Source of the DNA: an uncultured Planctomycetota bacterium
GTDB taxonomy: Bacteria > Planctomycetota > Planctomycetia > Gemmatales > Gemmataceae
Assembly (NCBI GenBank): GCA_963849325.1
Contig: CAWKHF010000002.1
Location: forward strand, 608,001 to 672,000
Direction of reading: 5' to 3'
Length of the DNA: 64,000 nucleotides
Below the pieces are notes generated by a model. It worked only from the letters and a program-made list of their open reading frames with translations. It made no database searches and was not told the DNA's origin. The translations under genes were made by a program, and so were the position numbers. This document shows, piece after piece, positions 1-64,000 of the stretch; the first letter of the stretch is position 1, and each line of letters opens with the position of its first letter.

Positions 1-590
1 GAACTTGGCCAGTTCAATGGGACGGCTCTGGCCGTGCGGGCCGACCACGACGGCGGTGGCGCCCAGGGCGATCAGCGCCGGCGCCAGCGTCGAAGGATTG
101 ACGATGACGCACTTGTGGCCCTGGGTGAAGATGGCGTGGTAGCGGTTCTCGCCGTCGATGGCGAAGCACTTGTCGCCGCCCTTGAGCAGGCAGTGCGTAT
201 GCTCGTCGCGGAAGTACCAGCAGCGGTTGCGCTGGCACAGGTTGCCGCCGAGCGTGCCCATGTTGCGGATCTGCGGCCCGCCGATGTCGCCGGCCGCCGT
301 GGTCAGGGCCGGGAAGTGCTTGCGCAATTTGGGGTGCTCGGCGATCGCCGCGAGCTTCACACCGGCGCCGATCACGAATGCGGGAGGGTCGGCGATCATC
401 TCGATGGCGGTGAATTTCCCGCCCAGGTCGCGGAGGCTGACGACCTTGTCCGGCTGGGCGATGTACTCCTTTTGCAAATCGAGCAGGTCGGTGCCGCCGG
501 CCAGCAATTCGCGTCGTGCCCCATTTGTTATCGAGCAGGGCGACCGCCTGCTCGGGGCTGCTCGGGACGGTAATAGGTGAAGTTTTTCAT
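1..590 (-). CDS. Xanthine dehydrogenase/aldehyde oxidoreductase family FAD-binding subunit (runs off window start, frameshifted)
   Basis: ATG at 590 (MKNFTYYRP). Minus-strand reading then gives GGTDLLDLQKE, PQIRNMGTLGGNLCQRNRCWYFR and GENRYHAIF, typical YagS/PaoB-type FAD subunit motifs. Follows the Mo subunit. Confidence 0.85.
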
Positions 591-591
591 T

Positions 592-2827
592 TCACCCCCT
601 CCTTTCCGCGCCAGGGCGGCCAGCACTCGTTCCGGCGTGAACGGCGTCTGCGGCACGCGGACGCCGATGGCGTTGAAGATGGCGTTGCCGATGGCCGCGT
701 GCGTCGAGATGGTCGGCGGCTCGCCGATGCCGATGACGCCGCGCTCCGGCATGTCGTGCAGATGGACGACGATCTTCGGCATGTCCTCGATGCCGCCCAG
801 CTTGTAGAACTCCATGTCGGCGTTGACCTGCCGGCCGGTCACGCGGTCCATGATGCGCTCCTCGAAGAGGGCGTAATTGAGCCCATGATGACGCCGCCGG
901 CCACCTGCGACTCGCAGGTCAGCTGGTTGACGACCATGCCGCAGTCCTGCACGGCCACGATCTGCGTGCAGCGGACCACGCCGGTTTCGGTGTCCACGGC
1001 GACCTCGGCGATCTGCACGCCGCCGACGCCGGTGCTGGAGACGTCCTTGTTCTCCGCCTTGGTCGAGTCGCCGTAGGTCCAGCTGCCGGTCCCCTTGGCC
1101 TGCTCCATGCCCAGCACGGCGCACGCCTTCTTCCACTCCCACGACTTGCCGCTGGTCGTATCGACCACCTTGCCCGGCTCGATGGCCAGGTTTTCGGCCT
1201 TGGTGTTGAGCTTCGGCGCGATCTTGGCGAACAGGTCGTCGCGCGCCGCCGTGGCCGCCCGCAGGGTGGCGGGCGCCTGCGACGGGGATGGTCGTGCTGC
1301 CGCCCGAGCCGCTGGAGGCACCGTTGGGACTTTCGCCGAATTGCAAGGTGATTTGTCCCGGCTCCAGGCCGAGGATTTCCGCCGTCACGAGGGCCGTCAC
1401 GGTGCGCTGTGCCGGTGCCGAGATCCTGCGTCGAAGTGCGGGCCGTCACCGAGCCGTCGGCGGCGATGGTGATGGTGCACTCGTTGAGCTGCGGGCTGGC
1501 CTGCCCGCCCCAGGTGTGCAGGGCCATGCCGATGCCGTGCTTGATCGACGCCGGGCGTCTGGCCCGGCGGGTGCCATTTCTCCTTCCACTTCGCCAGGCC
1601 TGCGGCGATCTCGATCTCGCTGCGTGTAGATCGTGTTCTTGCAGAGCGTCCAGCGAGTGCGGGGCCGATTTGACCTTCACCGGATCGTTTTGCGGCAGGT
1701 TCTTCAGCCGCAATTGCAGCGGGTCCATGCCGAGCTTGGCCGCCAGGTCGTCGAGGATGAACTCGGTGAGCGTGCAGTTCTGCGGATGGTTGGGCGCCCG
1801 CATGGCCCGCTGCTGGCCGGCGTTGGTGCGGATGCGCGTGTGCTTGCGGTTGATACGCAAACGGATAAACATAGGGCAGGGCATTGAACGTCACCGTGTC
1901 GCTGGCGCCGACGCCGGGCGTGCCGTAGCAATCGACCTCGTAGGCGGTGACCGTGCCGTCCTTGGTGGCGCCGATCTTGACCTTGCCGAAGGCCGACGGA
2001 CGATTGCCGCCGGCGGTGATCTCGCTGGCGCGATCGAGCATGAGCTTGACCGGCGCCTTGGCCTTGCGGGCCAGCTCGGCCGCGACGATGCCCTGGATGT
2101 CCGGGCCGAACTTGCTGCCGAAGCCGCCGCCCATGTAGTGCGTGATGCACTTGACCTTGCTGGCCGGCAGATCGATCTTGTACTTGCCGGCGAAATACTT
2201 GGCCAGCTGGTCGGCCGTGCCCCAGACGGCCTGCGTCGAGGCCCACACGGTCAAGCCGCCGTCCTTGTCCCACTCGGCGACCAGGCCGTGCGATTCCAGG
2301 CACTGATGGCAGATGGTCGGCACGCCGTAGCTGCCCTCGACCGTCACCTCGGCGGAGGCCATGCCCTTGTCGAACCCTTCCGACTTCGCCTCCTTGGGCG
2401 TCAGCACGTTGTTGCGTTTGCCGCCGATGGGCGAGACCGTCTTGCGGTCCTCCTTCAGAGCATCCTCTTCCTTGACGATGTGCGGCAGCACCTCGTACTC
2501 GACCTTGACGGCGCGGACGGCGTCGAGGGCGTGCTCCTCGGTGTCGGCGGCCAGGGCGAGGATTTCGTCGCCGGCGTAGTAGACCTCGGCGCCGGCCTTG
2601 GCGACGAGATGGACGGCCTTGACGCCGGGCATCTTCTCGGCGGCGGCGGTGTCGAGGTTCTTGATTTTCGCATGGGCGTGCGGGACTGCGCAGCATGATG
2701 GCGTGCAGCATGCCGGGGCGGTTGATGTCGTAGCTGTATTTCGCCTTGCCGGTCGCCTTGGCGGGACCGTCGAGGCGTTGGAGCTTGGTGCCGATGAGTC
2801 GGCGATTTTTGGCCAGGATGTCGCCAT
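592..2827 (-). CDS. Xanthine dehydrogenase family molybdopterin-binding subunit (frameshifted)
   Basis: Motifs across ORF fragments: RLDGPAKATGKAKY, HYMGGGFGSK, RAMRAPNHPQ, QDLGTG, SQVAGG, GIGEPPTI, NAIFNAIGVR. The stop position is approximate because of indels. Confidence 0.9.
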
Positions 2828-2830
2828 GAG

Positions 2831-3474
2831 TTAGCCTCCCTTCTGCTGGGCCTTGCACAGGGCGGCGATGGCGTCGCGCATCTGCTCGTAGGTGCCGCAG
2901 CGGCAGATGTTGCCGGACAGCGCCTTCCTCGATCTCGGCCGGCGTCGCCTTGGGGTTCTTGTCGAAGCCGGCGCGCATGGCCACGACGAAGCCGGGCGTG
3001 CAGAAGCCGCACTGCTGGGCGTCGTGCTGGACGAACGCCGCCGGCACCGCGTCGAGCTTGCCGCCGTCGACGAGGCTCTCGGCCGTCTTGATCTTCTTGC
3101 CCTGCGCTTCGAGCGCGAGCGTGGTGCAGGAGTAGACGGGCTTGCCGTCGAGCAGGACGGTGCAGGCGCCGCAGGTGCCGCGATCGCAGACGCGCTTGCA
3201 GCCGGTGACGTCGAGGTAGTTGCGCAGGGCGTCGAGCAGGGTGACGCGCGGCTCGACGGTGGTGGTCATCTTGGCGCTCGTTGACGTCGAGCGTGAGCTT
3301 GACCGGACCCGGCCCGATGGCCGTGGCCTCGATCTTGGCCGGCGCCGCCTCGGCGACAGGAGCCAGCGGCGCCTCGGCCAGGGCGGCGGTGGCGGCGGCC
3401 GCCCCCGTGCCGCGCAGGAAGTCGCGCCGGGACAGTCCCGGCCCATTCTTGTTGCGTCCCTGTGTGTCGCTCAT
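2831..3474 (-). CDS. (2Fe-2S)-binding small subunit with Tat signal peptide (PaoA/YagT-like; frameshifted)
   Basis: Twin-arginine motif LSRRDFLRG; GCKRVCDRGTCGACTV and QCGFCTPG 2Fe-2S motifs. Confidence 0.9.
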
Positions 3475-4082
3475 CAGTTGCGGCCCTCCCCTGGATGGCT
3501 GGGATGAAGACAGTCCGCGATCGCGCAGCCGCGATGGAGATGCGAGGATTCTAAGGGCGGAGCAAGAGGAGAACAAGCAAAATGCCTGACTTTTTCCGCG
3601 CGACCGCCGCTTCCGGCGAATAGAAGGACGTGGCTATGCTCAGCCCTCTTCGGGAGGGTCTGGCTGCGGAGGGGGCCACTCGTCCCGGACGGGGCACCAC
3701 CCGAACCGGAGGGAGGCGCGGCGGCAGGTCTGGACGGCAAGGCCGCCACTCGCGTCAAGATGTCTCGCAAGACGGCGCCGGGGACGATTCCGGCAACGCT
3801 TTGGACGTCGGCCGGCGCGATGCGGGCGAGCCAGCTACAGACCGCCGCACACTTCCGGTTCAGCCCGGTGCGCGGATGTCCGCGTGCGTGCCAAGGCAGC
3901 AAGACGTGATCGGCGGGTAGTGGTTGCGGAAGTTGGCTGGTGATCGCCACCACGTCCAGCGGTCCCGATGCGGTGATGGGATCGCTGGGCGAGACGATGA
4001 CGACGGGGCGCGCCTTGCGGACGCCATTCGCGTCCGCCAGCTCGGCCCAGACAATGTGACCGCATTGCAGAGGCGGCGTCAT
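3474..4082 (-). CDS. PemK/MazF-family toxin (C-terminal extension may be an artefact)
   Basis: GHIVWAEL...KARPVVIVS...VVAITS matches the PemK/MazF pattern; lies directly downstream of a small antitoxin-like ORF. Confidence 0.75.
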   Translation of the reverse strand: MTPPLQCGHIVWAELADANGVRKARPVVIVSPSDPITASGPLDVVAITSQLPQPLPADHVLLPWHARGHPRTGLNRKCAAVCSWLARIAPADVQSVAGIVPGAVLRDILTRVAALPSRPAAAPPSGSGGAPSGTSGPLRSQTLPKRAEHSHVLLFAGSGGRAEKVRHFACSPLAPPLESSHLHRGCAIADCLHPSHPGEGRN

Positions 4083-4100
4083 GGCCTTCCCCCGCCGCCC

Positions 4101-4388
4101 TTAAAACGGTTTGGGCTCTTCGTTGTCAAACCAACTTTGCGGTGGAGGCGAGGACTTGACCAACTGCTCCCAGTCCATTTGAGTAGCCAATCGTTCGGCC
4201 TCCTCCCGTGCAAGCACGTCCTGCATCCATTCCAGATATTCCAGAGGGACGACAGCGGCCAAATCCGCGCCATCGCGACGAACGATGACAGGGCGCCGAT
4301 CCGCGGCGACGCGGCTCAGCACCTCTGCATATTCCTGAACCGCTTGCGGTTCGTCCACGTGTCCCGGCGTCGGTACAGGCAATGACAT
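4101..4388 (-). CDS. Phd/YefM-like antitoxin
   Basis: 95 aa; RVAADRRPVIVRRDGADLAAVVPLEYLE resembles the Phd/YefM core; 18 bp upstream of the toxin. Confidence 0.65.
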   Translation of the reverse strand: MSLPVPTPGHVDEPQAVQEYAEVLSRVAADRRPVIVRRDGADLAAVVPLEYLEWMQDVLAREEAERLATQMDWEQLVKSSPPPQSWFDNEEPKPF

Positions 4389-4498
4389 GGGTTGGCACCT
4401 CCACGATTCGATCCAGCTCAGAGTCCCTACGCGCAAGTTATCCCACCTGGCGATCGGCAGCAAGCTCGGACTCGAAAGGATGCGACGCGGTAATCCTT

Positions 4499-5332
4499 TC
4501 AGTCGTGCCAGTCCAGATCGGCAGCGTCGAAAACGGGTCCATCCACGCACACCCGCCGATAGTCCCAACTCTCGGCGGTGCGGACGCGCGTCACGCAGCT
4601 GAAACAGATGCCGACGCCGCAAGCCATCGGCGTCTCCAGCGATAAATGACAAGGCACGCCCCAGCGCCGGGCCAGGTTCGACAATGCTCGCAGCATCGGC
4701 TCGGGACCACAACCGATGAGATGCCGCGGCGGCGCGTGCTGTTGGAGCAACTGCGTCACGAAGCCGCGGAAGCCGAGCGTGCCGTCGTCGCTGGCGAGAT
4801 GGACGGTCGCCCCGGCACTGCGGAAATCCTCGACGCCGGCGGCGAGGTCGGCTGTACGCACGCCGTAATAGAGGGAGACGCGCTCGGCCGCGCGGCGCGG
4901 CGGACGACCGCCGTAACCGCGCGTGCCCAGCAGATCGCGGACGTGAGCGAGGAACGGCGTTTGGCCGATGCCGCCGGCGACGAGGGCGACATGATCGAGG
5001 TCGTGCAGGTCGGGGAAACCGTTGCCCAGCGGTCCCCACACCTCGACCCGATCGCCGGCTCGTAGCGCCGCCAGCAAGCCGGTCAGCTTGCCGACGATGA
5101 GATAGACCACATCAATGGCTACGGATTGACCCGCGCCGTCGAGAACGGTGTCGTACAGGGCGAAGGGCCGGCCCAGCAGCGGATCGCTGGGACCGGGCAG
5201 ACGGATCATGACAAACTGGCCGGGGCGGATGGCGCGGGCCAACTCGGGACTGTGCAGACGAATGCGGTAGGTCTGGCGAGCGAGCGGGACGTTCTCGCGC
5301 ACCTCGACGGCGGCATGGACGAGCGGCGTCAT
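4499..5332 (-). CDS. pyrK: Dihydroorotate dehydrogenase electron transfer subunit
   Basis: PGQFVM, RPFAL, GPLGNGF, AGGIG, CGPEPM, MACGVGICFSC, RVCVDGPVF. Confidence 0.9.
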   Translation of the reverse strand: MTPLVHAAVEVRENVPLARQTYRIRLHSPELARAIRPGQFVMIRLPGPSDPLLGRPFALYDTVLDGAGQSVAIDVVYLIVGKLTGLLAALRAGDRVEVWGPLGNGFPDLHDLDHVALVAGGIGQTPFLAHVRDLLGTRGYGGRPPRRAAERVSLYYGVRTADLAAGVEDFRSAGATVHLASDDGTLGFRGFVTQLLQQHAPPRHLIGCGPEPMLRALSNLARRWGVPCHLSLETPMACGVGICFSCVTRVRTAESWDYRRVCVDGPVFDAADLDWHD

Positions 5333-6100
5333 GTCGTCGGCCTGGAGGTTTCGGATTTCGGATTTCGTGCTTCGGATTTCCGCGTCGCGGCTCGGCGGAG
5401 ACGTTCGAGTTCCTCACCCTTGAGCCGCCGAGCCTTGCCGCGCGGCAGACGGTCGAGACGGACGGGCCCGATGGCGGTGCGACGCAGGACCATGACCTTG
5501 TGGCCCAGGCGGGCCAACATGCGGCGGACCTCGCGGTTCTTGCCCTCGTTGAGCACGATCTCCAGCCAGGTGCTTTCGCCCTGCGATTTGAGGCGCTTGA
5601 CGCGGCGGGCGCGGACATGGCCGTCGCTGAGCCAAACGCCCTTGAGCAGCTGCTGCAAGTCCTCGGCGTCGGGATGGCCGGCGACTTGCACCAGGTACGT
5701 CTTCTCGACGCCGAAGCGCGGGTGCATCAGGCGGTTGGCCAGGTCGCCGTCGTTGGTCAACAGCAGCAAGCCCTCGCTGTCCTCGTCGAGCCGGCCGACG
5801 GTGTAGACGCGCTGGCGGACGTGCGGCACGCAGATCGACGGCGCGCGGCCGGCCGGCGGGATCGTGATTGGTGCACAGGTAGCCGCGCGGCTTGTTGACC
5901 AGCCAGTAGACGAGCTTTTCGCCGTGCAGCGGCTGGCCGTCCACGCACACGGCCGCATCGGGTTCGACTTTCGTGCCCAGCTCGCGGACGGTTCGCCCGT
6001 CGACGGTGACGCGGCCGCGGAGGATCAGTTCTTCACAGTGGCGGCGCGAGCCGACGCCGGCGTGAGCCAGGAATTTGTTGAGGCGTTCCATGACCGTCAT
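5329..6100 (-). CDS. 23S rRNA pseudouridine synthase, RluB/RsuA family (frameshifted)
   Basis: S4 domain [49 protein letters not shown]. Confidence 0.9.
5349..5380. repeat. 7-bp periodic repeat (TTTCGGA/TTTCGTG) within the 3' end of the pseudouridine synthase gene
   Basis: tttcggatttcggatttcgtgcttcggatttc; read as [11 protein letters not shown] on the minus strand. Confidence 0.7.
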
Positions 6101-6287
6101 TGTAGCGAACGAGAAAGGGATGAGGAGTCAGAGGCAGCGTTTCACGTATTCGCTATGTCGGACCTGCCTTGCTGTTCCCGCTCAGCAAAGGGACAGCTTT
6201 TTCTTGGCGGCGATTGAACCGCGCGAGGATTGGCTTCGACTAGCAGAGAAGAAGTCCATCCGGCGGACCTGCACAGAGGTGGAAACC

Positions 6288-6851
6288 ATGACGGAAGCGG
6301 TGCGCCGCGCACGTGAGGAATGGCTCGTCCTCCGCTGTCAACTCGGCGAGCCGGAAGCGTTCGCCGAACTGGTCCGCGAGATGGAGCGGCCACTCCTGTA
6401 CTACGCGACGAAGCTCCTAAAGGACGAAAACAAGGCGTTCGACGTGCTCCAGGAGGTTTGGCTCACCGTCTTCCGGCAGGTGCGCCGATTGCGCGAGCCA
6501 CGGACGTTGCGGACCTGGCTCTATCGCATTGCGCACGGCCGGATCGTGGATCACATTCGCCAGGATTTGTCGCGCGGGAAGATCGAGAAGGCGCGAGCGG
6601 ATGCTCTGATGGAGGCGGAGGAGGGACCATCGTTCCGCGACGAGGACGCCGCCGCGATTCATCAAGCCCTCGATACGATCGATGCCCGGCATCGCGAAGT
6701 GCTCGTCCTGCACTTTCTGGAAGAGTTGTCGGTGGCGGAGGTGGCGTCCATCGTCGGCTGTCCGGAGGGCACGGTGAAATCGCGGATCCACCATGCCAAG
6801 AAAGCCTTGAAAGACGCCCTGGTGCGAGGTGGTTATGGGACCGAATCGTGA
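6288..6851 (+). CDS. ECF RNA polymerase sigma factor
   Basis: DVLQEVW, RTWLYRIA (region 2); REVLVLHFLEELSVAEVASIVGCPEGTVKSRIHHA (region 4). Confidence 0.92.
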   Translation: MTEAVRRAREEWLVLRCQLGEPEAFAELVREMERPLLYYATKLLKDENKAFDVLQEVWLTVFRQVRRLREPRTLRTWLYRIAHGRIVDHIRQDLSRGKIEKARADALMEAEEGPSFRDEDAAAIHQALDTIDARHREVLVLHFLEELSVAEVASIVGCPEGTVKSRIHHAKKALKDALVRGGYGTES

Positions 6852-7242
6852 CAGCTTGCGCGACCGTCTGCTGGCGCAGTCCGTGCCGCAAGCGCAAAAA
6901 CTCGATGCGTATCGAAAGGAGGTTCAGGCCATGTTGGAACGCAATGAGAAACTACTCCGTCGGGAGAAGTGGGGTGTCACCGTGTTTTGGTTCGTGGCCG
7001 TGGTTTGCTTGACCGGCTTCCTCCTGTGGATGGGCTTTACGAACCCTATCGGAATGGACCCGAAGAGCTTGTCTTTCGCATCCATCGCTGCCTCCGTGCT
7101 TGTGATGGTCCTCTACGGGAGCCTTGAGTTGCTGAAACACTTCATCAACCGCAGCCGCGTAGAGATCCTCAAGGAAGTGAAAGGCATCGAGATCCAGCTT
7201 CTGGAGTTGCGCGAAGAGATGCGAACACGAAACAGCTCGTGA
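6835..7242 (+). CDS. Membrane protein, putative anti-sigma factor
   Basis: Overlaps the sigma stop; two hydrophobic segments and a C-terminal coiled coil. Confidence 0.65.
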   Translation: MGPNRDSLRDRLLAQSVPQAQKLDAYRKEVQAMLERNEKLLRREKWGVTVFWFVAVVCLTGFLLWMGFTNPIGMDPKSLSFASIAASVLVMVLYGSLELLKHFINRSRVEILKEVKGIEIQLLELREEMRTRNSS

Positions 7243-7256
7243 GTCCGTCGATGACC

Positions 7257-7299
7257 GCTCGCAGCGTCCGCAGGGGGCGCCCTTGCGGACGCTGCGGGC
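7257..7299. repeat. REP-like palindrome between convergent genes
   Basis: gctcgcagcgtccgcaggg / ccttgcggacgctgcgggc. Confidence 0.75.
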
Positions 7300-7310
7300 T
7301 AGTAAATTCC

Positions 7311-8051
7311 TCACACGCCCAGCGATTGCTTGAGATAACGCAATTCCTGCTGCAACTCGGCGACCGTCTGTTTCAGCGCCGCGATTTCGTCGTGCACCGT
7401 TCGCAGATCGGACTCCAACTCGGCTAACCGTTCGTCCGGACGGGAGGGAGTCACGGGAGGCGCGGCCGAGCGCGGCGACTCGAAGGCCGGTTCGGCGGCA
7501 ATCCTCGTCCGTAGGCGCTCCAGCTCGCGCGAATCGTGAAAACCGTGCGTCAGCATGGCGCCGCGCCGTTCCTCCGCCGTCAGGTAGACGACCAGCTTGC
7601 GCTCGACCAGCGGACGCAGCACGTTGCGCAGGGCGTCGAGGTCGTCGATCGGCTCCATGCGGCTGGCCCGGCCGCGCAGCTCGCCCTCGGTCTGCGGGCC
7701 GCGCAGCAGCAACTCGCCCAGCACGGCCAGATCGACCTTGTCCACGTGCCAGGCTTCGTAGAGGTTGTGCTTCCAGCGGATGACCCGGCCGCCGGTGATC
7801 TTGATGGCCAGACCCTTCTTCTGGCAGCGGACCAGCGTGTCCTCGACGTCGAGGTCGGACAGGTTGAGGAGCGGATCGCGGTTGGATTTCTGATTGCAGC
7901 CTGTAACCAGGGCGTTGATGCTCAGGGGATAGGTGTCGGGCGTGGTCTTGGCCTTCTCGACGAGGACGCCCAGCACGCGCCGCTCTTGCATGTCCAGGAC
8001 CGGCCAGGGGCCGGCCGCGCCGGGCGTAACCGCTTCCGTTTCGGGTGACAT
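7311..8051 (-). CDS. DUF480 (YceH-like) protein
   Basis: RVLGVLVEKAKTTPDTYPLSINALVTGCNQKSNRDP; LLLRGPQTEGELRGRASRM. Confidence 0.9.
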   Translation of the reverse strand: MSPETEAVTPGAAGPWPVLDMQERRVLGVLVEKAKTTPDTYPLSINALVTGCNQKSNRDPLLNLSDLDVEDTLVRCQKKGLAIKITGGRVIRWKHNLYEAWHVDKVDLAVLGELLLRGPQTEGELRGRASRMEPIDDLDALRNVLRPLVERKLVVYLTAEERRGAMLTHGFHDSRELERLRTRIAAEPAFESPRSAAPPVTPSRPDERLAELESDLRTVHDEIAALKQTVAELQQELRYLKQSLGV

Positions 8052-8080
8052 GCGATCTCCTTATCTATCCATTGTTTTCA

Positions 8081-8137
8081 TTTCGCGGCGGCTTGCAGAG
8101 CCGCGCAGGGAGCGCGGCTCTGCAAGCCGCCGCGAAA
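8081..8137. repeat. REP-like perfect palindrome
   Basis: tttcgcggcggcttgcagagccgcgc / gcgcggctctgcaagccgccgcgaaa. Confidence 0.85.
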
Positions 8138-8141
8138 CAAT

Positions 8142-9600
8142 CTACCCCTTGAGAAACTCCCTCCTGTGCCGTTTGTACGCCTCGACGCCCGGCTGGCCAT
8201 ACGGATTGACGCCCATCAGCCGCCCTTCAACGACCGTGGCCAGCATGAGCATCTGCAACAGCTGCCCCATCGTGTGCTCCGACAGCGTCGGCAGTACCAG
8301 GTCCGCCGTCGGCCGAGCCGCCTCGTGGTACGCCTGGTTGGCGCCGCGCAGCGCCGCGCCCAGGATGTCCGGCAGCCCCTTGCGATTGTACTGGTTCAGT
8401 TCGTCCTCGTTGTGGTCGGCCATCTGCACGAGGATGGGCACCGCCTTGGCGTTCTTAACGACGAGGTTATTGATGAGCCGATCGCGCGGCCCGTCCTGGT
8501 GTTGCTGGCCGCGAGCATGCAGGTCGCGGGAGCCAACCATCGTCAACGGCGTCGGGCCACGCCCCTGCTTGCCCAGACTTTGGGCCACCAGCTGATCGTA
8601 CCAATGGCCCACCGCTTCGAGCTTTTTCGACCACACCGACAGAACGCGCAGCGGCTTGTGATATTCCTCGGCCATCAGGTAATTGACGCCGGCGAATTGC
8701 AATACCGGGTTGCGCTCGAACGGCTCTTCGAGGAAGCGCTTGGTCATCGCGGCGGCGCCGAGCAGCAGGGCGCGCACGTCCAGGCCCATGACGGCGGCGG
8801 GCAGCAGACCGGCGGCGGTGAAGACGGAGAAACCCGCGCCGACGTTGTCCGGTGCGGTCAAAACGTCCGCGTCGCCGTGGCCGTGCGGCTCCGAACAGCC
8901 GGCGCAGCGGACTCTCGCCGGCGGTAACGGCCGCGAACAGCTCCGTCAGCCATTCCGAGCGCAGACCGTAATACTCGGCCGCCTCGCGGCGAAAGACGCG
9001 CAGGGCGACGCCCGGCTCCAGTGCGTCGCCGTCCTTGTCCACGGCCACGACCGCCCAGCGCTCCTCGCGCTGGTCGGGATCGACGCAGGTGATTTGCAGC
9101 AGATCGAGCAGGTTTTGCAGGGCGTCGTTGTCGGCGCTGTCGCCCTCGAAGTAGATACGCGGCACGCCCAGCCGCGTCTCGGGCGGCAACTCGTTGTGAT
9201 AGCGGCTGCACAGGGCCTCGAAGAGCGCGCGCGGACCCAGCACGTCGCCGCCGATGCCGAGAAAGACGACGCGATCGACCTGTTCGCGCAGGCGGGCGGC
9301 CAGGCGCAGGACGCGGCCGAGGTCGCTGGCCTCGCCCTTGCGGCGGTGATTGTCGAGGGTGGTCTGCGGCAGGTCGATGAAGCCGGCGTCCAGCGGCTGC
9401 ATCTCCGGCGGCACGTTGCGCATCTCGCGCTCGGCGGCCACCTGGCTGCGGCACTGCATCAACCGCGGAACCAGTTCCTTGAGCCGGCCTGGAGACAGGC
9501 AGTGACGGGCGCGCAGCTCGGCGACCGCGTCCCACTCCTCCCCTGCCGGTGCAAACAGTGATTGGTAGTGATAGGTGACTGCTTCATCGGGCAGTTCCAT
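8142..9600 (-). CDS. Glucose-6-phosphate isomerase-like protein (probable pseudoenzyme; one frameshift near 8890)
   Basis: PGI architecture (FLGIGG, WYDQLxxxSLGK, DLH, NPYGQPGVEAYK), but the catalytic and phosphate-binding motifs are altered (see findings). Confidence 0.8.
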
Positions 9601-9799
9601 GCTCATGAAAGGCACCTCTCGCGGAGACGGCCGAGCGCGCCCGGCCGGAGCGAATCGAACGCCATCGGCTCTCCCGAGAGGAGGGGGACTCGAATCGGAC
9701 GGCGAGCGCCGCCGCTCGAACCGAGCTGCTGAGGGAGAGGGGCAAAAAACCGCTCGTCGATACTATACTTCCGAAGTTGGGGTCGGTAAACTCCAGGAC

Positions 9800-11006
9800 A
9801 TGAACATGCACGAATTGATGCGCGAGCTGCGCGAAGACAACGCCACGAAAATCGTCCTGGTGGTGGCCGACGGCCTGGGCGGACTGCCCCTGGAGCCGGG
9901 CGGCAAGACCGAGCTGGAGACGGCGCGGACGCCGAACCTCGACGCCTGCGCCCGCGACGGCGTGTGCGGCCTGAGTATGCCGGTGTTGCCGGGCATCACG
10001 CCGGGCAGCGGGCCGGGCCATCTCGGCCTGTTCGGCTACGACCCGCTGGAGTACCGCATCGGTCGCGGCATCCTGGAGGCGCTGGGCATTCACTTCGAGG
10101 TCGGCCCGCGCGACGTGGCCACACGCGGCAACTTCTGCACGCTCGACGCCAAGGGTCTCATCAGCGACCGCCGCGCCGGCCGGCCGACGACGGAGCGCTG
10201 CGTCGAGATGTGCAAACGGCTGCAAACGATTCGCGTACCCGGCGTCGAGATGTTCGTCGAGCCGGTGCGCGAACATCGCTTCGTCGTCGTCTTCCGCGGC
10301 GAGGAACTGGGCGACGCGGTCAACGACACCGATCCGCAGCAGACCGGCCACGCTCCGCTGTCGGCCAAGGGCGCCGACGCCGCCTCGCAGAAAACAGCCG
10401 ACGCCGTCAATCGCTTCGTCGCCGAGGCCAACAAGGTGCTCCACGAGCACGCTCCGACCAACGGCGTGACGCTGCGCGGCTTCGCTCGCTATCCCAAGAT
10501 CGCCACCATGCAGCGACCTCTACGGCCTGCGCGCCGCGGCCATCGCCGTCTATCCGATGTACAAGGGTCTGGCCCGCCTTGTCGGCATGGACGTGCTCGA
10601 CGCCGGCTCGACGCTCAACGATCAGGTAGCGACGCTCCAGCGCGTCTGGGGCCAGTACGATTTCTTCTTCCTGCACTACAAGTACACCGACAGCACCGGC
10701 GAGGACGGCAACTTCGCGGCCAAGGTCGAGATGATCGAGCGCTTCGACGCCGAGATCGCCAAGGTGCGGGCGCTGGAGCCGGACGTGTTCATCGTCACCG
10801 GCGATCACAGTACGCCGAGCAAGCTCAAGAGTCACAGCTGGCATCCGGTGCCGGTGGTGCTGGTGGCGAAGTCGTGCCGGACGGACGCCGTGACGGAGTT
10901 TGGCGAGTCGCAATGTCTGCGTGGCGGACTGGGCCAGTTCCAGGCGATGTATCTGCTGCCGTTGGCGATGGCCCACGCCGGCCGGCTGGGCAAGTACGGG
11001 GCATGA
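9800..11006 (+). CDS. apgM: 2,3-bisphosphoglycerate-independent phosphoglycerate mutase, ApgM type (frameshift near 10515)
   Basis: VADGLGG, TELETARTPNLD, PGSGPGHLGLFGYDP, TGDHSTP, HSWHPVP. Confidence 0.88.
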
Positions 11007-11893
11007 CGTGGCCGATTTCCTCGAGCGCTGCATTCCGGCCGCGTGCTGCTGATGGACGGCGCGATGGGCACCCAGTTGCAGCGCAGGGGGTTGCCGTCCG
11101 GCGCAGTGCGGCGAAGCGTGGAACACGAGGCGCCCGGCAACGGTACGAGCTGTCCATGACAGCTATGTTGCCGCCGGCGCCGAACGTCCTCCTGACGAAC
11201 ACCTTTCAATCGCATTCCCTTCGCCTCGCCCACTTCGGGCTGGGAGAACGCCTGGAGGAGATCAACGGAGGGGCCGTGCGCCTGGCGCGCCAGGCGGCCG
11301 AACGTTCGCGCTTTGTCCTCGGCGATATCGGCCCCATCATCCATCCGAACGAGAAGGAGGAATTCACGGATGCCAAGCTGCTGGGGCGAGTGCTCGCCTC
11401 TCTGGATGGAGTCGATGGCTTTCTGTTCGAGACGTGCTCCAGTCCGCGCGCTCTCTCGGCGGTGCAATACGCCTTCCATCGCGTCGCCGAGGTCGAGACG
11501 CCGCTGCTGTTGTCGCTGACCTATCTCCGCTCGCCGACGGGCCAACTCGTCACACGCAGCGGCCATGCGCCCGAAACATATGCTCGGCACGCGGAACGTC
11601 ATGGCGTCGCCGCCCTGGGCGTCAACTGCGGCCGCGACATCGACATGGACGACATCCTCGACATCATCCGCCGCTATCGCCGCGTCACGGACTTGCCGCT
11701 GTTCGCCCGGCCCAATGCGGGAACGCCCACCAAACAAGGCGAGCGCTGGATCTATCCGCACACGCCGCAGGCGATGGCGACGCGACTGCCGGAATTGCTG
11801 GACGCCGGTGTGAGCATGGTCGGCGGTTGTTGCGGCACCACGCCCGAACACATTGCGGCGTTCCGCGTCGTTCTTGCGGAGCGTGCTGGTTAG
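11003..11893 (+). CDS. Homocysteine S-methyltransferase family protein (5' part frameshifted)
   Basis: LMDGAMGTQL in an alternative frame; LTNTF, GDIGP, LGVNCG, RPNAG, VGGCCGTTPEHI. Confidence 0.85.
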   Translation: MTWPISSSAAFRPRAADGRRDGHPVAAQGVAVRRSAAKRGTRGARQRYELSMTAMLPPAPNVLLTNTFQSHSLRLAHFGLGERLEEINGGAVRLARQAAERSRFVLGDIGPIIHPNEKEEFTDAKLLGRVLASLDGVDGFLFETCSSPRALSAVQYAFHRVAEVETPLLLSLTYLRSPTGQLVTRSGHAPETYARHAERHGVAALGVNCGRDIDMDDILDIIRRYRRVTDLPLFARPNAGTPTKQGERWIYPHTPQAMATRLPELLDAGVSMVGGCCGTTPEHIAAFRVVLAERAG

Positions 11894-11912
11894 GACTTAT
11901 TCACAAATAACT

Positions 11913-11981
11913 TCGTTTAGCCGCGACGCGCAGCGGAGCGCGATGCAGACCCGCGCTCCGCTGCGCGTCGCGGCTAAACGA
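11913..11981. repeat. REP-like palindrome, family A copy 1
   Basis: tcgtttagccgcgacgcgcagcggagcgcg / cgcgctccgctgcgcgtcgcggctaaacga; the same arms occur at 15101 and 62872. Confidence 0.92.
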
Positions 11982-12007
11982 GGATTTTGACCGAGCAAGT
12001 TTGTTCC

Positions 12008-12037
12008 CCAAGCCGCTGGCGACCGCCAGCGGCTTGG
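12008..12037. terminator. GC-rich hairpin just past the stop of the 12049-14571 gene
   Basis: ccaagccgctggc-gacc-gccagcggcttgg; no clear U-tract. Confidence 0.45.
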
Positions 12038-12048
12038 AGGACCAATTC

Positions 12049-14571
12049 TTACAGATGCAGGGCCGTCAGCACCGCCGGCAGAACGAAGGGGTTGAACGCG
12101 CTGACGATGTCGATGAGGAACGACTGTCCGCTGCTGCCCGCGAGATAGGCCAGCAGTTGCCCGTTGGAAAACGCCGCCAACGGCAGCGTCACCGCGGTGT
12201 TGATGAACAGCGGGTTGCCGCCGCCCATGATGGCCACCGCGTACACCGCTCCCGTGGTGTCCACCTCGAACAGGTCGATGCCGGTCGGACCGAAGCCGAA
12301 GGCGAAGACGGTCAAGGCGCCTGTCGGTGTCGTCGGCGTGGGTGTCGGCGTCGGTGTCGGCGTCGGCGTGACGACGGTCGCGTTGCCGCTGGCCGTCACC
12401 GTGGTCGGATTGGTGTCCGGGCTTTTCACCGTGGCGGTGACGGTCTGCTGTCCCAGGGCGGAGCCGGTGACGGTGACGGTGAAGGTCGCGTTCTGGCCGG
12501 CCGCCAGGGCGCCGAGGGTCGCCGTCAGCATGGTCGTGGTGGTCCCGCCGGACGTCAGCGACACGCTGACGGTCGAATTGTCGGCGGGCAGGGCGTTGCC
12601 GCTGACGTTGGTGACCGTGATGAGGAAGTTGTCGGTGCCGCCCAGGGGCAGCGTCGGCGTCGCCGGTGTCACCGTGACGTTGAGGGTCACGTTCTCGAAC
12701 TCGAAGGCGCCGATGCTCGGCGTCGTCAGACGCGGGAAGCCACGCTCGTCGGTAGTGACCTTGGCGTTGGCCAATCCCTTGCCGATGGCCGGACTGCCGG
12801 GCAGAAGGGCCTCGGTCTGCAGGGTCAAAGAGTGGCCGGTGGAGCCGATGAGCGGCCCGCCGTTGTTGGTCAGGCCCGTCACCAGCGGATTGAGCGGGTT
12901 GGCGACCGTGCCCAGCAGAGTGCTGGTAGTGAAGACGCCGGCGTCGCCGCTGCCGGCGCCGCTGACGCCGATCAGATTGCCGCCCAGATCGACGCCGGCG
13001 AGCTTGGCGCCGGTGAAATCGACATCGGGTCCGGCGGTACTGGCGATGTTGCGAGCGAGAATGGTGTTCTGGATGGTCAGGCCGGTGGTGCCGGCGAAGA
13101 ACAGGCCGCCGCCGTTGGTGGCGAAGTTGTTGGTGATGGTGTCGCTGATCAGGGCCACGGTGCCGGTTGCGGCGTCGTCGATGCCGCCGCCGTTATTGCC
13201 GCCGGCGTTGTTGAGGGCGGTGTTGCCGGCGATGGTGGAGTTGGTGATGGTGGAGGCCGCGGTGGTCTGCAACTCGATGCCGCCGCCGTTGATGGTGGCG
13301 GTATTGTCGGCGATGGTGCTGTTGGTCAGCGTCAGGGCGCCGCCGTTGATGAACAGGCCGCCGCCGCTGCCCTCGACGGTGTTGGGCTTGCCACCGCCGG
13401 TGGTGCCGATGGGCATGGCGCCGTTGACGCCGGCGGCGTTGCCCTGGATCTGGCTGTTGTTGATGGTCGTGTTCGGGCCGCCCTCCTGGATGCCGCCGCC
13501 GTTAGTGCCGGCGGAGTTGCCGAGGAAGAAACTGTTCGTGACGGTCAGGGCCCCGGTGTTGCCCTGGTCGGCGAAGCCGCCGCCGAAGCCGGTCGTCGAG
13601 TTGCCCTGCAGGGTGCTGTTGCTGATGGTGACGGCGCCGTTGCCGGCGTTGCCGATGCCGCCACCGAGCATGCCCGCCGCGTTGTTGGCGATATAGGCAT
13701 TGGTCACGGTGAGGGTGGCCGACCCGCCGGCGACGCCGTCCAGCCAGACGCCGGCGCCCTGGTTGAGGCAGGTATTGTCGATGATCACGGTGCCGGCGTT
13801 GATGAAGACCTTGCCCGTTCCGTCCGTCTCGACACCGCCGCCGGCGTCGCCGGCGTGGTTGCCGCTGACCGTGGTGTTGTTGAGGGTCAGCGCCCACTTC
13901 GTGCTGGCCACGTTCTCCATCGACACACCGCCGCCGTCGGCGCTGGCCGAGTTGTTGCTGAGGATGTCATTGGTGAGGGTCAGGTCCACCGGCCCCTGGT
14001 CGCGGATGCCGCCGCCGCTGCCCGGCGCCGCGTCGCCCGGCTGCGCCAGGCCGTTGATGATACTCACGCCGCTGATGGTCACGGCGCCCAGGACGACGTT
14101 GTTCGCCGGGATGGCGTCGCCGGCGTTGATGTCGAAGACGCGCGACAGGTTGTTGCCGTCAATGACGGCGCTGCCGCCGCTGGTGTTCTCGATGGTCAGG
14201 CTCAGGCCCGTCGTCGCGGGGTTGACGTTGTTGAAAATCGAGAACTCGCCGGCCTGGTTATCAGTCTCGCCCGGCGTTCCCGCTAGGGCGATCTGGTAGT
14301 TGCCGGCGACGGTCAGATTGATGGTGTTCGTCAGATTGCCGTTGGCGACGTTCTGGTTGACCATCTGGATGGCCTCGCGCAGAGTGATCTGCCCGGGGGC
14401 CAACTGATTGAGCGGCACGTCCGCGAGACTGTTGACGTCAATGACCGCCGGCACGATCCGGTCTTCCAGCGCCTCCAGCTGAGGCCGCGCATGGGACCGA
14501 TTGCGGTTGACGCTGTTGCGCCGCGACTGACGATCCTGGCGAAGGAACCACCGACCCAGAGAGCGCATCAT
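12049..14571 (-). CDS. Large secreted beta-helix protein (planctomycete LEDR export motif; choice-of-anchor Q-like)
   Basis: RPQLEALEDRIVP; GGG(I/V) and NSTIxxN repeats; LLPGSPAIG..TDERGFPR..SIGAFE; Pro-Thr linker; GGAG RBS upstream. Confidence 0.85.
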   Translation of the reverse strand: MMRSLGRWFLRQDRQSRRNSVNRNRSHARPQLEALEDRIVPAVIDVNSLADVPLNQLAPGQITLREAIQMVNQNVANGNLTNTINLTVAGNYQIALAGTPGETDNQAGEFSIFNNVNPATTGLSLTIENTSGGSAVIDGNNLSRVFDINAGDAIPANNVVLGAVTISGVSIINGLAQPGDAAPGSGGGIRDQGPVDLTLTNDILSNNSASADGGGVSMENVASTKWALTLNNTTVSGNHAGDAGGGVETDGTGKVFINAGTVIIDNTCLNQGAGVWLDGVAGGSATLTVTNAYIANNAAGMLGGGIGNAGNGAVTISNSTLQGNSTTGFGGGFADQGNTGALTVTNSFFLGNSAGTNGGGIQEGGPNTTINNSQIQGNAAGVNGAMPIGTTGGGKPNTVEGSGGGLFINGGALTLTNSTIADNTATINGGGIELQTTAASTITNSTIAGNTALNNAGGNNGGGIDDAATGTVALISDTITNNFATNGGGLFFAGTTGLTIQNTILARNIASTAGPDVDFTGAKLAGVDLGGNLIGVSGAGSGDAGVFTTSTLLGTVANPLNPLVTGLTNNGGPLIGSTGHSLTLQTEALLPGSPAIGKGLANAKVTTDERGFPRLTTPSIGAFEFENVTLNVTVTPATPTLPLGGTDNFLITVTNVSGNALPADNSTVSVSLTSGGTTTTMLTATLGALAAGQNATFTVTVTGSALGQQTVTATVKSPDTNPTTVTASGNATVVTPTPTPTPTPTPTTPTGALTVFAFGFGPTGIDLFEVDTTGAVYAVAIMGGGNPLFINTAVTLPLAAFSNGQLLAYLAGSSGQSFLIDIVSAFNPFVLPAVLTALHL

Positions 14572-14829
14572 GGAGAACTCCTGCAAGGGATAGAATGGAC
14601 AACCGCGCGTAGGCCTCTTCTGACGGAGGCACGCGCAGCTGCGGGTACTCGTCGCTCCTCATCCCATTCCATCCGTGCAACCATGACGGTGGAACTTTCC
14701 TTTGGGATGTTTGCGTAAGATAGGCGATATTTGCTGCTTGGGGATTCTAGGAAGTGGTTGAGACAATTGACAGATGGGCTGGCGCTTTTTCCGATCGTTT
14801 CATTCGACTGGGAGAAGAGAAGGCTTCGA

Positions 14830-15054
14830 CTAAGCGCGGCCACTCTCCCGTCCGGTCGGGCGGATCTCCACTCCTCCCGGCGGCGGCTGGGAGACCGCTC
14901 GGACGTTGGGGATGTCCCACAGATACTCGGTCTGTCCCGTTTCCGGGCACTGATACTCGTAGCGCTGCTCGGTGATCAGTTCGCCTTCGGTTAGGAAGAA
15001 GTCGTGGAACTTGCCGCACACTTTGCAAGCCCGGTGCATCAATAAGCAGGCCAT
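14830..15054 (-). CDS. Small hypothetical protein, possible zinc ribbon
   Basis: 74 aa with CKVCGKFH and YQCPETG; GGGGAG RBS-like sequence upstream. Confidence 0.55.
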   Translation of the reverse strand: MACLLMHRACKVCGKFHDFFLTEGELITEQRYEYQCPETGQTEYLWDIPNVRAVSQPPPGGVEIRPTGRESGRA

Positions 15055-15100
15055 GTAACTCCCCCTGGGTGCGTGGCGCAGGTTCCCAATACGAGCATTT

Positions 15101-15169
15101 CTTCGTTTAGCCGCGACGCGCAGCGGAGCGCGGCAGACGCGCTCCGCTGCGCGTCGCGGCTAAACGAAG
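15101..15169. repeat. REP-like palindrome, family A copy 2 (supplies the stop codon of the 15160-16389 gene)
   Basis: cttcgtttagccgcgacgcgcagcggagcgcg / cgcgctccgctgcgcgtcgcggctaaacgaag. Confidence 0.92.
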
Positions 15170-16389
15170 TCGTCGTTATCTGGTTCCGGATGGTCATCCT
15201 CTTCGGGAAGGATGGCAGCGGCAATGTCCTCGAAGTCCTCGCCGGAGTTCATCGGCAGGGCCAGCAGCAGGGCCGAGAAGCGCTCGGACGTGAAAGGAGA
15301 CCCCATCGCCTCCGGGAGCGATTCGACCTTATGGGGCCGGGCGTCCATGGACTCGGTGGGAGCGCCGCGAAGATCCTGGAAGTGGCCGTCAGAGTCCGGT
15401 GCCTCGACATGGAAGGAGCCATCCTCCCAGGTTGCCCTTTCGAGAAGCCGCAACGGGCGGGCCAGCAGCAACTTGTCGATGGCCGCCTCATTCCCAATGA
15501 GGGACGGATGGGCAGCCGCCGGCGCATCGACTGTGAAGGATGTTTCCTCGGCCGCGGCTTCGCCGTCCGCACGACGCACGGTCTGCACAACGAGCTGCGG
15601 TAGCTCGACCGTTGGACGATCGGCTCGGTCGCCCTGGAGAGCGGCATCCGCATCCGGGTCTGCCTGGTCGTTGTCCTTGGCGGGGGCCATGAGGGCACGG
15701 CGAACCGACGGCATCGCCGACTGTCTGACCGTATCCGCGCCGTCCTCCATCGCTTCCTCATCCATCCCGAGTTCGTACAGCGGTGCCGGTTGTTCGTCCA
15801 AGTCGGGAGTAGCATTCTCCGCCTGTGTGGCACTCTGGCGTCCCCACGGTGCCGGCGCCTGGAAGCCATGGTCGCCAACAGTGGGAAAGGCCGATTGCTG
15901 GTTCGCCAGTCCGAGATTGTAGGCGTTGGGCACCCACGGCTGTCCCGGTTGAGTGCCCGAGCCGAAACCGAGGGCCGTCTGGGTAAACTGCGGCAAATTT
16001 TGGTTGCCCAGCCCGAAGGTGTTCACGGCGGAAGATTCAAACAGCCGGTTGGCCGGATTGCCAAAGCTCAGGGTATTGATGGCCGAGGCACCGAGCAGGA
16101 GACCGAACTGGCCCTCCTGTCCGAAGGGCACAATGCCGGCGGTGCCGAAGGGGTTGACCGCAGCGCTCTGACCCGAGGGCGACACCACCGTCTGCCCGGT
16201 GCTCCCCAGGTTAAAGGTGACGTTCGGATTGTTCACGGGTCCGAGGGGGGTGATCGAGGAGGACACCGAGGGGACCATTCGATCTTCGAGAGATTCCAGA
16301 AACAGTCGCGGCCGCGCCGGTCGGCGGCGAGGCTCCGCGGTTTGGCCGAAAGCGGACCTCAACAGACGGAAGAAGGACGCAGAAGCCAT
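15160..16389 (-). CDS. Hypothetical secreted protein with planctomycete LEDR motif
   Basis: RPRLFLESLEDRMVPS near the N-terminus; low-complexity acidic C-terminus. Confidence 0.7.
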   Translation of the reverse strand: MASASFFRLLRSAFGQTAEPRRRPARPRLFLESLEDRMVPSVSSSITPLGPVNNPNVTFNLGSTGQTVVSPSGQSAAVNPFGTAGIVPFGQEGQFGLLLGASAINTLSFGNPANRLFESSAVNTFGLGNQNLPQFTQTALGFGSGTQPGQPWVPNAYNLGLANQQSAFPTVGDHGFQAPAPWGRQSATQAENATPDLDEQPAPLYELGMDEEAMEDGADTVRQSAMPSVRRALMAPAKDNDQADPDADAALQGDRADRPTVELPQLVVQTVRRADGEAAAEETSFTVDAPAAAHPSLIGNEAAIDKLLLARPLRLLERATWEDGSFHVEAPDSDGHFQDLRGAPTESMDARPHKVESLPEAMGSPFTSERFSALLLALPMNSGEDFEDIAAAILPEEDDHPEPDNDDFV

Positions 16390-16595
16390 AATGAGAATCC
16401 TCCCGCAGAGGGCTTTCTTTCCGGGGCCGTTGTCAAGAGTTGGCCACGCGATCGGCCCCAATGAGAGAGATGCAAGGTCCGTGCCAAGGGCAACGCTTAG
16501 TCGGGTACGGGGAAGCCGGTCGTCTCCTCGCTGCGGTGGTTGACGCAGGGCCGACAAGTCCCTCATGACGAATGACTTTTTCTTCCTTTTTCTCC

Positions 16596-16706
16596 TTGAC
16601 AAGTGTGTGAAGTGCGTTAAAACAAATTAAGCTTTCCTTCATAACTCGTGGAAAGCGGATCGTGACTGTTTTCGTTCCTTTTTTCTTTCGCCCGGAGGTC
16701 CGAGTC
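16596..16706 (+). promoter_or_regulatory. Sigma70-like promoter and leader hairpin upstream of DUF1559 gene 1
   Basis: TTGACA(16596)-16 nt-TAAAAC, T-tract upstream, hairpin gctttcc/ggaaagc (16631-16656), GGAGGT RBS; conserved at 17995-18105. Confidence 0.7.
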
Positions 16707-17576
16707 ATGGCAAGGTTTATTCTCCGTAAGCGTTGGCGTGGCTTCACGCTGATCGAACTACTGGTGGTCATCGCCATCATCGCCATCCTAATCGGCCTGC
16801 TGCTGCCGGCCGTGCAGAAGGTTCGCATCGCCGCCGCTCGTTCGCAGACCATCAACAACCTCAAGCAGATCGGTCTCGGCTGCCAAAACTTCCACGATAC
16901 CTACACCAAGTTGCCACTCAACGGCGGTCCCACCGGGAATGGATCCTGGCAGACCTGGTGCTGGGCCTTCCAGATCCTGCCCTACATCGAGCAGCAGAAT
17001 ATGTACACCCAGGCGCAGGCGGGGAACTACGTGAACTCCGGAATCAAGACCTACCTCGACCCTGGCCGCAACCACACCCCCACCGCTACCGCTGGAGGCA
17101 ACGGGCCGGGCATAAATGGTCCGCACACCGACTATGCCATCAACATCGTCAGTTTCTCGAACAACACGACGTTTACCGGGGGAGGGCAAACCGCGTCGGT
17201 GTCCATCACCATGTCGTCGATCACCTCGGCCAATGGCACCAGTAACACCGTTCTGGTCGGCGAGAAGGCCATGGACCCGAACAACTACGGCAACACGCAA
17301 AGCGCCAACTGGGACGAGGACATCTACTCGGGTGGCTACGGCGGTACCGGCCGAGGCGCGAACAACACCGGGAATCCCAACCAGCAGGGCAGCTTGATTA
17401 TGAAGGACAACCCCGGCGATAATTTCCCCAACGACTTCGGCTCGCCCTACGACGGCGGCTGCCCGTTTGTCATGTGTGATGGCAGCGTCCGCCTCATCAA
17501 CTACACCAACTCCGGCACCCTCCCCTTCGTGTATGCTCTGAACTACATAAACAACGTGCCGTTCGTCCTGCAGTAA
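16707..17576 (+). CDS. DUF1559 prepilin-type N-terminal cleavage/methylation domain protein
   Basis: [53 protein letters not shown]. Confidence 0.95.
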
Positions 17577-17994
17577 GGATGTCCTTCGTTCCGCGGCGTA
17601 GCCGAACGCCATCGGGACCGTCGGAGAGTTGGACAACGAGCGGAGGACGGTGTTGGCCGTCCTCCGCTCGTTTCTTCTCCTCGTGCAAGTTCCAGGGACC
17701 ATCTTTCCGAGCCAGAAGCGTACCAGTCGTTTCAAGCTGCCCCAGTATCCAATCCCTCGGCATCGAGAAGGCTACCGCGGAAGCGGCCGTTGGCGTGGCA
17801 CGTTTTGAAGTGGTCACCCCCGCCGACATCTCCATCCGCCCCTTCGACAGCGCCACGCCAAATCACCTCATGCTGGAGATCAGGGACAGCCGCCTCGGCG
17901 GGATCGACCAGGATCCGGTCGTTCGGCCTTTTTTCGCTGCGAGAGTTGACTCGGGACGGACGAGCCTCGTACAAAAAATCCTCATTTTTTCCCC

Positions 17995-18105
17995 TTGACA
18001 AAGATGAGAAGCATGTTAAAACAAAATGAGTTTTCCTTCAGACTCGGGGAAAGCTAATAGACGACGTTTTTCGTTCCATTTCCCTTTCGCCCGGAGGTGC
18101 GGGTT
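17995..18105 (+). promoter_or_regulatory. Sigma70-like promoter and leader hairpin upstream of DUF1559 gene 2
   Basis: TTGACA(17995)-16 nt-TAAAAC; hairpin agttttcc/ggaaagct (18029-18055); tttcgcccggaggt RBS block shared with copy 1. Confidence 0.7.
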
Positions 18106-18963
18106 ATGCGGAGGTACACTCTTCGTAAGCGTTGGCGTGGCTTCACGCTGATCGAACTGCTGGTCGTGATCGCCATTATCGCCATCCTGATCGGCCTGCT
18201 GCTGCCGGCCATCCAGAAGGTTCGCATCGCCGCCGCTCGTTCGCAGACCTTCAACAACCTCAAGCAGATCGCCCTCGGCTGCCAGAACTACCACGACACG
18301 TATGGCACCCTCCCCAACAATGGGGACAACAGCGCGGCTCCCCAGAGTTGGTGCTGGGCGTTCCAGATCCTGCCCTACATCGAGCAGCAGAACCTCTACA
18401 ACCTGATGATGGTCAACCCCAACAACGGGGGCACCCCTCCCCGCGGAATCGGCCTCAAGACCTACCTGGACCCCGGTCGCACCCACACGCCGTTCACCAC
18501 CGGCGGCGGCAACGGCAACGGTACCAATAACCAAAACGGACCCCACACCGACTACGCGATCAACTGGTTTAACTCGGCGAGTAATAGCCGCAACTTCAAG
18601 GTGACGCTGTCGGTAATCACCTCCGCCAACGGCACAAGCAATACCATCCTGGTCGGCGAGAAATCCATGGATCCTCGTAACTATAGCAACACCCAAAGTA
18701 ACAACTGGGATGAGGTCATCTACTCGGGTGGCTATGGCGGCACCGGCCGGGGCAGCTACAGCGCAGGCTCCCAGGGTACCCTAATCCTCAAAGACGCCAT
18801 CGGCGATAATTTCAGTAACGACTGGGGCTCGCCCTACGACGGCGGCTGCCCGTTCGTCATGTACGATGGCAGCGTCCGCCTCATTAACTACGTCAACTCG
18901 GGCAAAGCCGCCTTCGTCGCTGCTCAGAACTACCTGAATAACGCGCCGCTCACCCTCCAGTGA
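18106..18963 (+). CDS. DUF1559 prepilin-type protein (tandem paralog)
   Basis: Same motifs as 16707-17576, with extensive nucleotide identity at the 5' end. Confidence 0.95.
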
Positions 18964-18971
18964 GGATCGTA

Positions 18972-19029
18972 ACGAGCCGCGAGCGCCAGCGAGCGGGGTT
19001 GCCTCCGCTCGCTGGCGCTCGCGGCTCGT
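18972..19029. repeat. REP-like palindrome after DUF1559 gene 2
   Basis: acgagccgcgagcgccagcgagcgg / ccgctcgctggcgctcgcggctcgt. Confidence 0.85.
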
Positions 19030-19097
19030 ATTCTGCGCAAACTTTCACATTTCATTTGACGTTCCTCCGCGCGATCCAGTAAGGTAAACGTACTGCT

Positions 19098-21648
19098 ATG
19101 CCTCGCCCCCTGCCCTGCCTGCGTCTCAGGCTCCTACCTTTGGTTGTTCCGGAGGCTCCTCCGTGTCTTCTCAACAGGCCTCGCTTCCGCAGGCAGTCGC
19201 TCGCCGTCGTTCTGTTGGCGTCGGTCGCACTGCCCGGCCGTGCCGGCGCCGACTTCCAGGTGGCACCGCCGGCCGTCGCCCTGGACGGCAACTTCGCCCG
19301 CGCTCAACTCGTCGTAACCGAACGCGGGGCCGACGCCGCGGTACACGAACGCTCGTCGGACCTGACGCATCAGGCCCGCTACGTCTCTTCCGATCCGCGC
19401 ATCGTCACCGTCAGTGACGCCGGTGTGCTCCTGGCCCGTGCCGACGGTTCGGCGACCGTGTCCGTCCGCGTCGGGGACGTCGGCCATCCCGTTGCGGTCA
19501 CCGTCAAGGGAGTCGTCGCTCGTCCCGTCCTCGGTTTCCAGGAACACGTCATGCCGGTACTGGCCAAGGCCGGCTGCAACGCCGGAGCGTGTCACGCCAG
19601 CCAGTACGGCAAGGGCGGTTTCAAACTGTCGGTGTTCGGCTTCGCTCCCGAAGACGACTACCGGGCCATCGTCCGCGACAGCATGGGCCGTCGCGCCAGC
19701 ATCCTCGCGCCGGCGTCCAGCCTCCTGCTGCGCAAGCCGACCGGGGCCGTCCCGCACGAGGGAGGCCAGCGGCTGGAAACGGGTTCGGTCGAGTACCGCA
19801 TCGTGGAGCAGTGGCTCGCCCGCGGCGCTCCGCCACCGTCGGCCAAGGCGCCGAAGGTCGCCGCCCTTCGCGTCTGGACCGTCGCGCCGCGTCGGCCCGG
19901 TCGGCTTCACGCAGCAACTGCAAGTCCTGGCGACCTACGACAACGGGTACACGCGCGACGTGACCGCCCTGGCTCGCTTCGACAGCATGGATGAGGGCGT
20001 CCTGAGCGTTTCGCCGTCGGGCCTGGTCCGCACCGTCGGCCGAGGACAGGGCGTCGCGCTGGCCCGCTTCGAGGAGCAGGCGGAAATCGCTACCTTCGTC
20101 GTCCCTTATTCCGAGTCCATTGAGCTGTCCGGCTGGACCGACCGCAACTTCATCGATCGACTCGCCGTCCGCCAAGTTCCGCGAGATCGGCATTTCGCCC
20201 TCGCCGCTGTGCGACGATGCCGCCTTCCTGCGCCGCGCCTACCTCGACGTCACCGGTACGCCTACCGACGCCGGAACAGGCGACGGCCTTCCTCGACAGC
20301 AAGCATCCCGACAAGCGCAACCAGCTCATCGACGCTCTGCTGGGGCTGACGGGCGATCCGGCCCGCGACGTACACAACAACGCTTACGCCGCCTTCTGGG
20401 CCTTGAAATGGGCCGACCTGATTCGCTCCAACAGCGCCTCGATCGGCGAACAGGGCATGTGGGCGCTGCACAACTGGCTGACGGCCTCGTTCCGCGACAA
20501 CAAGCCGTTCGACCGTTTTGTCCGCGAGCTGATCACCGCGCGCGGCTCGACGTTCAGCAACGGCCCGGCCAATTACTACCGCATCGCCAACAACCCGCAG
20601 AACCTCACCGAGGCGACGGCGCAGCTCTTCCTCGGCGTCCGTCTCCAGTGCGCCAAGTGCCACCATCATCCTTACGAAACGCTTGGCCAGGAGGATTACT
20701 ACCGTTTCGCGGCCTTCTTCGCTCGGGTCGGCAACAAGACCAGTCAGGAATTCGGCATCTTCGGACGGGAGACGGTGGTGGTGGTGCGCTCCGGCGGCGA
20801 GGTCGGCCATCCGCGCACCGGCCGGGCGATGCGGCCGGCGCCGCTGCACGGCAAACCCGCCGCCGAGACGCGCGACCGCCGCCAGGCGCTGGCCGACTGG
20901 ATCGACCGCCCCGGACAATCCGTATTTCGCCCGCAACATCGTCAATCGCTACGTCGCCTACCTCCTCGGCCGCGGCCTGGTCGAGCCGATCGACGACATG
21001 CGCGCCACCAATCCGCCCAGCAACGTCGCCCTCATGGACGCCCTCGCCGCCGACTTCATCCAGAGCGGCTACAACGTCAAGCAGCTGATGCGGACGATCC
21101 TGCGCTCGCGCCTGTATCAGCTCGACTCGCAGCCGACGAAGTTCAACGCCTCGGACAGTCGCTTTTTCAGTCATTACAACGTCAAGCGTCTGGCGGCGGA
21201 GCCGCTGCTGGACGCGGTGGACGTGGCGACGGGCGTGCGGACCAAGTTCGACAAGGTGCCGCTGGGCACGCGCGCCATCGAACTGCCCGACGCACGCTAC
21301 AACAATTACTTCCTCAACACGTTCGGCAAGCCGCGCCGCGAAGGCGTCTGCGAATGCGAGCGCGTCTCCGAGCCGAACCTGGCCCAGGCGCTGCACACGC
21401 TCAACGGCGACTTGGTGACGGCCAAGATCACCGACGCCAAGGGCCGCGTCGCGCGGCTGCTGGCCGCGAAAAAGCCGCACGATGACATCGTTAACGAACT
21501 GTACCTCGCCACCCTCAGCCGCCGACCCAGCGCCCACGAACAAGCCGTCTGGCGCGAGCAGCGGGACAAGTCGGCCAACGCCAAGGCGTTCTACGAAGAT
21601 TTGCTGTGGTCGCTGCTCAACTCCAAACACTTCCTCTTCGTCCGCTAG
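19098..21648 (+). CDS. DUF1549/DUF1553 domain protein with Ig-like domains (several frameshifts)
   Basis: GCNAGACH, GKGGFKLSVFG, FLRRAYLD, FLGVRLQCAKCHHHP, NPYFARNIVNR, GRGLVEPIDD, CECER, EDLLWSLLNS. Confidence 0.9.
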
Positions 21649-21662
21649 GGACAAAGAGAACT

Positions 21663-21805
21663 AACCACAGAGTCACAGAGAACACAGAGAAAAGACAACA
21701 CCGAGGGATAACCATGTTTCCTGAATTAGCGCAACAAGCAGTGCGTCATTCGGCTCTTTTCTCCTGTGTGTCATTTGTCTCTGTGTTCTCTGTGGCTCTG
21801 TGGTT
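21663..21805. repeat. Long-loop inverted repeat with 9-bp periodic arms (CACAGAG type)
   Basis: aaccacagagtcacagagaacacagaga ... tctctgtgttctctgtggctctgtggtt. Confidence 0.85.
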
Positions 21806-23849
21806 CGTTTCTACGCGCCGAGACTTCGTATCCGATGGTGATGTGCCTGCGTCCGGTGGCCGTGCAGGCCGGCCAAACCACGGAATGCGAGGTGATGGCT
21901 CGCTACAACCTGCACGGAGCGTACCAGGTCTTCGTCACCGGCGAAGGGGTGACGGCGACCGTGGCGCCGTCGCAGACGCCGCCCAAAACGGGTACGACGA
22001 AGCGACAAACGAGCACCCTTAAGGTCCGTTTCCAGGCCGCCCGCCGAAGCGCTGCTCGGCGTGCGCGACGTGCGCGTCGCCACGCCGCAAGGCGCCTCCA
22101 CGCTGGGACAGATCGTCGTGGTGCGCGATCCCATCGTTCGGGAGGCGGCCAATAACGATACGCTGCAAACGGCCCAGGCGATCGCCTTGCCGGCGACCGT
22201 TTGCGGCGCCATCGAAAAGCGCGAGGACGTGGACTTCTACAAGTTCAAGGTCGCGGCCGGCACGGCGCTGACGTTTCACGTGCGCTGTCAGCGCCTGGAG
22301 AACCGCATTCACGACTTGCAGGAGCACGCCGATCCCATCCTCAGTCTGCGCAACTCCGTCGGCACCGTGCTGGCGTCGAACGACAATTTCTTTTTCGGCG
22401 ATCCACTCCTGCACTATCGCTTCGCGTCGGCCGGCGAGTATTACCTGGAGGTCCGCGACACGCGCTACGGCGGCAACCCCTACTGGCAATATTGCATCGA
22501 GATCAACGATCGGCCCTTTGTCACCAACGTCCACCCCATGCACGTGACGCCCGGCCGCACGACGCGGCTGCGCCTGATGGGCCACAACCTGCCGGCCGAG
22601 CCGTTCGCCTCGCTGACGCTGCCGGCCGAGACGCCGGAGGGGCCGCAATGGGTCCTGTTGCCGCTGGGCCAAGACAAGAGCAACGCGGTGCCTGTCGTCG
22701 TCAGCCGCGCGCCGGCGGTCGTCGAGAGCGGAGAGCGAACATGCGACGCCGGCGACGGCGCAGCCGATCGCGGTCCCCTGCGGCGTCAGCGGCTGCATCG
22801 CCCGAGAGGACGAGACGGATTGCTACTCCTTCGAGGCCAGGGCCGGCGAGCGCTTCACCATTGCCGTCCTCGCCCGCGCGCATCAGTCGGCGCTCGATTC
22901 CCTCGTGCGCATCGTCAACGCCAAGGGGCAGAGTCTCGTCGAGAACGACGACGCGCGCGACCGCTACGTCCATGCCGATTCGCTGATCGAGAACTGGGCG
23001 GCGCCGACGACGGGGCGTTACACCATCGAGGTCCGCGATCTACACGCGCGCGGCGGTGAGGAGTTCGTCTACTTCCTGAAAGTCGTCCGCAGCGAACCGC
23101 ACTTCCAGCTGGAGATCGACACGGACAAGACGCTGCTGGCCCCCGGCCTGGCGAGTGTGATCTTCGTTCGCGCCGTGCGGAAGAACGGCTTCGCCGGCGA
23201 AATCCAGCTGGGCGTCGAGGGACTGCCGTCGGGAGTCACGGCCCATTGCGGGCGCATCCTCGCCGATGGAAAAGACGGCTGCCTCATCGTCCAGGCCGCC
23301 CCGGATGCCAAGCCGACTGCGGCCAACCTGCGCGTCTTCGGCACCGCGCCGTTGCCGGACGGCAAGGGCAAGCTGGCAGCGACGGCCCGGCCGCTCCAGG
23401 AGATCTACATGCCCGGCGGCGGACGCTTTCACTACCCCGCCGACATGCACACGCTGTCCATCAGTGACTCACTCGATCTGAAATCGGTAAAGATCAGCCC
23501 GGCGTCGATCACGCTTCGGCCGGGCGAGTCGAAACGGATTGACGTCACGATCGAACGCAGTCCCGGCTTCAAGGGCAACGTCACGCTCGACACGGTGTAT
23601 CAGCACCTCAGCAGCGTTTACGGCAGCAGCATGCCGCCGGGCGTGCGCATCGACGACCGGGCCAGTCAGACGCTGTTGACCGGCGGGCAGACGAAGGGCC
23701 ACATCACCCTGAAGGCGGCGGCGGACGCCAGGCCGGTCGAGAAGCAGCAGGTGCCGATCATGGCCCACGTCTCCATCAATTTCGCGATGAAGTGGACGTT
23801 TTGCGGCGAACCGCTGCTCATCACCGTCGCCAATCCCGCCGTCAAGTAA
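21714..23849 (+). CDS. Secreted PPC (pre-peptidase C-terminal) domain protein, usual partner of DUF1549/1553 (frameshifted)
   Basis: ENNDT-like motif, EDVDFYKF, ADPIL, NDN, GEYYLEVRD, ENDD, GRYTIEVRD; start is uncertain. Confidence 0.8.
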
Positions 23850-23862
23850 GAGGCACGAACAA

Positions 23863-23974
23863 AATGCATTTTTGACCACGGATAACACGGATAACACGGA
23901 TAAAGAAAAACCAGAACGCTTCTGGTGTTTTAATATATCCGTGTTATCCGTGTTATCCGTGGTCAAAGTGCATT
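23863..23974. repeat. Long-loop inverted repeat with 9-bp periodic arms (CACGGATAA type)
   Basis: ttgaccacggataacacggataacacggata ... tatccgtgttatccgtgttatccgtggtcaa, between convergent genes. Confidence 0.9.
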
Positions 23975-24001
23975 CGGTTCGTGACCCGAATGCGCGGACA
24001 A

Positions 24002-24670
24002 TCAAAGTTTCGGCGTGTTGCGCAGGAGTTGAGCGGCGCGTTCGTCCAGGTCCGCCAGGGCGCGGTAGGCGCGAGCGCGGCCCTCATAGGCGTCCGCAGT
24101 CGGGTTGGTTTCGACGGCGCGACTGAACGCCTCGACGGCCTTGGGATATTCCTCGTGTTGCAGGTGCATTTCGCCGATGAGGCAACCGACATCGGCCGCC
24201 GTCCCTTGCGGCAGCGCCGGAACGCCGTTGGACTCGGACGCCTGTTCCGCCGCGCCGTCCTCCTCGTGATAATCGCGGTACTTCTGACGGAGTATCTCGC
24301 CCACGCGGGAGAACGTGACCTTGCGGTGCTTCAGACCGCGCAGGGCCGTCTCGCCTCCGCGCACGAAGGCGAAGAGACGATACAGGTCGGGGTGATTCTC
24401 GTCCAACCACTGCTCCACGTCGCAATGGGCGATGGTGTCGAACAGCTCGGCCAACTCCGGCGGCTGACGCGATTGGAGGGCTTGCAGCGCCGGCTTGTCG
24501 CCGTCGAGGGCCTTGGCCAGCAGGTACAGTCCGTCGCCTTTGTGTTTGAGCCAGCGCAAGGCCTCCGCATCACCTTCCAGGCTGCGCAGAAGGTAATAGA
24601 TTTCCGGGTCGTCCTTTTCCAGCCAGGCGAGGTCCACGACGGGCATCTTGGTTTCGCTCGTGTCCTTCAT
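24002..24670 (-). CDS. TPR-containing hypothetical protein
   Basis: C-terminal IGEMHLQHEEYPKAVEAFSRAVETNPTADAYEGRARAY. Confidence 0.75.
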   Translation of the reverse strand: MKDTSETKMPVVDLAWLEKDDPEIYYLLRSLEGDAEALRWLKHKGDGLYLLAKALDGDKPALQALQSRQPPELAELFDTIAHCDVEQWLDENHPDLYRLFAFVRGGETALRGLKHRKVTFSRVGEILRQKYRDYHEEDGAAEQASESNGVPALPQGTAADVGCLIGEMHLQHEEYPKAVEAFSRAVETNPTADAYEGRARAYRALADLDERAAQLLRNTPKL

Positions 24671-24825
24671 CGCTGCACCTCTGTTTGCTATTCATGGCGG
24701 CACGAACCAGTCTGAATAAACAACACCAAATCGCGGGGGCGTCCGTCAAGGTTTCCTGCCCCACCGGCGCCCCGAACCGGACGGCGCGGTAGAATGCCTA
24801 CCGATATGCACCCCGAGTCTCGGAG

Positions 24826-25788
24826 ATGGCCCCCATGAACCGCCGGCAGTTCCTGACCGCTTCGGCCGCCGTCACCGCCCTCGCTGCCAGCCCAGCCGAG
24901 GAGGACGCATCCGTGTTCCCCGTCGTCGATACGCATCAACACCTGTGGGATCTGGGAAAATTTCGCCTGCCGTGGCTCAAAGGCGAATCGAAGCTCGCCA
25001 AAAATCACCTGATGTCGGACTACCTGGCCGCCACCGCCAATCTCGGCCAGGTGGCCGGAGCGCCGGCGCGGATCGTCCAGACAGTTTACATGGAAGTAGA
25101 CGTGGACCCGGCCCAGCAGAGCGCCGAGGCCGAGTATGTGCTCGACCTGTGCCGTCGCGCCGATAATCCGATGGCGGCCGCCGTCGTCTCCGGCCGTCCC
25201 GCCTCCGATGGTTTCGCCAAGTACCTCGATCCGTTCAAAGGCAGTGCGTGCATCAAGGGCATTCGACAGGTGCTGCACGGAGCTGGAACGCCGGCCGGCT
25301 ACTGCCTGGACCCGAAGTTCGTCCGGGGCATTCGGCTGCTGGGCGAACACGATTTGAGCTTTGATCTGTGCATGCGTCCCGGCGAATTGCTGGATGCCGC
25401 CAAGCTGATTGACGCCTGCCCCGATACGCGCTTCATCCTCGACCACTGCGGCAACGGCGACGTGCAGGCCAGGGACCGCTCGCAGTGGGAGAAGGACATC
25501 GCCGCGGTGGCCAAACGCAAAAACGTGGTCTGCAAGGTCTCCGGCATCGTCGTAACGGCGAAACCGGAGCGCTGGACGGCGGATGAATTGGCCCCGATCG
25601 TCAAGCACACGCTGGAAGTGTTTGGCCCCGACCGCGTGATGTTCGGCGGCGACTGGCCGGTATGCACCAAGACGGCGACCTTCGCGCAGTGGTTCCAGGC
25701 GCTGGCGTCGATCGTCCGCGGCCGCGGCGCCGACGAGCAGCGCAAGCTGTTCCACGATAACGCGGTGCGGGTCTACGGCCTGGAGTGA
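24826..25788 (+). CDS. Amidohydrolase 2 family (lactonase-like) protein with Tat-like signal
   Basis: NRRQFL; VDTHQHLWD; ILDHCG; CKVSG; FGPDRVMFGGDWPV. Confidence 0.9.
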   Translation: MAPMNRRQFLTASAAVTALAASPAEEDASVFPVVDTHQHLWDLGKFRLPWLKGESKLAKNHLMSDYLAATANLGQVAGAPARIVQTVYMEVDVDPAQQSAEAEYVLDLCRRADNPMAAAVVSGRPASDGFAKYLDPFKGSACIKGIRQVLHGAGTPAGYCLDPKFVRGIRLLGEHDLSFDLCMRPGELLDAAKLIDACPDTRFILDHCGNGDVQARDRSQWEKDIAAVAKRKNVVCKVSGIVVTAKPERWTADELAPIVKHTLEVFGPDRVMFGGDWPVCTKTATFAQWFQALASIVRGRGADEQRKLFHDNAVRVYGLE

Positions 25789-25886
25789 TGACGACTGCTG
25801 AGCGGAAAAGCGTTGCTGCTCTTCCGCCGACCGCGTACCATCGATCCGTTGCCATTGAAGCCACACAAACTCCGCGAGGTACACCC

Positions 25887-28381
<2,495 letters not shown>

Positions 28382-28469
28382 CATCCTGTGATGGGCTGAG
28401 TACCCCGCCTGATGGCTCGATCTCGGAGCGTACAATGAGTAGAGGCGAATCATCAGGCGGAGGAGCTTC

Positions 28470-29198
28470 ATGCTCGATTTGCATTGTCACATTCTTCCGG
28501 AGATCGATGACGGGGCGGCCTCGTTGGACGAAGCCCTCTCCATGGCTCGTTTTTGTGTGAGAGACGGCATTACCCACATCACGGCGACGCCGCACTGTCA
28601 CCGTCACTTGCGGATGCTGCGGGCCGACATCCTGCCGCACGTCGCCCGCTTCAACGACGAGCTTCGCCGGGCGGAGATCGCGCTGACCGTCCTCCCCGGC
28701 GCGGAGATCCAGGTTTTCGATAGTGCCGTCTATCGGCGCGACTTCGAGGCCGGACTGTACTGCCATCTCGGCGATGGTCGTGCTTTCACGTTGCTGGAAT
28801 TCAGCTGGGACGGGCGGCGTTATCCTTCCGACGCGGCTGAGTTGGTGCAGTGGTTGCGGGAACAGGGAATGAGGCCGATCATCGCTCATCCCGAACGACA
28901 CGATTTCTTCCGCGCGGAGCCGGTTCGTCTCCGGGCCTTGACAGACGCAGGCGCGTGGTTGCAGGTCACGGTCGATTCGCTCTTGGGCAATCACGGAGGT
29001 GCGCCGCAGACAGCCGGAGAGCAAATGTTGTGCGATTACCCCGAGGCGGTGCTGGCGACCGACGCCCACAACCTCAAGCGATGCTCGGGGCTGTCGGCGG
29101 GGTATGACTGGGTGCGGAGACGACTGGGCCGCGAGAGGGAAGAGGATTTGCGGGCCAGGTCCCGGTTGGTCTTATCCGAATTACTGAGCGAAACCTGA
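28470..29198 (+). CDS. CpsB/CapC-family (PHP) protein-tyrosine phosphatase
   Basis: DLHCHILPEIDDG, ATPH, PGAEI, IAHPER, ATDAH. Confidence 0.9.
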   Translation: MLDLHCHILPEIDDGAASLDEALSMARFCVRDGITHITATPHCHRHLRMLRADILPHVARFNDELRRAEIALTVLPGAEIQVFDSAVYRRDFEAGLYCHLGDGRAFTLLEFSWDGRRYPSDAAELVQWLREQGMRPIIAHPERHDFFRAEPVRLRALTDAGAWLQVTVDSLLGNHGGAPQTAGEQMLCDYPEAVLATDAHNLKRCSGLSAGYDWVRRRLGREREEDLRARSRLVLSELLSET

Positions 29199-29211
29199 TG
29201 GGGGTTGGCGA

Positions 29212-30735
29212 ATGATCGAGATGCATGTTCTGCGAGGATCCGGGGTCCGCCTTGTGCTCGTTCTCACTCTGCTTTCTCTCTGCTCCAGTAGCGTCGTCGC
29301 CGAGTCGAACCAGAAACAAGCCATCGATGCACTCGTGGACCGGGCGCGGGGATTCTGGCACGTTCCCGGCGTCGCCGTCGCCATCGTCCGCGACGGCGAG
29401 TGGATTTACCTCCAGGGCCACGGCGTGCGCTCTGTCAAGGACAAGAAACCCGTCACGGCGGACACGCTTTTCCCCATCGCCTCCTGCACCAAGTCGTTCA
29501 CGACGACGGCCATGGCCATCCTCGTCGATGAGGGCAAGATGAGCTGGGACGATTCGCCGCGGAAATACGTCCCCTACTTCCACCTGTCCGACCCACTCGC
29601 CGATCGCGACGTCACCTTGCGCAACCTCGTCACCCATCGCACCGGCCTGCGCGGGCACGATCTGCTGTGGTATCGCTCGCCGTGGACGCAGGAGGAGATC
29701 ATCCGCCGCGTCGGCCGGCTGCCGTTGGATCAACCGTTCCGCACGACATTCCAGTATCAGAGCACGATGTTCACGGTCGCGGGTTTTGCCGTCGCCAACG
29801 CGGCCGGCACGTCCTGGGAAGAGTTCGTGCGGAAACGCTTGTTCGATCCGCTCGACATGAAGGCGGCCCGCTTCACCACGACCGCGGCGGCCAGGGTGGA
29901 AGACCGAGCCAGCCCCCATCGACTCAACGAACATTCGGAGCCGAAGCTCACTGAACTCTATCCGATGGAGGTGCCGGAGCCGGCGGGGTCCATCCAGGCC
30001 AACGCCCGCGACCTGAGCCAATGGCTGCGCTTCCATCTCGGCGACGGCACGGCCAACGGCAAGCGTCTCCTCTCGGCCCGCCATCTGCAAGCGACCCATA
30101 CGCCGCAGATCATGCTCGACATGGACCCTCTCGACCGCCGAATGTTCCCCGACACCAACCAGATGAGTTACGGCATGGGCTGGGTTGTTCAGGACCATAG
30201 CGGCCATCGCCTCCTTCAGCACGCTGGGGCCATCGATGGTTTCCGCTGTCATTTCGCGCTGGTCCCCGAGGCACGACTGGGTATCGCGCTGCTGTGCAAT
30301 CTGGACCAGACGCGCATGAACATCGCACTGAGCAACGGCCTGCTGGAACTACTGCTCGGTTTGCCGCACCGCGACTGGAACCAGGTCGTCTTTGAGGCGG
30401 AGCGGAAGGCTCACGCCGAGGTCGAGGAGAAGGAACGTCAGAGGCTATCCCGTCGTCATCTCCACACGCACCCTTCTCGGGAGCTGGCCGGCTACATCGG
30501 TCGTTACGAGCATCCGGCATACGGGACGGTGCGGATCGCTTTGCAAGATGGATCGCTCGTCTGGAAGTGGAACCATTTCAAGGCGGCGCTGACGCATTAT
30601 CAATACGACACGTTCACGCTGCCCATCGAGATCATGGGCGAGCCGCGCGTCGTTTTCACGCTGGATGACCGAGGGGCCGTGGCGCGCATGAAAGTGCAGG
30701 GCAGCATGGACGTGGAGTTCCGCCGCAGCCATTGA
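29212..30735 (+). CDS. Serine hydrolase (beta-lactamase family) with DUF3471-like C-terminus
   Basis: Signal peptide; SCTK (SxxK); LVTHRTG; FQYQS; HAGAIDGF; YIGRYEHPAYG. Confidence 0.9.
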   Translation: MIEMHVLRGSGVRLVLVLTLLSLCSSSVVAESNQKQAIDALVDRARGFWHVPGVAVAIVRDGEWIYLQGHGVRSVKDKKPVTADTLFPIASCTKSFTTTAMAILVDEGKMSWDDSPRKYVPYFHLSDPLADRDVTLRNLVTHRTGLRGHDLLWYRSPWTQEEIIRRVGRLPLDQPFRTTFQYQSTMFTVAGFAVANAAGTSWEEFVRKRLFDPLDMKAARFTTTAAARVEDRASPHRLNEHSEPKLTELYPMEVPEPAGSIQANARDLSQWLRFHLGDGTANGKRLLSARHLQATHTPQIMLDMDPLDRRMFPDTNQMSYGMGWVVQDHSGHRLLQHAGAIDGFRCHFALVPEARLGIALLCNLDQTRMNIALSNGLLELLLGLPHRDWNQVVFEAERKAHAEVEEKERQRLSRRHLHTHPSRELAGYIGRYEHPAYGTVRIALQDGSLVWKWNHFKAALTHYQYDTFTLPIEIMGEPRVVFTLDDRGAVARMKVQGSMDVEFRRSH

Positions 30736-30747
30736 TTCACTCGCGGC

Positions 30748-31938
30748 TCAGCCGTGTTCCTTCGGCCTTGTCTGCGCCCGCATGGCGGCGAGGACACGCG
30801 CGGCATACTCCGGGTTGCGGAAACGCAGGGCCAGGGTGCCGCGCATCGGGGAATAGCGCCCCAACTCGGCGGGTAGCTGCTTCGACAACAGCGTGCCGAG
30901 GATGAAGCCGCCGATGCCGCCGACGGCCAGGGCGGCGAGACCGATCACCAGCAGCAGCGAAGCCTCGTTCCGTCCTTCGTTCAGGGCCAGAAGCATCGCC
31001 ACTCCACCGCACAAACAGGCGCCCATCAGCATGCCGCGCATCCCGCCGCGCTGCTGTCGGTCTCGGATGGACTGCCGACAGGTTTCACAGATCGGGATCG
31101 CTACTTCCAGCGGTTGGCTCGCCGGCACAAGGATGCTCATCAGCGCCTCCCCGCGCACGGCGACGGGGAAAAGCATCGTCCGGTTGGTCCATTCGCCGCA
31201 ATCGCAGCAGTGCGGGGGAAAAGTCAATCGGGTCAGATGCACCGTGATCCAGCCGGCGGAATCGGGGACCGGGGAAACATCGTCGAGGCCGCGCGCATCG
31301 TACGCCTCGGATGGCGGCACGCCTCTCGGCAGTTGCCGCCCCAGGTGCCGGCCGAGGTGTAAAAGCAGTTCCCCCAGTTCGCCCGCCCTGACTTCGTAAC
31401 GTGCCGGCAACACCACGGTATCGGAGGAGATGAACAACCACTGCCGCGTCTTGACCTGCGCCCCGTGAGCGATCGGTGTCTCGTCGCGGCGCAGCTCAAT
31501 GAAGGGCACGGACTCCGCCGCCACCGGCAGCGTCAGCCCGACGCGCGGACTGTCGGCGTCCGGCACGAACGCATGTCCATCGACGTTGAAGACCGCCCAG
31601 GGACACCATACCGTTGTATCTCGGTACTTCAGCTCGACCCCTTCGGGGCGCAGCACGAGCGAATGGCCGCGCATCGTCAGCGACCAGCCCAGCCAGACGC
31701 TTGCTCCGAGGAGTAGACCGACCCCCAGCGCCAGCCGTTCGCCGTCGCCCTGGCCGGTGATGACGCACGACAGCAGGAAGGCGGCGCCGCCGAAGCCGAA
31801 CAGAAAGGCCAGGCCGTACATCTGTCGCGCTCCGATCGTCACCGGGCCTTGCGCCAGGTAAGCACGCGGATCGTGCAGCAACTCTTCCAGGTCGGGCAGG
31901 AAGCGCGTCAGGGATTGTCCCGCGGGCAGCACACTCAT
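30748..31938 (-). CDS. Hypothetical membrane protein
   Basis: 396-aa ORF with two pairs of TM segments and CxxC pairs (CCDC, CETC). Confidence 0.7.
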   Translation of the reverse strand: MSVLPAGQSLTRFLPDLEELLHDPRAYLAQGPVTIGARQMYGLAFLFGFGGAAFLLSCVITGQGDGERLALGVGLLLGASVWLGWSLTMRGHSLVLRPEGVELKYRDTTVWCPWAVFNVDGHAFVPDADSPRVGLTLPVAAESVPFIELRRDETPIAHGAQVKTRQWLFISSDTVVLPARYEVRAGELGELLLHLGRHLGRQLPRGVPPSEAYDARGLDDVSPVPDSAGWITVHLTRLTFPPHCCDCGEWTNRTMLFPVAVRGEALMSILVPASQPLEVAIPICETCRQSIRDRQQRGGMRGMLMGACLCGGVAMLLALNEGRNEASLLLVIGLAALAVGGIGGFILGTLLSKQLPAELGRYSPMRGTLALRFRNPEYAARVLAAMRAQTRPKEHG

Positions 31939-32117
31939 GCGCGAAAACCTTTACAATGCTGGAGATTGTCCGGCGAACTCCTTCAATGTGACCGATCGGG
32001 GAGGGAAGTCAACTTCGATTCGCGGACGCGCGTGTGGCAAACCCTGTGAAGTTCCGCTCGCGGATGCGGTTGACTCGGAAGGATGTTCCCCTCCCTGTGG
32101 TTGTGGAGTTGCTCTCC

Positions 32118-33620
32118 ATGTCTTTGCAATGGCCCGACCTCTGGCGCTGGCGCGGCAGAATCGACCGGACACCCTATCTGCTCGCCGGCACGGGACTTCT
32201 TGTCCTCAAGTATGCTCTCGATGGATTGACGGTCAACGTGCTGTTCGGCCGTCCCTGGTCGCCGCTCGATTATTTCGTGTTCCCCGTGCAGACGAACCGC
32301 GTTTCCGCGATGGGCGCGGAGGATCGCTGGCTCTCCGGTTTGCTGCTGGCGCAGGCGCTGCCCTTTATCTGGCTGGGTGTGCTGCTGACCGTGAAGCGTT
32401 TGCGCGCTGCGAGGCTGTCGCCGGCCCTGGTGTTGTTCTTCTTTGTGCCCCTGGTCAACCTCCTCTTTTTCCTCCTCCTCGGTCTGCTGCCGAGCCGTCG
32501 CGCACCGGCCCCACCGGAGTGGGACCAAAGTCCTGCCACCGCGGGTTTCCCGCAAGGAAACGAGCGCTTCGCGCGAGTCTACGAGGACTATCAGCACAGC
32601 GAAAGCTGGCGTCGCTTGCTCTCGGCCCACGAGCGCATCACGGGCGGCAGCGCCTGGGTCAGTGGGGCTGTGTCGCTGGGGATCAGCGTGCCGGTAATGG
32701 TGGCGTTCGTGGCCTTCAGCACGTCGGGCCTGGGCCATTATGGATGGGGACTGTTCGTCGGCGGGCCGTTCTGCCTGGGACTGGGATCGGTGGTGCTGTT
32801 CGGACTGGCCCGGCCGCGGAGCTTTGGCGCCTGCATGGCCGTCGCCGCGACCGCCTCCGCCCTTGTCGGCGTTGTCGTGTTGGCCATCGCCCTGGAGGGC
32901 GCCATTTGCCTCATCATGGCAGCGCCAATCGGCTTTTTCCTCACCTTCCTGGGCGCACTGGTCGGCTACGCCATTCAGGTTCGGCCCTGGAGCATGCACG
33001 AGAACCCGACGATCCTGATGTCGTTACTCTTCATTCTGCCCGCTCTGACGGCGGCCGAAGCCGCCGCGCCCGGAGGGCCGCCGCTGCGCGAAGTGCGTTC
33101 CGAGGTGGACATCGACGCGCCGCCCGGTCTCGTCTGGCGGCAGGTGATCGCCTTCCCCGATTTGCCCCCGGCGGACGAATGGCTGTTTCGCGCCGGCGTC
33201 GCCTGTCCGCTGCGCGCGGAGATCCACGGTCGAGGCCCCGGCGCGGTGCGTCACTGCATCTTTTCCACCGGGGCGTTCGTCGAGCCGATTGAGGTGTGGG
33301 ACGAGCCGCGCTTGCTGCGCTTCGCCGTGACCGAGCAGCCCGAACCGATGCGCGAGTGGAGTCCGTTCGACATCCATCCGCCGCACCTGGATCATTACCT
33401 CGTCAGCCGCCGCGGCCAGTTCCGTCTGACCGCTCTGCCGGATGGCCGGACGCGCCTGGAAGGCACCACCTGGTACAGCAATCGCATGTGGCCGGCCGCC
33501 TACTGGCAACTGTGGTCAGACGCCATCATTCATCGCATCCATCTGCGCGTCCTGCGGCATATCCAGGGATTGGCGGAAGCGCGCAAGGCGGAGTTGAGAG
33601 AGGGAGATAGGTCAGAGTGA
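32118..33620 (+). CDS. Multi-pass membrane protein (DUF805-like N-terminus) with C-terminal SRPBCC-like domain
   Basis: WRGRIDRTPY, KRLR; EGAICLIMAAP; VDIDAPPGLVW, FVEPIEVWDEP, HPPHL. Confidence 0.8.
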   Translation: MSLQWPDLWRWRGRIDRTPYLLAGTGLLVLKYALDGLTVNVLFGRPWSPLDYFVFPVQTNRVSAMGAEDRWLSGLLLAQALPFIWLGVLLTVKRLRAARLSPALVLFFFVPLVNLLFFLLLGLLPSRRAPAPPEWDQSPATAGFPQGNERFARVYEDYQHSESWRRLLSAHERITGGSAWVSGAVSLGISVPVMVAFVAFSTSGLGHYGWGLFVGGPFCLGLGSVVLFGLARPRSFGACMAVAATASALVGVVVLAIALEGAICLIMAAPIGFFLTFLGALVGYAIQVRPWSMHENPTILMSLLFILPALTAAEAAAPGGPPLREVRSEVDIDAPPGLVWRQVIAFPDLPPADEWLFRAGVACPLRAEIHGRGPGAVRHCIFSTGAFVEPIEVWDEPRLLRFAVTEQPEPMREWSPFDIHPPHLDHYLVSRRGQFRLTALPDGRTRLEGTTWYSNRMWPAAYWQLWSDAIIHRIHLRVLRHIQGLAEARKAELREGDRSE

Positions 33621-34750
33621 GTACGGAGTCTTATTTCGCCACCTGTGGGCGCGGCATCGAGCCGGTGCTGGCCGAGGAGCTGCGCGGCCTGGGGGCAACG
33701 CGCGTCGAGCCGGGTCGCGGAGGCGTCCACTTCGGCGGCGATCTCGCTCTGCTGTACCAGGCCAATCTCTGGTTGCGCACTGCCATCCGCGTGCTTCGGC
33801 CCATCCTCGAAGTGAAAGTGACCTCGCCCGATGAACTCTACGATGCCGTCCGCTCGCTCGATTGGTCGCACTTTCTGACGCCGGAGCACACGCTGGCCGT
33901 GGATTGCAACGTCCGCGATTCGCACATCACGCACTCGAAGTACGCCGCCCTGCGCGTCAAGGACGCCATCTGCGATCAGTTCGTCGAACGCTGCGGCAAA
34001 CGACCGAGCGTCGATGTGGACGAGCCGATGGTCGGCCTCAACCTGCACATTTACCGCGATCAGGGGGTGTTGAGCCTCGATAGTTCCGGCGAATCGCTGC
34101 ACAAGCGCGGCTATCGTCCGATTCAGACGCGCGCTCCGCTCAACGAAGCGTTGGCGGCGGCGCTGGTGCTTCTGACCGGCTGGCGCGGCGAACGGCCGTT
34201 CGCCGATCCGTTGTGCGGCTCCGGGACGCTGGCCATCGAAGCGGCGTGGCTCGCCCTGCAACGCCCACCCGGTCTGACGCGCAAGCGTTTCGGTTTCCAG
34301 GGCTGGATGGATTTCGACGTGGAGCTGTGGACATCGCTGCGCGACGAGGCGCGGCGCGGCGTCGGCCGGACGCTGCCGGCGCCGATCCTCGCTTCCGACG
34401 TGCGCGGCGACGCCGTGTCGTTCGCCATCAACAACGCCCGCGCCGCCGGCATCGGCCATCTACTGCGCTTCGACAAGCGCGACGTGGCCGACTTTCAGCC
34501 GCCCGACGGACCGCCCGGCATCATTCTGTGCAACCCGCCCTACGGCGAACGCATCGGCGAGGAAAAAGACCTGTATGGGCTGTATCGTTTGCTCGGCGAA
34601 GTGTTCGCCCGGCGCTGCGTCGGCTGGACGGCCTACGTGTTCACGGGCAATCCGCGCCTGGCGAATGCCATCGGCTTGACAGCGGCAGCGGAGATACCGC
34701 TGTTCAACGGGAAAATCCCGTGCCGGCTGCTGAAGTTTGAGCCGGATTAA
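33617..34750 (+). CDS. THUMP-domain RNA methyltransferase (RlmL/YpsC-like)
   Basis: ANLWLRTA, SLHKRGYR, APLNEALAA, DPLCGSGT, NPPYGER. Confidence 0.92.
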   Translation: MSTESYFATCGRGIEPVLAEELRGLGATRVEPGRGGVHFGGDLALLYQANLWLRTAIRVLRPILEVKVTSPDELYDAVRSLDWSHFLTPEHTLAVDCNVRDSHITHSKYAALRVKDAICDQFVERCGKRPSVDVDEPMVGLNLHIYRDQGVLSLDSSGESLHKRGYRPIQTRAPLNEALAAALVLLTGWRGERPFADPLCGSGTLAIEAAWLALQRPPGLTRKRFGFQGWMDFDVELWTSLRDEARRGVGRTLPAPILASDVRGDAVSFAINNARAAGIGHLLRFDKRDVADFQPPDGPPGIILCNPPYGERIGEEKDLYGLYRLLGEVFARRCVGWTAYVFTGNPRLANAIGLTAAAEIPLFNGKIPCRLLKFEPD

Positions 34751-34843
34751 CGAGCACACGCTTCCGAATACGCCGGGAGGTTCCGATAAGTCTCTCTATA
34801 ATAACGACAAAGGCTCCCTGCTCGAACCGAAGGAGAAACTCTC

Positions 34844-35182
34844 ATGCAAACCAGCATCCCCCCCTCCATTAAGGAACGTCAAAGTCTTCATTCGGGAGTG
34901 CTGTGCGCGAACGAGATCCTGGAAGACGAGTTGGGGCCGTCCGCTGGACCCGTTGCGGCAGACTGGAGCTTGGATCAGGACGAACGGGGACGTCCCGTAC
35001 TCACCCTCCGACTTACCGATGTCAATGATTCCGCAACGGGGCGGTTCAGCCCCGAGGAACTGGCGAACCCCTCTCACTTGGGTATTCGTCTCGTTCGGCT
35101 CTGGGGAGATCTGCTGCAAGAGCGCTTACGCAAGCAGGTCCAAAAACTGCATCAACTGCTCCAGCAGGATGATGAGGGTTAA
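34844..35182 (+). CDS. Hypothetical protein (islet cargo)
   Basis: 112 aa; AAGGAG RBS upstream. Confidence 0.65.
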   Translation: MQTSIPPSIKERQSLHSGVLCANEILEDELGPSAGPVAADWSLDQDERGRPVLTLRLTDVNDSATGRFSPEELANPSHLGIRLVRLWGDLLQERLRKQVQKLHQLLQQDDEG

Positions 35183-35184
35183 CC

Positions 35185-35478
35185 GTGGCCAAGTCACAAG
35201 GAGATCTCCTCCGCGAGCTTTCGGATACGGTCGCAACTCTGGTCGAACGAGTGCATAACGCACGCGCGGAGATCGTGCGCGTCGATACGGCCCATACAAA
35301 GACAGCCGAAACCTTGGCTGAGGTCTCGAAACAGGCGGCGGTCATGGCGGAACGGCTGGGAGAATTGAAGAAAAACCTGGAGGAGTCCAGCCGGAGGCGG
35401 TGGCTGATCGTGGCAGCACTCGTCGGAAGCCTGCTCACCTTTCTGGGGAATTTGGTGCTCTTGTTCTGGCGGCGATAA
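35185..35478 (+). CDS. Coiled-coil protein with C-terminal TM helix (islet cargo)
   Basis: 97 aa; heptad-like body followed by RRRWLIVAALVGSLLTFLGNLVLLFWRR. Confidence 0.65.
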   Translation: MAKSQGDLLRELSDTVATLVERVHNARAEIVRVDTAHTKTAETLAEVSKQAAVMAERLGELKKNLEESSRRRWLIVAALVGSLLTFLGNLVLLFWRR

Positions 35479-35502
35479 TACGTCTTCCGAAACCATCATC
35501 GA

Positions 35503-35611
35503 CACGGGCAATCCGCGCCTGGCGAATGCCATCGGCTTGGTGCCGACGGCCGAGATACCGCTGTTCAACGGCAAGATCCCTTGCCGGCTGCTGAAGTTCG
35601 ACATCGACTGA
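35503..35611 (+). pseudogene. Displaced 3' end of the THUMP methyltransferase gene
   Basis: Encodes TGNPRLANAIGLVPTAEIPLFNGKIPCRLLKFDID* versus ...GLTAAAEIPLFNGKIPCRLLKFEPD* in the gene. Confidence 0.85.
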
Positions 35612-35686
35612 AATCGAGGCGGCACTTGAAGGATTTCAAGGCAGCGGCGGAGTAAGAATTCGCACAAGAAACGGTGGTGGTTCGCT

Positions 35687-35747
35687 GTCCGAGCCTGAGG
35701 CGAAGCGAAGAGCAGTCTTCTTCCTCGCTTACGCTTCAGGCTCGGAC
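35687..35747. repeat. REP-like palindrome, family B
   Basis: gtccgagcctgaggcgaagcga / tcgcttacgcttcaggctcggac; related to 45320-45376. Confidence 0.75.
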
Positions 35748-35807
35748 CTCATTCACCGGGAGGTTGCCTCCTGCGGCGCTCGCAGCGAAAGCGAACGGGT
35801 GAGCGGC

Positions 35808-37524
35808 TCAGCTGCCTGCGGGGGGATCGACCTGGGTGACGGTCACGGAGGTGGGACCATCGGTCTCCTCCATGCCATCGGGGATCGTGTCAAAGTGATC
35901 GCCAATCGACCCCGCTGTCACCACCGTGAAGCTATCCCCCACCGCCGGCGTGTAACCCAGCAGGATAAGGTTGCCCGACAACTGCGCGTTGCCGGTGACC
36001 GCCAGCAACGCGGGTGCGCCAAAGCCTCCGCCCACCGCCAGGGCCAGAGTGCCCATCGACGTTTGCTGGTACGAACCCAGCCCCGTCGTGCTGCTGCTCA
36101 GGTCCAACTGCAACCGGCCGGAGTTGATCACTTCGCCTCCGCCCGTCAGGGTACTGAAAAGGTTCACCTCCAGGTTGCCGTTGATCGAGTCGACCACGCC
36201 GGCGGGCACGGTCAGGGTGGCGGTCGAACTGCCGTCCTGCGCTGCCGACCTCTAGAAATCCGGGGGCGGCCTGTTCCGAGAAGCCGTTCACCGAGGTGAA
36301 GGTGCCCAGCAGCGTCAGGTTGCCCAGCAACTGGAACACGCCGTCCAGCGTATCCGTCGGCGATCCCGGCGCCGTGGTGCTCAGCGTGAGGGCGGCACCG
36401 CTGTCCACGTCCAGGTTGCCCTCGTTGGTGAATGGGGCGCGATGACGGTGGGGGCGCTGGGCGACGCCGTTGCCTTGATGGTGCCCAACGGCGAATTGAT
36501 CAGCGAGGAGGCGGGGTCGCCGGCGATGGACGGCAGGGACATTTCCAGGGTGCCGGTCGCGTTGACGAGCGAGCCGGAACCCATGCCGGGGACACCCACG
36601 GTCAGGGTGCCGCTGCCGTCCAGCTGGCTGAACGCCGACTCGTTGGTCAGGGTGCCGGCCAGGGCCTTGGGATTGGGACCGCTGGCGAGGAGTTCGCCGG
36701 AGGAACCGATGGTCGTGCCGCCGCCCAGGGCGATGGTGCCGTTTTGCCAGCTGAGGATGGCGTTCTCGTTGAGGCTGCCCGCGCCGGAGAGGCCGCCGCC
36801 GGTGGTGGCAGGTGCCGACCTGCAGGGTCTCCGAATTGTCGTCGAGGGAGCCGGCCACGGTGACAGCCCCGGCAATGATGATGGTTCCGAGGCCGGGTCC
36901 GAAGGTGGCGCCGGCGAGGAGCGTGTTGGGGGCAGCGGCGGCGCCGCCGGTGAACGTGAAGGTGGAGTCGGGTCCGGCGTCGAGGTTGCCGTTGAGGTCG
37001 CCGGGGCCGATGACAGCGCCGCCGGCGAAGATGACGTTGGTGCCGCCGCTGGTGGTGTTGGCGTTGATGATGCCGGGGTCGATGACCGGGCCGCCGAAGT
37101 AGTTCGATCCGGGAACCGGAGAGAGAGGCATCGCCGGTGGCGCGGAGGCTGGTGGGTTGCTGTCGATCTTGAGCTCGGTGCCGGACGCGACGGTGAGGCT
37201 GCCCCCGGGAAAGACGATGCTGTTGATTTCAGCGGCTGTCCCGGAGAGAGTGATAGCGAAGCCGAAAGGGTTGCCCACGTCGTCGGATGGTCCGGGCAAG
37301 GCCAGTGTCGCTCCCACTCCACCGCCGGCAAGCGCAATGCCCCAATTGCCGGGAGTGTTCCAGCCACCGCCACCTACGGCGTTCGTGAAGACGAACGGAC
37401 TCAGAAGCGTACGATCTTCCAGGATTTCCACCGCAAGAGGAGCAGAGCGGGGCTGGCGTCGGATGGGCCTCCGTTGCACGGGCGGGGCGGACTTACGGAA
37501 CAAACGCGGCAGATAAGACCACAT
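35808..37524 (-). CDS. Secreted LEDR-motif beta-strand-rich protein (frameshifted)
   Basis: PLAVEILEDRTLLS; WNTPGNW; G/N/T-rich passenger-like repeats; GYTPAVGDSFTVV C-terminus. Confidence 0.75.
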
Positions 37525-37652
37525 GACAGACCTCCTTTGTTGAGTACAGGGCGATACAACTCCCCTTGAGGGACGGTTTCTCCGGGTTCGCACGGAACGT
37601 GAGATCCTGCGCGACGCAGAGAATGTCCGCGACCATCAATTCATTCAGGGAT

Positions 37653-39101
37653 TCAGGGGTGCCTGCTCTCGCTCGGCGTGGTTACACTTCGTTCGAGGCT
37701 CTTGCTTCGGCTGGGGGTAGCCTGCCGGTCAAGCGGGAACTTATCTCGCGGGCGCAGTCGGGCTATGCCTTCGTTCAATTCCTTCGCCGTGAAGGGTAAT
37801 TTCGCGGTCAAATCCTTCATGGGATGCGAGCGTTTGAGGAACAACAGGGCGAACGATGTGCATAGCATCGCTTTATAAGTTGCATTCGGTATTCTTTTCT
37901 CCACTGGAGCGTCAGGCCACCATCCGCTCTTTTTTTGATTGGTGACGAGAACTTCCGCTCCCCAGCGATACCAGTCCTTGCCGCCGATGTCCGGCAGGGC
38001 GAACAGCATCGCCGCACGCTCCAGCGACCACAGGAAATACAACTCCTCCAGTTCCTTTCGCTTGTTCATGTCGCCGCTCGGTTCACCGATCCGCCGTGAC
38101 AGGGCGGCCAACCCGCGCAGGACATGAACGTCTTTGCCGGTGTCGATCGGCGAGCCGGGCGTTGGCAATCGCAATCCGCGGCCGATGGCCAGCCCGATCA
38201 GACCGACGCAGATCATGGAACTCCTTGAGGTTCCGCGAAAATCTCGATCATCGTAACCCCAGAAACCTGACGGATAGAGTTGGAAACGCTCGAAGCGTTC
38301 GGTTGAGATTTCCAGGGCGGGTTCCACGGCCACATCATGCCGGCGCGCCGCCCATAAACCCAGTAGCGCGAACTGCGTGTTGGAATTATCCGTTCGGCCA
38401 TCCAAGATGACTGTAGATGGCGCGCTGGCAAAGGCGGCGGGAGTGAATGGCGGTTCCTGCCAGGGCAAGCGCCTCGCCTCTTGGAAGACGGTCAGACCTT
38501 GCAACGTCGGCGGTATCTCCAGACCATCCAACGCTTGACATCTCGTCCTCTTGCCGCCCTTCCTCCGCTTGTTCAGTTCCGCCAGACCATTCAGCAAGTC
38601 CAGCGCATTTTTGTCGTTGAGGACAGGGCAGCGATAGGACCACCCGCCCGTTCGATGCTGCCCCGCAATCAAGCGCAAGGCGCAGGTCTGAATCAGCACT
38701 TTGTCCTTGGGATCGCTGAGACGATCGAAGAATAGGATGGCCAACGCCAATTCATACGTATGACTGTTGAGGACAACCCTAGGGCGGAGAAACACGGCCG
38801 CCTTTTGGATGACCGGATCATCGGCCGGCACGCCCGCTTCTAGCAAGGCGTATGCCGGCAACGCGCATTGGCCGACCTGATACAGGTTAATGTCGTACAT
38901 CTTGAATCCGAAGTCGCCCTCCTTGGTCTGCACACTTTTGAGGAAGGCCACGCCCTTATCAATGGCCTGATCGACCTTGGCCTGCTCCTCCTTCGACAGC
39001 GGCTTGGGATCGGCGTAGGCGCGTGCGTCAAGCCCAAGCAGAACCACACAGGCGAGAAAGACGGCACGATACCCTACCTGGATGATCTCCGTTGTAGACA
39101 T
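37653..39101 (-). CDS. Secreted prenyltransferase/squalene-oxidase-repeat (alpha/alpha toroid) planctomycete protein
   Basis: Signal peptide; AIDKGVAFLKSVQ; QHRTGGWSY; DNSNTQFALLGLWAA; YFLWSLER; DWYRWGAEVL; TSFALLFL. Confidence 0.75.
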   Translation of the reverse strand: MSTTEIIQVGYRAVFLACVVLLGLDARAYADPKPLSKEEQAKVDQAIDKGVAFLKSVQTKEGDFGFKMYDINLYQVGQCALPAYALLEAGVPADDPVIQKAAVFLRPRVVLNSHTYELALAILFFDRLSDPKDKVLIQTCALRLIAGQHRTGGWSYRCPVLNDKNALDLLNGLAELNKRRKGGKRTRCQALDGLEIPPTLQGLTVFQEARRLPWQEPPFTPAAFASAPSTVILDGRTDNSNTQFALLGLWAARRHDVAVEPALEISTERFERFQLYPSGFWGYDDRDFRGTSRSSMICVGLIGLAIGRGLRLPTPGSPIDTGKDVHVLRGLAALSRRIGEPSGDMNKRKELEELYFLWSLERAAMLFALPDIGGKDWYRWGAEVLVTNQKKSGWWPDAPVEKRIPNATYKAMLCTSFALLFLKRSHPMKDLTAKLPFTAKELNEGIARLRPRDKFPLDRQATPSRSKSLERSVTTPSESRHP

Positions 39102-39123
39102 GACACCCTCTCGGTGTGGGTTT

Positions 39124-39417
39124 TCAGATGCAATAACACCACGATTGTTCTGCCGATGGTTCCTCCGCTGGCAGAGGCAGCGGCGGAGGATCGAGTTGGC
39201 AGTCGGGGCGTGCATCGCCGACCGTCAGCCACACGAACGGACCTTCCATCGTGGCCCACAACGGTCCCTCGATCCCCTCCTTCGTGCCAAGAAGGTCTGC
39301 GCCATCGTAATAGGTGAACGGACCTTCCCCCTCTCGATCCTGCGGCCCGAAATCGATCCGTCCTCCACAGCGGATCAGCCTCAGCTTACGGCGCAGCACG
39401 ATCAGCAGTCCTCGCAT
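39124..39417 (-). CDS. Hypothetical protein
   Basis: 97-aa ORF with a GAGGAGGGA RBS-like sequence upstream; no recognisable motif. Confidence 0.35.
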   Translation of the reverse strand: MRGLLIVLRRKLRLIRCGGRIDFGPQDREGEGPFTYYDGADLLGTKEGIEGPLWATMEGPFVWLTVGDARPDCQLDPPPLPLPAEEPSAEQSWCYCI

Positions 39418-39818
39418 GGACAGTCCCTCCTCAAACTCCGCCGGTCTCTATCCCAGAGCAGCAGAAGCCACGGGTAGAAGGTTCCAGCGAGTAAGCCCGA
39501 TGATGGCCCTCTATCTATATCAATCCCTTTTTCGCGGCAAATCCCTCACGAAAATCGAAATTTTTTCCGTTTTTTTCTGAATGCTCATAACTTCACATGA
39601 TGACGGAAGATACGCCACGCCGCCCACACGAGCCTCAGCGAATGGGGGCCGCATACCCTCTTGCCGGTCCTTTTTTATCCAGTAAGCTCCATCCTGCATG
39701 ATGCGAGGGCGTCTCGCCGCCCTTCTTCTTTTCGCTCAGCACCATCGTCCGTTCGCCCGCCAAGGAACGCTACGGTTTCGTTCATTCTTCTCACTCGCAA
39801 CGATTCGTTGAGGCTCCC

Positions 39819-40454
39819 ATGGTCAACGAAGACACTCCCTCTCCGCGCAAGGATACCTATTTCGTGAGCTTGCTACAGCGAATGACTGACGGCGATGAAC
39901 GCGCCGCCGAGGAATTCGTTCAGCACTACGCCCCCCTCCTCCGCATGGTCATCAAGAAGCGCCTGCAGCTCGGTCGGCCTATCGGTTTCGTCTACGACGT
40001 GGGTGATGGGGTGCAGGACTCCTTCAAATCGTTCTGGCGCATTGTCGTCGAAGGACTGCTCCCCGAGGACCTGGACAATGACGCGAAACTGACCGCGTAC
40101 CTCAAGCAATTGGCGCGGTTCAAGGCGGCCAAGGCGTGTCGTGCCTACACGGGCACGGCCAAGCGCGACGTGCGCCGTCACAAATCGCTGGACGATGGAG
40201 ATCCCAAAGTGGCCGCCCTGATAGACCCATCTCCCGATCCGGCGGAGATGACCGAAAAACACGAGCTGTTGAAACGAGCGCTGGCTTCACTGTCTTTCCA
40301 AGAGCGGCTCGCCCTCCACCTGCATTCCCAGCGACGGCCCTTTCGGGAAATCGCCGAGGAACTCGATTGCAGCGAGGAGACCGCGCGACGAACCGTTTTC
40401 CGACTCCTTCTCCGCTTATCGGATGTGTCTCGAGATCACGAATACGCGACGTGA
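39819..40454 (+). CDS. ECF-type sigma factor (planctomycete group)
   Basis: GDERAAEEF, DGVQDSFKSF, AKRDVRR, FREIAEELDCSEETARR. Confidence 0.8.
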   Translation: MVNEDTPSPRKDTYFVSLLQRMTDGDERAAEEFVQHYAPLLRMVIKKRLQLGRPIGFVYDVGDGVQDSFKSFWRIVVEGLLPEDLDNDAKLTAYLKQLARFKAAKACRAYTGTAKRDVRRHKSLDDGDPKVAALIDPSPDPAEMTEKHELLKRALASLSFQERLALHLHSQRRPFREIAEELDCSEETARRTVFRLLLRLSDVSRDHEYAT

Positions 40455-40459
40455 CGTTG

Positions 40460-40909
40460 TCAGTGCGGCGTAGTCTGTCTCCCTTCAGGGGCTGTCAGCC
40501 GAGCGCGGATGTCCTCGGAGATCTCAATCGACTCCATTTCGTGAGCGCCCGGACGCATCCGGCAGCACACGGCACTGATCCGCCCTTTCGCCACCGGCCT
40601 GCCCTCGTGCGTGAACTCGAACGAGTACGTCACCGATTTGCGACCGACGCGCTCGACGCGCACGGCAATTTCCACCACATCGTCGAAGCGCACCGGACGC
40701 AGAAAATCGCAACTTGCCGACACACGCGGGAAACTGATCGGGTGTTCGCTCCCCATCATCACTACGGAGAGGCCACGCGAACGAAGATATGCCACCTCGG
40801 CGAACTCCATATAACGAAAATAATTACTGAAGTGAATGATGCCGGCCATGTCGGTGTCGGCGAAATCGACGCGGCGGCTGACGCGAAACGGCGCGGACAT
40901 GACAGACAC
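40460..40909 (-). CDS. Acyl-CoA thioesterase (4HBT/YbgC hotdog fold)
   Basis: RVDFADTDMAGIIHFSNYFRYMEFAE; PVRFDD. Confidence 0.9.
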   Translation of the reverse strand: MSVMSAPFRVSRRVDFADTDMAGIIHFSNYFRYMEFAEVAYLRSRGLSVVMMGSEHPISFPRVSASCDFLRPVRFDDVVEIAVRVERVGRKSVTYSFEFTHEGRPVAKGRISAVCCRMRPGAHEMESIEISEDIRARLTAPEGRQTTPH

Positions 40910-40918
40910 CTCCCTGCT

Positions 40919-42208
40919 TCAACGTACATATTGGCCATAGATCGCCGCCGTCTCCGCGGCCATGCGGTCGGCATGGAAGCGAGCGTGGACCGCCTCCTTG
41001 CCCTTGCGGCCTAGCTCGTCGCGGTGGGCGCGATTGTCGAACAACAGCCGCAAGGCGCGGGCCAGGTCGGCCGGATCGTCCGGGTTGACGAGCAGTCCGC
41101 CGCCGGTCGCCTCGATCAACTCCGGGAACGAACCGTGGCGCGGCTGCACCACCGGCACACCGTTGGCCAGCGCCTCCAGCACGTACAGTCCCTTCGGCTC
41201 GCGGTACGTCGTCGGCACCGATAGCACGTCGATGCCGTGGAAGAAACGCACCTTGCTCTCGTGGTCCGGCGACTCGACGTGGAGGAAGTGATCGCCCAGG
41301 CCGTGCTCCTTCATCTTGCGGTGGATGTCCTCGAAGTAGGCCCGGTTGTTGGCGCCGAGCCAGCCGGAGATGTGCAGGCGGCAGTCGTCCATACCGGGCG
41401 TCTGCCGCAAGAGATGGAATGCCTCGGCCAGAACGTGCAGTCCTTTTTCCGGACAAATGCGGGCGAAATAGCCGATCGTGAACGGCCGGGGCTGCTCCGG
41501 CCGTGGCCCGCCGTGGCCGGCGAGGTTGAGTCCGGGATGAACGACATGGATGCGCGCGCGCGGGATGGCGAAATACTCGGCCATGAAGTCGGCGTAGTAA
41601 GCCGACGTGGCGAGGAAGCCGTCGATCTCGCGGCAGTGGACGCGGACCAGGGCCAGCGATCGGCTGCGGTGCGAGGGCGGCAGCGATTCGAGAAAAATGT
41701 CGTCGCCTTGCAGCGAACACAGCACCGGCACGCGGAGTTGCCGCTTCAGCTCGTGGACCATGCCCGACAGCAGCGCGTTGGTGAGGTTGACGATCTCCGG
41801 CTTGACCTCTTCCGCCAGCCAGCTCGACGAGCTTGGCGACTTCCTTTCTTCTGATGGCCGTGCTCGCCTTCGAGCATGGAGATGGTCAGGTCGCCGAGGT
41901 CGTCCGCCTGCGTCTTGACGGCGAAGCGCGACACCCAGCGCAACAGCGGCCGGGCGTCGAGCAGGCGGTCGAGGAACCAGGGCGTGTGGCGGAACAGGCC
42001 GAGCTTCTGCTGCAGATAGACGTTGATGCCGCCGAAGAAGACGCGCTGCTGCGCTGACGTCCGGCTCATCGGTGCGGATGGGCGTGTAGGTGGGGATGAG
42101 CAGCGCATCGTGTCCCTGGCGGACGAGGGCGGCCACCAGGGTGTTGTCGTGCATGCAGCTGCCGCAGAACATGCCGGCGGCGCCTGCGGTGATGTAGGCG
42201 ATGCGCAT
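40919..42208 (-). CDS. Glycosyltransferase family 4 (frameshifted)
   Basis: MRIAYITAGAAGMFCGSCMHDN; ARICPEKG; EPKGLYVLEALANGVPVV. Confidence 0.9.
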   Translation of the reverse strand: MRIAYITAGAAGMFCGSCMHDNTLVAALVRQGHDALLIPTYTPIRTDEPDVSAAARLLRRHQRLSAAEARPVPPHALVPRPPARRPAAVALGVALRRQDAGGRPRRPDHLHARRRARPSEERKSPSSSSWLAEEVKPEIVNLTNALLSGMVHELKRQLRVPVLCSLQGDDIFLESLPPSHRSRSLALVRVHCREIDGFLATSAYYADFMAEYFAIPRARIHVVHPGLNLAGHGGPRPEQPRPFTIGYFARICPEKGLHVLAEAFHLLRQTPGMDDCRLHISGWLGANNRAYFEDIHRKMKEHGLGDHFLHVESPDHESKVRFFHGIDVLSVPTTYREPKGLYVLEALANGVPVVQPRHGSFPELIEATGGGLLVNPDDPADLARALRLLFDNRAHRDELGRKGKEAVHARFHADRMAAETAAIYGQYVR

Positions 42209-42230
42209 GGCCAATCCACTGCGCCGGCCC

Positions 42231-43714
42231 TCAAACGGCGACCTTCTCGGGCACGGCTCGGGGAGGAAGAAGGACAGCAAGAAGCCCGCCAGAAGGACGA
42301 ATCCGACGACCGCCGCCGCGGCATAGGCCATGTCCGTGGCCTCCTGTACCGGCGTGGGTTTGCCGCCGCCCCGCGCCAGCAGGGCCGCCAGCTCATTCGT
42401 CACGAGGGCGAACGAGGTGCCGAGGACGCGGCCGCCGAGGTTGGCGGCGCAGCTCTCGCCGGTGCCGCGGAGGTGAACCGGGTAGACCGTCGGCAGGTAG
42501 TTGCCCCAGAAACTGAACTGGGCCACGGTCAGCAGACCCACGAGGAAGATGCCGGCGTGGAACCAGGTGACCTGCATCGCCTTGCCACCGAGGTTCAATG
42601 AGAACAATTCCCGATTGTGGAGTACGCCGTAGCCGAACACCAGCGGCGCGATCAGAAGGCAGGGCACCAGGAAAAGGCGCAGCAGGTTGCGGCGGCTGAC
42701 GATGTACACGGCCAGGAGGGCCAGCAAGAAGCGGCCGAGGAGGCCGCCAACCTCCTGGAACGTCCCATAGAGACCGGTCATATCGCGCGAGATCGCCGTC
42801 TTCGCCTTCTGGGCCGCCTTGGGGTCGTTGTCGCTCACTTTCTCGGCCTGCGCCTGGTAGGTCGGCATCGCCTCGATCATGTACTGCACCTGCTGGATAC
42901 CGCCGAAGGCCACGCCGTAGCTGCAGGCGAACATCAGGGTCGTCACGATCGTGGTCCGCCTTAGTGCCGGCGAGAACAACTCCGCCACGCTGGGCCGCTT
43001 CAGGGTCCCTTCCGCCTTCCGCCGCGCCCACACCGGCGACTCCGGCATGAACGGCCGAATCAGCAGGAGCGGGATGGCGGGGATCACGCCGGAGAGCAGC
43101 GTGTACCGCCATGTGGCGTGGCCGTTGGCCACCGTGCCGAGCGTGCCGGCGAGGAACTCGGGCATCCGCAAGGCCGGCAGCTGCGAAGCGTACTGGTTCA
43201 AGAGCAGATAGACGCCCGCGACGGTCATGCCGCCGAAGGACGAGAACGCCTGCGTGTAGCCGAGCACCCGTTCGCGCTGCTCCGCCTGCGGAAAAAGCTC
43301 CGCCAGCCAGGCGATGGCCGCCACGAACTCCACGCACACGCCGATCAGGGTCAGGCAGCGGAGGACCAGGAACAGCGGCAGCGACGTCGAGAAACCGGAG
43401 GCAAAGGTAGCGAGGGCGTAGAGGAGGATGCTGAACGTCAAGACGCGGCGACGGCCGAGAAGGTCGGTCAAGTAGCCGCCCACCAGGCCGACCGCCCCGC
43501 CGACCATCATCGGCACCCAAAAGAGCAACCCTTTCCAGTGTCCCCGGGTGGCCGCATCGGCGTTGGGCAGCAACTCGACGAGCAATTCCCGGCCGATGTA
43601 CTGCATGACCAGCAGAACGTAGATGTCGAAGCCAAAGCCGATGGCCGCCATCACGAGGATGAGCCAGTGGGTCAAAGTCAGGCGTTGGCGGGCTGCGCCG
43701 AAAGATACAGACAC
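42231..43714 (-). CDS. MFS transporter (fusion to the GT in the ORF track is probably an indel artefact)
   Basis: GYLTDLLGRRRVL (motif A), ELFP, PESPVW, YPVHLRGTG; about 12 TM segments. Confidence 0.88.
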
Positions 43715-43764
43715 GAGAATCTCCTGATGCCGCCGCGGCACAAGCCGGCAGGCGGAACACGATG

Positions 43765-44310
43765 TCATTCCGGCCGCACGATCTCCAGCAATTCCACCGC
43801 CGGTTGTTCGTCGCAGTGAATCAGGGCGAAACGGCCATACGTCGGTCGCGGGCCGTCGAGGCCGAACCACTCGATCATGGCCGGGCCGGGTATCACGCGC
43901 AGGAAGGCGGTCGGCTCGATGCGCCGCAGTACGTTGGCGTTAATCAAGACCCGGCCCAGCGGCGTTTGCCCGGCGAGGATCTGCTGACGAACCTCCTCGC
44001 TGCAATAGCGGAAATTGACGCGCATCAGGCCGAACATCACCACGCGGCCGCTTCCCTGGAGTGCCAGCAGGATTTTGCGCGAGTAGGAATCGCCGGCGAC
44101 CCGGTACTCCAAAACCCGGACATCGACCACCTCGCCGTGGTGGGCTTCGACGGTCACGGTCATGTGGTGCTCGTGGACGAGCAGACGGTCGTAGGGAGGC
44201 GGAACTCGGCCTGGCGGCACGAGTTCGCCCCGAGTCATGTAGTCGGCTGGCGGAAACAGGGCGAACAGACCTTGGACGTCGGTGCCGGTCGCATCGGGTG
44301 AGAAGTTCAT
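43765..44310 (-). CDS. Chorismate-lyase-like (UbiC/DUF98 fold) hypothetical protein
   Basis: LLVHEHHMTVTVE, YSRKILL, PLGRVL and VELLEI resemble the UbiC/DUF98 pattern. Confidence 0.55.
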   Translation of the reverse strand: MNFSPDATGTDVQGLFALFPPADYMTRGELVPPGRVPPPYDRLLVHEHHMTVTVEAHHGEVVDVRVLEYRVAGDSYSRKILLALQGSGRVVMFGLMRVNFRYCSEEVRQQILAGQTPLGRVLINANVLRRIEPTAFLRVIPGPAMIEWFGLDGPRPTYGRFALIHCDEQPAVELLEIVRPE

Positions 44311-46155
44311 AAGGTTAATTGTAGCAGCGGCGGGGCTGCTGGCTCCGCAGCCGGCGGATTGACGGTCGAGGACGCTATCGACCAGGTAATAGAGCAGCTC
44401 GCGCAGTTCGGTCGGCTCGATGTCGTCGGCGACGGCCTCGGCGCGAGCGCGATACTTCTCGACGAGCTTCTCGGCCTTGTCGAAGACCTGCGCCTTCGTG
44501 AACAACTGCCGCACTCGTTCGACGGGTGGCCGCGGCGGCGTCCTTGTCCGGGCCACGACGCAGCAGCGCCAGCAATTCCGCGCGGTCGGCCGGCGCGCGA
44601 GCCTTCCAGGGCCAGCGCCAGCAGCAGCGTCGGCCGGGCCGCCAGCACGTCCTGGCCGGCGATCAGCTTGTTGTCGCTGTCGCCGTCCCAGTCCTTGAGG
44701 TCGTTGAGGATCTGGAAGGCGACGCCGAGGTGCTTGCTGAAGTCGGCGACGGCCTTTTCGTAGGCGTCGGCCGGCCCGGCCAGGCGCAGGCCGGCGTACA
44801 GGGCCGCCTCGAACGCCGGGGCCGTCTTGAGGGCGTAAATCTTCAGGGCGTCCAGGGCGGTCAGCGTCTTGTCGCCGGCGTCGCGCCAGAGCAGTTCGGC
44901 CCCCTGGCCCTCGGACAGTTTCAGGTGGGCGTCGGACAAGCGGTTGAGGATGTCGGCGGCGCAGTCGCCGCCCAGTTCCTTGCGCTCGCGGCCGACCAGG
45001 CGATAGCCCAGGCCGAGCAGGTAATCGCCGACGTTGATGGCGGTGCCGACGCCGTACTGGCGGTGCAGCGTGTCCGGCCGTAGCGGAAGGTGTCGTCGTC
45101 CTCGATGTCGTCGTGGACGAGCGACGCCTTGTGAAACGCCTCGATGGCCAGGGCGGTGCGCCGCACGCTGTCGGGCAGGTCACAGCCCTCGGCCGAGAGC
45201 GTGCCGGGCGCGCCCTTGAGGGCGTCGTAGGCGGCGAGCGTGATGAACGGCCGCGAACGCTTGCCGCCCTGGCCCAGCCAGTCGTAGGCGATGGTTTCGT
45301 GCTGCGCCAGAGGGTCGGATCGTAGCCGTAACGCGAGGGAAGAAGTTCTGCCCTCGCTTACGCTGCGGCTCGACGAGTTGGGTGCCGCCAGCGGGTGAAG
45401 AGCGCGACCGCGGCGCCAGCCGGCTCAACTCCGGCTCCTCGCAAATCTGATGCGCCGGCCGCAGCAGATGAACGTAGGTCTTCGTCTCGCTTGGCCGGCG
45501 GCGGCGTCTTGCAGGTCGATCAGCTCGGACACCCAGTCGTCATCGACCGACGTGCTCGGCAGTTGCTCGACAGCAGCGGCGCGGCCACGCAGGGGATGCC
45601 GGCCAGCAGAATCTTGTCGATCGCCTTTTCCAGCACGTTCAGGCAGGCGACGCCGACGATGGCATCGACGTGGCCGCTGACGATGATCTTGAGGACGATG
45701 GGCGTGCCTTCGGAGACGAGCACCTTGTAGCCGAGGTCCTCGGCCTTGGTCTTGAAGTCGGCGACGGAGCAGGCGCCGCACTTGCGGCAATCGAGGCCGA
45801 ACTCGTCGTAGTCGGCGGGGCAGCCCTCGGCGTGCTTGAGGCAGTGCGGCAACAGCAGCAGGCGGCGCTTGAAATCGATGGCCTGCACCTGCTCGCGCCA
45901 GAACTCGTTGGTGATGCAGACCATCGCGAAGCCGAGGTACTGCTCGCCCAGGTCCATGCCGCGCAGCAGATCCTCGCCCATCTTCTGCAGGTCCGGCTTG
46001 GTCAGCGGCCGGGCGCGGTCGAGCGTCTGGCCGAGGCGGGCGGCCTCGGCGCGGACGCGGTCGCGCAGCTCGCGCGTCTCCGGGACGACCTTGAGGTGGG
46101 CGGTGCTGGGACGTTTGTCTTTCTTCTCGGCCTTGGGTTCGGCAGCGGTGGCCAC
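44307..46155 (-). CDS. DUF116-polyprenyl synthetase fusion (frameshifted)
   Basis: LLLPHCL..C..CRKCGAC, GVAC (DUF116); [43 protein letters not shown]. Confidence 0.85.
45320..45376. repeat. REP-like palindrome, family B, inside the polyprenyl synthetase gene
   Basis: tcgtagccgtaacgcgaggg / ccctcgcttacgctgcggctcgacga. Confidence 0.7.
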
Positions 46156-46165
46156 GGTGGAGTCC

Positions 46166-48014
46166 TCAGGATGGCCGTTCCGGGTGGGTCAACAGGTCGC
46201 GGTGGGAGAGTTTCTTGCGGGCGCGTCCCAGGGCGGCGACGGAGAAGATTATCGGATAGAGCTTCTCGAAATACCACAGTTTGGCGAAGTAAAACCCGAT
46301 GGGCGTGGGGTCGTACAGGCCGCCGGCCTCTACCCGCTGGACGAGCCAGGCCAGGCCGTTATTCACGGCCGCCTCCGCGTCGGGCCCGGCGTCGAGCAGC
46401 ACTTCGACGGCCAGGGCCGTTTCCTCGATGCTGGACGGCGTGTCCGCGGCCCCGCCCCAGCCGCCGTCGGCGTTCTGTGCGGCCAGCAGCCAGGCGACGC
46501 CGCGGCGGGCCGGCTCGTCCGTTCATCCTATCGAGGTCGCGGTAAGCGGCCAGCACGCGGGCGGTGCCGTAGGTGGGGTTCTCGTCGTCGGGGGCGTGCT
46601 GGTTGCCGAACCAGAGGGGCAGCCAGGAGCCGTCGGGGCGCTGAGTGTCGGCGAGATAATCCAACCCCCACTCCATCGCCACGACGTCGGCAGGCCGCTT
46701 CGCGATTAAGTGTCCAGAATGTTTGGTAGAGCTTGCCGTTGGTTCTTCTATGCCAGGCCATGACGGCCCGCAGAGCGTGAGCGGTCAGGTCGCTGCCGCT
46801 GCGGTCAAAAGGCAGATGCCCCCAGCCACGGCAGAAGGTGGGCCAACCGCCGTCGCCATTTTGCAGAGCCGAGCAACCAGTCCAGCCCTCTCTTGACCGC
46901 ACGGAAGTTTTCCTCTCCCCAACCCGTGTGTTGAAGGGCCAGCAGAGCACCCGGCGTGTCGTCCGCATCCGGCACGCCGCCCGGCAGGTCGGTCCAGGCC
47001 CAGCCGCCGGGGTCGGCCCCCGTGTAGGGATGCCGCTCCTTGTATTGCTGCCCCAGCAGCCAGTCGCGCACTTCGTCGCCTTTGTCCAGCGTGTCCAGGT
47101 CGCCGGCCGCCGCCAGGGCGTTGACCGACAGCGTCGTCACCCAGGTCGCCAGGTTGGTGTCGATCGGCCAGCTGCCGTCGGGCCGCACCGACTTCACCAG
47201 GAACTCGACGCCCTTGCTGACGACCGGATGGTCGGCCCGGCCGATGCTCGCCAGGCCCAGCGTGACGAAGCTGGTCAGCGGCGTCGCTTCGAGGAAGCCG
47301 CCGCTGGACGGCTGGATGTTCTGCAGCACGCGCAGGCTCTTGCCGATGGCCAGCCGGCGCACCAAGCGCAGCCAGCGGGATTCCGCGGCGGCCGATGGTG
47401 ATAGACCGCCTGCCCGATGGCGATGAGGGCCGGCAGGGCGTAGCTGACGACGGGCAGGCGCAGGAAGCGAAACCACGACTGCGGAAAGCACGCCAGCTCG
47501 AACGGCAGCGACGGCACCTCGCTCCAGGACACCAGGCCGGCCAGGGCGCTGGTCATCAGGATCGGCACCGAGAAGGTGCGGTCCTTGCCGTAGCGGGCGC
47601 GGACCGCCTCGGCCAACTCCTCCGGCGTCTGCGCCGTAGCGCGCGTGCAGCCAGTCGCTCGGCTGCGCCGCAAGGCTGGCGGTCGTAGGTCGCGGCCGTT
47701 CCGGCGAGGTGGAAGGCGGCGCGGCAGAGCATGGTCGTCGAGATGTTGCTGAAGCTCTTGACCGTGTCGCCCCAGCCGCCGTCGGCGTTCTGATGCGCCG
47801 CGAGCCAGGCGAGGCCGCCGGCGATGAGCGGATCGAACGATCCGTGCGCGGCGGTCGCTTTCTGGACCAGGGCGAGGGCGCTGACGGCGGTGGCGGTGGA
47901 GAGGGCGGAGGTGGACAGTTCGCCGACCCAGTGGCCTTCCGGAGTGCGTTCGGCGAGCAGGGCGGCGAGGGCGGTTTGGAAGGCCGAATCCAACTGTTCA
48001 ACCGGCGTTGTCAT
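46166..48014 (-). CDS. Squalene-hopene-cyclase-like class II terpene cyclase (frameshifted)
   Basis: [16 protein letters not shown] repeats [37 protein letters not shown] (DxDD); [15 protein letters not shown]. Confidence 0.88.
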
Positions 48015-48507
48015 CGTGCGATTTATCCTGCTGTTTCTCTTCCAGTGCGGCCCGAAGCAGGGGTAATACAGCCTTATCTTTGGGGCGCCCCGCCGCCTCT
48101 TTGGTGGCTATCAAGTGGGACAGAGACAGCAGCTTTACGGGGTACGAATCGACGAGGATCTCCTTGGTGTCATCGATTACTTGCTCATACCCACCGATCG
48201 CGCTCATGACGCCCAACAGGTCCAGGGACTCTGTGCCGATTACCAAGGTGAAATTGCTTCCCAGCTGCAAGGCGCGTTCATCGAAGGTAAAAGGAAGATC
48301 GGGTGGTAAACCTCGGAGACGCGGTTGGAGTGGAGCTAGAACTTGGGCCAGCCGAGCGATGTTTCCAGGTGTTCGGCGGTAGCAAATGTCCAGATCCAGC
48401 GTCGCGACTTGAGCTCCTTGCAAGATGGCACTAACTCCGCCAACTATCACGAACTCAACCTGCCCTTACGCCAGTCTAACGATCATGTCTTTCGCGAAAG
48501 GCCACAT
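47998..48507 (-). pseudogene. Nucleotidyltransferase (toxin-like) with an in-frame TAA at 48466-48468
   Basis: MWPFAKDMIVRLA*GQVEFVIVGGVSA..TLDLDI..LIATKEAAGRPKD. A downstream GTG at 48450 could give a truncated product. Confidence 0.65.
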
Positions 48508-48868
48508 CGTCGCGTGCCTCCCGAAGAAACTGCCTCCATCCCTCATGTCGCTCCAACAATTCGTCCGGCGTCATGGCGCGAGCCTGGGCTATCTGAGTGT
48601 AATCGACATCCCCTTGATGGCCGAGGTCGAAACCGTAAGGCTGGGTGACTCCCGGCGTAAAAGGGAGTTCGCGCGGATACCACAGGCAAGCGAGAACATC
48701 CTCCGGCGTCAAACCTTCGTATTCCGCACAAAGATCCGCCGCCGTCGCTCCGCGAGCACATCGCCCGCAGATGTATTCGACCGTGAGTCGCGTTCCTTTT
48801 ATCACCGGCTTCCCCGCCATGATCGCGGGATTGACGGTGATGCGTTCCAGTAGTTGTTTGTCCGCCAT
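48476..48868 (-). CDS. DUF433 antitoxin-like protein with C-terminal extension
   Basis: ERITVNPAIMAGKPVIKGTRLTV..EYEGLTPEDVLACLWY, then AMTPDELL. Confidence 0.8.
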   Translation of the reverse strand: MADKQLLERITVNPAIMAGKPVIKGTRLTVEYICGRCARGATAADLCAEYEGLTPEDVLACLWYPRELPFTPGVTQPYGFDLGHQGDVDYTQIAQARAMTPDELLERHEGWRQFLREARDDVAFRERHDR

Positions 48869-48878
48869 ATCGACTCCC

Positions 48879-49912
48879 TCAAATCTCCAGCTCATCCAGC
48901 GCATCCATCAGCTTGTCGAGGTCGTCCTTCGGCCCTTGCGGCTTGTCCGCCTGCCGCTTGGGGATGCCGACCGTCAGGCCGACCGCCTCGCCGGCCGTCG
49001 GCGACCAGTTCGCGGTCGCGCTCCTGCGCGGCCATCGCCAAGGCGTCGCCGCCGCCGAACAGCTTGCGTCAGGTCGATCTTCAAGCCGCTGATGTTGCCG
49101 ACCGGGGCGCCGGCGATGGCCGGCGTCTTGTAATCGGGGAACATGATGGCCTGTTCGGGACAGACCCGGCTGCACGCCGGGCAGCCGCGCTTGCAGTTGT
49201 CCTGGTTCTCGACGACAAGACGGTCCAGCTTGTCCACGCCGTAGACGCCGAACAGGCAGAAATCGAGGCACTCCATGCAATTCGTGCAGCGGCTGTAGTC
49301 GATCACCGGATACCAGCGGCGCCCCGGCTGTTGCAGCAGTTGCTCGGAGGAAAATTCCGTCTGGGGTTTGGCCGGTTCCTCGTCGCGGAGATAGCGGCCC
49401 AGCTGCACGAGCGTCGGGTTGCCCTGAATCCAGGTTTTCAGCTGCGTCTCGCGCCGCTCGCGGCACTCCGCGGCGATGCGGCGAACTTCCTCGACGTAGA
49501 CTCGTAGTCGCCGTGGTCGCGCAGGTCGAGAGCAGTAGATGTGGCGGTCGGGCACGTCGACGGCGCCGATGCCCTTGGGCGGCTCCGGTTCGCCGTCCTC
49601 CTCGTCCTCCTCGCCTCGGCCGGCGGCTTGATCTGGTTTTCGCCGTAGTGGCCCTTGATGCCGTCGCGGTCGAGCAGCCAGAAGGCGGCGCGCGGGAACA
49701 TCCAGCGCCAGGACGACCATGTCGCCCTGGACCGACTCCAGGAACAGCCGGCCGGTGTGCTCGGCGTCCAGGTCGTACAGGTAGGGCACGATCGACACGT
49801 CCAGGCCCGGCTCCATGATGAGGGCGGCGGCGATGCTCTCCTCCAGGGCCCGCTTGGCGGGGTTCTTGCCCTGGGCCTGCGACAGGACGACGGTCAGGCG
49901 TTGGCGGCTCAT
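48879..49912 (-). CDS. 4Fe-4S dicluster ferredoxin-domain protein (frameshifted)
   Basis: RWYPVIDYSRCTNCMECLDFCLFGVY; NCKRGCPACSRVCPEQAIMFP. Confidence 0.88.
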
Positions 49913-49921
49913 GGTGTCAAC

Positions 49922-50385
49922 TCAATCCTCGGTGTTGATCTTGCCCTTGATCAGACGCTGCGTCTTCTCCCAGTTGTCCGCCAGGAACTGATAGTATTCG
50001 TCCACGTCCCACAGACTCGTCGCCGGCGCAGTCCATCTCGAACAGCCAGCCGGCGCCGTAGCCGTCGACGTTGATGCCGGAGGGGTCTTGCAGCAACTCC
50101 GGGTTGAACGCGACGAGCGTGCCGGCCAGCGGGGCGAACAGGTCGGAGACGGCCTTGGACGTTTCGATGTGGCCGATCTGCTGCAGCAGCTTCGACGCGG
50201 TCGCCGGCGTTGACCTGCCAGTCGAGGAAGTACACGTCCTGCATCAGCCGGACGGCGTAGGACGTGAAGCCGAAGCGCAGCCGGCCGCCCTCACAGCGGC
50301 ACCACATGTGATTGCGCGCGTAGCGCAGCCCGCCCGGCAGCACGGCGGGGAACTTGCCCATCAGGAAGGTCAGGTCGTCGGGCAT
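49922..50385 (-). CDS. Glycine cleavage H-like (lipoyl/acyl carrier) protein (frameshifted)
   Basis: RYARNHMW, RFGFTSYA, IETSKAVSDLFAP (lipoyl Lys position retained), INVDGYGAGWLF. Confidence 0.85.
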
Positions 50386-50398
50386 GACTGCCACAAGT

Positions 50399-50471
50399 TC
50401 ACCGCGAGACGCGAGACGCAGGAATGACAAGAGTACATCATTCGTTCCCTGCGCCTCGCGTCTCGCGGTGA
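50399..50471. repeat. Intergenic inverted repeat
   Basis: tcaccgcgagacgcgagacgcagg / cctgcgcctcgcgtctcgcggtga. Confidence 0.8.
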
Positions 50472-50477
50472 TCTCTT

Positions 50478-51811
50478 TCAGGTGTAGCGCGTGCTGCGGT
50501 ACTGCGGCTCGAAGAACACCGGCAGCAGCCGATCCACCTGCAACAACCCCTCGCGCGTCAGCTCCACGCCGTCCGGCCGTGCGCGTCAGGAAGCCGCTCG
50601 CGCTTCCAGCTCGCTCGAAGCCGTCCGCGAAGCTCTCCAGGATATCCGCGCCGAACTTGTGGCGGAAGTAGGCCGGCTCCAGCCGGCCGGTTTTGAGCTG
50701 CAGGATCATCTCGCGGATCAGCCGCTGGCGCGGCGTCGACCGGCAGCGCCCGGCCCAGCGGCAGCTCGTCCCTGTCGCAGCATGCTCGACGTACTGCTCC
50801 CAGCGTATCGACGTTCTGGACGTGGACGCCGTGGACGTGGCCGAACGAGGCGACGCCGGTGCCGAACATGTCGGCCCCGTGCCACAGGCTGTCGCGGTAG
50901 ACGAAGCGGCAGCGCTGCCGGTCCTTGACCAGCGTGTAGGCGCTGGAGACCTCGTAGCCCGCCGGCGATCATCTGTCGAAGGCGTAGTTGACCCAGGCCC
51001 GCTTGGTCGGCCAGTCGGCGATCGGCCATGGCCGGCTCGTCCTGGCCGATCACCTGCAGTTCCTGCGAGAAGACGCGTGTTGAACGGCAATTCCATCTGG
51101 TAGATGGTGACGCTGTCGGGCGCCAGGGCGAGCGTCTTGCGCACGCACTGTCTTCCAGTTGTCCCACGTCTCGCCGACCATGCCGGCGATCAGGTCGATG
51201 TTGATCTGCTCGAAGCCGAGGTCGCGCGCCCAGCCGTAGGCGCGGTAGATCTCCTCTTCGAGATGGGCCCGGCCGTTGAATTCGAGGATCTTCGGGTCGA
51301 AGTTCTCGACGCCGAGGCTGAGCCGGGTCACGCCGAGCTCGCGCAGCGCTTCGAGCTTGTGCTGCTGCAGCGTGCCCGGCTCGCACTCGAAGGTCACTTC
51401 CTCGGCGCCGTCCCACGGCAGGACTGCCTGCAGCCGCTCCATCAGGCCGCGCAGCTGCGCCGGCGCTGAGGTACGACGGCGTGCCGCCGCCGAAGTAGAC
51501 GTAGTTGCAGCGGCCGGCCGCCGACGAGCGGGACGCGGCTGTACAGCTCGACTTCCTTGACCAGGGCGTCGAGGTAGGTTTCCACGTCGCGGGCGTTCTT
51601 GTCGGTGTAGACGCGGAAGTAGCAGAACTTGCAGCGCTTCCGGCAGAACGGGATGTGCAGGTACAGCCCCAGCGGCGTGCCGGGCTGCGGCGGCCGCGTC
51701 GAGGGCGGCGCGGGCGTCGGGCAGGTGGGCCGGCTTCCAGGCCGAGAACGGCGGATAGTTGGCGACGAAGTAGTTGCCCAATCCTGTAGACTCATCACAA
51801 GTCTTTGTCAT
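50478..51811 (-). CDS. HemN-like radical SAM enzyme; N-terminus supplied by the integrated element (frameshifted)
   Basis: [51 protein letters not shown]; ends [10 protein letters not shown]. Confidence 0.9.
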
Positions 51812-51841
51812 ATAAGCACTTCCGGCAACAGTGAAAAACGT

Positions 51842-51888
51842 TTGACACGGAATTGACACGGAATGGCACCTTGCCTACACTGTAGGCA
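51842..51888 (+). promoter_or_regulatory. Left arm-type repeats overlapping the integrase promoter
   Basis: TTGACACGGAA x2 (51842, 51853); TTGACA(51853)-17 nt-TACACT(51876); palindrome tgcctaca-c-tgtaggca (51872-51888). Confidence 0.75.
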
Positions 51889-51940
51889 GGTGGTTTTGGG
51901 GAACCGTAAGGTACAACAGCAAGCAGCGGAGAACCGAATC

Positions 51941-53016
51941 ATGGCACGCAAGAGCCGGGTCCGTGGTGGTGGGAGGCGAGACAACAATGGTTCGTCACGC
52001 ACAAGGGCAAGCAAGTCCCTCTTGGCAAGGATGAGGCGGAAGCTCGCCGTCAATGGCACTTCCTTGAAGCAAGTGCCCAAACGCATACGGCAGGTGACGG
52101 CAACCTCTTCGTTGCCCTTGCCGACAACTTCCTTGACTGGATCAAGCGGCACAAGAAACCGAAGACGTTCAGCGTCTATCGTATCCATTTGGAGGCGTTC
52201 GGCAAGGTGCATCCTACGGTCGCTGTCCACGAATTGAAACCTCATCATGTTGACGCTGTTGTCCAGCTTCATCCGACCTGGGGCAAGAGTACGATTCGTG
52301 GGTTCATGGTGGCTGTGAACACTTGCCTGAATTGGGCAGTTAAGCAAGGGTTCACGACACGGAACCCGCTCCATCGTCGTCTGACCATCCCCGCCATCGT
52401 CAGCCGTGGCGGTCAGAAGGATGTACCGATCCCGCCGGAGGACTACGCCGTGATGCTCGCCCATGCGAACCCGAACCTGAGAGACTTCATCATCGCTTGT
52501 CGCAATACTGGCACTCGCCCTGAGAACGTAGCAGCGGCGACAGCGAAGGACTACCACAAGGAAGCGGCTTGTTGGGTTCTCGGAACGCATAAGACGGATG
52601 AGGATGGTAGCAGTCTCGTCATCCACTTGAACCCGACGATGGTAGCTTTGACGGAGCGGTTGATTGCCAAGTACCCGGAGGGTCCGTTGTTCAGGAACAA
52701 CCAAGGGAACCCCTGGCGGGATGAGGTATGGGGCAAGGCAATGGCGGGGTTGAAAAAGACGCTGGCGGCGAAGGGTATCAAGTTGAAGAGCCGGGGAATC
52801 ATGTATGGTTTCAGGCACGGTGTAGCGACCGATCTACTTGAGGCGGGAGTACCAGAGGCGCACGTTGCCGCAATCCTGGGTCACAAGTCCACGGTGATGA
52901 TCCACAAGCATTACAGCCATTTGACCAGTCGTCACGCTGCTTTGAAAGTACATCTTGAACATATCCAACCGACAGCGGGCGAAGTCACAACCGGAGATGC
53001 TTCAACCCCGCAATGA
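51941..53016 (+). CDS. Tyrosine recombinase/integrase (one frameshift within the first 7 codons)
   Basis: MARKS..PWWWEARQQWFVTHKGKQVPLG arm-binding-like N-terminus; TGTRPEN (R), HKT (K), YGFRH, LGH, KHYSH (Y). Confidence 0.93.
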
Positions 53017-53275
53017 CGGTTGTTGTCTGCCGTGGTAATCGCACAGACCCTCGCATACCTGGCGAGGGTTTTTCATTGGTACATGACGGAGCGGACGGGA
53101 ACCGGCGACGTTCCTTGTACGCCGTCACGCTGGCGGCGTAAATCACTTTCTTCGCTCCGACCGTATGCCCGTCAAGTTCGCCAGCGTCAATCAGTTTGTA
53201 GACTCTGCGACGTGAACAGCCAAGTCGTTCAGCGGCTTGCAAAGTGGTCAGTAGTTCGTTCGTGGTGCCGTTCAT
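52985..53275 (-). CDS. Excisionase-type HTH (HTH_17) protein
   Basis: LLTTLQAAERLGCSRRRVYKLIDAGEL; convergent with the integrase and overlapping its 3' end. Confidence 0.85.
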   Translation of the reverse strand: MNGTTNELLTTLQAAERLGCSRRRVYKLIDAGELDGHTVGAKKVIYAASVTAYKERRRFPSAPSCTNEKPSPGMRGSVRLPRQTTTVIAGLKHLRL

Positions 53276-53406
53276 GGTCCGGCACTTCTACGCCGTTTTG
53301 TTGACTGTCTCAAGTGAGGGTCATCCACTTTGTTTGGCAAAGCTATGGTCGGTCTGATTAGATAATCCACGGCGGCGACAATACAAACCATGAACAAAGG
53401 AACAGC

Positions 53407-53769
53407 GTGATAACAGCCGAAAAAGTGATTTCTGCATTCAAGACAAAGTACCCTGTCGTGAGGTATCAAGACTTCTATTTGGCGGGGAAAAACTACCTGA
53501 ACATACGGAGCAAGTCCGAGGCGAGCTACCATCGGAAGACAAAGCGGTATGAGTTCGGTATGCCCAGACGGGATTATGACAGGTATCTCCGTATGGTCAA
53601 AGAAGGGCGACAGGTGTACTCTCTGATAATCGAGAGCAAGTCCGACACCTTGTACATTGCCAAGCTCTCAGACTTGGCGGCGTATGCTCGGATGTACGAT
53701 GGTGACAAAGTGGACAAGGGCGGGAGCGTATTCCTGCCAAGAGACAGGTACAGGAAAGTGGAAGTCTGA
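53407..53769 (+). CDS. Hypothetical basic protein (possible degenerate PD-(D/E)xK fold)
   Basis: 120 aa; AAAGGA RBS; QDFY....YLNIRSK..YHRKTKRYEFG. Confidence 0.65.
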   Translation: MITAEKVISAFKTKYPVVRYQDFYLAGKNYLNIRSKSEASYHRKTKRYEFGMPRRDYDRYLRMVKEGRQVYSLIIESKSDTLYIAKLSDLAAYARMYDGDKVDKGGSVFLPRDRYRKVEV

Positions 53770-53835
53770 AAAAGAAGATGCCCGGTTGTGTTCAGCAACC
53801 GGGCGGTGATTTGATTCACAGAAGCGGCGGCAACC

Positions 53836-54618
53836 ATGAACCACGAAACAGCAATCTATGGTAGTATCCCAAATCAGCTTTTTCAACAGCAACCGGAGTG
53901 CGGTCGCAAGTTTGGTTACCGGCAACCGCATGGATGGACTACGCTACTCGGCTATTGGCGGGAGTCATCCAAGCTATGCCAGTTGATCGACTTGAACAGC
54001 CAGTTGCGGAAGCGGGACTACACCTGGGCGGTATCTCTGAATATCGAGCATGTACTTGACGTGGCGGAAGTCAAGCGAGTCTGGAAACATATCTGCCGTG
54101 AATTGCGTCGGCGAGATGTAGTGGCTCTTTGGCTTCGTGAACCTTCACCTGAGAACCACGTCAACTACCATCTCCTAATCGCCAGCGATCAGATGAAACT
54201 TGAATTGGCGGATGCCATTGACGCTAGTATCCCCGAAGGTATCAAGCACCACAAGCAGATTGACGCCATTCACGATGAATGGAGCCATGCCAGATACATC
54301 GTCAAGGCGAAGGTCAAGGCATACGTTGACGGCAAGTTTCTTCTCGACAAGTACAAGGACAAGCGGCTGTTGTTCGTCAAGAAAAGCGGTCTGCAAAAGT
54401 ACGGCGTCATTGGTCCATTCTGGGTTCGTCCGGTAGGCGAGCTATGGCAGACCATCATCGCCAGAGAGAAGCGGATTGCTGACGGACTGGAATCGCCGGG
54501 GGTACGAGCGGAAGTGGAACACCTGTACGAGCTACTTGACGGCACGGTATCGAGACGACAGATAGAGCGGTCGCTGGGGTTCCACGGTGGCACCGTGGGG
54601 AAGGTCGCTACACTATAG
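53836..54618 (+). CDS. Putative HUH-superfamily rolling-circle Rep-like protein
   Basis: AVSLN (motif I-like), WLRE...HVNYHLLI (motif II-like), ARYIVK (YxxK motif III). Confidence 0.6.
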   Translation: MNHETAIYGSIPNQLFQQQPECGRKFGYRQPHGWTTLLGYWRESSKLCQLIDLNSQLRKRDYTWAVSLNIEHVLDVAEVKRVWKHICRELRRRDVVALWLREPSPENHVNYHLLIASDQMKLELADAIDASIPEGIKHHKQIDAIHDEWSHARYIVKAKVKAYVDGKFLLDKYKDKRLLFVKKSGLQKYGVIGPFWVRPVGELWQTIIAREKRIADGLESPGVRAEVEHLYELLDGTVSRRQIERSLGFHGGTVGKVATL

Positions 54619-54714
54619 GTGGTATGCAAAATTGGAACACAACCGAAGAGGTTGAGCAACCAGGAACAAGCGGGACAGCGGGAACCTCGCTACACCATAG
54701 GTAGTATGCCAAGA

Positions 54715-54972
54715 CAGCGGTGACAGGTACATCAAGATCAGCGGTGACAAGTACCACTTCATCAAGATCAGCGGTGACAGGTACATCAAGATCAGCGGTG
54801 ACAAGTACCACTTCATCAAGATCAGCGGTGACAGGTACATCAAGATCAGCGGTGACAGGTACATCAAGATCAGCGGTGACAGGTACATCAAGATCAGCGG
54901 TGACAGGTACATCAAGATCAGCGGTGACAGGTACATCAAGATCAGCGGTGACAGGTACATCAAGATCAGCGG
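54715..54972. repeat. Tandem array of ten units: 8 x 24 bp and 2 x 30 bp variant
   Basis: A=CAGCGGTGACAGGTACATCAAGAT, B=CAGCGGTGACAAGTACCACTTCATCAAGAT; order ABABAAAAAA. Confidence 0.97.
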
Positions 54973-55192
54973 CTTCTTTGGGTTGTTTCGTTTCGTGGAC
55001 CGTGCCAGCCCGCTGTGTACGTTTTCGACAAATTGGAAGTGATTTCAGGCAAAGTACCCTGTATCTGACGTTATTAACGCCATAGGTCCGTGGTATCTCC
55101 CCATCATCTCCGATACTCCCTTGTCCCGATGATGCCATTCTGAACGCCTAGAATCGCTTCTGAGGCGGGTTGCGGTCCCCAAAGAGGGGATA

Positions 55193-55691
55193 GGGCTGTC
55201 TATCGAGCCGGAAAGCGACAGCGGAGCGACGGGGAGGGCGGCGAGTAGTACCTGGGTGACGGGGGGATAAGGGGAGCGAAAACATTGTCGCGCCGTTTCG
55301 CCTGACCGGCTTCAACTCCGTGTGCGCTATTAAGCAGCATTTTAATTGTTTCGGGGCGGAGAGATGTACCTGGCGGTCATGGTCCTGCCGGTCTCGGTCA
55401 AGGTGGTCGTGGTCGTGGTCAAGGCGGCGAGATGTACCTGGCGGTCATGGTCGGTCAGTGTTCGGGGGTCGATCCCGTTACGGGATTTCCCGCAACGGGC
55501 TGTATGGGTTCGTGGCGAGAATGCCCCCTCTGACGCCTCCCTGTCGCTTCCACGGTGACGGCGAGAACCGATCCGAGTATCGGGCTGTCTATCGAACCGG
55601 AAGCGGCGTAGGGGCGACGGGGAGGGCGGCGAGATGTACCTGGGAAACGGCGGCGAGCATCCGGTTGAAGGCGGCGGCGAGTAGTACCTGG
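55193..55691. repeat. Dispersed motif GGCGG(C/A)GAG(AT/TA)GTACCTGG x5 and a ~63-bp imperfect direct repeat
   Basis: Motif at 55237, 55355, 55423, 55625 and 55673; long repeat 55193-55256 vs 55582-55644. Confidence 0.85.
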
Positions 55692-55700
55692 CTATCGTGG

Positions 55701-55880
55701 TCGAGATCGTGGTCATGGTCGAGATGTCGAGATCGTGGTCATGGTCGAGATGTCGAGATCGTGGTCATGGTCGAGATGTCGAGATCGTGGTCATGGTCGA
55801 GATGTCGAGATCGTGGTCATGGTCGAGATGTCGAGATCGTGGTCATGGTCGAGATGTCGAGATCGTGGTCGAGATCGTGG
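55701..55880. repeat. Tandem array of 6 x 26 bp plus partial copies
   Basis: TCGAGATCGTGGTCATGGTCGAGATG, six perfect copies at 55701-55856. Confidence 0.97.
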
Positions 55881-55921
55881 AACCACAGCGGTTAGTTAGT
55901 GGAAAAGAAGTTGCCCGAACC

Positions 55922-55973
55922 TTGACACGGAATTGACACAGAACCCCCCGAAATGACACGGAATTGCACGGAA
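55922..55973 (+). repeat. Right arm-type integrase-binding repeats
   Basis: TTGACACGGAA, TTGACACAGAA, ATGACACGGAA, TTGCACGGAA; same orientation as the left arm. Confidence 0.8.
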
Positions 55974-56019
55974 AACGGGGCGAGACAGGCGAACAGTACC
56001 ATCCACAAAGACTGTATCT

Positions 56020-56106
56020 CTAGGACTTTACGGCGATGAAGACTTGTACACGGTTGACGACGAAGTAATTGCCGAGACCCGTCTTTTCTTGCGTGGCTTC
56101 GGTCAT
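56020..56106 (-). pseudogene. Displaced native 5' end of the radical SAM gene
   Basis: [16 protein letters not shown] followed by element-derived VNRVQVFIAVKS*. Confidence 0.9.
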
Positions 56107-56270
56107 CGATGCACCCTGGATCGAGGCGGGGAGGCAGGTTGGCGAGACGGCGGATACCTTCTTCTATCGTACATCGCGGGCCCGGCGAAGCAAGTCGCCG
56201 ATGCGCGGGACCAGCGGGAGACAGTCAACCCCTCTTCCCCCGATACGCCTCCGCTCCTTATTCTGACAGC

Positions 56271-57643
56271 ATGCAACGCCCTCATCTGCTGTTCGTGACG
56301 GGGAAGCTGGCCGAGCCTTCGCTGCGGCACATGCTGGACGAGCTGGCGCCGCGCCGGCTTTGACTTCAGCGTGGCCGTGCTGCCGATCACGGTCGTCGCC
56401 CTGGCCACAACCCCCTGGATTGCGCCGCCATTTGACGGTCCCTTCGGAGATCGATCGCGTCATTCTCCCCGGTCTCTGTCAGGGAGAACTGGGGCCGGTG
56501 CGCGCGTTCGGCGTTCCCGTGGAGCGCGGCCCTGGCGACCTGCGCGACCTGCCGGACTTCTTCCGCACCTCCAGAGAGCCGTGCAGCGATTACGGATCTT
56601 ACGACATCGCCATTCTCGCCGAGATCAATCACGCTCCCCGTCTGAACCGTCCGGACATCCTGCGCGAAGCCGTCGCTCTGCACGCCGACGGTGCCGACGT
56701 CATCGACATCGGCTGCGATCCGGGTTCGACGTGGGCGGGCGTCGCCGATACGGTTCGGGCGTTACGCGACGCGGGTCTGCGCGTCTCCATCGATAGTTTT
56801 GATCCGCGCGAGGTCGAGGCGGCGGTCGCCGCCGGGGCCGAACTGGTGCTGAGCGTCAACAGCAGCAATGTGTCCGCGGCTCGCTCGTGGGGCTGCGAGG
56901 TCGTCGTGCTGCCCGACGTGCTCGCCACGCTGGAAGGACTGGATGGCACCGTCGAGAAGCTACAATCCTGGGGGGTAAAGTTTCGGATCGATCCGGTGAT
57001 CGAGCCGATTGGCCTGGGCTTTGCTGCCTCGCTGGGACGCTATCTCGAAGTGCGGCGCCGTTACCCCGATGCCGAGATGCTGATGGGGGTTGGCAACCTC
57101 ACCGAGTTGACCGACGTGGATTCCGCCGGCATCAATGTGCTCCTGCTCGGCTTCTGCCAGGAAGTCGGCATTCGCAGCGTGCTGACGACGCAGGTCATCA
57201 ACTGGTGCCGCAGCTGCGTCCGCGAATTGGATCGGGCACGCCGGCTGGTGTACCATGCCTGTACGCGCCGCGTGCTGCCCAAGCACGTCGAGCCGGACCT
57301 ACTCTTGCTGCGCGATCCGAAGCTGCGCACGCATGGCGAAGCGATGCTCAGCGATTTGGCCTCCCGGATCGCGGATCGCAACTTCCGCCTGTTCGCCGAG
57401 CGCGGCCTGCTGCACGTCCTCAATAACCAGATGTTCCTGCAAGGCGGTGATCCGTTCGCGCTGTTCGAGCAGATGCAGCAGCGCGCGGACATCGATCCCG
57501 CGCACGCTTTCTATCTCGGCTACGAGATGGCCAAGGCGGTGACCGCGTTGACGCTGGGCAAGAACTACACGCAGGACCAGGCGCTGCGTTGGGGCTTTCT
57601 GACCGTGAAGGAGCGTTCCCGTCACGATGGCCCCCGTGATTGA
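56271..57643 (+). CDS. Dihydropteroate-synthase-like protein (DUF6513, pterin-binding, DUF4346; methanopterin-pathway-associated family; 5' frameshifts)
   Basis: LFVTGKLAE; GPGDLRDLP; GADVIDIGC; MGVGNLTELTDVDSAG; HAFYLGYEMAKA; GKNYTQD. Confidence 0.8.
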
Positions 57644-57655
57644 AGGAGTTCGGTT

Positions 57656-58165
57656 GTGGAGTTTTCACCGCTGGAGTTGCCGTTGACCGATCCGCGCCAC
57701 CCCTTCCACCTTCATCACATGGAGATGGCCCTGGCCGAGGCGAGCCTGGCGGACGCCGAGGACGAGGTGCCGGTCGGCGCCGTCATCGTCTCCTGGCAAC
57801 ACGGCGTCATCGGCCGGGCACACAACCAGCGCGAACAACTCACCGACCCGACGGCCCACGCCGAAATGATCGCCATCACACAAGCGGCCAGTGCCCTGCG
57901 CTCCTGGCGGTTGGAGGACTGTGCCCTGTATGTCACCCTGGAGCCGTGTCCGATGTGCGCCGGCGCCATTGTCCAGGCCCGCTTGCCGCTGGTCGTGTAC
58001 GGCTGCACGGACCCCAAGGCCGGCGCCTGCCACACGCTGTATCAGATTCCCAGCGACGCACGTCTGAACCACCGAGCCCAGGTGATCGGCGGCGTCCTGG
58101 CCGACCGCTGCGCCGCCGTCCTCAGCGATTTCTTCGCCGCCAAGCGTCGCGCCGGTAAAAAATGA
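57656..58165 (+). CDS. tadA: tRNA adenosine(34) deaminase
   Basis: [33 protein letters not shown]. Confidence 0.9.
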
Positions 58166-58329
58166 CGCGCCGGCGCGTTCGCTTCTCTCCTCCTCTCCTT
58201 CGCACCTTCCGTGGACTTTGCGCGGCGAACGTGTTTGAGGGACCGTCGAGTTGTGGTAAAGTAGACGGGAGCCGCTTCGGCTTCGCGTTCCGACGCCAAC
58301 GGCGATGACCTCTCGCCAGGATATCCGAC

Positions 58330-60037
58330 ATGAAACGATGGGCGTTCGGCCTGCTGGGAGCGATGGTCGTTACCGCCGGTTTGGTGGTGTTGGCCGTGGC
58401 GGCGCCGCCGGATCGCTCGCAGACGTACACGACGCCGTTCCCCCCGCCGCGCGAGGTGCTCGACCGCCTCAACCTGCAAATGGGCTGGCGAACCTATGTG
58501 CCGACCGATGGGCGGCGCGATGGCCTGGCCACGGTGCAGCTGCACAACAAGGATTTGTTCGTGCAGACGCGCAGCGGGTTAGTGGTGCTGCTCGACGCCG
58601 AGACCGGCGTCATCCGCTGGCGCAGCCGCGTCGGCGTCCCCTATCGCCTGGCCCATCCGCTCACCTACAACAGCCGTGAAGTCTACGTCGTCCACAGCAC
58701 TTACCTGTTCGCTCTCGACATGCGGACGGGGATGTCGCGCTGGCACTTTCGCCTACCCGAAGGCGTCTCGGCGCCGCCGGTCGCCGACGAGAATTTCATT
58801 TTCATCGCCGCGGCGAGCGGCCGGCTCAGCGCGTATGTCCTACCCCGACCGGAGGTGCTCCCCACGCTGGCCGAGGGTGAAATCCCCGCCTACGACGTGA
58901 CCCCGGTGAAGAAGGAGACCGACGAGGAGCGCCGCCGGCGCATGGTCGCCATCAAGGGAGAACAGCCGCGCAGTACCGCCAGCGTCAGTTACCTGACGCC
59001 GTCGGCGCGCGATGCTAGCATGGATGAGGTGACGGGACCGCAGCCGAAGCGCCTGTGGACGGAGGTCACCAGTCTGCGCCTGGAGTTGCCGATCGTGTAC
59101 ACGATCGAGCACCTGCTGCTGCCGTCGCCCGGCGGTATCGTGCTGGCGATGGCCAAGGTGCCCCAGGAGGGCAGCGCGACGGCGGCCGAGAAGTATCGCT
59201 TCAACACCAACTCGACGATCCGCGTCCCAGCCGGCCATTACGAGGACATGACCTACGTCGGCACGGACGACGCCAACCTGTACGCCCTGCAAGTCTCCAA
59301 TGGCCGCGTCGTCTGGCGCTACACGGCGGGAACAGCGGTCAGCCGTCCGCCGGCCGTCACCGCCGAGGACATCTACGTCGTCGCCGAGCGCAACGGTATG
59401 ACCCGCCTGGATCGCGTCAGCGGAGAACCGCGCATCGCGCATCCCGGTTCGCGGCCGGCTGGAGGAGAGCAACGCCGCCGCGGATCGTTTCCTGGCCGCC
59501 AACCCCAAGTTCGTGTACGCGGCCGACGCCAGCGGCCGACTGCTCATCCTCGACCGCCGGCGCGGTGTCCAGCTCAGCAGCTACGATGTCACCAACTTCG
59601 TTTTCCCCGTCAGCAATGAGGTGACGGATCGGCTTTACCTCGCCGCCAACAACGGCCTGATCGTCTGCCTGCACGACCGCGAATACCAGAAGCCGATCCG
59701 TCATCGCAAGGGCGAGGAGTACGCCGAGAACCCCTTACGCATTCGGCTCGACCAGATCATCGACGACCTGGGCAGTGCCAAGATGCCCCTGAGCGATCTG
59801 CTGGCGAACTGGTCGAAGCGCTATCCACCCTTGCAGTTCCGCATCGACGAAGACGCTTTCAAGGCGGCGGAGCGGGAATCGCCGGCGCGGGCGCCCGTCG
59901 TGGCGCCGCGGGCGGACAGGAAGAAGCTGGGCGAAATCCTCAAGGCGGTGCTCGATCAGGTCAAATGCGTCTACGAGGTTCTCGACGATACGGTGATGAT
60001 CCTTCCGGCCCCGGCGGCGCCGGCGCCGGCCCCATGA
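58330..60037 (+). CDS. PQQ-like beta-propeller (BamB-like) secreted protein (frameshift near 59430)
   Basis: Signal peptide; LDAETGVIRW, ALDMRTGMSRW and YVGTDDANLYALQVSNGRVVW repeats. Confidence 0.8.
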
Positions 60038-60101
60038 TCCCATCGCGGTCGGTCTCGGCGGACGCTACCCACGAGCGACCGATAAAGGCGGGGACGGTTC
60101 G

Positions 60102-61740
60102 GTGACATGCTGGCGTCTGACGATCGCGTTGCTCCTTCTCCTGGTCGTCGGCGTTCCCCTGGTTGCGCCGGTGGCACAACTTGTGGGCGATCCGTCCGCC
60201 TGGCACATTTGGGCCGAGTCCGACCGGCTGCTCTCGCTGGCGCGCAACACCTTCTTTCTCGTTGCTGGCACGCTGGCGCTGGCCATGCCGGCGGGCATTG
60301 CCGGCGCGGTCTTGTTGTACCGTACCGACCTTCCTCTGCGCCGTCTCGGGCGCGTGCTGACGCTGCTGACGTTATTCGTGCCGCTGCCGTTGTTCGCGTC
60401 GGGTTGGCAGGCGGTGCTTGGCTCCGGCGGCTGGCTGCCGCTGCCGGCGTGGTCCGGTTCCATGTCGGCCTGGACACCCTGGGGACAGGGCATCGGCTCG
60501 GCCGTCTGGATTCACGCGGTCGCGGCGCTGCCGTGGGTAGTCCTCCTCGTCGGCCAGGGGTTGTCCTGGGTTGAGCCGGAGCTGGAAGAGGACGCGCGGA
60601 TGTTGATGCCGGCGTGGCGGGTGCTGGTCCGCGTCACGCTGCCGCGCCGGCGCGGCCATCGCTGCCGCGGCGCTGTGGGTGACTCTGCAAGCGGCCACGG
60701 AAATTACCGTCACCGACGTGATGCAGGTCCGCACCTTCGCCGAGGAAGTGTACACGCAGCTCGTCGGCGGGCCGGATGCCGACGAGGGCGTCGCTCGCGC
60801 CGTTGCGGTGACACTGCCGTTCGTGCTGCTCGTCGCCGTCGCGGTCGGCGCCGCGGCGCACTTCTGGGAGCGCCGCTTGCCGGCGCGGGCGACACTGCGG
60901 ATGCCGCCCCTGTTGTTTCGGCTGGGCCGTTGGCGCCGGCCGCTCGCCGTTCTCGTCGCCGTGCTCGGCTGTTTGCTGCTGGGGATGCCGCTGGCCAGTC
61001 TCGTCTGGCGCGCCGGCCTGGTGGGAACTCCGCCGGTCTGGTCGGCGCCGACGACGATGCAGTATCTCCTCCGCGCCTGCCGGCCGCCGGAGGGATGGTT
61101 GCTAGTGGACAGCTTGCTGTTGGCCGCCGGCTCCGGCGTACTCGTTGCCGCCGCCGGGCTGCTGGCCTGCTGGGCAGCTCGCGGCGCGCGTTGGTTCCGT
61201 ATCGGCGTCCTCGTCCTGATGGCCGTGGCCTGGACGATGCCGGGACCACTCATCGGCCTGGGACTGAAAGCGACGATTGACGGACTGCTGGAAGTCAGCG
61301 CGTCGCGTTGGCTGGCGGCGGTCCTGTACCACGGCCCTTCGCCGCTGCCTCTGATGTGGGTCGATGCCGTCCGCTTTTTTCCCTGCGCCGTCGCGGTCCT
61401 GTGGCCAGTGGTGCGTCTGCTGCCCGCCGAGCTGGGCGACGCGGCCCGCGTGGACGGGGCGACGCCGCGACAGGAGTTACGGCATGTCGTGTGGCCGCTG
61501 ACCTCGGCCGTGTGCGGTCAGGCCGCCCTGGCGGTGGCCGTGCTGTCGCTGGGCGAACTGAGCGCGGGCAAGCTCGTCGCCACGCCGGGCATGCCCGGCT
61601 ACGCCACCGAGATCTTCACGCAGATGCACTACGGCGTTACCAACGAGCTGGCCGCCCGCTGCTTGCTACTGTTGACACTGGCGGCGGCCGGAGGGATCGG
61701 CGTAGCGCGGGTCGGCCGACGTTCGCCGCTTGCGACTTAG
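60102..61740 (+). CDS. Fe3+/thiamine-type ABC transporter permease (frameshift near 60650)
   Basis: Two EAA-like loops (ELEEDARM, ELGDAARVDGA); many TM segments. Confidence 0.85.
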
Positions 61741-62813
61741 TTCTCCTCCTCTAACGGCAACTCGACCGCGACGCCGGTGCGGGCACTGCGAGCGACGGCC
61801 TCGGTGAACTCCATGTAGGCCACGCCCGTCTCGAAGTTCGTCAGCTGCACCGGCGTTCCCAGACGGATCGAATCGATGAAATCCGACTCGACCTGCCAGA
61901 CGCGGGCCTTGTCCTTGGGGATGGCGATCTCCGGCAGCGCCTCGGCCGGCGTCGCCGCGGCGCCGCGCGTTCGGCTGGCGCCGTGGATGCGGTCGTGCGT
62001 CAGATCGTAGTACAGCGCGCCCTCGCTGCCGTAGAGATGAATGCCGGCCCCGTGGCCGAACGGCGTCACGCCGCTGAGGTGATAACTGGCGCGGGCGCCG
62101 TTCTCCAGCACGGCCAGCACCTGCACGCTGTCCGGCGTTCCCACGGCGCGGCGCACGCCGCTCTCCGGGTCGATGCGCGCCGCCGTGAAGGCGTGTGCCT
62201 GGGCCGATACGCGCAACGGCGGCGGCAGCCAGCGCAACAGCGTTTCGTGGACGATGCCGAGCGTCAGCATGTTCACCCCCGACAGGGCGCCATCCTGACG
62301 CCAGGACAGGGGGGCGGCGGGGTCGGCCAGCGCGCCCGTGCGGCTGAAAACGTGGACCTCGCGCAGCTCGCCCAGGAAATGGTCGCGGAGCAACTCGCGT
62401 ACGACCCTGTCGCCTTTGAGTCCGTAGGGGCTGGGCACGATCTGACAGACCAGCTTGGGGTGATGGCGAGCGGCCTTCCGCATCTCGTGGGCCTCGGCCG
62501 CGTTCATGCTCATGCGTGCCTCGGTCAACACGTGCTTGCCGGCGGCGAGGGCGGCCAGCGTGATGGGACCATGCAGGTACGGCCAGGTGCCGACGACCAC
62601 GGCATCGATGGCGGGATCGGCGATCAGCGCCTCCCAGCGGTCGTAGGTATGCGGGATGTTGAATTCCCTTGCCACGGCGACGGTCGAGGCAGGGCGGCGG
62701 TTGCAAACCGCCACGATTTCCACGTCCGGCAAGGCCTGCAAGCCAGGGATGTGACGGAGACGAGTGTTGGCGCCGGCGCCGATCAGGCCGACGCGCAGGG
62801 TGCGGTGCGCCAT
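61737..62813 (-). CDS. Gfo/Idh/MocA oxidoreductase
   Basis: RVGLIGAG, DPAIDAVVVGT, AGKHVLTE. Confidence 0.9.
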   Translation of the reverse strand: MAHRTLRVGLIGAGANTRLRHIPGLQALPDVEIVAVCNRRPASTVAVAREFNIPHTYDRWEALIADPAIDAVVVGTWPYLHGPITLAALAAGKHVLTEARMSMNAAEAHEMRKAARHHPKLVCQIVPSPYGLKGDRVVRELLRDHFLGELREVHVFSRTGALADPAAPLSWRQDGALSGVNMLTLGIVHETLLRWLPPPLRVSAQAHAFTAARIDPESGVRRAVGTPDSVQVLAVLENGARASYHLSGVTPFGHGAGIHLYGSEGALYYDLTHDRIHGASRTRGAAATPAEALPEIAIPKDKARVWQVESDFIDSIRLGTPVQLTNFETGVAYMEFTEAVARSARTGVAVELPLEEEN

Positions 62814-62871
62814 GATGTCCTCCTTCGAGAGTCCGCAACAAAGATAACAGATCCGTTTGCCGCGGACTACG

Positions 62872-62938
62872 GTTTAGCCGCGACGCGCAACGGAGCGCGG
62901 GCGTCCTGCCCGCGCTCCGCTGCGCGTCGCGGCTAAAC
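62872..62938. repeat. REP-like palindrome, family A copy 3
   Basis: gtttagccgcgacgcgcaacggagcgcgggc / gcccgcgctccgctgcgcgtcgcggctaaac. Confidence 0.92.
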
Positions 62939-62961
62939 GAGAAGGAAGAGGTGGACCCATT

Positions 62962-63805
62962 CTACGGAGGACTGAACGAGACGAGCTTGAAGAGTTTATC
63001 GGTGAGGCTGGGCTTCTTGACCAGGGCGCCGTTGCCGGACTTATGCAAAAAGTCGGCCCACGCCTGGGCGTCGGCGGGCAGTTCCTGGCCGGTCATTTCT
63101 TGCAGCGATTCGCTGACGCGGTTGCGCAGGGCCACGTCCTGCTCGTTACGCAGCACGGCAACGAGGGCTTCGGCGGCCTGATACTGCGGGAAGTGAGCCA
63201 GGGCGCGGGCGGCGGTGATGCGCTGGTCGAGGTCCTGCTGCTGATTCTTGTCCAGGCCGGTTTCCGGCGGCATTTTCAGCACGCGGACGAGGAGATCGAC
63301 CGCGGCCGGATTGCCGTTGACGCCGAGGGCGGCCAGCGCCTGGCACTCGATGACGGCGGTCGTCTCGGGGTGCTCGTTCTTGAACGAGCCGGCCCGCACA
63401 TAGGCGTCCATGAGGGCCGGAGCGGCGCGCGGATCCTTGAACTGTTGCAGCGAATGGATGGCCGCCAGGCGGCACAACGGCTGCGGATCGCGGGTGGCGG
63501 CGTCAATCAGCACCTGGACGATCACGTCCTGCTCTTGCCGCGTGCCGCCCTGCTGCAGCGGCTCGCGCAGGGCGCGCAGGGCCTTGCTCTTCTTGTCGCC
63601 ATCGTTGCTGTTGCGGATGACCCACAGCGGATCGGGGGCGGGCTTGAACAGGTCCTTGAACTTGAACTCGCGGCTGGTGACGTCGTCCCAGAAGCCGGCG
63701 CAGCCGCTCAGGCCGAGGCAGGCGACGACCGACAGCATCAGCGCCGGCGCAGCGCCACAGCGGATGGACGGCCGATGGCTGGCGATCGCCTTGCTGGTCG
63801 TACAT
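62962..63805 (-). CDS. HEAT-repeat lipoprotein (start uncertain)
   Basis: Lipobox LSGC; HEAT-like CRLAAIHSL, RITAARAL, DVALRNRVSESLQEMTG. Confidence 0.75.
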
Positions 63806-64000
63806 CCACTGGCTCCCTCCCTTTCCCACGCCCCACCGCCCCTCCCGCTATCCCCGGCGCCGTCTCGCGTTGCACAGCGGACGACGAACCGAAGACATCG
63901 CGCAGTCCCGGCCGAGGGAACGGGAGGGCGGGGTATAACGTCTGGCTCCGGACGCGGCAAGAGCGAATAATCGTCCCCATCGGACCAGGAAACCGGACAG

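Follow-up and report, generated by a model that had tools for sequence, protein, structure and literature searches.

Planctomycetes possess 'SHC-like' proteins that, in the text of Santana-Molina et al. 2020 (PMC7306690), are described as retaining catalytic residues, with a gene context that suggests a precursor other than squalene; the account of McShea et al. 2025 (PMC12414744) gives the function of this clade as not demonstrated. Precedents for SHC-family cyclases acting on regular polyprenyl-derived chains have been described in Bacillota, where the route to sporulenol uses heptaprenyl diphosphate synthase, YtpB and SqhC, and in the Lon15/AtoE epoxy-polyprenyl cyclases. The window analysed here, a 64,000-nucleotide stretch from a soil planctomycete of the Gemmataceae (assembly GCA_963849325.1, contig CAWKHF010000002.1), probably holds a rearranged and partial copy of a planctomycete cassette built around such a published 'SHC-like' cyclase. 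On balance we also favour the joint reading that conserved genes with jobs of their own adjoin this cassette and that the broken frames within it are assembly errors, not decay. The gene set is widespread and still uncharacterised, and its product is probably a ring-shaped isoprenoid lipid.

All nine gene products named in the earlier note were found, co-oriented on the minus strand between 40460 and 51811, using Pfam searches of the window ORF pieces and frameshift-aware mapping, with family calls also made with Pfam and NCBIfam on intact same-genus orthologues. The cluster begins with the HemN-like radical SAM gene (51811 to 50481, 10 frame changes, CxxxCxxC motif CRKRCKFC at 51622-51645), followed by the GcvH-like gene (50385 to 49925, 2 frame changes, ETSKA lysine motif at 50151-50165) and a gene for a ferredoxin-like (Fer4) protein of the 343-aa type with two 4Fe-4S motifs (49912 to 48882, 6 frame changes). 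The core of the module is formed by the SHC-like class II terpenoid cyclase (48014 to 46181, 6 frame changes, VPDADDT at 46955-46975) and the DUF116::polyprenyl synthase fusion, DUF116::PPS (46155 to 44310, 8 frame changes), in which the Cys-rich stretch of DUF116 lies at 45769-45849, the FARM motif HDDIEDDD at 45092-45115 and an atypical second motif, NDLKD, at 44691-44717. The 181-aa chorismate-lyase-fold (CL-fold) protein (44310 to 43765) has an intact frame, its start overlapping the synthase stop, and is followed by a variable neighbour, the MFS transporter gene (about 43795 to 42221, 2 doubtful frame changes), the GT4 glycosyltransferase gene (about 42208 to 40919, 4 frame changes) and the intact gene for a hotdog (4HBT) thioesterase (40909 to 40460), which pairs with GT4.

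The set differs from the earlier description in that a pair of genes outside the module (47998-48904, minus strand), consisting of a DUF433 gene assigned by Pfam match (48476-48904) and a 150-aa ORF to which family searches gave no assignment (47998-48450), splits the cluster between Fer4 and the cyclase in a stretch of lower GC. Three same-genus genomes (G003, G006 and G001) have orthologous clusters that lack such a pair at this place. A tyrosine-integrase gene lies just upstream, in low-GC DNA. The earlier note was right that the window holds no hpnCDE or other glycine-cleavage genes: SQS_PSY genes are confined to contig C11 and gcvT/H/P are on C7. A canonical SHC gene precedes the window by about 165 kb on C2, and a HemW gene is also found elsewhere in the genome.

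The earlier note missed that six of the nine genes have broken frames, with a total of 36 frame changes over 11.4 kb according to frameshift-aware mapping and a GC3 frame plot. Judged from the sequence, these are most likely long-read indel errors in a genome of 84.7 % completeness. It is improbable that they are real and that the cluster consists of decaying pseudogenes, further disrupted by the inserted DUF433 pair and with an integrase island at its flank. The position of this pair inside the cluster, the nearby integrase gene, and a density of changes higher than the two found in the 1.3-kb radical SAM gene on another contig are in keeping with decay, but the changes are chiefly single inserted bases, only one in-frame stop is left after frame correction, and the corrected products of the five most conserved broken genes are 79-87 % identical to those of G003. 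Breakage of this kind also affects genes away from the cluster, namely that radical SAM gene with its two changes and, among core genes, canonical SHC (at least six pieces), gcvT (three), gcvP and an hpnC/D-type gene. Short-read orthologues gave 0-1 frame-change calls with the same aligner. In a scan for DUF116::PPS, short frames were seen in the few-contig assemblies G000, G002 and G007 where many-contig genomes have 600-680 aa, and breakage thus follows assembly type, not lineage. Of 14 predicted sites, 5 show the frame-restoring state in close relatives assembled as short-read contigs, which speaks only to the intactness of the relatives.

Comparison across 41 relatives, 80 loci of Gemmataceae type and a phylum-wide sample of 151 genomes divides the 'cluster' into a real module and its neighbours. 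Within the window the module comprises the GcvH-like protein, Fer4, the SHC-like DxDD cyclase, DUF116::PPS and the CL-fold protein, and the genome encodes two further members outside the window, both missed in the earlier note: a radical SAM enzyme that is SPASM-like and a small toroid protein of the prenyltransferase type. The module genes are gained and lost jointly. When six of them were scored among the 41 relatives with G003 or G040 proteins as queries, 20 genomes had all six, nine had four or five, one had a single gene and 11 had none; these relatives are not independent, the 11 module-less genomes representing only about five genera-level groups. The cyclase and DUF116::PPS each occur in 27 relatives, and the pattern of the module is shared by the GcvH-like protein (orthologue-level matches in 27) and Fer4 (28). 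The HemN-like gene and GT4 are each present in 38 relatives, including all 11 without the module. In the phylum sample DUF116::PPS was detected in 41 of 151 genomes, and the GcvH-like orthologue in 10 of these 41 and in none of the 110 negative genomes, lying 3-6.5 kb from DUF116::PPS in seven of nine such genomes (G000 excluded). The other 31 positive genomes gave no GcvH-like match at E<=1e-25, and the GcvH-like protein is therefore not universal to the cassette.

The arrangement exceeds chance and recurs in relatives. With eligible loci as the denominator, the cyclase is upstream of DUF116::PPS in 47/64 loci and the CL-fold gene downstream in 48/70, while Fer4 was found in 24/51, the GcvH-like gene in 17/51, the HemN-like gene in 17/47, MFS downstream in 23/59 and the thioesterase downstream in 6/51. 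The full nine-gene order, however, was seen in only 4 of the 37 loci with enough flank. In five loci from other families, the order is GcvH-like, Fer4, cyclase, DUF116::PPS in one family and Fer4, radical SAM, cyclase, DUF116::PPS, toroid in another; the cassettes of these two families contain no HemN-like, CL-like, MFS, GT4 or thioesterase gene. The CL-fold gene is a Gemmatales-side addition to the module, and Fer4 adjoins the cyclase in other families.

The uncharacterised terpenoid module anticipated by the earlier note is thus supported, and the extension of it to all nine genes as one pathway is not. We consider it unlikely that the whole set makes a cyclised prenyl compound (perhaps a meroterpenoid whose aromatic head derives from chorismate) that is modified by the HemN-like enzyme acting as a class C radical SAM enzyme, glycosylated by GT4 and exported by MFS. 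Tight spacing on a single strand in both the window and G003, the four loci with the complete order, a longer one-strand operon in locus L074, the chorismate-lyase/DUF98 fold of the CL-like protein, and the second place of NocN, a class C methyltransferase, among PDB matches to the HemN-like protein all lend this some weight. Against it, the presence of the HemN-like gene and GT4 in every module-less relative leaves a HemN-tailored, glycosylated product without support; the HemN-like gene is also missing from the cassettes of the other families. In module-less genomes GT4 stands alone or with the thioesterase, apart from module genes (the two adjoin in one such genome, G011), and in the complete genome G013 the would-be pathway genes are scattered over four distant places (cyclase; DUF116::PPS with CL-like; HemN-like with GcvH-like; Fer4). 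The meroterpenoid proposal had the chorismate-lyase fold as its sole basis, and no aromatic prenyltransferase family was matched in Pfam by any of the nine intact orthologues. We therefore prefer, with rather better than even confidence in the reading as a whole, to regard the HemN-like enzyme, GT4 and the thioesterase as neighbours of the module and not as tailoring enzymes, and MFS, which is identical at 218 of 507 positions to the same-genus G003 copy, as probably likewise. Most Gemmatales genomes having both genes place the HemN-like one immediately upstream of the GcvH-like one, an adjacency that could reflect a functional tie and that counts against the neighbour reading.

The HemN-like protein scored 189.7 against the HemN model (cutoff 324.95) and 166.8 against HemW (cutoff 205.4), and the cyclase 113.4 bits against TIGR01507 (cutoff 431.1). 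With canonical SHC and HemW genes located elsewhere, neither enzyme is a canonical Shc or HemN/HemW, as had been suggested. The HemN-like protein was the best match to the HemN model in five of five genomes tested, none over the cutoff, and since G027 has it but neither HemF nor ChdC, it may be the lineage's own HemN-type heme enzyme. The GcvH-like protein scored 80.6 bits against the GcvH model (cutoff 115.85), its lysine motif being kept in eight of eight sequences, and the N-terminal half of the Fer4 protein has no family assignment. The name chorismate-lyase-like is upheld for the 181-aa protein at the level of fold, a predicted chorismate-lyase/UTRA fold (model pLDDT 89.2) for which the best Foldseek match was the DUF98 protein 2nwi (E 6.6e-7, TM 0.64/0.72) and the chorismate lyase of E. 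coli (1fw9/1g1b) gave TM 0.55/0.60, but not at that of sequence family, where Pfam, NCBIfam and PDB sequence searches gave no match. The chorismate-lyase fold is common to non-enzymatic ligand-binding domains.

In DUF116::PPS, the sequences compared (15/15) have seven conserved Cys in DUF116, a part matched by 4301 proteins, together with a DDIED FARM that has Ala at position -5 and Ser at position -4, and the IPP-site motif GGKRxRP. All 15 also have NDLKD in place of DDxxD as the second Asp-rich motif, and the synthase may therefore not be an ordinary chain-elongating enzyme. The cyclase keeps DxDD in 12 of 12 sequences, and reached 34 bits (cutoff 500) against TIGR04277, the library family nearest to sporulenol/Lon15/AtoE-type relatives. 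Its scores, DxDD motif and gene context point to membership of the published 'SHC-like / unknown function' group. That it is instead a second squalene-type cyclase, fed by distant hpnC/D-type genes, with DUF116::PPS only supplying FPP or GGPP and the iron-sulfur proteins being unrelated redox partners, appears quite doubtful. In its favour, a canonical SHC and hpnC/D-type genes do occur in the genome, the fusion is annotated in sources as 'geranylgeranyl diphosphate synthase', and short-chain enzymes head the NCBIfam matches to the synthase domain, though every one scores far below its cutoff. Against it, the cyclase aligns with solved SHC over its last 160 residues only (E 1.8e-16), G013 has the module and no canonical SHC match over the cutoff, the cyclase commonly adjoins DUF116::PPS, and the context analysis in PMC7306690 argues for a non-squalene precursor. 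Our best guess remains a polycyclic isoprenoid lipid with a regular polyprenyl chain, not squalene, as its precursor. The synthase domain would build this chain as a head-to-tail polyprenyl diphosphate. Reshaping or reduction of the chain would fall to the iron-sulfur proteins, the radical SAM enzyme and the lipoyl-carrier-like protein, after which the DxDD aspartate of the cyclase would protonate a terminal double bond and fold the chain into a polycyclic lipid without a squalene step.

Each component resembles a known system in part. The HemN-like protein shares with HemN a full-length alignment to E. coli HemN 1OLT (best PDB match, E 1.6e-38), CxxxCxxC and the HemN_C domain, and differs in falling under both the HemN and HemW cutoffs. 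The GcvH-like protein belongs to the GCV_H fold family, and its motif includes the expected lysine; the genuine gcvTHP operon lies on a different contig. As a second H-protein paralogue outside glycine cleavage it recalls the lipoate-binding protein LbpA of Hdr-like sulfur oxidation (PMC6067878, PMC10332631), but the genes linked to it are those of a terpenoid cyclase cassette, not Hdr-like ones. The CL-fold protein has the same fold as UbiC, DUF98 (AF1396, PDB 2nwi) and UTRA domains, at an identity of 15-18 %, a likeness at the level of fold. With SHC accompanied by HpnCDE the cyclase shares the fold family (Pfam SQHop_cyclase_N/C) and the DxDD protonation motif, but it scores far below the SHC cutoff and has no linked squalene genes, and a canonical SHC gene and hpnC/D-type genes lie apart from it in the genome. 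In the sporulenol and Lon15/AtoE systems, as far as their descriptions go, a dedicated prenyl synthase is likewise paired with the cyclase; no YtpB-like gene was seen here, an FAD enzyme of some extended operons is also present in a module-less genome, and nothing in those pathways corresponds to the iron-sulfur, radical SAM and GcvH-like partners. Relative to the published SHC-like clade, the DUF116 fusion and the GcvH-like, ferredoxin-like, SPASM-like radical SAM, toroid and CL-fold proteins are additions to what the main text of PMC7306690 and PMC12414744 describes. In common with that clade, the Gemmataceae-type cyclase is about 600-650 aa long, has DxDD, lies well below the SHC and OSC cutoffs and is adjoined by a polyprenyl synthase and not by squalene genes.

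All nine products that the earlier note had assigned to a single terpenoid/lipid-modification cluster were located on the minus strand (51811 to 40460), using Pfam searches of ORF pieces and the intact orthologues of G003, a genome of the same genus. The order on that strand is a HemN-like protein, a GcvH-like protein, a 343-aa ferredoxin-like protein with two 4Fe-4S motifs (Fer4), an SHC-like cyclase, a DUF116-polyprenyl synthase fusion (DUF116::PPS), a 181-aa protein with a chorismate-lyase fold (CL-fold), an MFS transporter, a GT4 glycosyltransferase and a 4HBT thioesterase. In G003 the nine genes are intact and in identical order, separated by -4 to 170 nt. Between Fer4 and the cyclase the window carries an additional pair, a DUF433 gene with an ORF of 150 aa (47998-48904, minus strand, slightly lower GC). 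These are missing at the equivalent position in G003, G006 and G001, all three of the same genus, have no NCBIfam match and, in the case of the 150-aa ORF, gave no family match, and the two resemble a small pair of mobile or toxin-antitoxin type. Immediately upstream of the HemN-like gene is a tyrosine-integrase gene (52189-53016, plus strand), which takes the slot that holds an FG-GAP protein gene in G003; the low-GC stretch that contains it (52000-56000, GC 0.54-0.55 compared with about 0.65 nearby) is probably an integrated element. At the other end, an ECF-type sigma factor gene on the opposite strand (39819-40454, plus strand) reaches to within a few bases of the thioesterase stop codon (40460), and an unrelated 354-aa gene occupies this position in G003.

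The genome containing the window (G000) comprises 8.16 Mb in 14 contigs, with an estimated completeness of 84.7%. Frame changes were read from a GC3 frame plot and a frameshift-aware protein-to-DNA alignment to the G003 proteins, which gave 36 changes, mostly single extra bases, in the genes for the HemN-like protein (10), GcvH-like protein (2), Fer4 (6), cyclase (6), DUF116::PPS (8) and GT4 (4), and two further, doubtful ones in the MFS gene. Once the frames were corrected, identity to G003 was 366/428 for the HemN-like protein, 122/151 for the GcvH-like protein, 289/337 for Fer4, 474/601 for the cyclase, 525/606 for DUF116::PPS and 359/449 for GT4 (79-87% for the five broken genes other than GT4), and one in-frame stop was left. 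The identical aligner called 0-1 frame changes in short-read orthologues. Elsewhere in G000, an unlinked SPASM-like radical SAM gene (C10:364379-365616) has two frame changes, the canonical SHC gene (C2:440974-442843) is in at least six pieces, and gcvT and gcvP (C7:466328-469915) and one hpnC/D-type gene (C11:154247-155009) are likewise broken across several frames. DUF116::PPS has an open frame of 208-307 aa in the few-contig genomes G000, G002 and G007, compared with approximately 520-740 aa in many-contig genomes. The frame changes are very probably long-read indel errors, which the whole G000 assembly seems to carry, and ORF-based readings of this genome need frame correction. Soil-metagenome runs with related DNA held small shares of it (0.12 or less), and four runs gave short contigs of relatives; these have the frame-restoring state at 5 of the 14 predicted sites within 44300-48100, which shows that the relatives are intact and not that the window is in error, and has no bearing on habitat.

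Gene order was compared in the best 80 of 577 confirmed stretches from a DUF116::PPS alignment, one of the 80 being without a callable synthase ORF. The titles of these loci refer to Gemmataceae, Gemmatales or Planctomycetota, plus a few evidently mislabelled MAGs, and two relatives in culture, Limnoglobus roseus PX52 (L102) and Gemmata sp. IIL30 (L103), have intact copies. The arrangement recurs in part, with all nine genes together in G003 but in only 4 of the 37 eligible loci among the best 80 of 577. Within the same best 80 of 577, the cyclase gene is upstream of DUF116::PPS in 47 of 64 eligible loci and the CL-fold gene downstream of it in 48 of 70, and the genes found near DUF116::PPS are those for Fer4 (24 of 51 eligible loci), the GcvH-like protein (17/51), the HemN-like protein (17/47), MFS (23/59), GT4 (19/56) and the thioesterase (6/51). 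In the complete genome G013 the genes are dispersed, with the cyclase at 0.18 Mb, DUF116::PPS and the CL-like gene at 3.41 Mb, the HemN-like and GcvH-like genes at 3.69 Mb and Fer4 at 6.38 Mb. The most complete arrangement seen is a 14-gene, one-strand version in one MAG (L074:4043-21761, plus strand), encoding HemN-like, GcvH-like, Fer4, radical SAM, cyclase, DUF116::PPS, CL-fold, FAD enzyme, MFS, GT4, thioesterase, small toroid, ABC ATPase and FtsX-type permease proteins. Nine loci of the Gemmata/Limnoglobus type (L089, L090, L095, L097, L098, L102, L108, L109 and L115) have an opposite-strand ORF of 316-351 aa between the cyclase and DUF116::PPS genes, and that of L102 (319 aa), the only one scanned, has a Pfam ThuA match.

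Two further genes are encoded in the extended operons of relatives (G040 and loci L065, L074 and L075), namely a SPASM-like radical SAM protein of approximately 420 aa, between Fer4 and the cyclase, and an alpha/alpha toroid protein of prenyltransferase type with 313 aa. In G000 the two genes lie outside the window, that for the radical SAM protein at C10:364379-365616 and that for the toroid at C2:515719-516645. The unlinked radical SAM gene has no conserved neighbours among six genomes. Presence was scored protein by protein in G000 and 40 relatives, giving 27 of 41 genomes for DUF116::PPS, for the cyclase and for the GcvH-like protein, counted at orthologue level when its best E was 1e-45 or lower or when, as at the window locus, it was present as two fragments, and 28 of 41 for Fer4, the SPASM-like radical SAM and the small toroid protein, the last two having the same distribution as the other module genes. 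All six are present in 20 genomes, four or five in 9, one in 1 (G010, 64% complete) and none in 11, counts in which related genomes are not independent of one another, with absences that amount to about five genus-level groups. Linkage was tested within the Planctomycetota in a sample of 151 genomes of at least 85% completeness, G000 included. DUF116::PPS is present in 41 of the 151, and a GcvH-like match at E <= 1e-25 was found in 10 of these 41 and in 0 of the 110 negatives, the other 31 positives being without it; the GcvH-like gene lies 3-6.5 kb from DUF116::PPS in seven of the nine such genomes other than G000. Five loci from two other families have the orders GcvH-like, Fer4, cyclase, DUF116::PPS or (GcvH-like), Fer4, radical SAM, cyclase, DUF116::PPS, toroid, and in all five the HemN-like, CL-like, MFS, GT4 and thioesterase genes are missing. 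The phylum sample and the other-family cassettes together point to GcvH-like, Fer4, radical SAM, cyclase, DUF116::PPS and toroid genes as the ancestral planctomycete cassette, with HemN-like, MFS, GT4 and thioesterase genes as neighbours. The CL-fold gene, judged from the same gene orders, is a Gemmatales-side addition at the slot occupied by the toroid gene elsewhere.

The HemN-like, GcvH-like and cyclase proteins are not the canonical enzymes, all three falling far below the NCBIfam equivalog cutoffs, with SHC, HemW, gcvTHP and hpnC/D-type genes located elsewhere. The HemN-like protein scores 189.7 against a cutoff of 324.95 for HemN (TIGR00538) and 166.8 against 205.4 for HemW (TIGR00539); it matches the radical SAM family PF04055 (76.2 bits, cutoff 29.5), with the CxxxCxxC motif as CRKRCKFC at 51622-51645, and aligns over its full length with E. 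coli HemN (E 1.6e-38). A canonical HemW is encoded elsewhere in four of five genomes, G000 included. The HemN-like protein may be the lineage's own coproporphyrinogen dehydrogenase, since it is the top match to the HemN model in five of five genomes, none being above the cutoff, and is present in G027, which has neither HemF nor ChdC. Across Gemmatales its gene keeps a place immediately before the GcvH-like gene, and it is found in 38 of 41 genomes, including all 11 that lack the module, where neither GcvH-like nor Fer4 genes are beside it and its upstream neighbour encodes a PQQ-type beta-propeller, which offers no clue to its function. A role as the radical SAM enzyme of the module was rejected, the gene being kept in every module-less genome while the other radical SAM gene tracks the module.

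The remaining neighbours match Glycos_transf_1 (GT4, 85.2 bits, cutoff 26.4), 4HBT_2 (thioesterase, 56.8, cutoff 25.5) and MFS_1 (MFS, 57.3, cutoff 33.4). GT4 also occurs in 38 of 41 genomes, all 11 module-less ones included, where it is solitary or, in G011, beside the thioesterase, and it is a conserved housekeeping-type glycosyltransferase. The GT4 gene (40919-42208, minus strand) is single-copy, with 44-88% identity across 38 of 41 Gemmatales-type genomes and a conserved, Cys-containing N-terminus (…GMFCGSC…). The MFS protein (42221-43795, minus strand) is identical to that in the equivalent slot of G003 at 218 of 507 positions, compared with 73-87% for its neighbours, and those of G006 and G001 are 39-43% identical to that of G003, so that the slot seems to be exchanged among close relatives. 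The FAD enzyme encoded in L074, and in some other extended operons, was rejected as a module gene because it is present in five of five genomes, including the module-less G027, and is not specific. The apparent HemN-type, glycosyl and thioesterase tailoring is a product of gene juxtaposition; the HemN-like, GT4 and thioesterase genes are tempting neighbours that are probably irrelevant to the module.

The description of the 181-aa protein as chorismate-lyase-like holds for its fold and not for its sequence family. It had no Pfam match at E <= 0.001 and no relevant NCBIfam match at E <= 0.1, and a PDB profile search with the alignment gave nothing significant (best relevant row 2nwi, E 1.4). 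The structural model (pLDDT 89.2) matched the DUF98 protein 2nwi best in Foldseek (E 6.6e-7, TM 0.64/0.72) and E. coli chorismate lyase 1fw9 with E 1.4e-4 (TM 0.55/0.60), and UTRA domains match too. A truncated-globin (Bac_globin) gene lies between the CL-fold and MFS genes in some relatives (L055:12439-12927, L043:12326-13105).

The GcvH-like protein scores 80.6 bits against the GcvH model TIGR00527 (cutoff 115.85), and the true gcvT, gcvH and gcvP genes are on contig C7, unlinked to it. The motif E(T/S)SKA is conserved in eight of eight GcvH-like sequences, and its lysine is presumably at the position of the lipoyl attachment motif. In the ESM Atlas, Fer4 fell into unnamed ferredoxin-type clusters only, from Planctomycetota, Bacteroidota, Verrucomicrobiota and Acidobacteriota, which is a lead only.

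The synthase domain of DUF116::PPS matches PF00348 with 153.2 bits (cutoff 27). Its first Asp-rich motif is HDDIEDDD in 14 and HDDIEDND in 1 of 15 aligned sequences, while the second motif, DDxxD, is replaced by ND(L/F)(K/Q)D in all 15 (NDLKD at 44691-44717, minus strand, in the window; the others from loci L013-L026), so that ordinary chain elongation by the synthase is uncertain. For a chain-elongating prenyl synthase it is unusual that the second motif should begin with Asn and not Asp. The GGKRxRP site is kept, and the first motif, DDIED, is without insertion and has Ala and Ser at positions -5 and -4, a pattern that we take, under the classical chain-length rule, to match medium or long products more closely than it does FPP or GGPP. 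The DUF116 domain (PF01976, 125.7 bits, gathering cutoff 25) has seven conserved cysteines. Its model (residues 1-260, pLDDT 69.6) matched nothing in the PDB at E <= 0.001 with Foldseek and gave generic Rossmann-like rows only in a wide VIA-align comparison (residues 91-221, best Z 6.0), which assigns it no fold; a complex prediction for DUF116::PPS with the CL-fold protein scored 0.00, which is no answer either way.

The cyclase, represented by the intact G003 orthologue, scores 113.4 bits against the SHC model TIGR01507 (cutoff 431.1) and matches a solved SHC over the last 160 residues only. The DxDD(T) proton-donor motif is VPDxDDT in 12 of 12 aligned cyclases (VPDADDT at 46955-46975 in the window). 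In G003 and G040 a separate gene, for a canonical SHC, is above the TIGR01507 cutoff, and G000 has pieces of such a gene.

The observation of the earlier note was confirmed in part and its interpretation supported in part. A division into module and neighbours, with a non-squalene cyclic isoprenoid as the module's product, is the reading towards which we lean. From the DxDD motif of the cyclase, the synthase motifs, the DUF116 cysteines and the lysine of the GcvH-like protein, we infer that the synthase would make a dedicated polyprenyl chain, that iron-sulfur, radical and possibly lipoyl-arm chemistry would then act on this chain, and that the SHC-like enzyme would act last, by protonation-initiated polycyclisation. 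It is a good deal more speculative, and on balance doubtful, that the GcvH-like lysine carrier, Fer4, the SPASM-like radical SAM and the Cys-rich DUF116 domain form an undescribed redox/radical machinery that turns a regular polyprenyl diphosphate into what the SHC-like cyclase takes as its substrate. If true, bacteria would have a third route to polycyclic, hopanoid-like membrane lipids, one that bypasses squalene, and a swinging arm of the lipoyl type would serve in the biosynthesis of terpenoids. The value of the window itself is modest, as it holds an error-laden, rearranged copy of the cassette that does not reveal the product. The genes to be considered jointly in planctomycetes are those for the cyclase, DUF116::synthase, Fer4, SPASM-like radical SAM, small toroid and GcvH-like proteins, with the CL-fold gene added in Gemmatales.

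No characterisation of this gene set was found in the literature, and overlap with a context figure in the supplement of PMC7306690 is possible. The window contains a Gemmataceae variant of a known but uncharacterised cassette. In Santana-Molina et al. (2020, PMC7306690), planctomycete 'SHC-like' proteins are described as keeping the catalytic residues and having a genomic context that points to precursors other than squalene. McShea et al. (2025, PMC12414744) term the clade one of 'unknown function', spanning PVC, FCB, Spirochaetota and Acidobacteriota, and acknowledge its substrate and product as an open question for triterpenoid cyclase evolution and the reading of lipid biomarkers. The cyclase described here may belong to this clade, with a Gemmataceae-type taxon, scores below the SHC and OSC cutoffs and a length of 644 aa, inside the 550-700 aa filter given in PMC12414744.

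Follow-up and report, generated by a model that had tools for sequence, protein, structure and literature searches.

A radical SAM gene has a mobile element of 4.3 kb inserted among its first codons in the window, the whole stretch of 64,000 nucleotides that was analysed, which belongs to a Gemmataceae planctomycete. The segment 51773-56057 (4295 bp from att to att) is very probably a site-specific integrative plasmid-like element that carries a surrogate start for the gene it interrupts. Its tyrosine integrase is convergent with an HTH excisionase-like gene; the element further carries a probable HUH rolling-circle Rep, two tandem arrays and, at either end, arm-type repeats. Since the integrase and the excisionase-like gene are joined there by the probable Rep and the repeat arrays, we regard it as an integrative plasmid-like replicon.

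Insertion site and target operon

Both ends of the element carry an exact 10-bp core, CGACGAAGTA, at the positions and with the spacing of 4295 bp given in the preliminary description. Our repeat search recovered the same core and extended it to a 21-bp imperfect direct repeat with two mismatches (Table 1). The pattern GTTGrCGACGAAGTArTTGCC occurs twice in the window; the expectation from 100 shuffles is 0.00. Direct repeats are thus present at both ends and the integrase adjoins one of them, as is typical of a site-specific element. The arm-type repeats have five exact matches in the window, where 0.15 are expected, and every one of them sits at one end of the element or the other. GC content is 0.49-0.58 inside the element versus about 0.65-0.69 in the flanks, and the element is single-copy in its genome. 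The decayed copy of the attL gene piece, which abuts the arm-type repeats near attR, may be a relic junction.

Table 1. Features of the element, its insertion site and the target operon (window coordinates).
Feature	Position	Strand	Remarks
Target operon	40484..51811	-	about 11.3 kb
HemN-like radical SAM gene	about 50478-51811		first gene of the operon
attL	51758..51778	none	21-bp imperfect repeat; exact core 51763-51772
Start codon plus first 13 codons brought by the element	51773..51811	-	ATG at 51811
Spacer, gene start to integrase start	51812..51940		129 bp; arm-type repeats TGACACGGAA at 51843, 51854
Tyrosine integrase	51941..53016	+	PF00589, 45.9 bits (cut-off 27.1); PHROG 1, E 3.8e-42
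HTH_17 excisionase-like gene	52985..53275	-	PF12728, E 1.7e-9; PHROG excisionase families; convergent with integrase
orf120	53407..53769	+	function unknown
orf260	53836..54618	+	probable HUH-type rolling-circle replication initiator
24-bp tandem array	54710..54972		10.5 copies; directly after rep
26-bp tandem array	55700..55870		6.6 copies; 100% matches
Decayed copy of attL gene piece	55885..55922		28/38 bases (repeat family D4); abuts arm-type repeats
Arm-type repeats TGACACrGAA (n = 3)	55923..55963		at 55923, 55934, 55954
Stranded native 5' end	56020..56106	-	native residues, then 12 element-encoded residues, then stop
attR	56053..56073	none	21-bp imperfect repeat; core 56058-56067
Native upstream region	56107..56271		now 4.3 kb away from gene

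The attL core falls on codons Y14-F15-V16 of the HemN-like radical SAM gene, which is present in 54 of the 61 genomes searched across family, order and class. This gene is the first of a terpenoid-type operon, followed by genes for a GcvH-like protein, a 4Fe-4S protein, a squalene-hopene-cyclase-like protein, a DUF116 plus polyprenyl synthase protein, an unknown protein, an MFS transporter, a GT4 glycosyltransferase, and a thioesterase. The annotation derives from the intact orthologous operon of a relative (G003; Pfam, NCBIfam), whose proteins were placed on the window by tblastn; the resulting length agrees with the earlier estimate of about 11 kb.

Native and surrogate gene starts

Empty sites are found in relatives. 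Nine of the 11 relatives' loci tested, namely those of eight genomes of the same genus and of one genome of another genus (G018), align unbroken across the junction, and the 21-bp repeat is the part common to both flanks. A native start is readable in 27 of 29 relatives' loci. Within the genus (n = 8) it reads MTEATQEK (five cases), MTETTQEK, MTAAAQQEK or MTEAAQQEK, and these starts match the remnant stranded at 56106. The preliminary description had named MTKTCDES as a native start of relatives as an observation that would speak against it; this start occurs in none of the 27, and this N-terminus is the element's. Up to the first approximately 90 bases of the stranded upstream region align with same-genus relatives at 74-88% identity.

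The arrangement of the two starts is as first described. Translation from 56106 down to 56020 ends in a stop, and the radical SAM gene reads in frame from the ATG supplied by the element, which is preceded by the Shine-Dalgarno-like run GGAAGTG. The TGLGNY residues shared by both starts are encoded by ACA GGA TTG GGC AAC TAC versus ACG GGT CTC GGC AAT TAC, such that four of the six codons differ between the stranded and the element-side start, every change being synonymous. In the surrogate N-terminus of the window, the otherwise conserved QEK is replaced by DES, and hence full function of the enzyme is not guaranteed.

Very probably, the integrase recombined an attP of the element with the N-Y-F-V codons 13-16 of the radical SAM gene. 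The attP side brings a surrogate ribosome-binding site, a start codon and the first 13 codons. The chimeric gene therefore stays intact upon integration, and the native start and upstream region end up stranded at the far end.

Related integrases and the genes of the element

The integrase belongs to a clade whose members, 53-63% identical, occur in seven other Gemmataceae/Gemmatales genomes, where each of the seven directly adjoins this radical SAM gene at its 5' end. Among 400 other genomes of the class, four integrases of 54-63% identity were found, each beside the 5' end of the radical SAM gene; where the integrase was at most 38% identical, 25 loci were examined and not one adjoins it. 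In a species-wide collection, every full-length relative (7/7, including four contigs identical to those of the 400-genome search) adjoins the gene start. A search of the literature on planctomycete integrative elements yielded no published description of this integrase clade.

An in-frame, element-supplied start within the first codons is seen in all eight elements, the one in the window included. Both ends are visible in two of the relatives, G035 (stranded MSVSDQEKTGLGNYFI, 16-bp core, 7086 bp) and G195 (stranded MTVAADQEKTGLGNYFI, 13-bp core, 8408 bp), and these together with the window are the cases in which the stranded original 5' end was found; in the other five, the far end lies off the contig or could not be located. 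TGLGNYF is retained in all eight starts borne by the elements, with T, G, L and G using 3, 4, 4 and 3 different codons, respectively, and the amino acids unchanged. Because they vary synonymously and yet retain these residues, the chimeric gene is under selection; the synonymous-only variation across eight independent elements shows purifying selection on the surrogate start, in line with the earlier proposal. An int plus xis-like pair is common to five elements with differing cargo, and relatives of the xis-like gene occupy the same place in four other elements. In the window, this module is coupled with a tiny Rep replicon; in the related elements the cargo is different and amounts to 7-8 kb and more.

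The assembly is error-rich, which might raise the suspicion that reads of a plasmid and of the chromosome were wrongly joined in a noisy long-read assembly. Such a chimeric join would not yield a target-site duplication plus an in-frame surrogate start, and the same architecture recurs in seven other independently assembled genomes; we therefore consider an artefact extremely improbable. Frameshifts occur in the radical SAM gene and the rest of the operon, with about 17 frame changes in these 11.3 kb, and in the integrase after codon 6. As the essential rpoB is broken likewise, into at least four pieces in different frames (at least three frame changes), we attribute the frameshifts of operon and integrase to assembly noise. 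An operon killed by the insertion and now decaying was ruled out for the same reason, rpoB being equally broken.

The integrase begins with MARKSR, slips by one base near 51956-51960 and continues in the open frame 51910-53013; the orthologue in G035 begins with MARKSKPWFREERQQWFV. An alignment of four integrases reveals the invariant columns R186, K211, Y282/R285/H286, H308 and Y318. These may correspond to the catalytic pattern R, K, H/Y-x-x-R, H and nucleophile Y, in which case a Y would stand in place of the initial H of HxxR.

A real frameshift would render the element immobile. It would then be a fixed relic with a truly broken integrase, and the chimeric gene would simply be the host's gene now. 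Several findings point this way: the frameshift in the assembly itself, the two of 21 positions at which attL and attR differ, a similar change of frame in the G027 integrase after about residue 255, the lack of a stranded native start in G223 within 22.6 kb up to the contig end, and a same-genus relative with a clearly decayed integrase fragment adjoining a fragment of the gene. Against this, a single slip by a G run in 1.07 kb is what assembly noise predicts (about 17 in the operon, at least three in rpoB), the integrase frame stays open over its remaining length, and the invariant columns of catalytic type are retained. A relic is hence unlikely. We rather presume that the real DNA has an unbroken integrase frame and that the element is still able to excise.

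For orf120, no match was obtained in Pfam or PHROG; an Atlas search gave leads only, and the family was not found. The assignment of orf260 as an HUH rolling-circle Rep is probable and builds on weak scores. The protein of the window itself has no Pfam match; among four homologues scanned against PF23343, one exceeds the cut-off (32.2 versus 27.8 bits) and three fall just below. A profile search pointed to the SIRV1 Rep 2x3g (E 0.0028), which also ranks first in a fold search (E 6.6e-3; RepB and circovirus Rep in the top 5) with a model of mean pLDDT 64. For orf260, 15 homologues were found, and the columns Y111-H112 (HYH) and Y154..K157-A158 are invariant across 15 sequences; they may be the HUH motif and the catalytic Tyr motif. 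One relative of this Rep sits on a circular 5.2-kb contig. None of 33 Rep-relative loci (two viral, 31 metagenomic) contains the integrase, the xis-like gene, orf120 or a GLGNYF piece, and no free attP form was seen among them. The 24-bp array possibly represents iterons or an origin.

Expression of the target gene and comparison with known systems

In our reading, transcription of the radical SAM gene would now begin inside the element, and the downstream operon would depend on it. The only consensus promoter-like site in the spacer, TTGACA-17-TACACT at 51853-51881, faces the integrase, and none directed towards the radical SAM gene was detected; promoter and terminator scans gave counts equal to the level of shuffled sequences. 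A conserved ribosome-binding run, AAGGTG, occurs in six of the eight elements. When 51500-56500 was compared with Rfam in search of riboswitches or leader RNAs, the only rows were two of chance level for sR44, within the 26-bp array.

Reversible excision and integration could toggle the operon between a native and an element promoter and N-terminus, and thus act as a regulatory switch, as the preliminary description suggested. The geometry permits it, with a genus-conserved native upstream region moved by 4.3 kb and a surrogate N-terminus that differs from QEK to DES. Similar geometry in dusA islands is, in the parts of PMC4482086 drawn on here, read as preservation of the target gene rather than regulation, and the scans revealed no promoter facing the gene; a switch is improbable. 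Equally doubtful is the related proposal that integration goes beyond a neutral repair of the target and swaps the genus-conserved native leader and QEK for element-controlled expression and DES. If true, carriage or loss of the 4.3-kb replicon would change how much of the pathway is made or how active it is, and host or element would exploit this.

The preferred reading, an integrative element that preserves its target through a surrogate start, adds an integrase clade that had not been described before and a clean natural case of selection preserving an element-borne gene start. The attB of the clade is precisely mapped and consists of the N-Y-F-(V/I) codons in a HemN-like radical SAM gene. 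Genetic manipulation of planctomycetes is hard, and the int-xis-attP module, which is compact (about 1.5 kb) and has a conserved chromosomal target, could be developed into an integration vector.

The style of integration is already known, as the mechanism matches that of islands at the 5' ends of dusA and prfC by layout. Elements of the pSAM2 type from actinomycetes are small integrated replicons with integrase, excisionase and rolling-circle Rep, which use the 3' ends of tRNA genes as sites. The present element follows the same module logic of integrase, excisionase and rolling-circle Rep; however, its Rep stems from another, uncharacterised family with borderline similarity to PF23343 only. 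SXT reportedly equips prfC with a new 5' coding end as well as a promoter (see Hochhut and Waldor 1999). As described in the parts of two papers used here (PMC2791158, PMC4344509), the SXT/R391 integrative conjugative elements have their site at the 5' end of prfC. They are conjugative elements of about 100 kb in Gammaproteobacteria, whereas the present element lacks conjugation genes.

The dusA-associated integrase (DAI) islands and prophages, as far as covered by the parts of Farrugia et al. 2015 (PMC4482086) considered here, share a dedicated clade of tyrosine integrases and a single site in the 5' end of dusA; a new 5' end comes with the element, and the original one makes up the island's outer limit. 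Judged by the same parts of that paper, the element described here resembles them in its dedicated clade, its single site at the 5' end of a conserved housekeeping-type gene, the supply of a new 5' end with the old one at the boundary, and variable cargo. It differs in its target, dusA of Proteobacteria there and a HemN-like radical SAM gene of Gemmataceae planctomycetes here, and is far smaller (4.3 kb), with a Rep-like gene.

Insertion at the 5' end of a radical SAM gene

The preliminary description had placed an integrative element in the 5' end of a radical SAM gene. The insertion is real and was mapped correctly, and all that had been noted in the sequence proved right. The exact core CGACGAAGTA is found at 51763 and 56058, 4295 bp apart, and can be extended with two mismatches to a 21-bp repeat, a pattern which occurs twice in the window versus 0.00 expected (100 shuffles). 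GC content amounts to 0.49-0.58 between the repeats and to about 0.65-0.69 outside. On the minus strand, the stranded start at ATG 56106 yields 16 residues, followed by 12 element-encoded residues and a stop, and the surrogate start at ATG 51811 opens the radical SAM frame, its first 13 codons being supplied by the element. Both copies contain TGLGNY, for which four of six codons differ, all changes being synonymous as originally noted.

The enzyme's conserved middle is present in 54 of 61 genomes searched, its own included. Among the 29 best foreign loci (L007-L035), the start is readable in 27, with one locus frameshifted and one truncated by a contig end. If MTKTCDES, the surrogate start, were native, element-free relatives should carry it, as the preliminary description pointed out; it is absent from all 27. 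Eight same-genus genomes begin with MTEATQEK (5), MTETTQEK, MTAAAQQEK, or MTEAAQQEK. When 11 loci were compared with the window by blastn, nine of them (eight same-genus loci and G018) showed a gene-side alignment that is unbroken up to 51778-51780 and resumes from 56053 onward, the two flank alignments overlapping by the 21-bp repeat. G029 revealed the gene-side match alone, and in G035 the alignment continues directly into the integrase. Together, the relatives' starts and these alignments show that the native start is the stranded one and that an insertion accounts for the 4.3-kb segment.

The blastn alignments to same-genus relatives continue past the native ATG into upstream sequence, for about 90 bases at most (74-88% identity). 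This conservation persists despite a different upstream gene, an FG-GAP protein in G003, which carries the intact operon orthologue, and a pterin-binding DUF6513 protein in the window. This stretch may represent the native leader or promoter, which the insertion has moved away from the gene.

The same-genus locus L079 holds an intact gene with an empty site and, about 1.2 kb upstream (5640-6295 of that locus), a second, truncated gene copy (first 70 or so codons, MTEATQEKTGLGKSFV...), which directly adjoins the N-terminal 73 residues of an integrase belonging to the element's clade; pairs of DUF433/PIN-like and RelE-like ORFs are found in between. The arrangement is a relic of the same element family, with an order of parts unlike simple integration.

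The target operon and its sequence quality

The downstream operon, first estimated at ~11 kb, extends over 11.3 kb (51811 to 40484) by comparison with G003 and keeps the gene order of that genome. There, the radical SAM gene precedes genes for a GcvH-like protein, a 4Fe-4S protein, a squalene-hopene-cyclase-like protein, a DUF116-polyprenyl synthase fusion, an unknown protein, an MFS transporter, a GT4 glycosyltransferase, and a thioesterase, and no gap exceeds 30 bp apart from one of 171 bp. Since every match of the radical SAM enzyme to NCBIfam equivalogs falls under its cut-off, we assign it to an unnamed HemN-like subfamily.

The window's radical SAM gene shows at least five frame changes in 1.3 kb, and the whole operon about 17 relative to the intact G003 orthologues. 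The integrase has a one-base slip after its MARKSR start, beside a G run near 51956-51960, and its remainder is open in the neighbouring frame. These frameshifts do not argue for a dead operon or a dead integrase, because rpoB of the same genome (14 contigs, marker completeness only 84.7%) is likewise fragmented, with four or more pieces that occupy different frames; most probably they are assembly errors. The N-terminus of the G035 integrase orthologue, MARKSKPWFREERQQWFV, is consistent with the window integrase reading MARKSR-(x)-PWWWEARQQWFV.

Between the 4Fe-4S and cyclase-like genes, the operon contains an insert (48000-48900, about 880 bp) whose GC content is lower (0.56-0.58) and which carries two ORFs, probably a toxin-antitoxin pair; its G003 counterpart is a 30-bp gap alone. 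Four short palindromic repeats elsewhere in the window have matches, on both strands, in the intergenic regions of same-genus relatives and have the appearance of a dispersed REP- or MITE-like family of the genus.

Related integrases and expression of the chimeric gene

Integrase matches at E 1e-40 or better occur in 44 of 400 other genomes of the class. Four (G035, G223, G195, G027) are 54-63% identical, the others 38% at most. All four are immediate neighbours of the same radical SAM gene at its 5' end, the association for which the preliminary description had proposed a search, and none of the more distant integrases does so at 25 loci examined. In a collection of 185,579 species, eight loci were confirmed, seven with full-length integrase relatives, namely the four known contigs and three new ones, all hosted by Limnoglobus, Fimbriiglobus, or other Gemmataceae or Gemmatales assemblies. 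In all seven, the gene start lies about 155 bp ahead of the integrase match. The far end is present on the contig in two: the G035 element (7086 bp, exact core 16 bp) has the stranded start MSVSDQEKTGLGNYFI and the supplied start MTGVEQEK..., and the G195 element (8408 bp, exact core 13 bp) has MTVAADQEKTGLGNYFI and a GTG. Both elements have their crossover in the N-Y-F codons, as does the window element. For the other five, no far end was found on the available contig, including 22.6 kb of G223. Five elements have the integrase and the excisionase-like gene in common, while their cargo is unlike.

Across the eight element-borne copies (the window's and seven relatives'), the T, G, L, and G codons of TGLGNYF occur in 3, 4, 4, and 3 variants with unchanged residues. 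QEK precedes the motif in seven (DES in the window), and AAGGTG lies a few bases before the ATG in six (GGAAGTG in the window). This synonymous-only variation and the retention of QEK and AAGGTG indicate that the chimeric gene is translated and under purifying selection, from which we infer transcription from within the element.

The 129-bp spacer holds a sole consensus-like promoter, which points toward the integrase; a conserved block of the other elements has TTGGCA-17-TATACT in integrase direction by our reading of the alignment. In the window's site, the -35 hexamer is contained in an arm repeat, suggesting that the integrase is autoregulated; a 9-bp hairpin overlaps the -10 region, and this layout would allow the integrase to repress its own gene. 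No comparable promoter toward the radical SAM gene was found in the spacer, and over the whole element promoter-like sites occur at chance level. With its T run on the minus strand, the strong hairpin downstream of the 120-residue ORF would impede transcripts coming from the native promoter. The regulatory switch by excision and integration that the preliminary description proposed is possible but unlikely.

Gene content and comparison with known systems

Features of the element and neighbouring window sequence
Feature	Position	Strand	Remarks
Palindromic repeats	11917-11987, 15107-15163, 23868-23968, 62874-62936
150-residue ORF	48001-48450	-	in 880-bp insert
DUF433 ORF	48479-48904	-	in 880-bp insert
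Promoter-like site	51853-51881		TTGACA-17-TACACT
9-bp hairpin	51870-51890		overlaps -10 region of promoter-like site
Tyrosine integrase	51941-53016	+	PF00589 45.9 bits (cut-off 27.1); PHROG 1 E 3.8e-42
HTH_17 excisionase-like gene	52985-53275	-	convergent with integrase; profile matches
120-residue ORF	53407-53769	+	without family match
Strong hairpin	53780-53804		T run on minus strand
260-residue protein, probable Rep	53836-54618	+	homologues, profile, fold
33-bp direct repeats	54598-54630, 54680-54712		85% alike; flank end of Rep-like gene
24-bp array	54710-54972		10.5 copies
26-bp array	55700-55870		6.6 copies
Decayed attL-junction copy	55885-55943		28/38 bases
Divergent upstream gene	56272-57643		DUF6513 / pterin-binding / DUF4346; frameshift near 56360 in assembly

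The motif TGACACrGAA has five occurrences in the window (0.15 expected), always in the same orientation. Two copies are separated from the attL core by 80-100 bp and three from the attR core by 95-135 bp, the layout of arm-type integrase sites. The decayed attL copy, beside the right-end arm repeats, contains host-side codons past the core (ANYPP); it may have arisen by imprecise excision or by a tandem integration with subsequent deletion.

Fifteen homologues of the 260-residue protein share invariant HYH and Y..KA columns. Of four homologues scanned with PF23343 (Rep ORF2/G2P), one scored above the cut-off and three just under. The family profile matches the SIRV1 Rep structure 2x3g (E 0.0028), which is also the top fold match of the structure prediction (modest confidence, mean pLDDT 64), with pMV158 RepB and a circovirus Rep within the top five. 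With moderate confidence, it is a probable HUH-type rolling-circle Rep. The 33-bp repeats, just ahead of the 24-bp array, are candidate origin or nick-site sequences. A relative of this Rep is encoded on L098, a 5209-bp metagenome contig that we take as circular because of its 127-bp terminal overlap; L098 also encodes a large serine recombinase (577 residues), a resolvase, and a leucine-rich-repeat protein. It is another small integrative replicon based on this Rep family; its large serine recombinase in place of a tyrosine integrase shows that the Rep family belongs to small circular replicons with differing integration modules.

A literature search on planctomycete integrative elements or this radical SAM gene as integration target returned nothing relevant. 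SXT, studied by Hochhut and Waldor in 1999, reportedly provides a new promoter and 5' coding end. For dusA-specific integrases of more than 200 bacteria, PMC4482086 describes a replacement of the target gene's 5' end by element sequence, the old 5' end staying at the outer boundary. Like the dusA islands, the window element replaces its target's 5' end and strands the old one at the far boundary. The mechanism of 5'-end replacement is thus already known, and the window element is a further instance of it.
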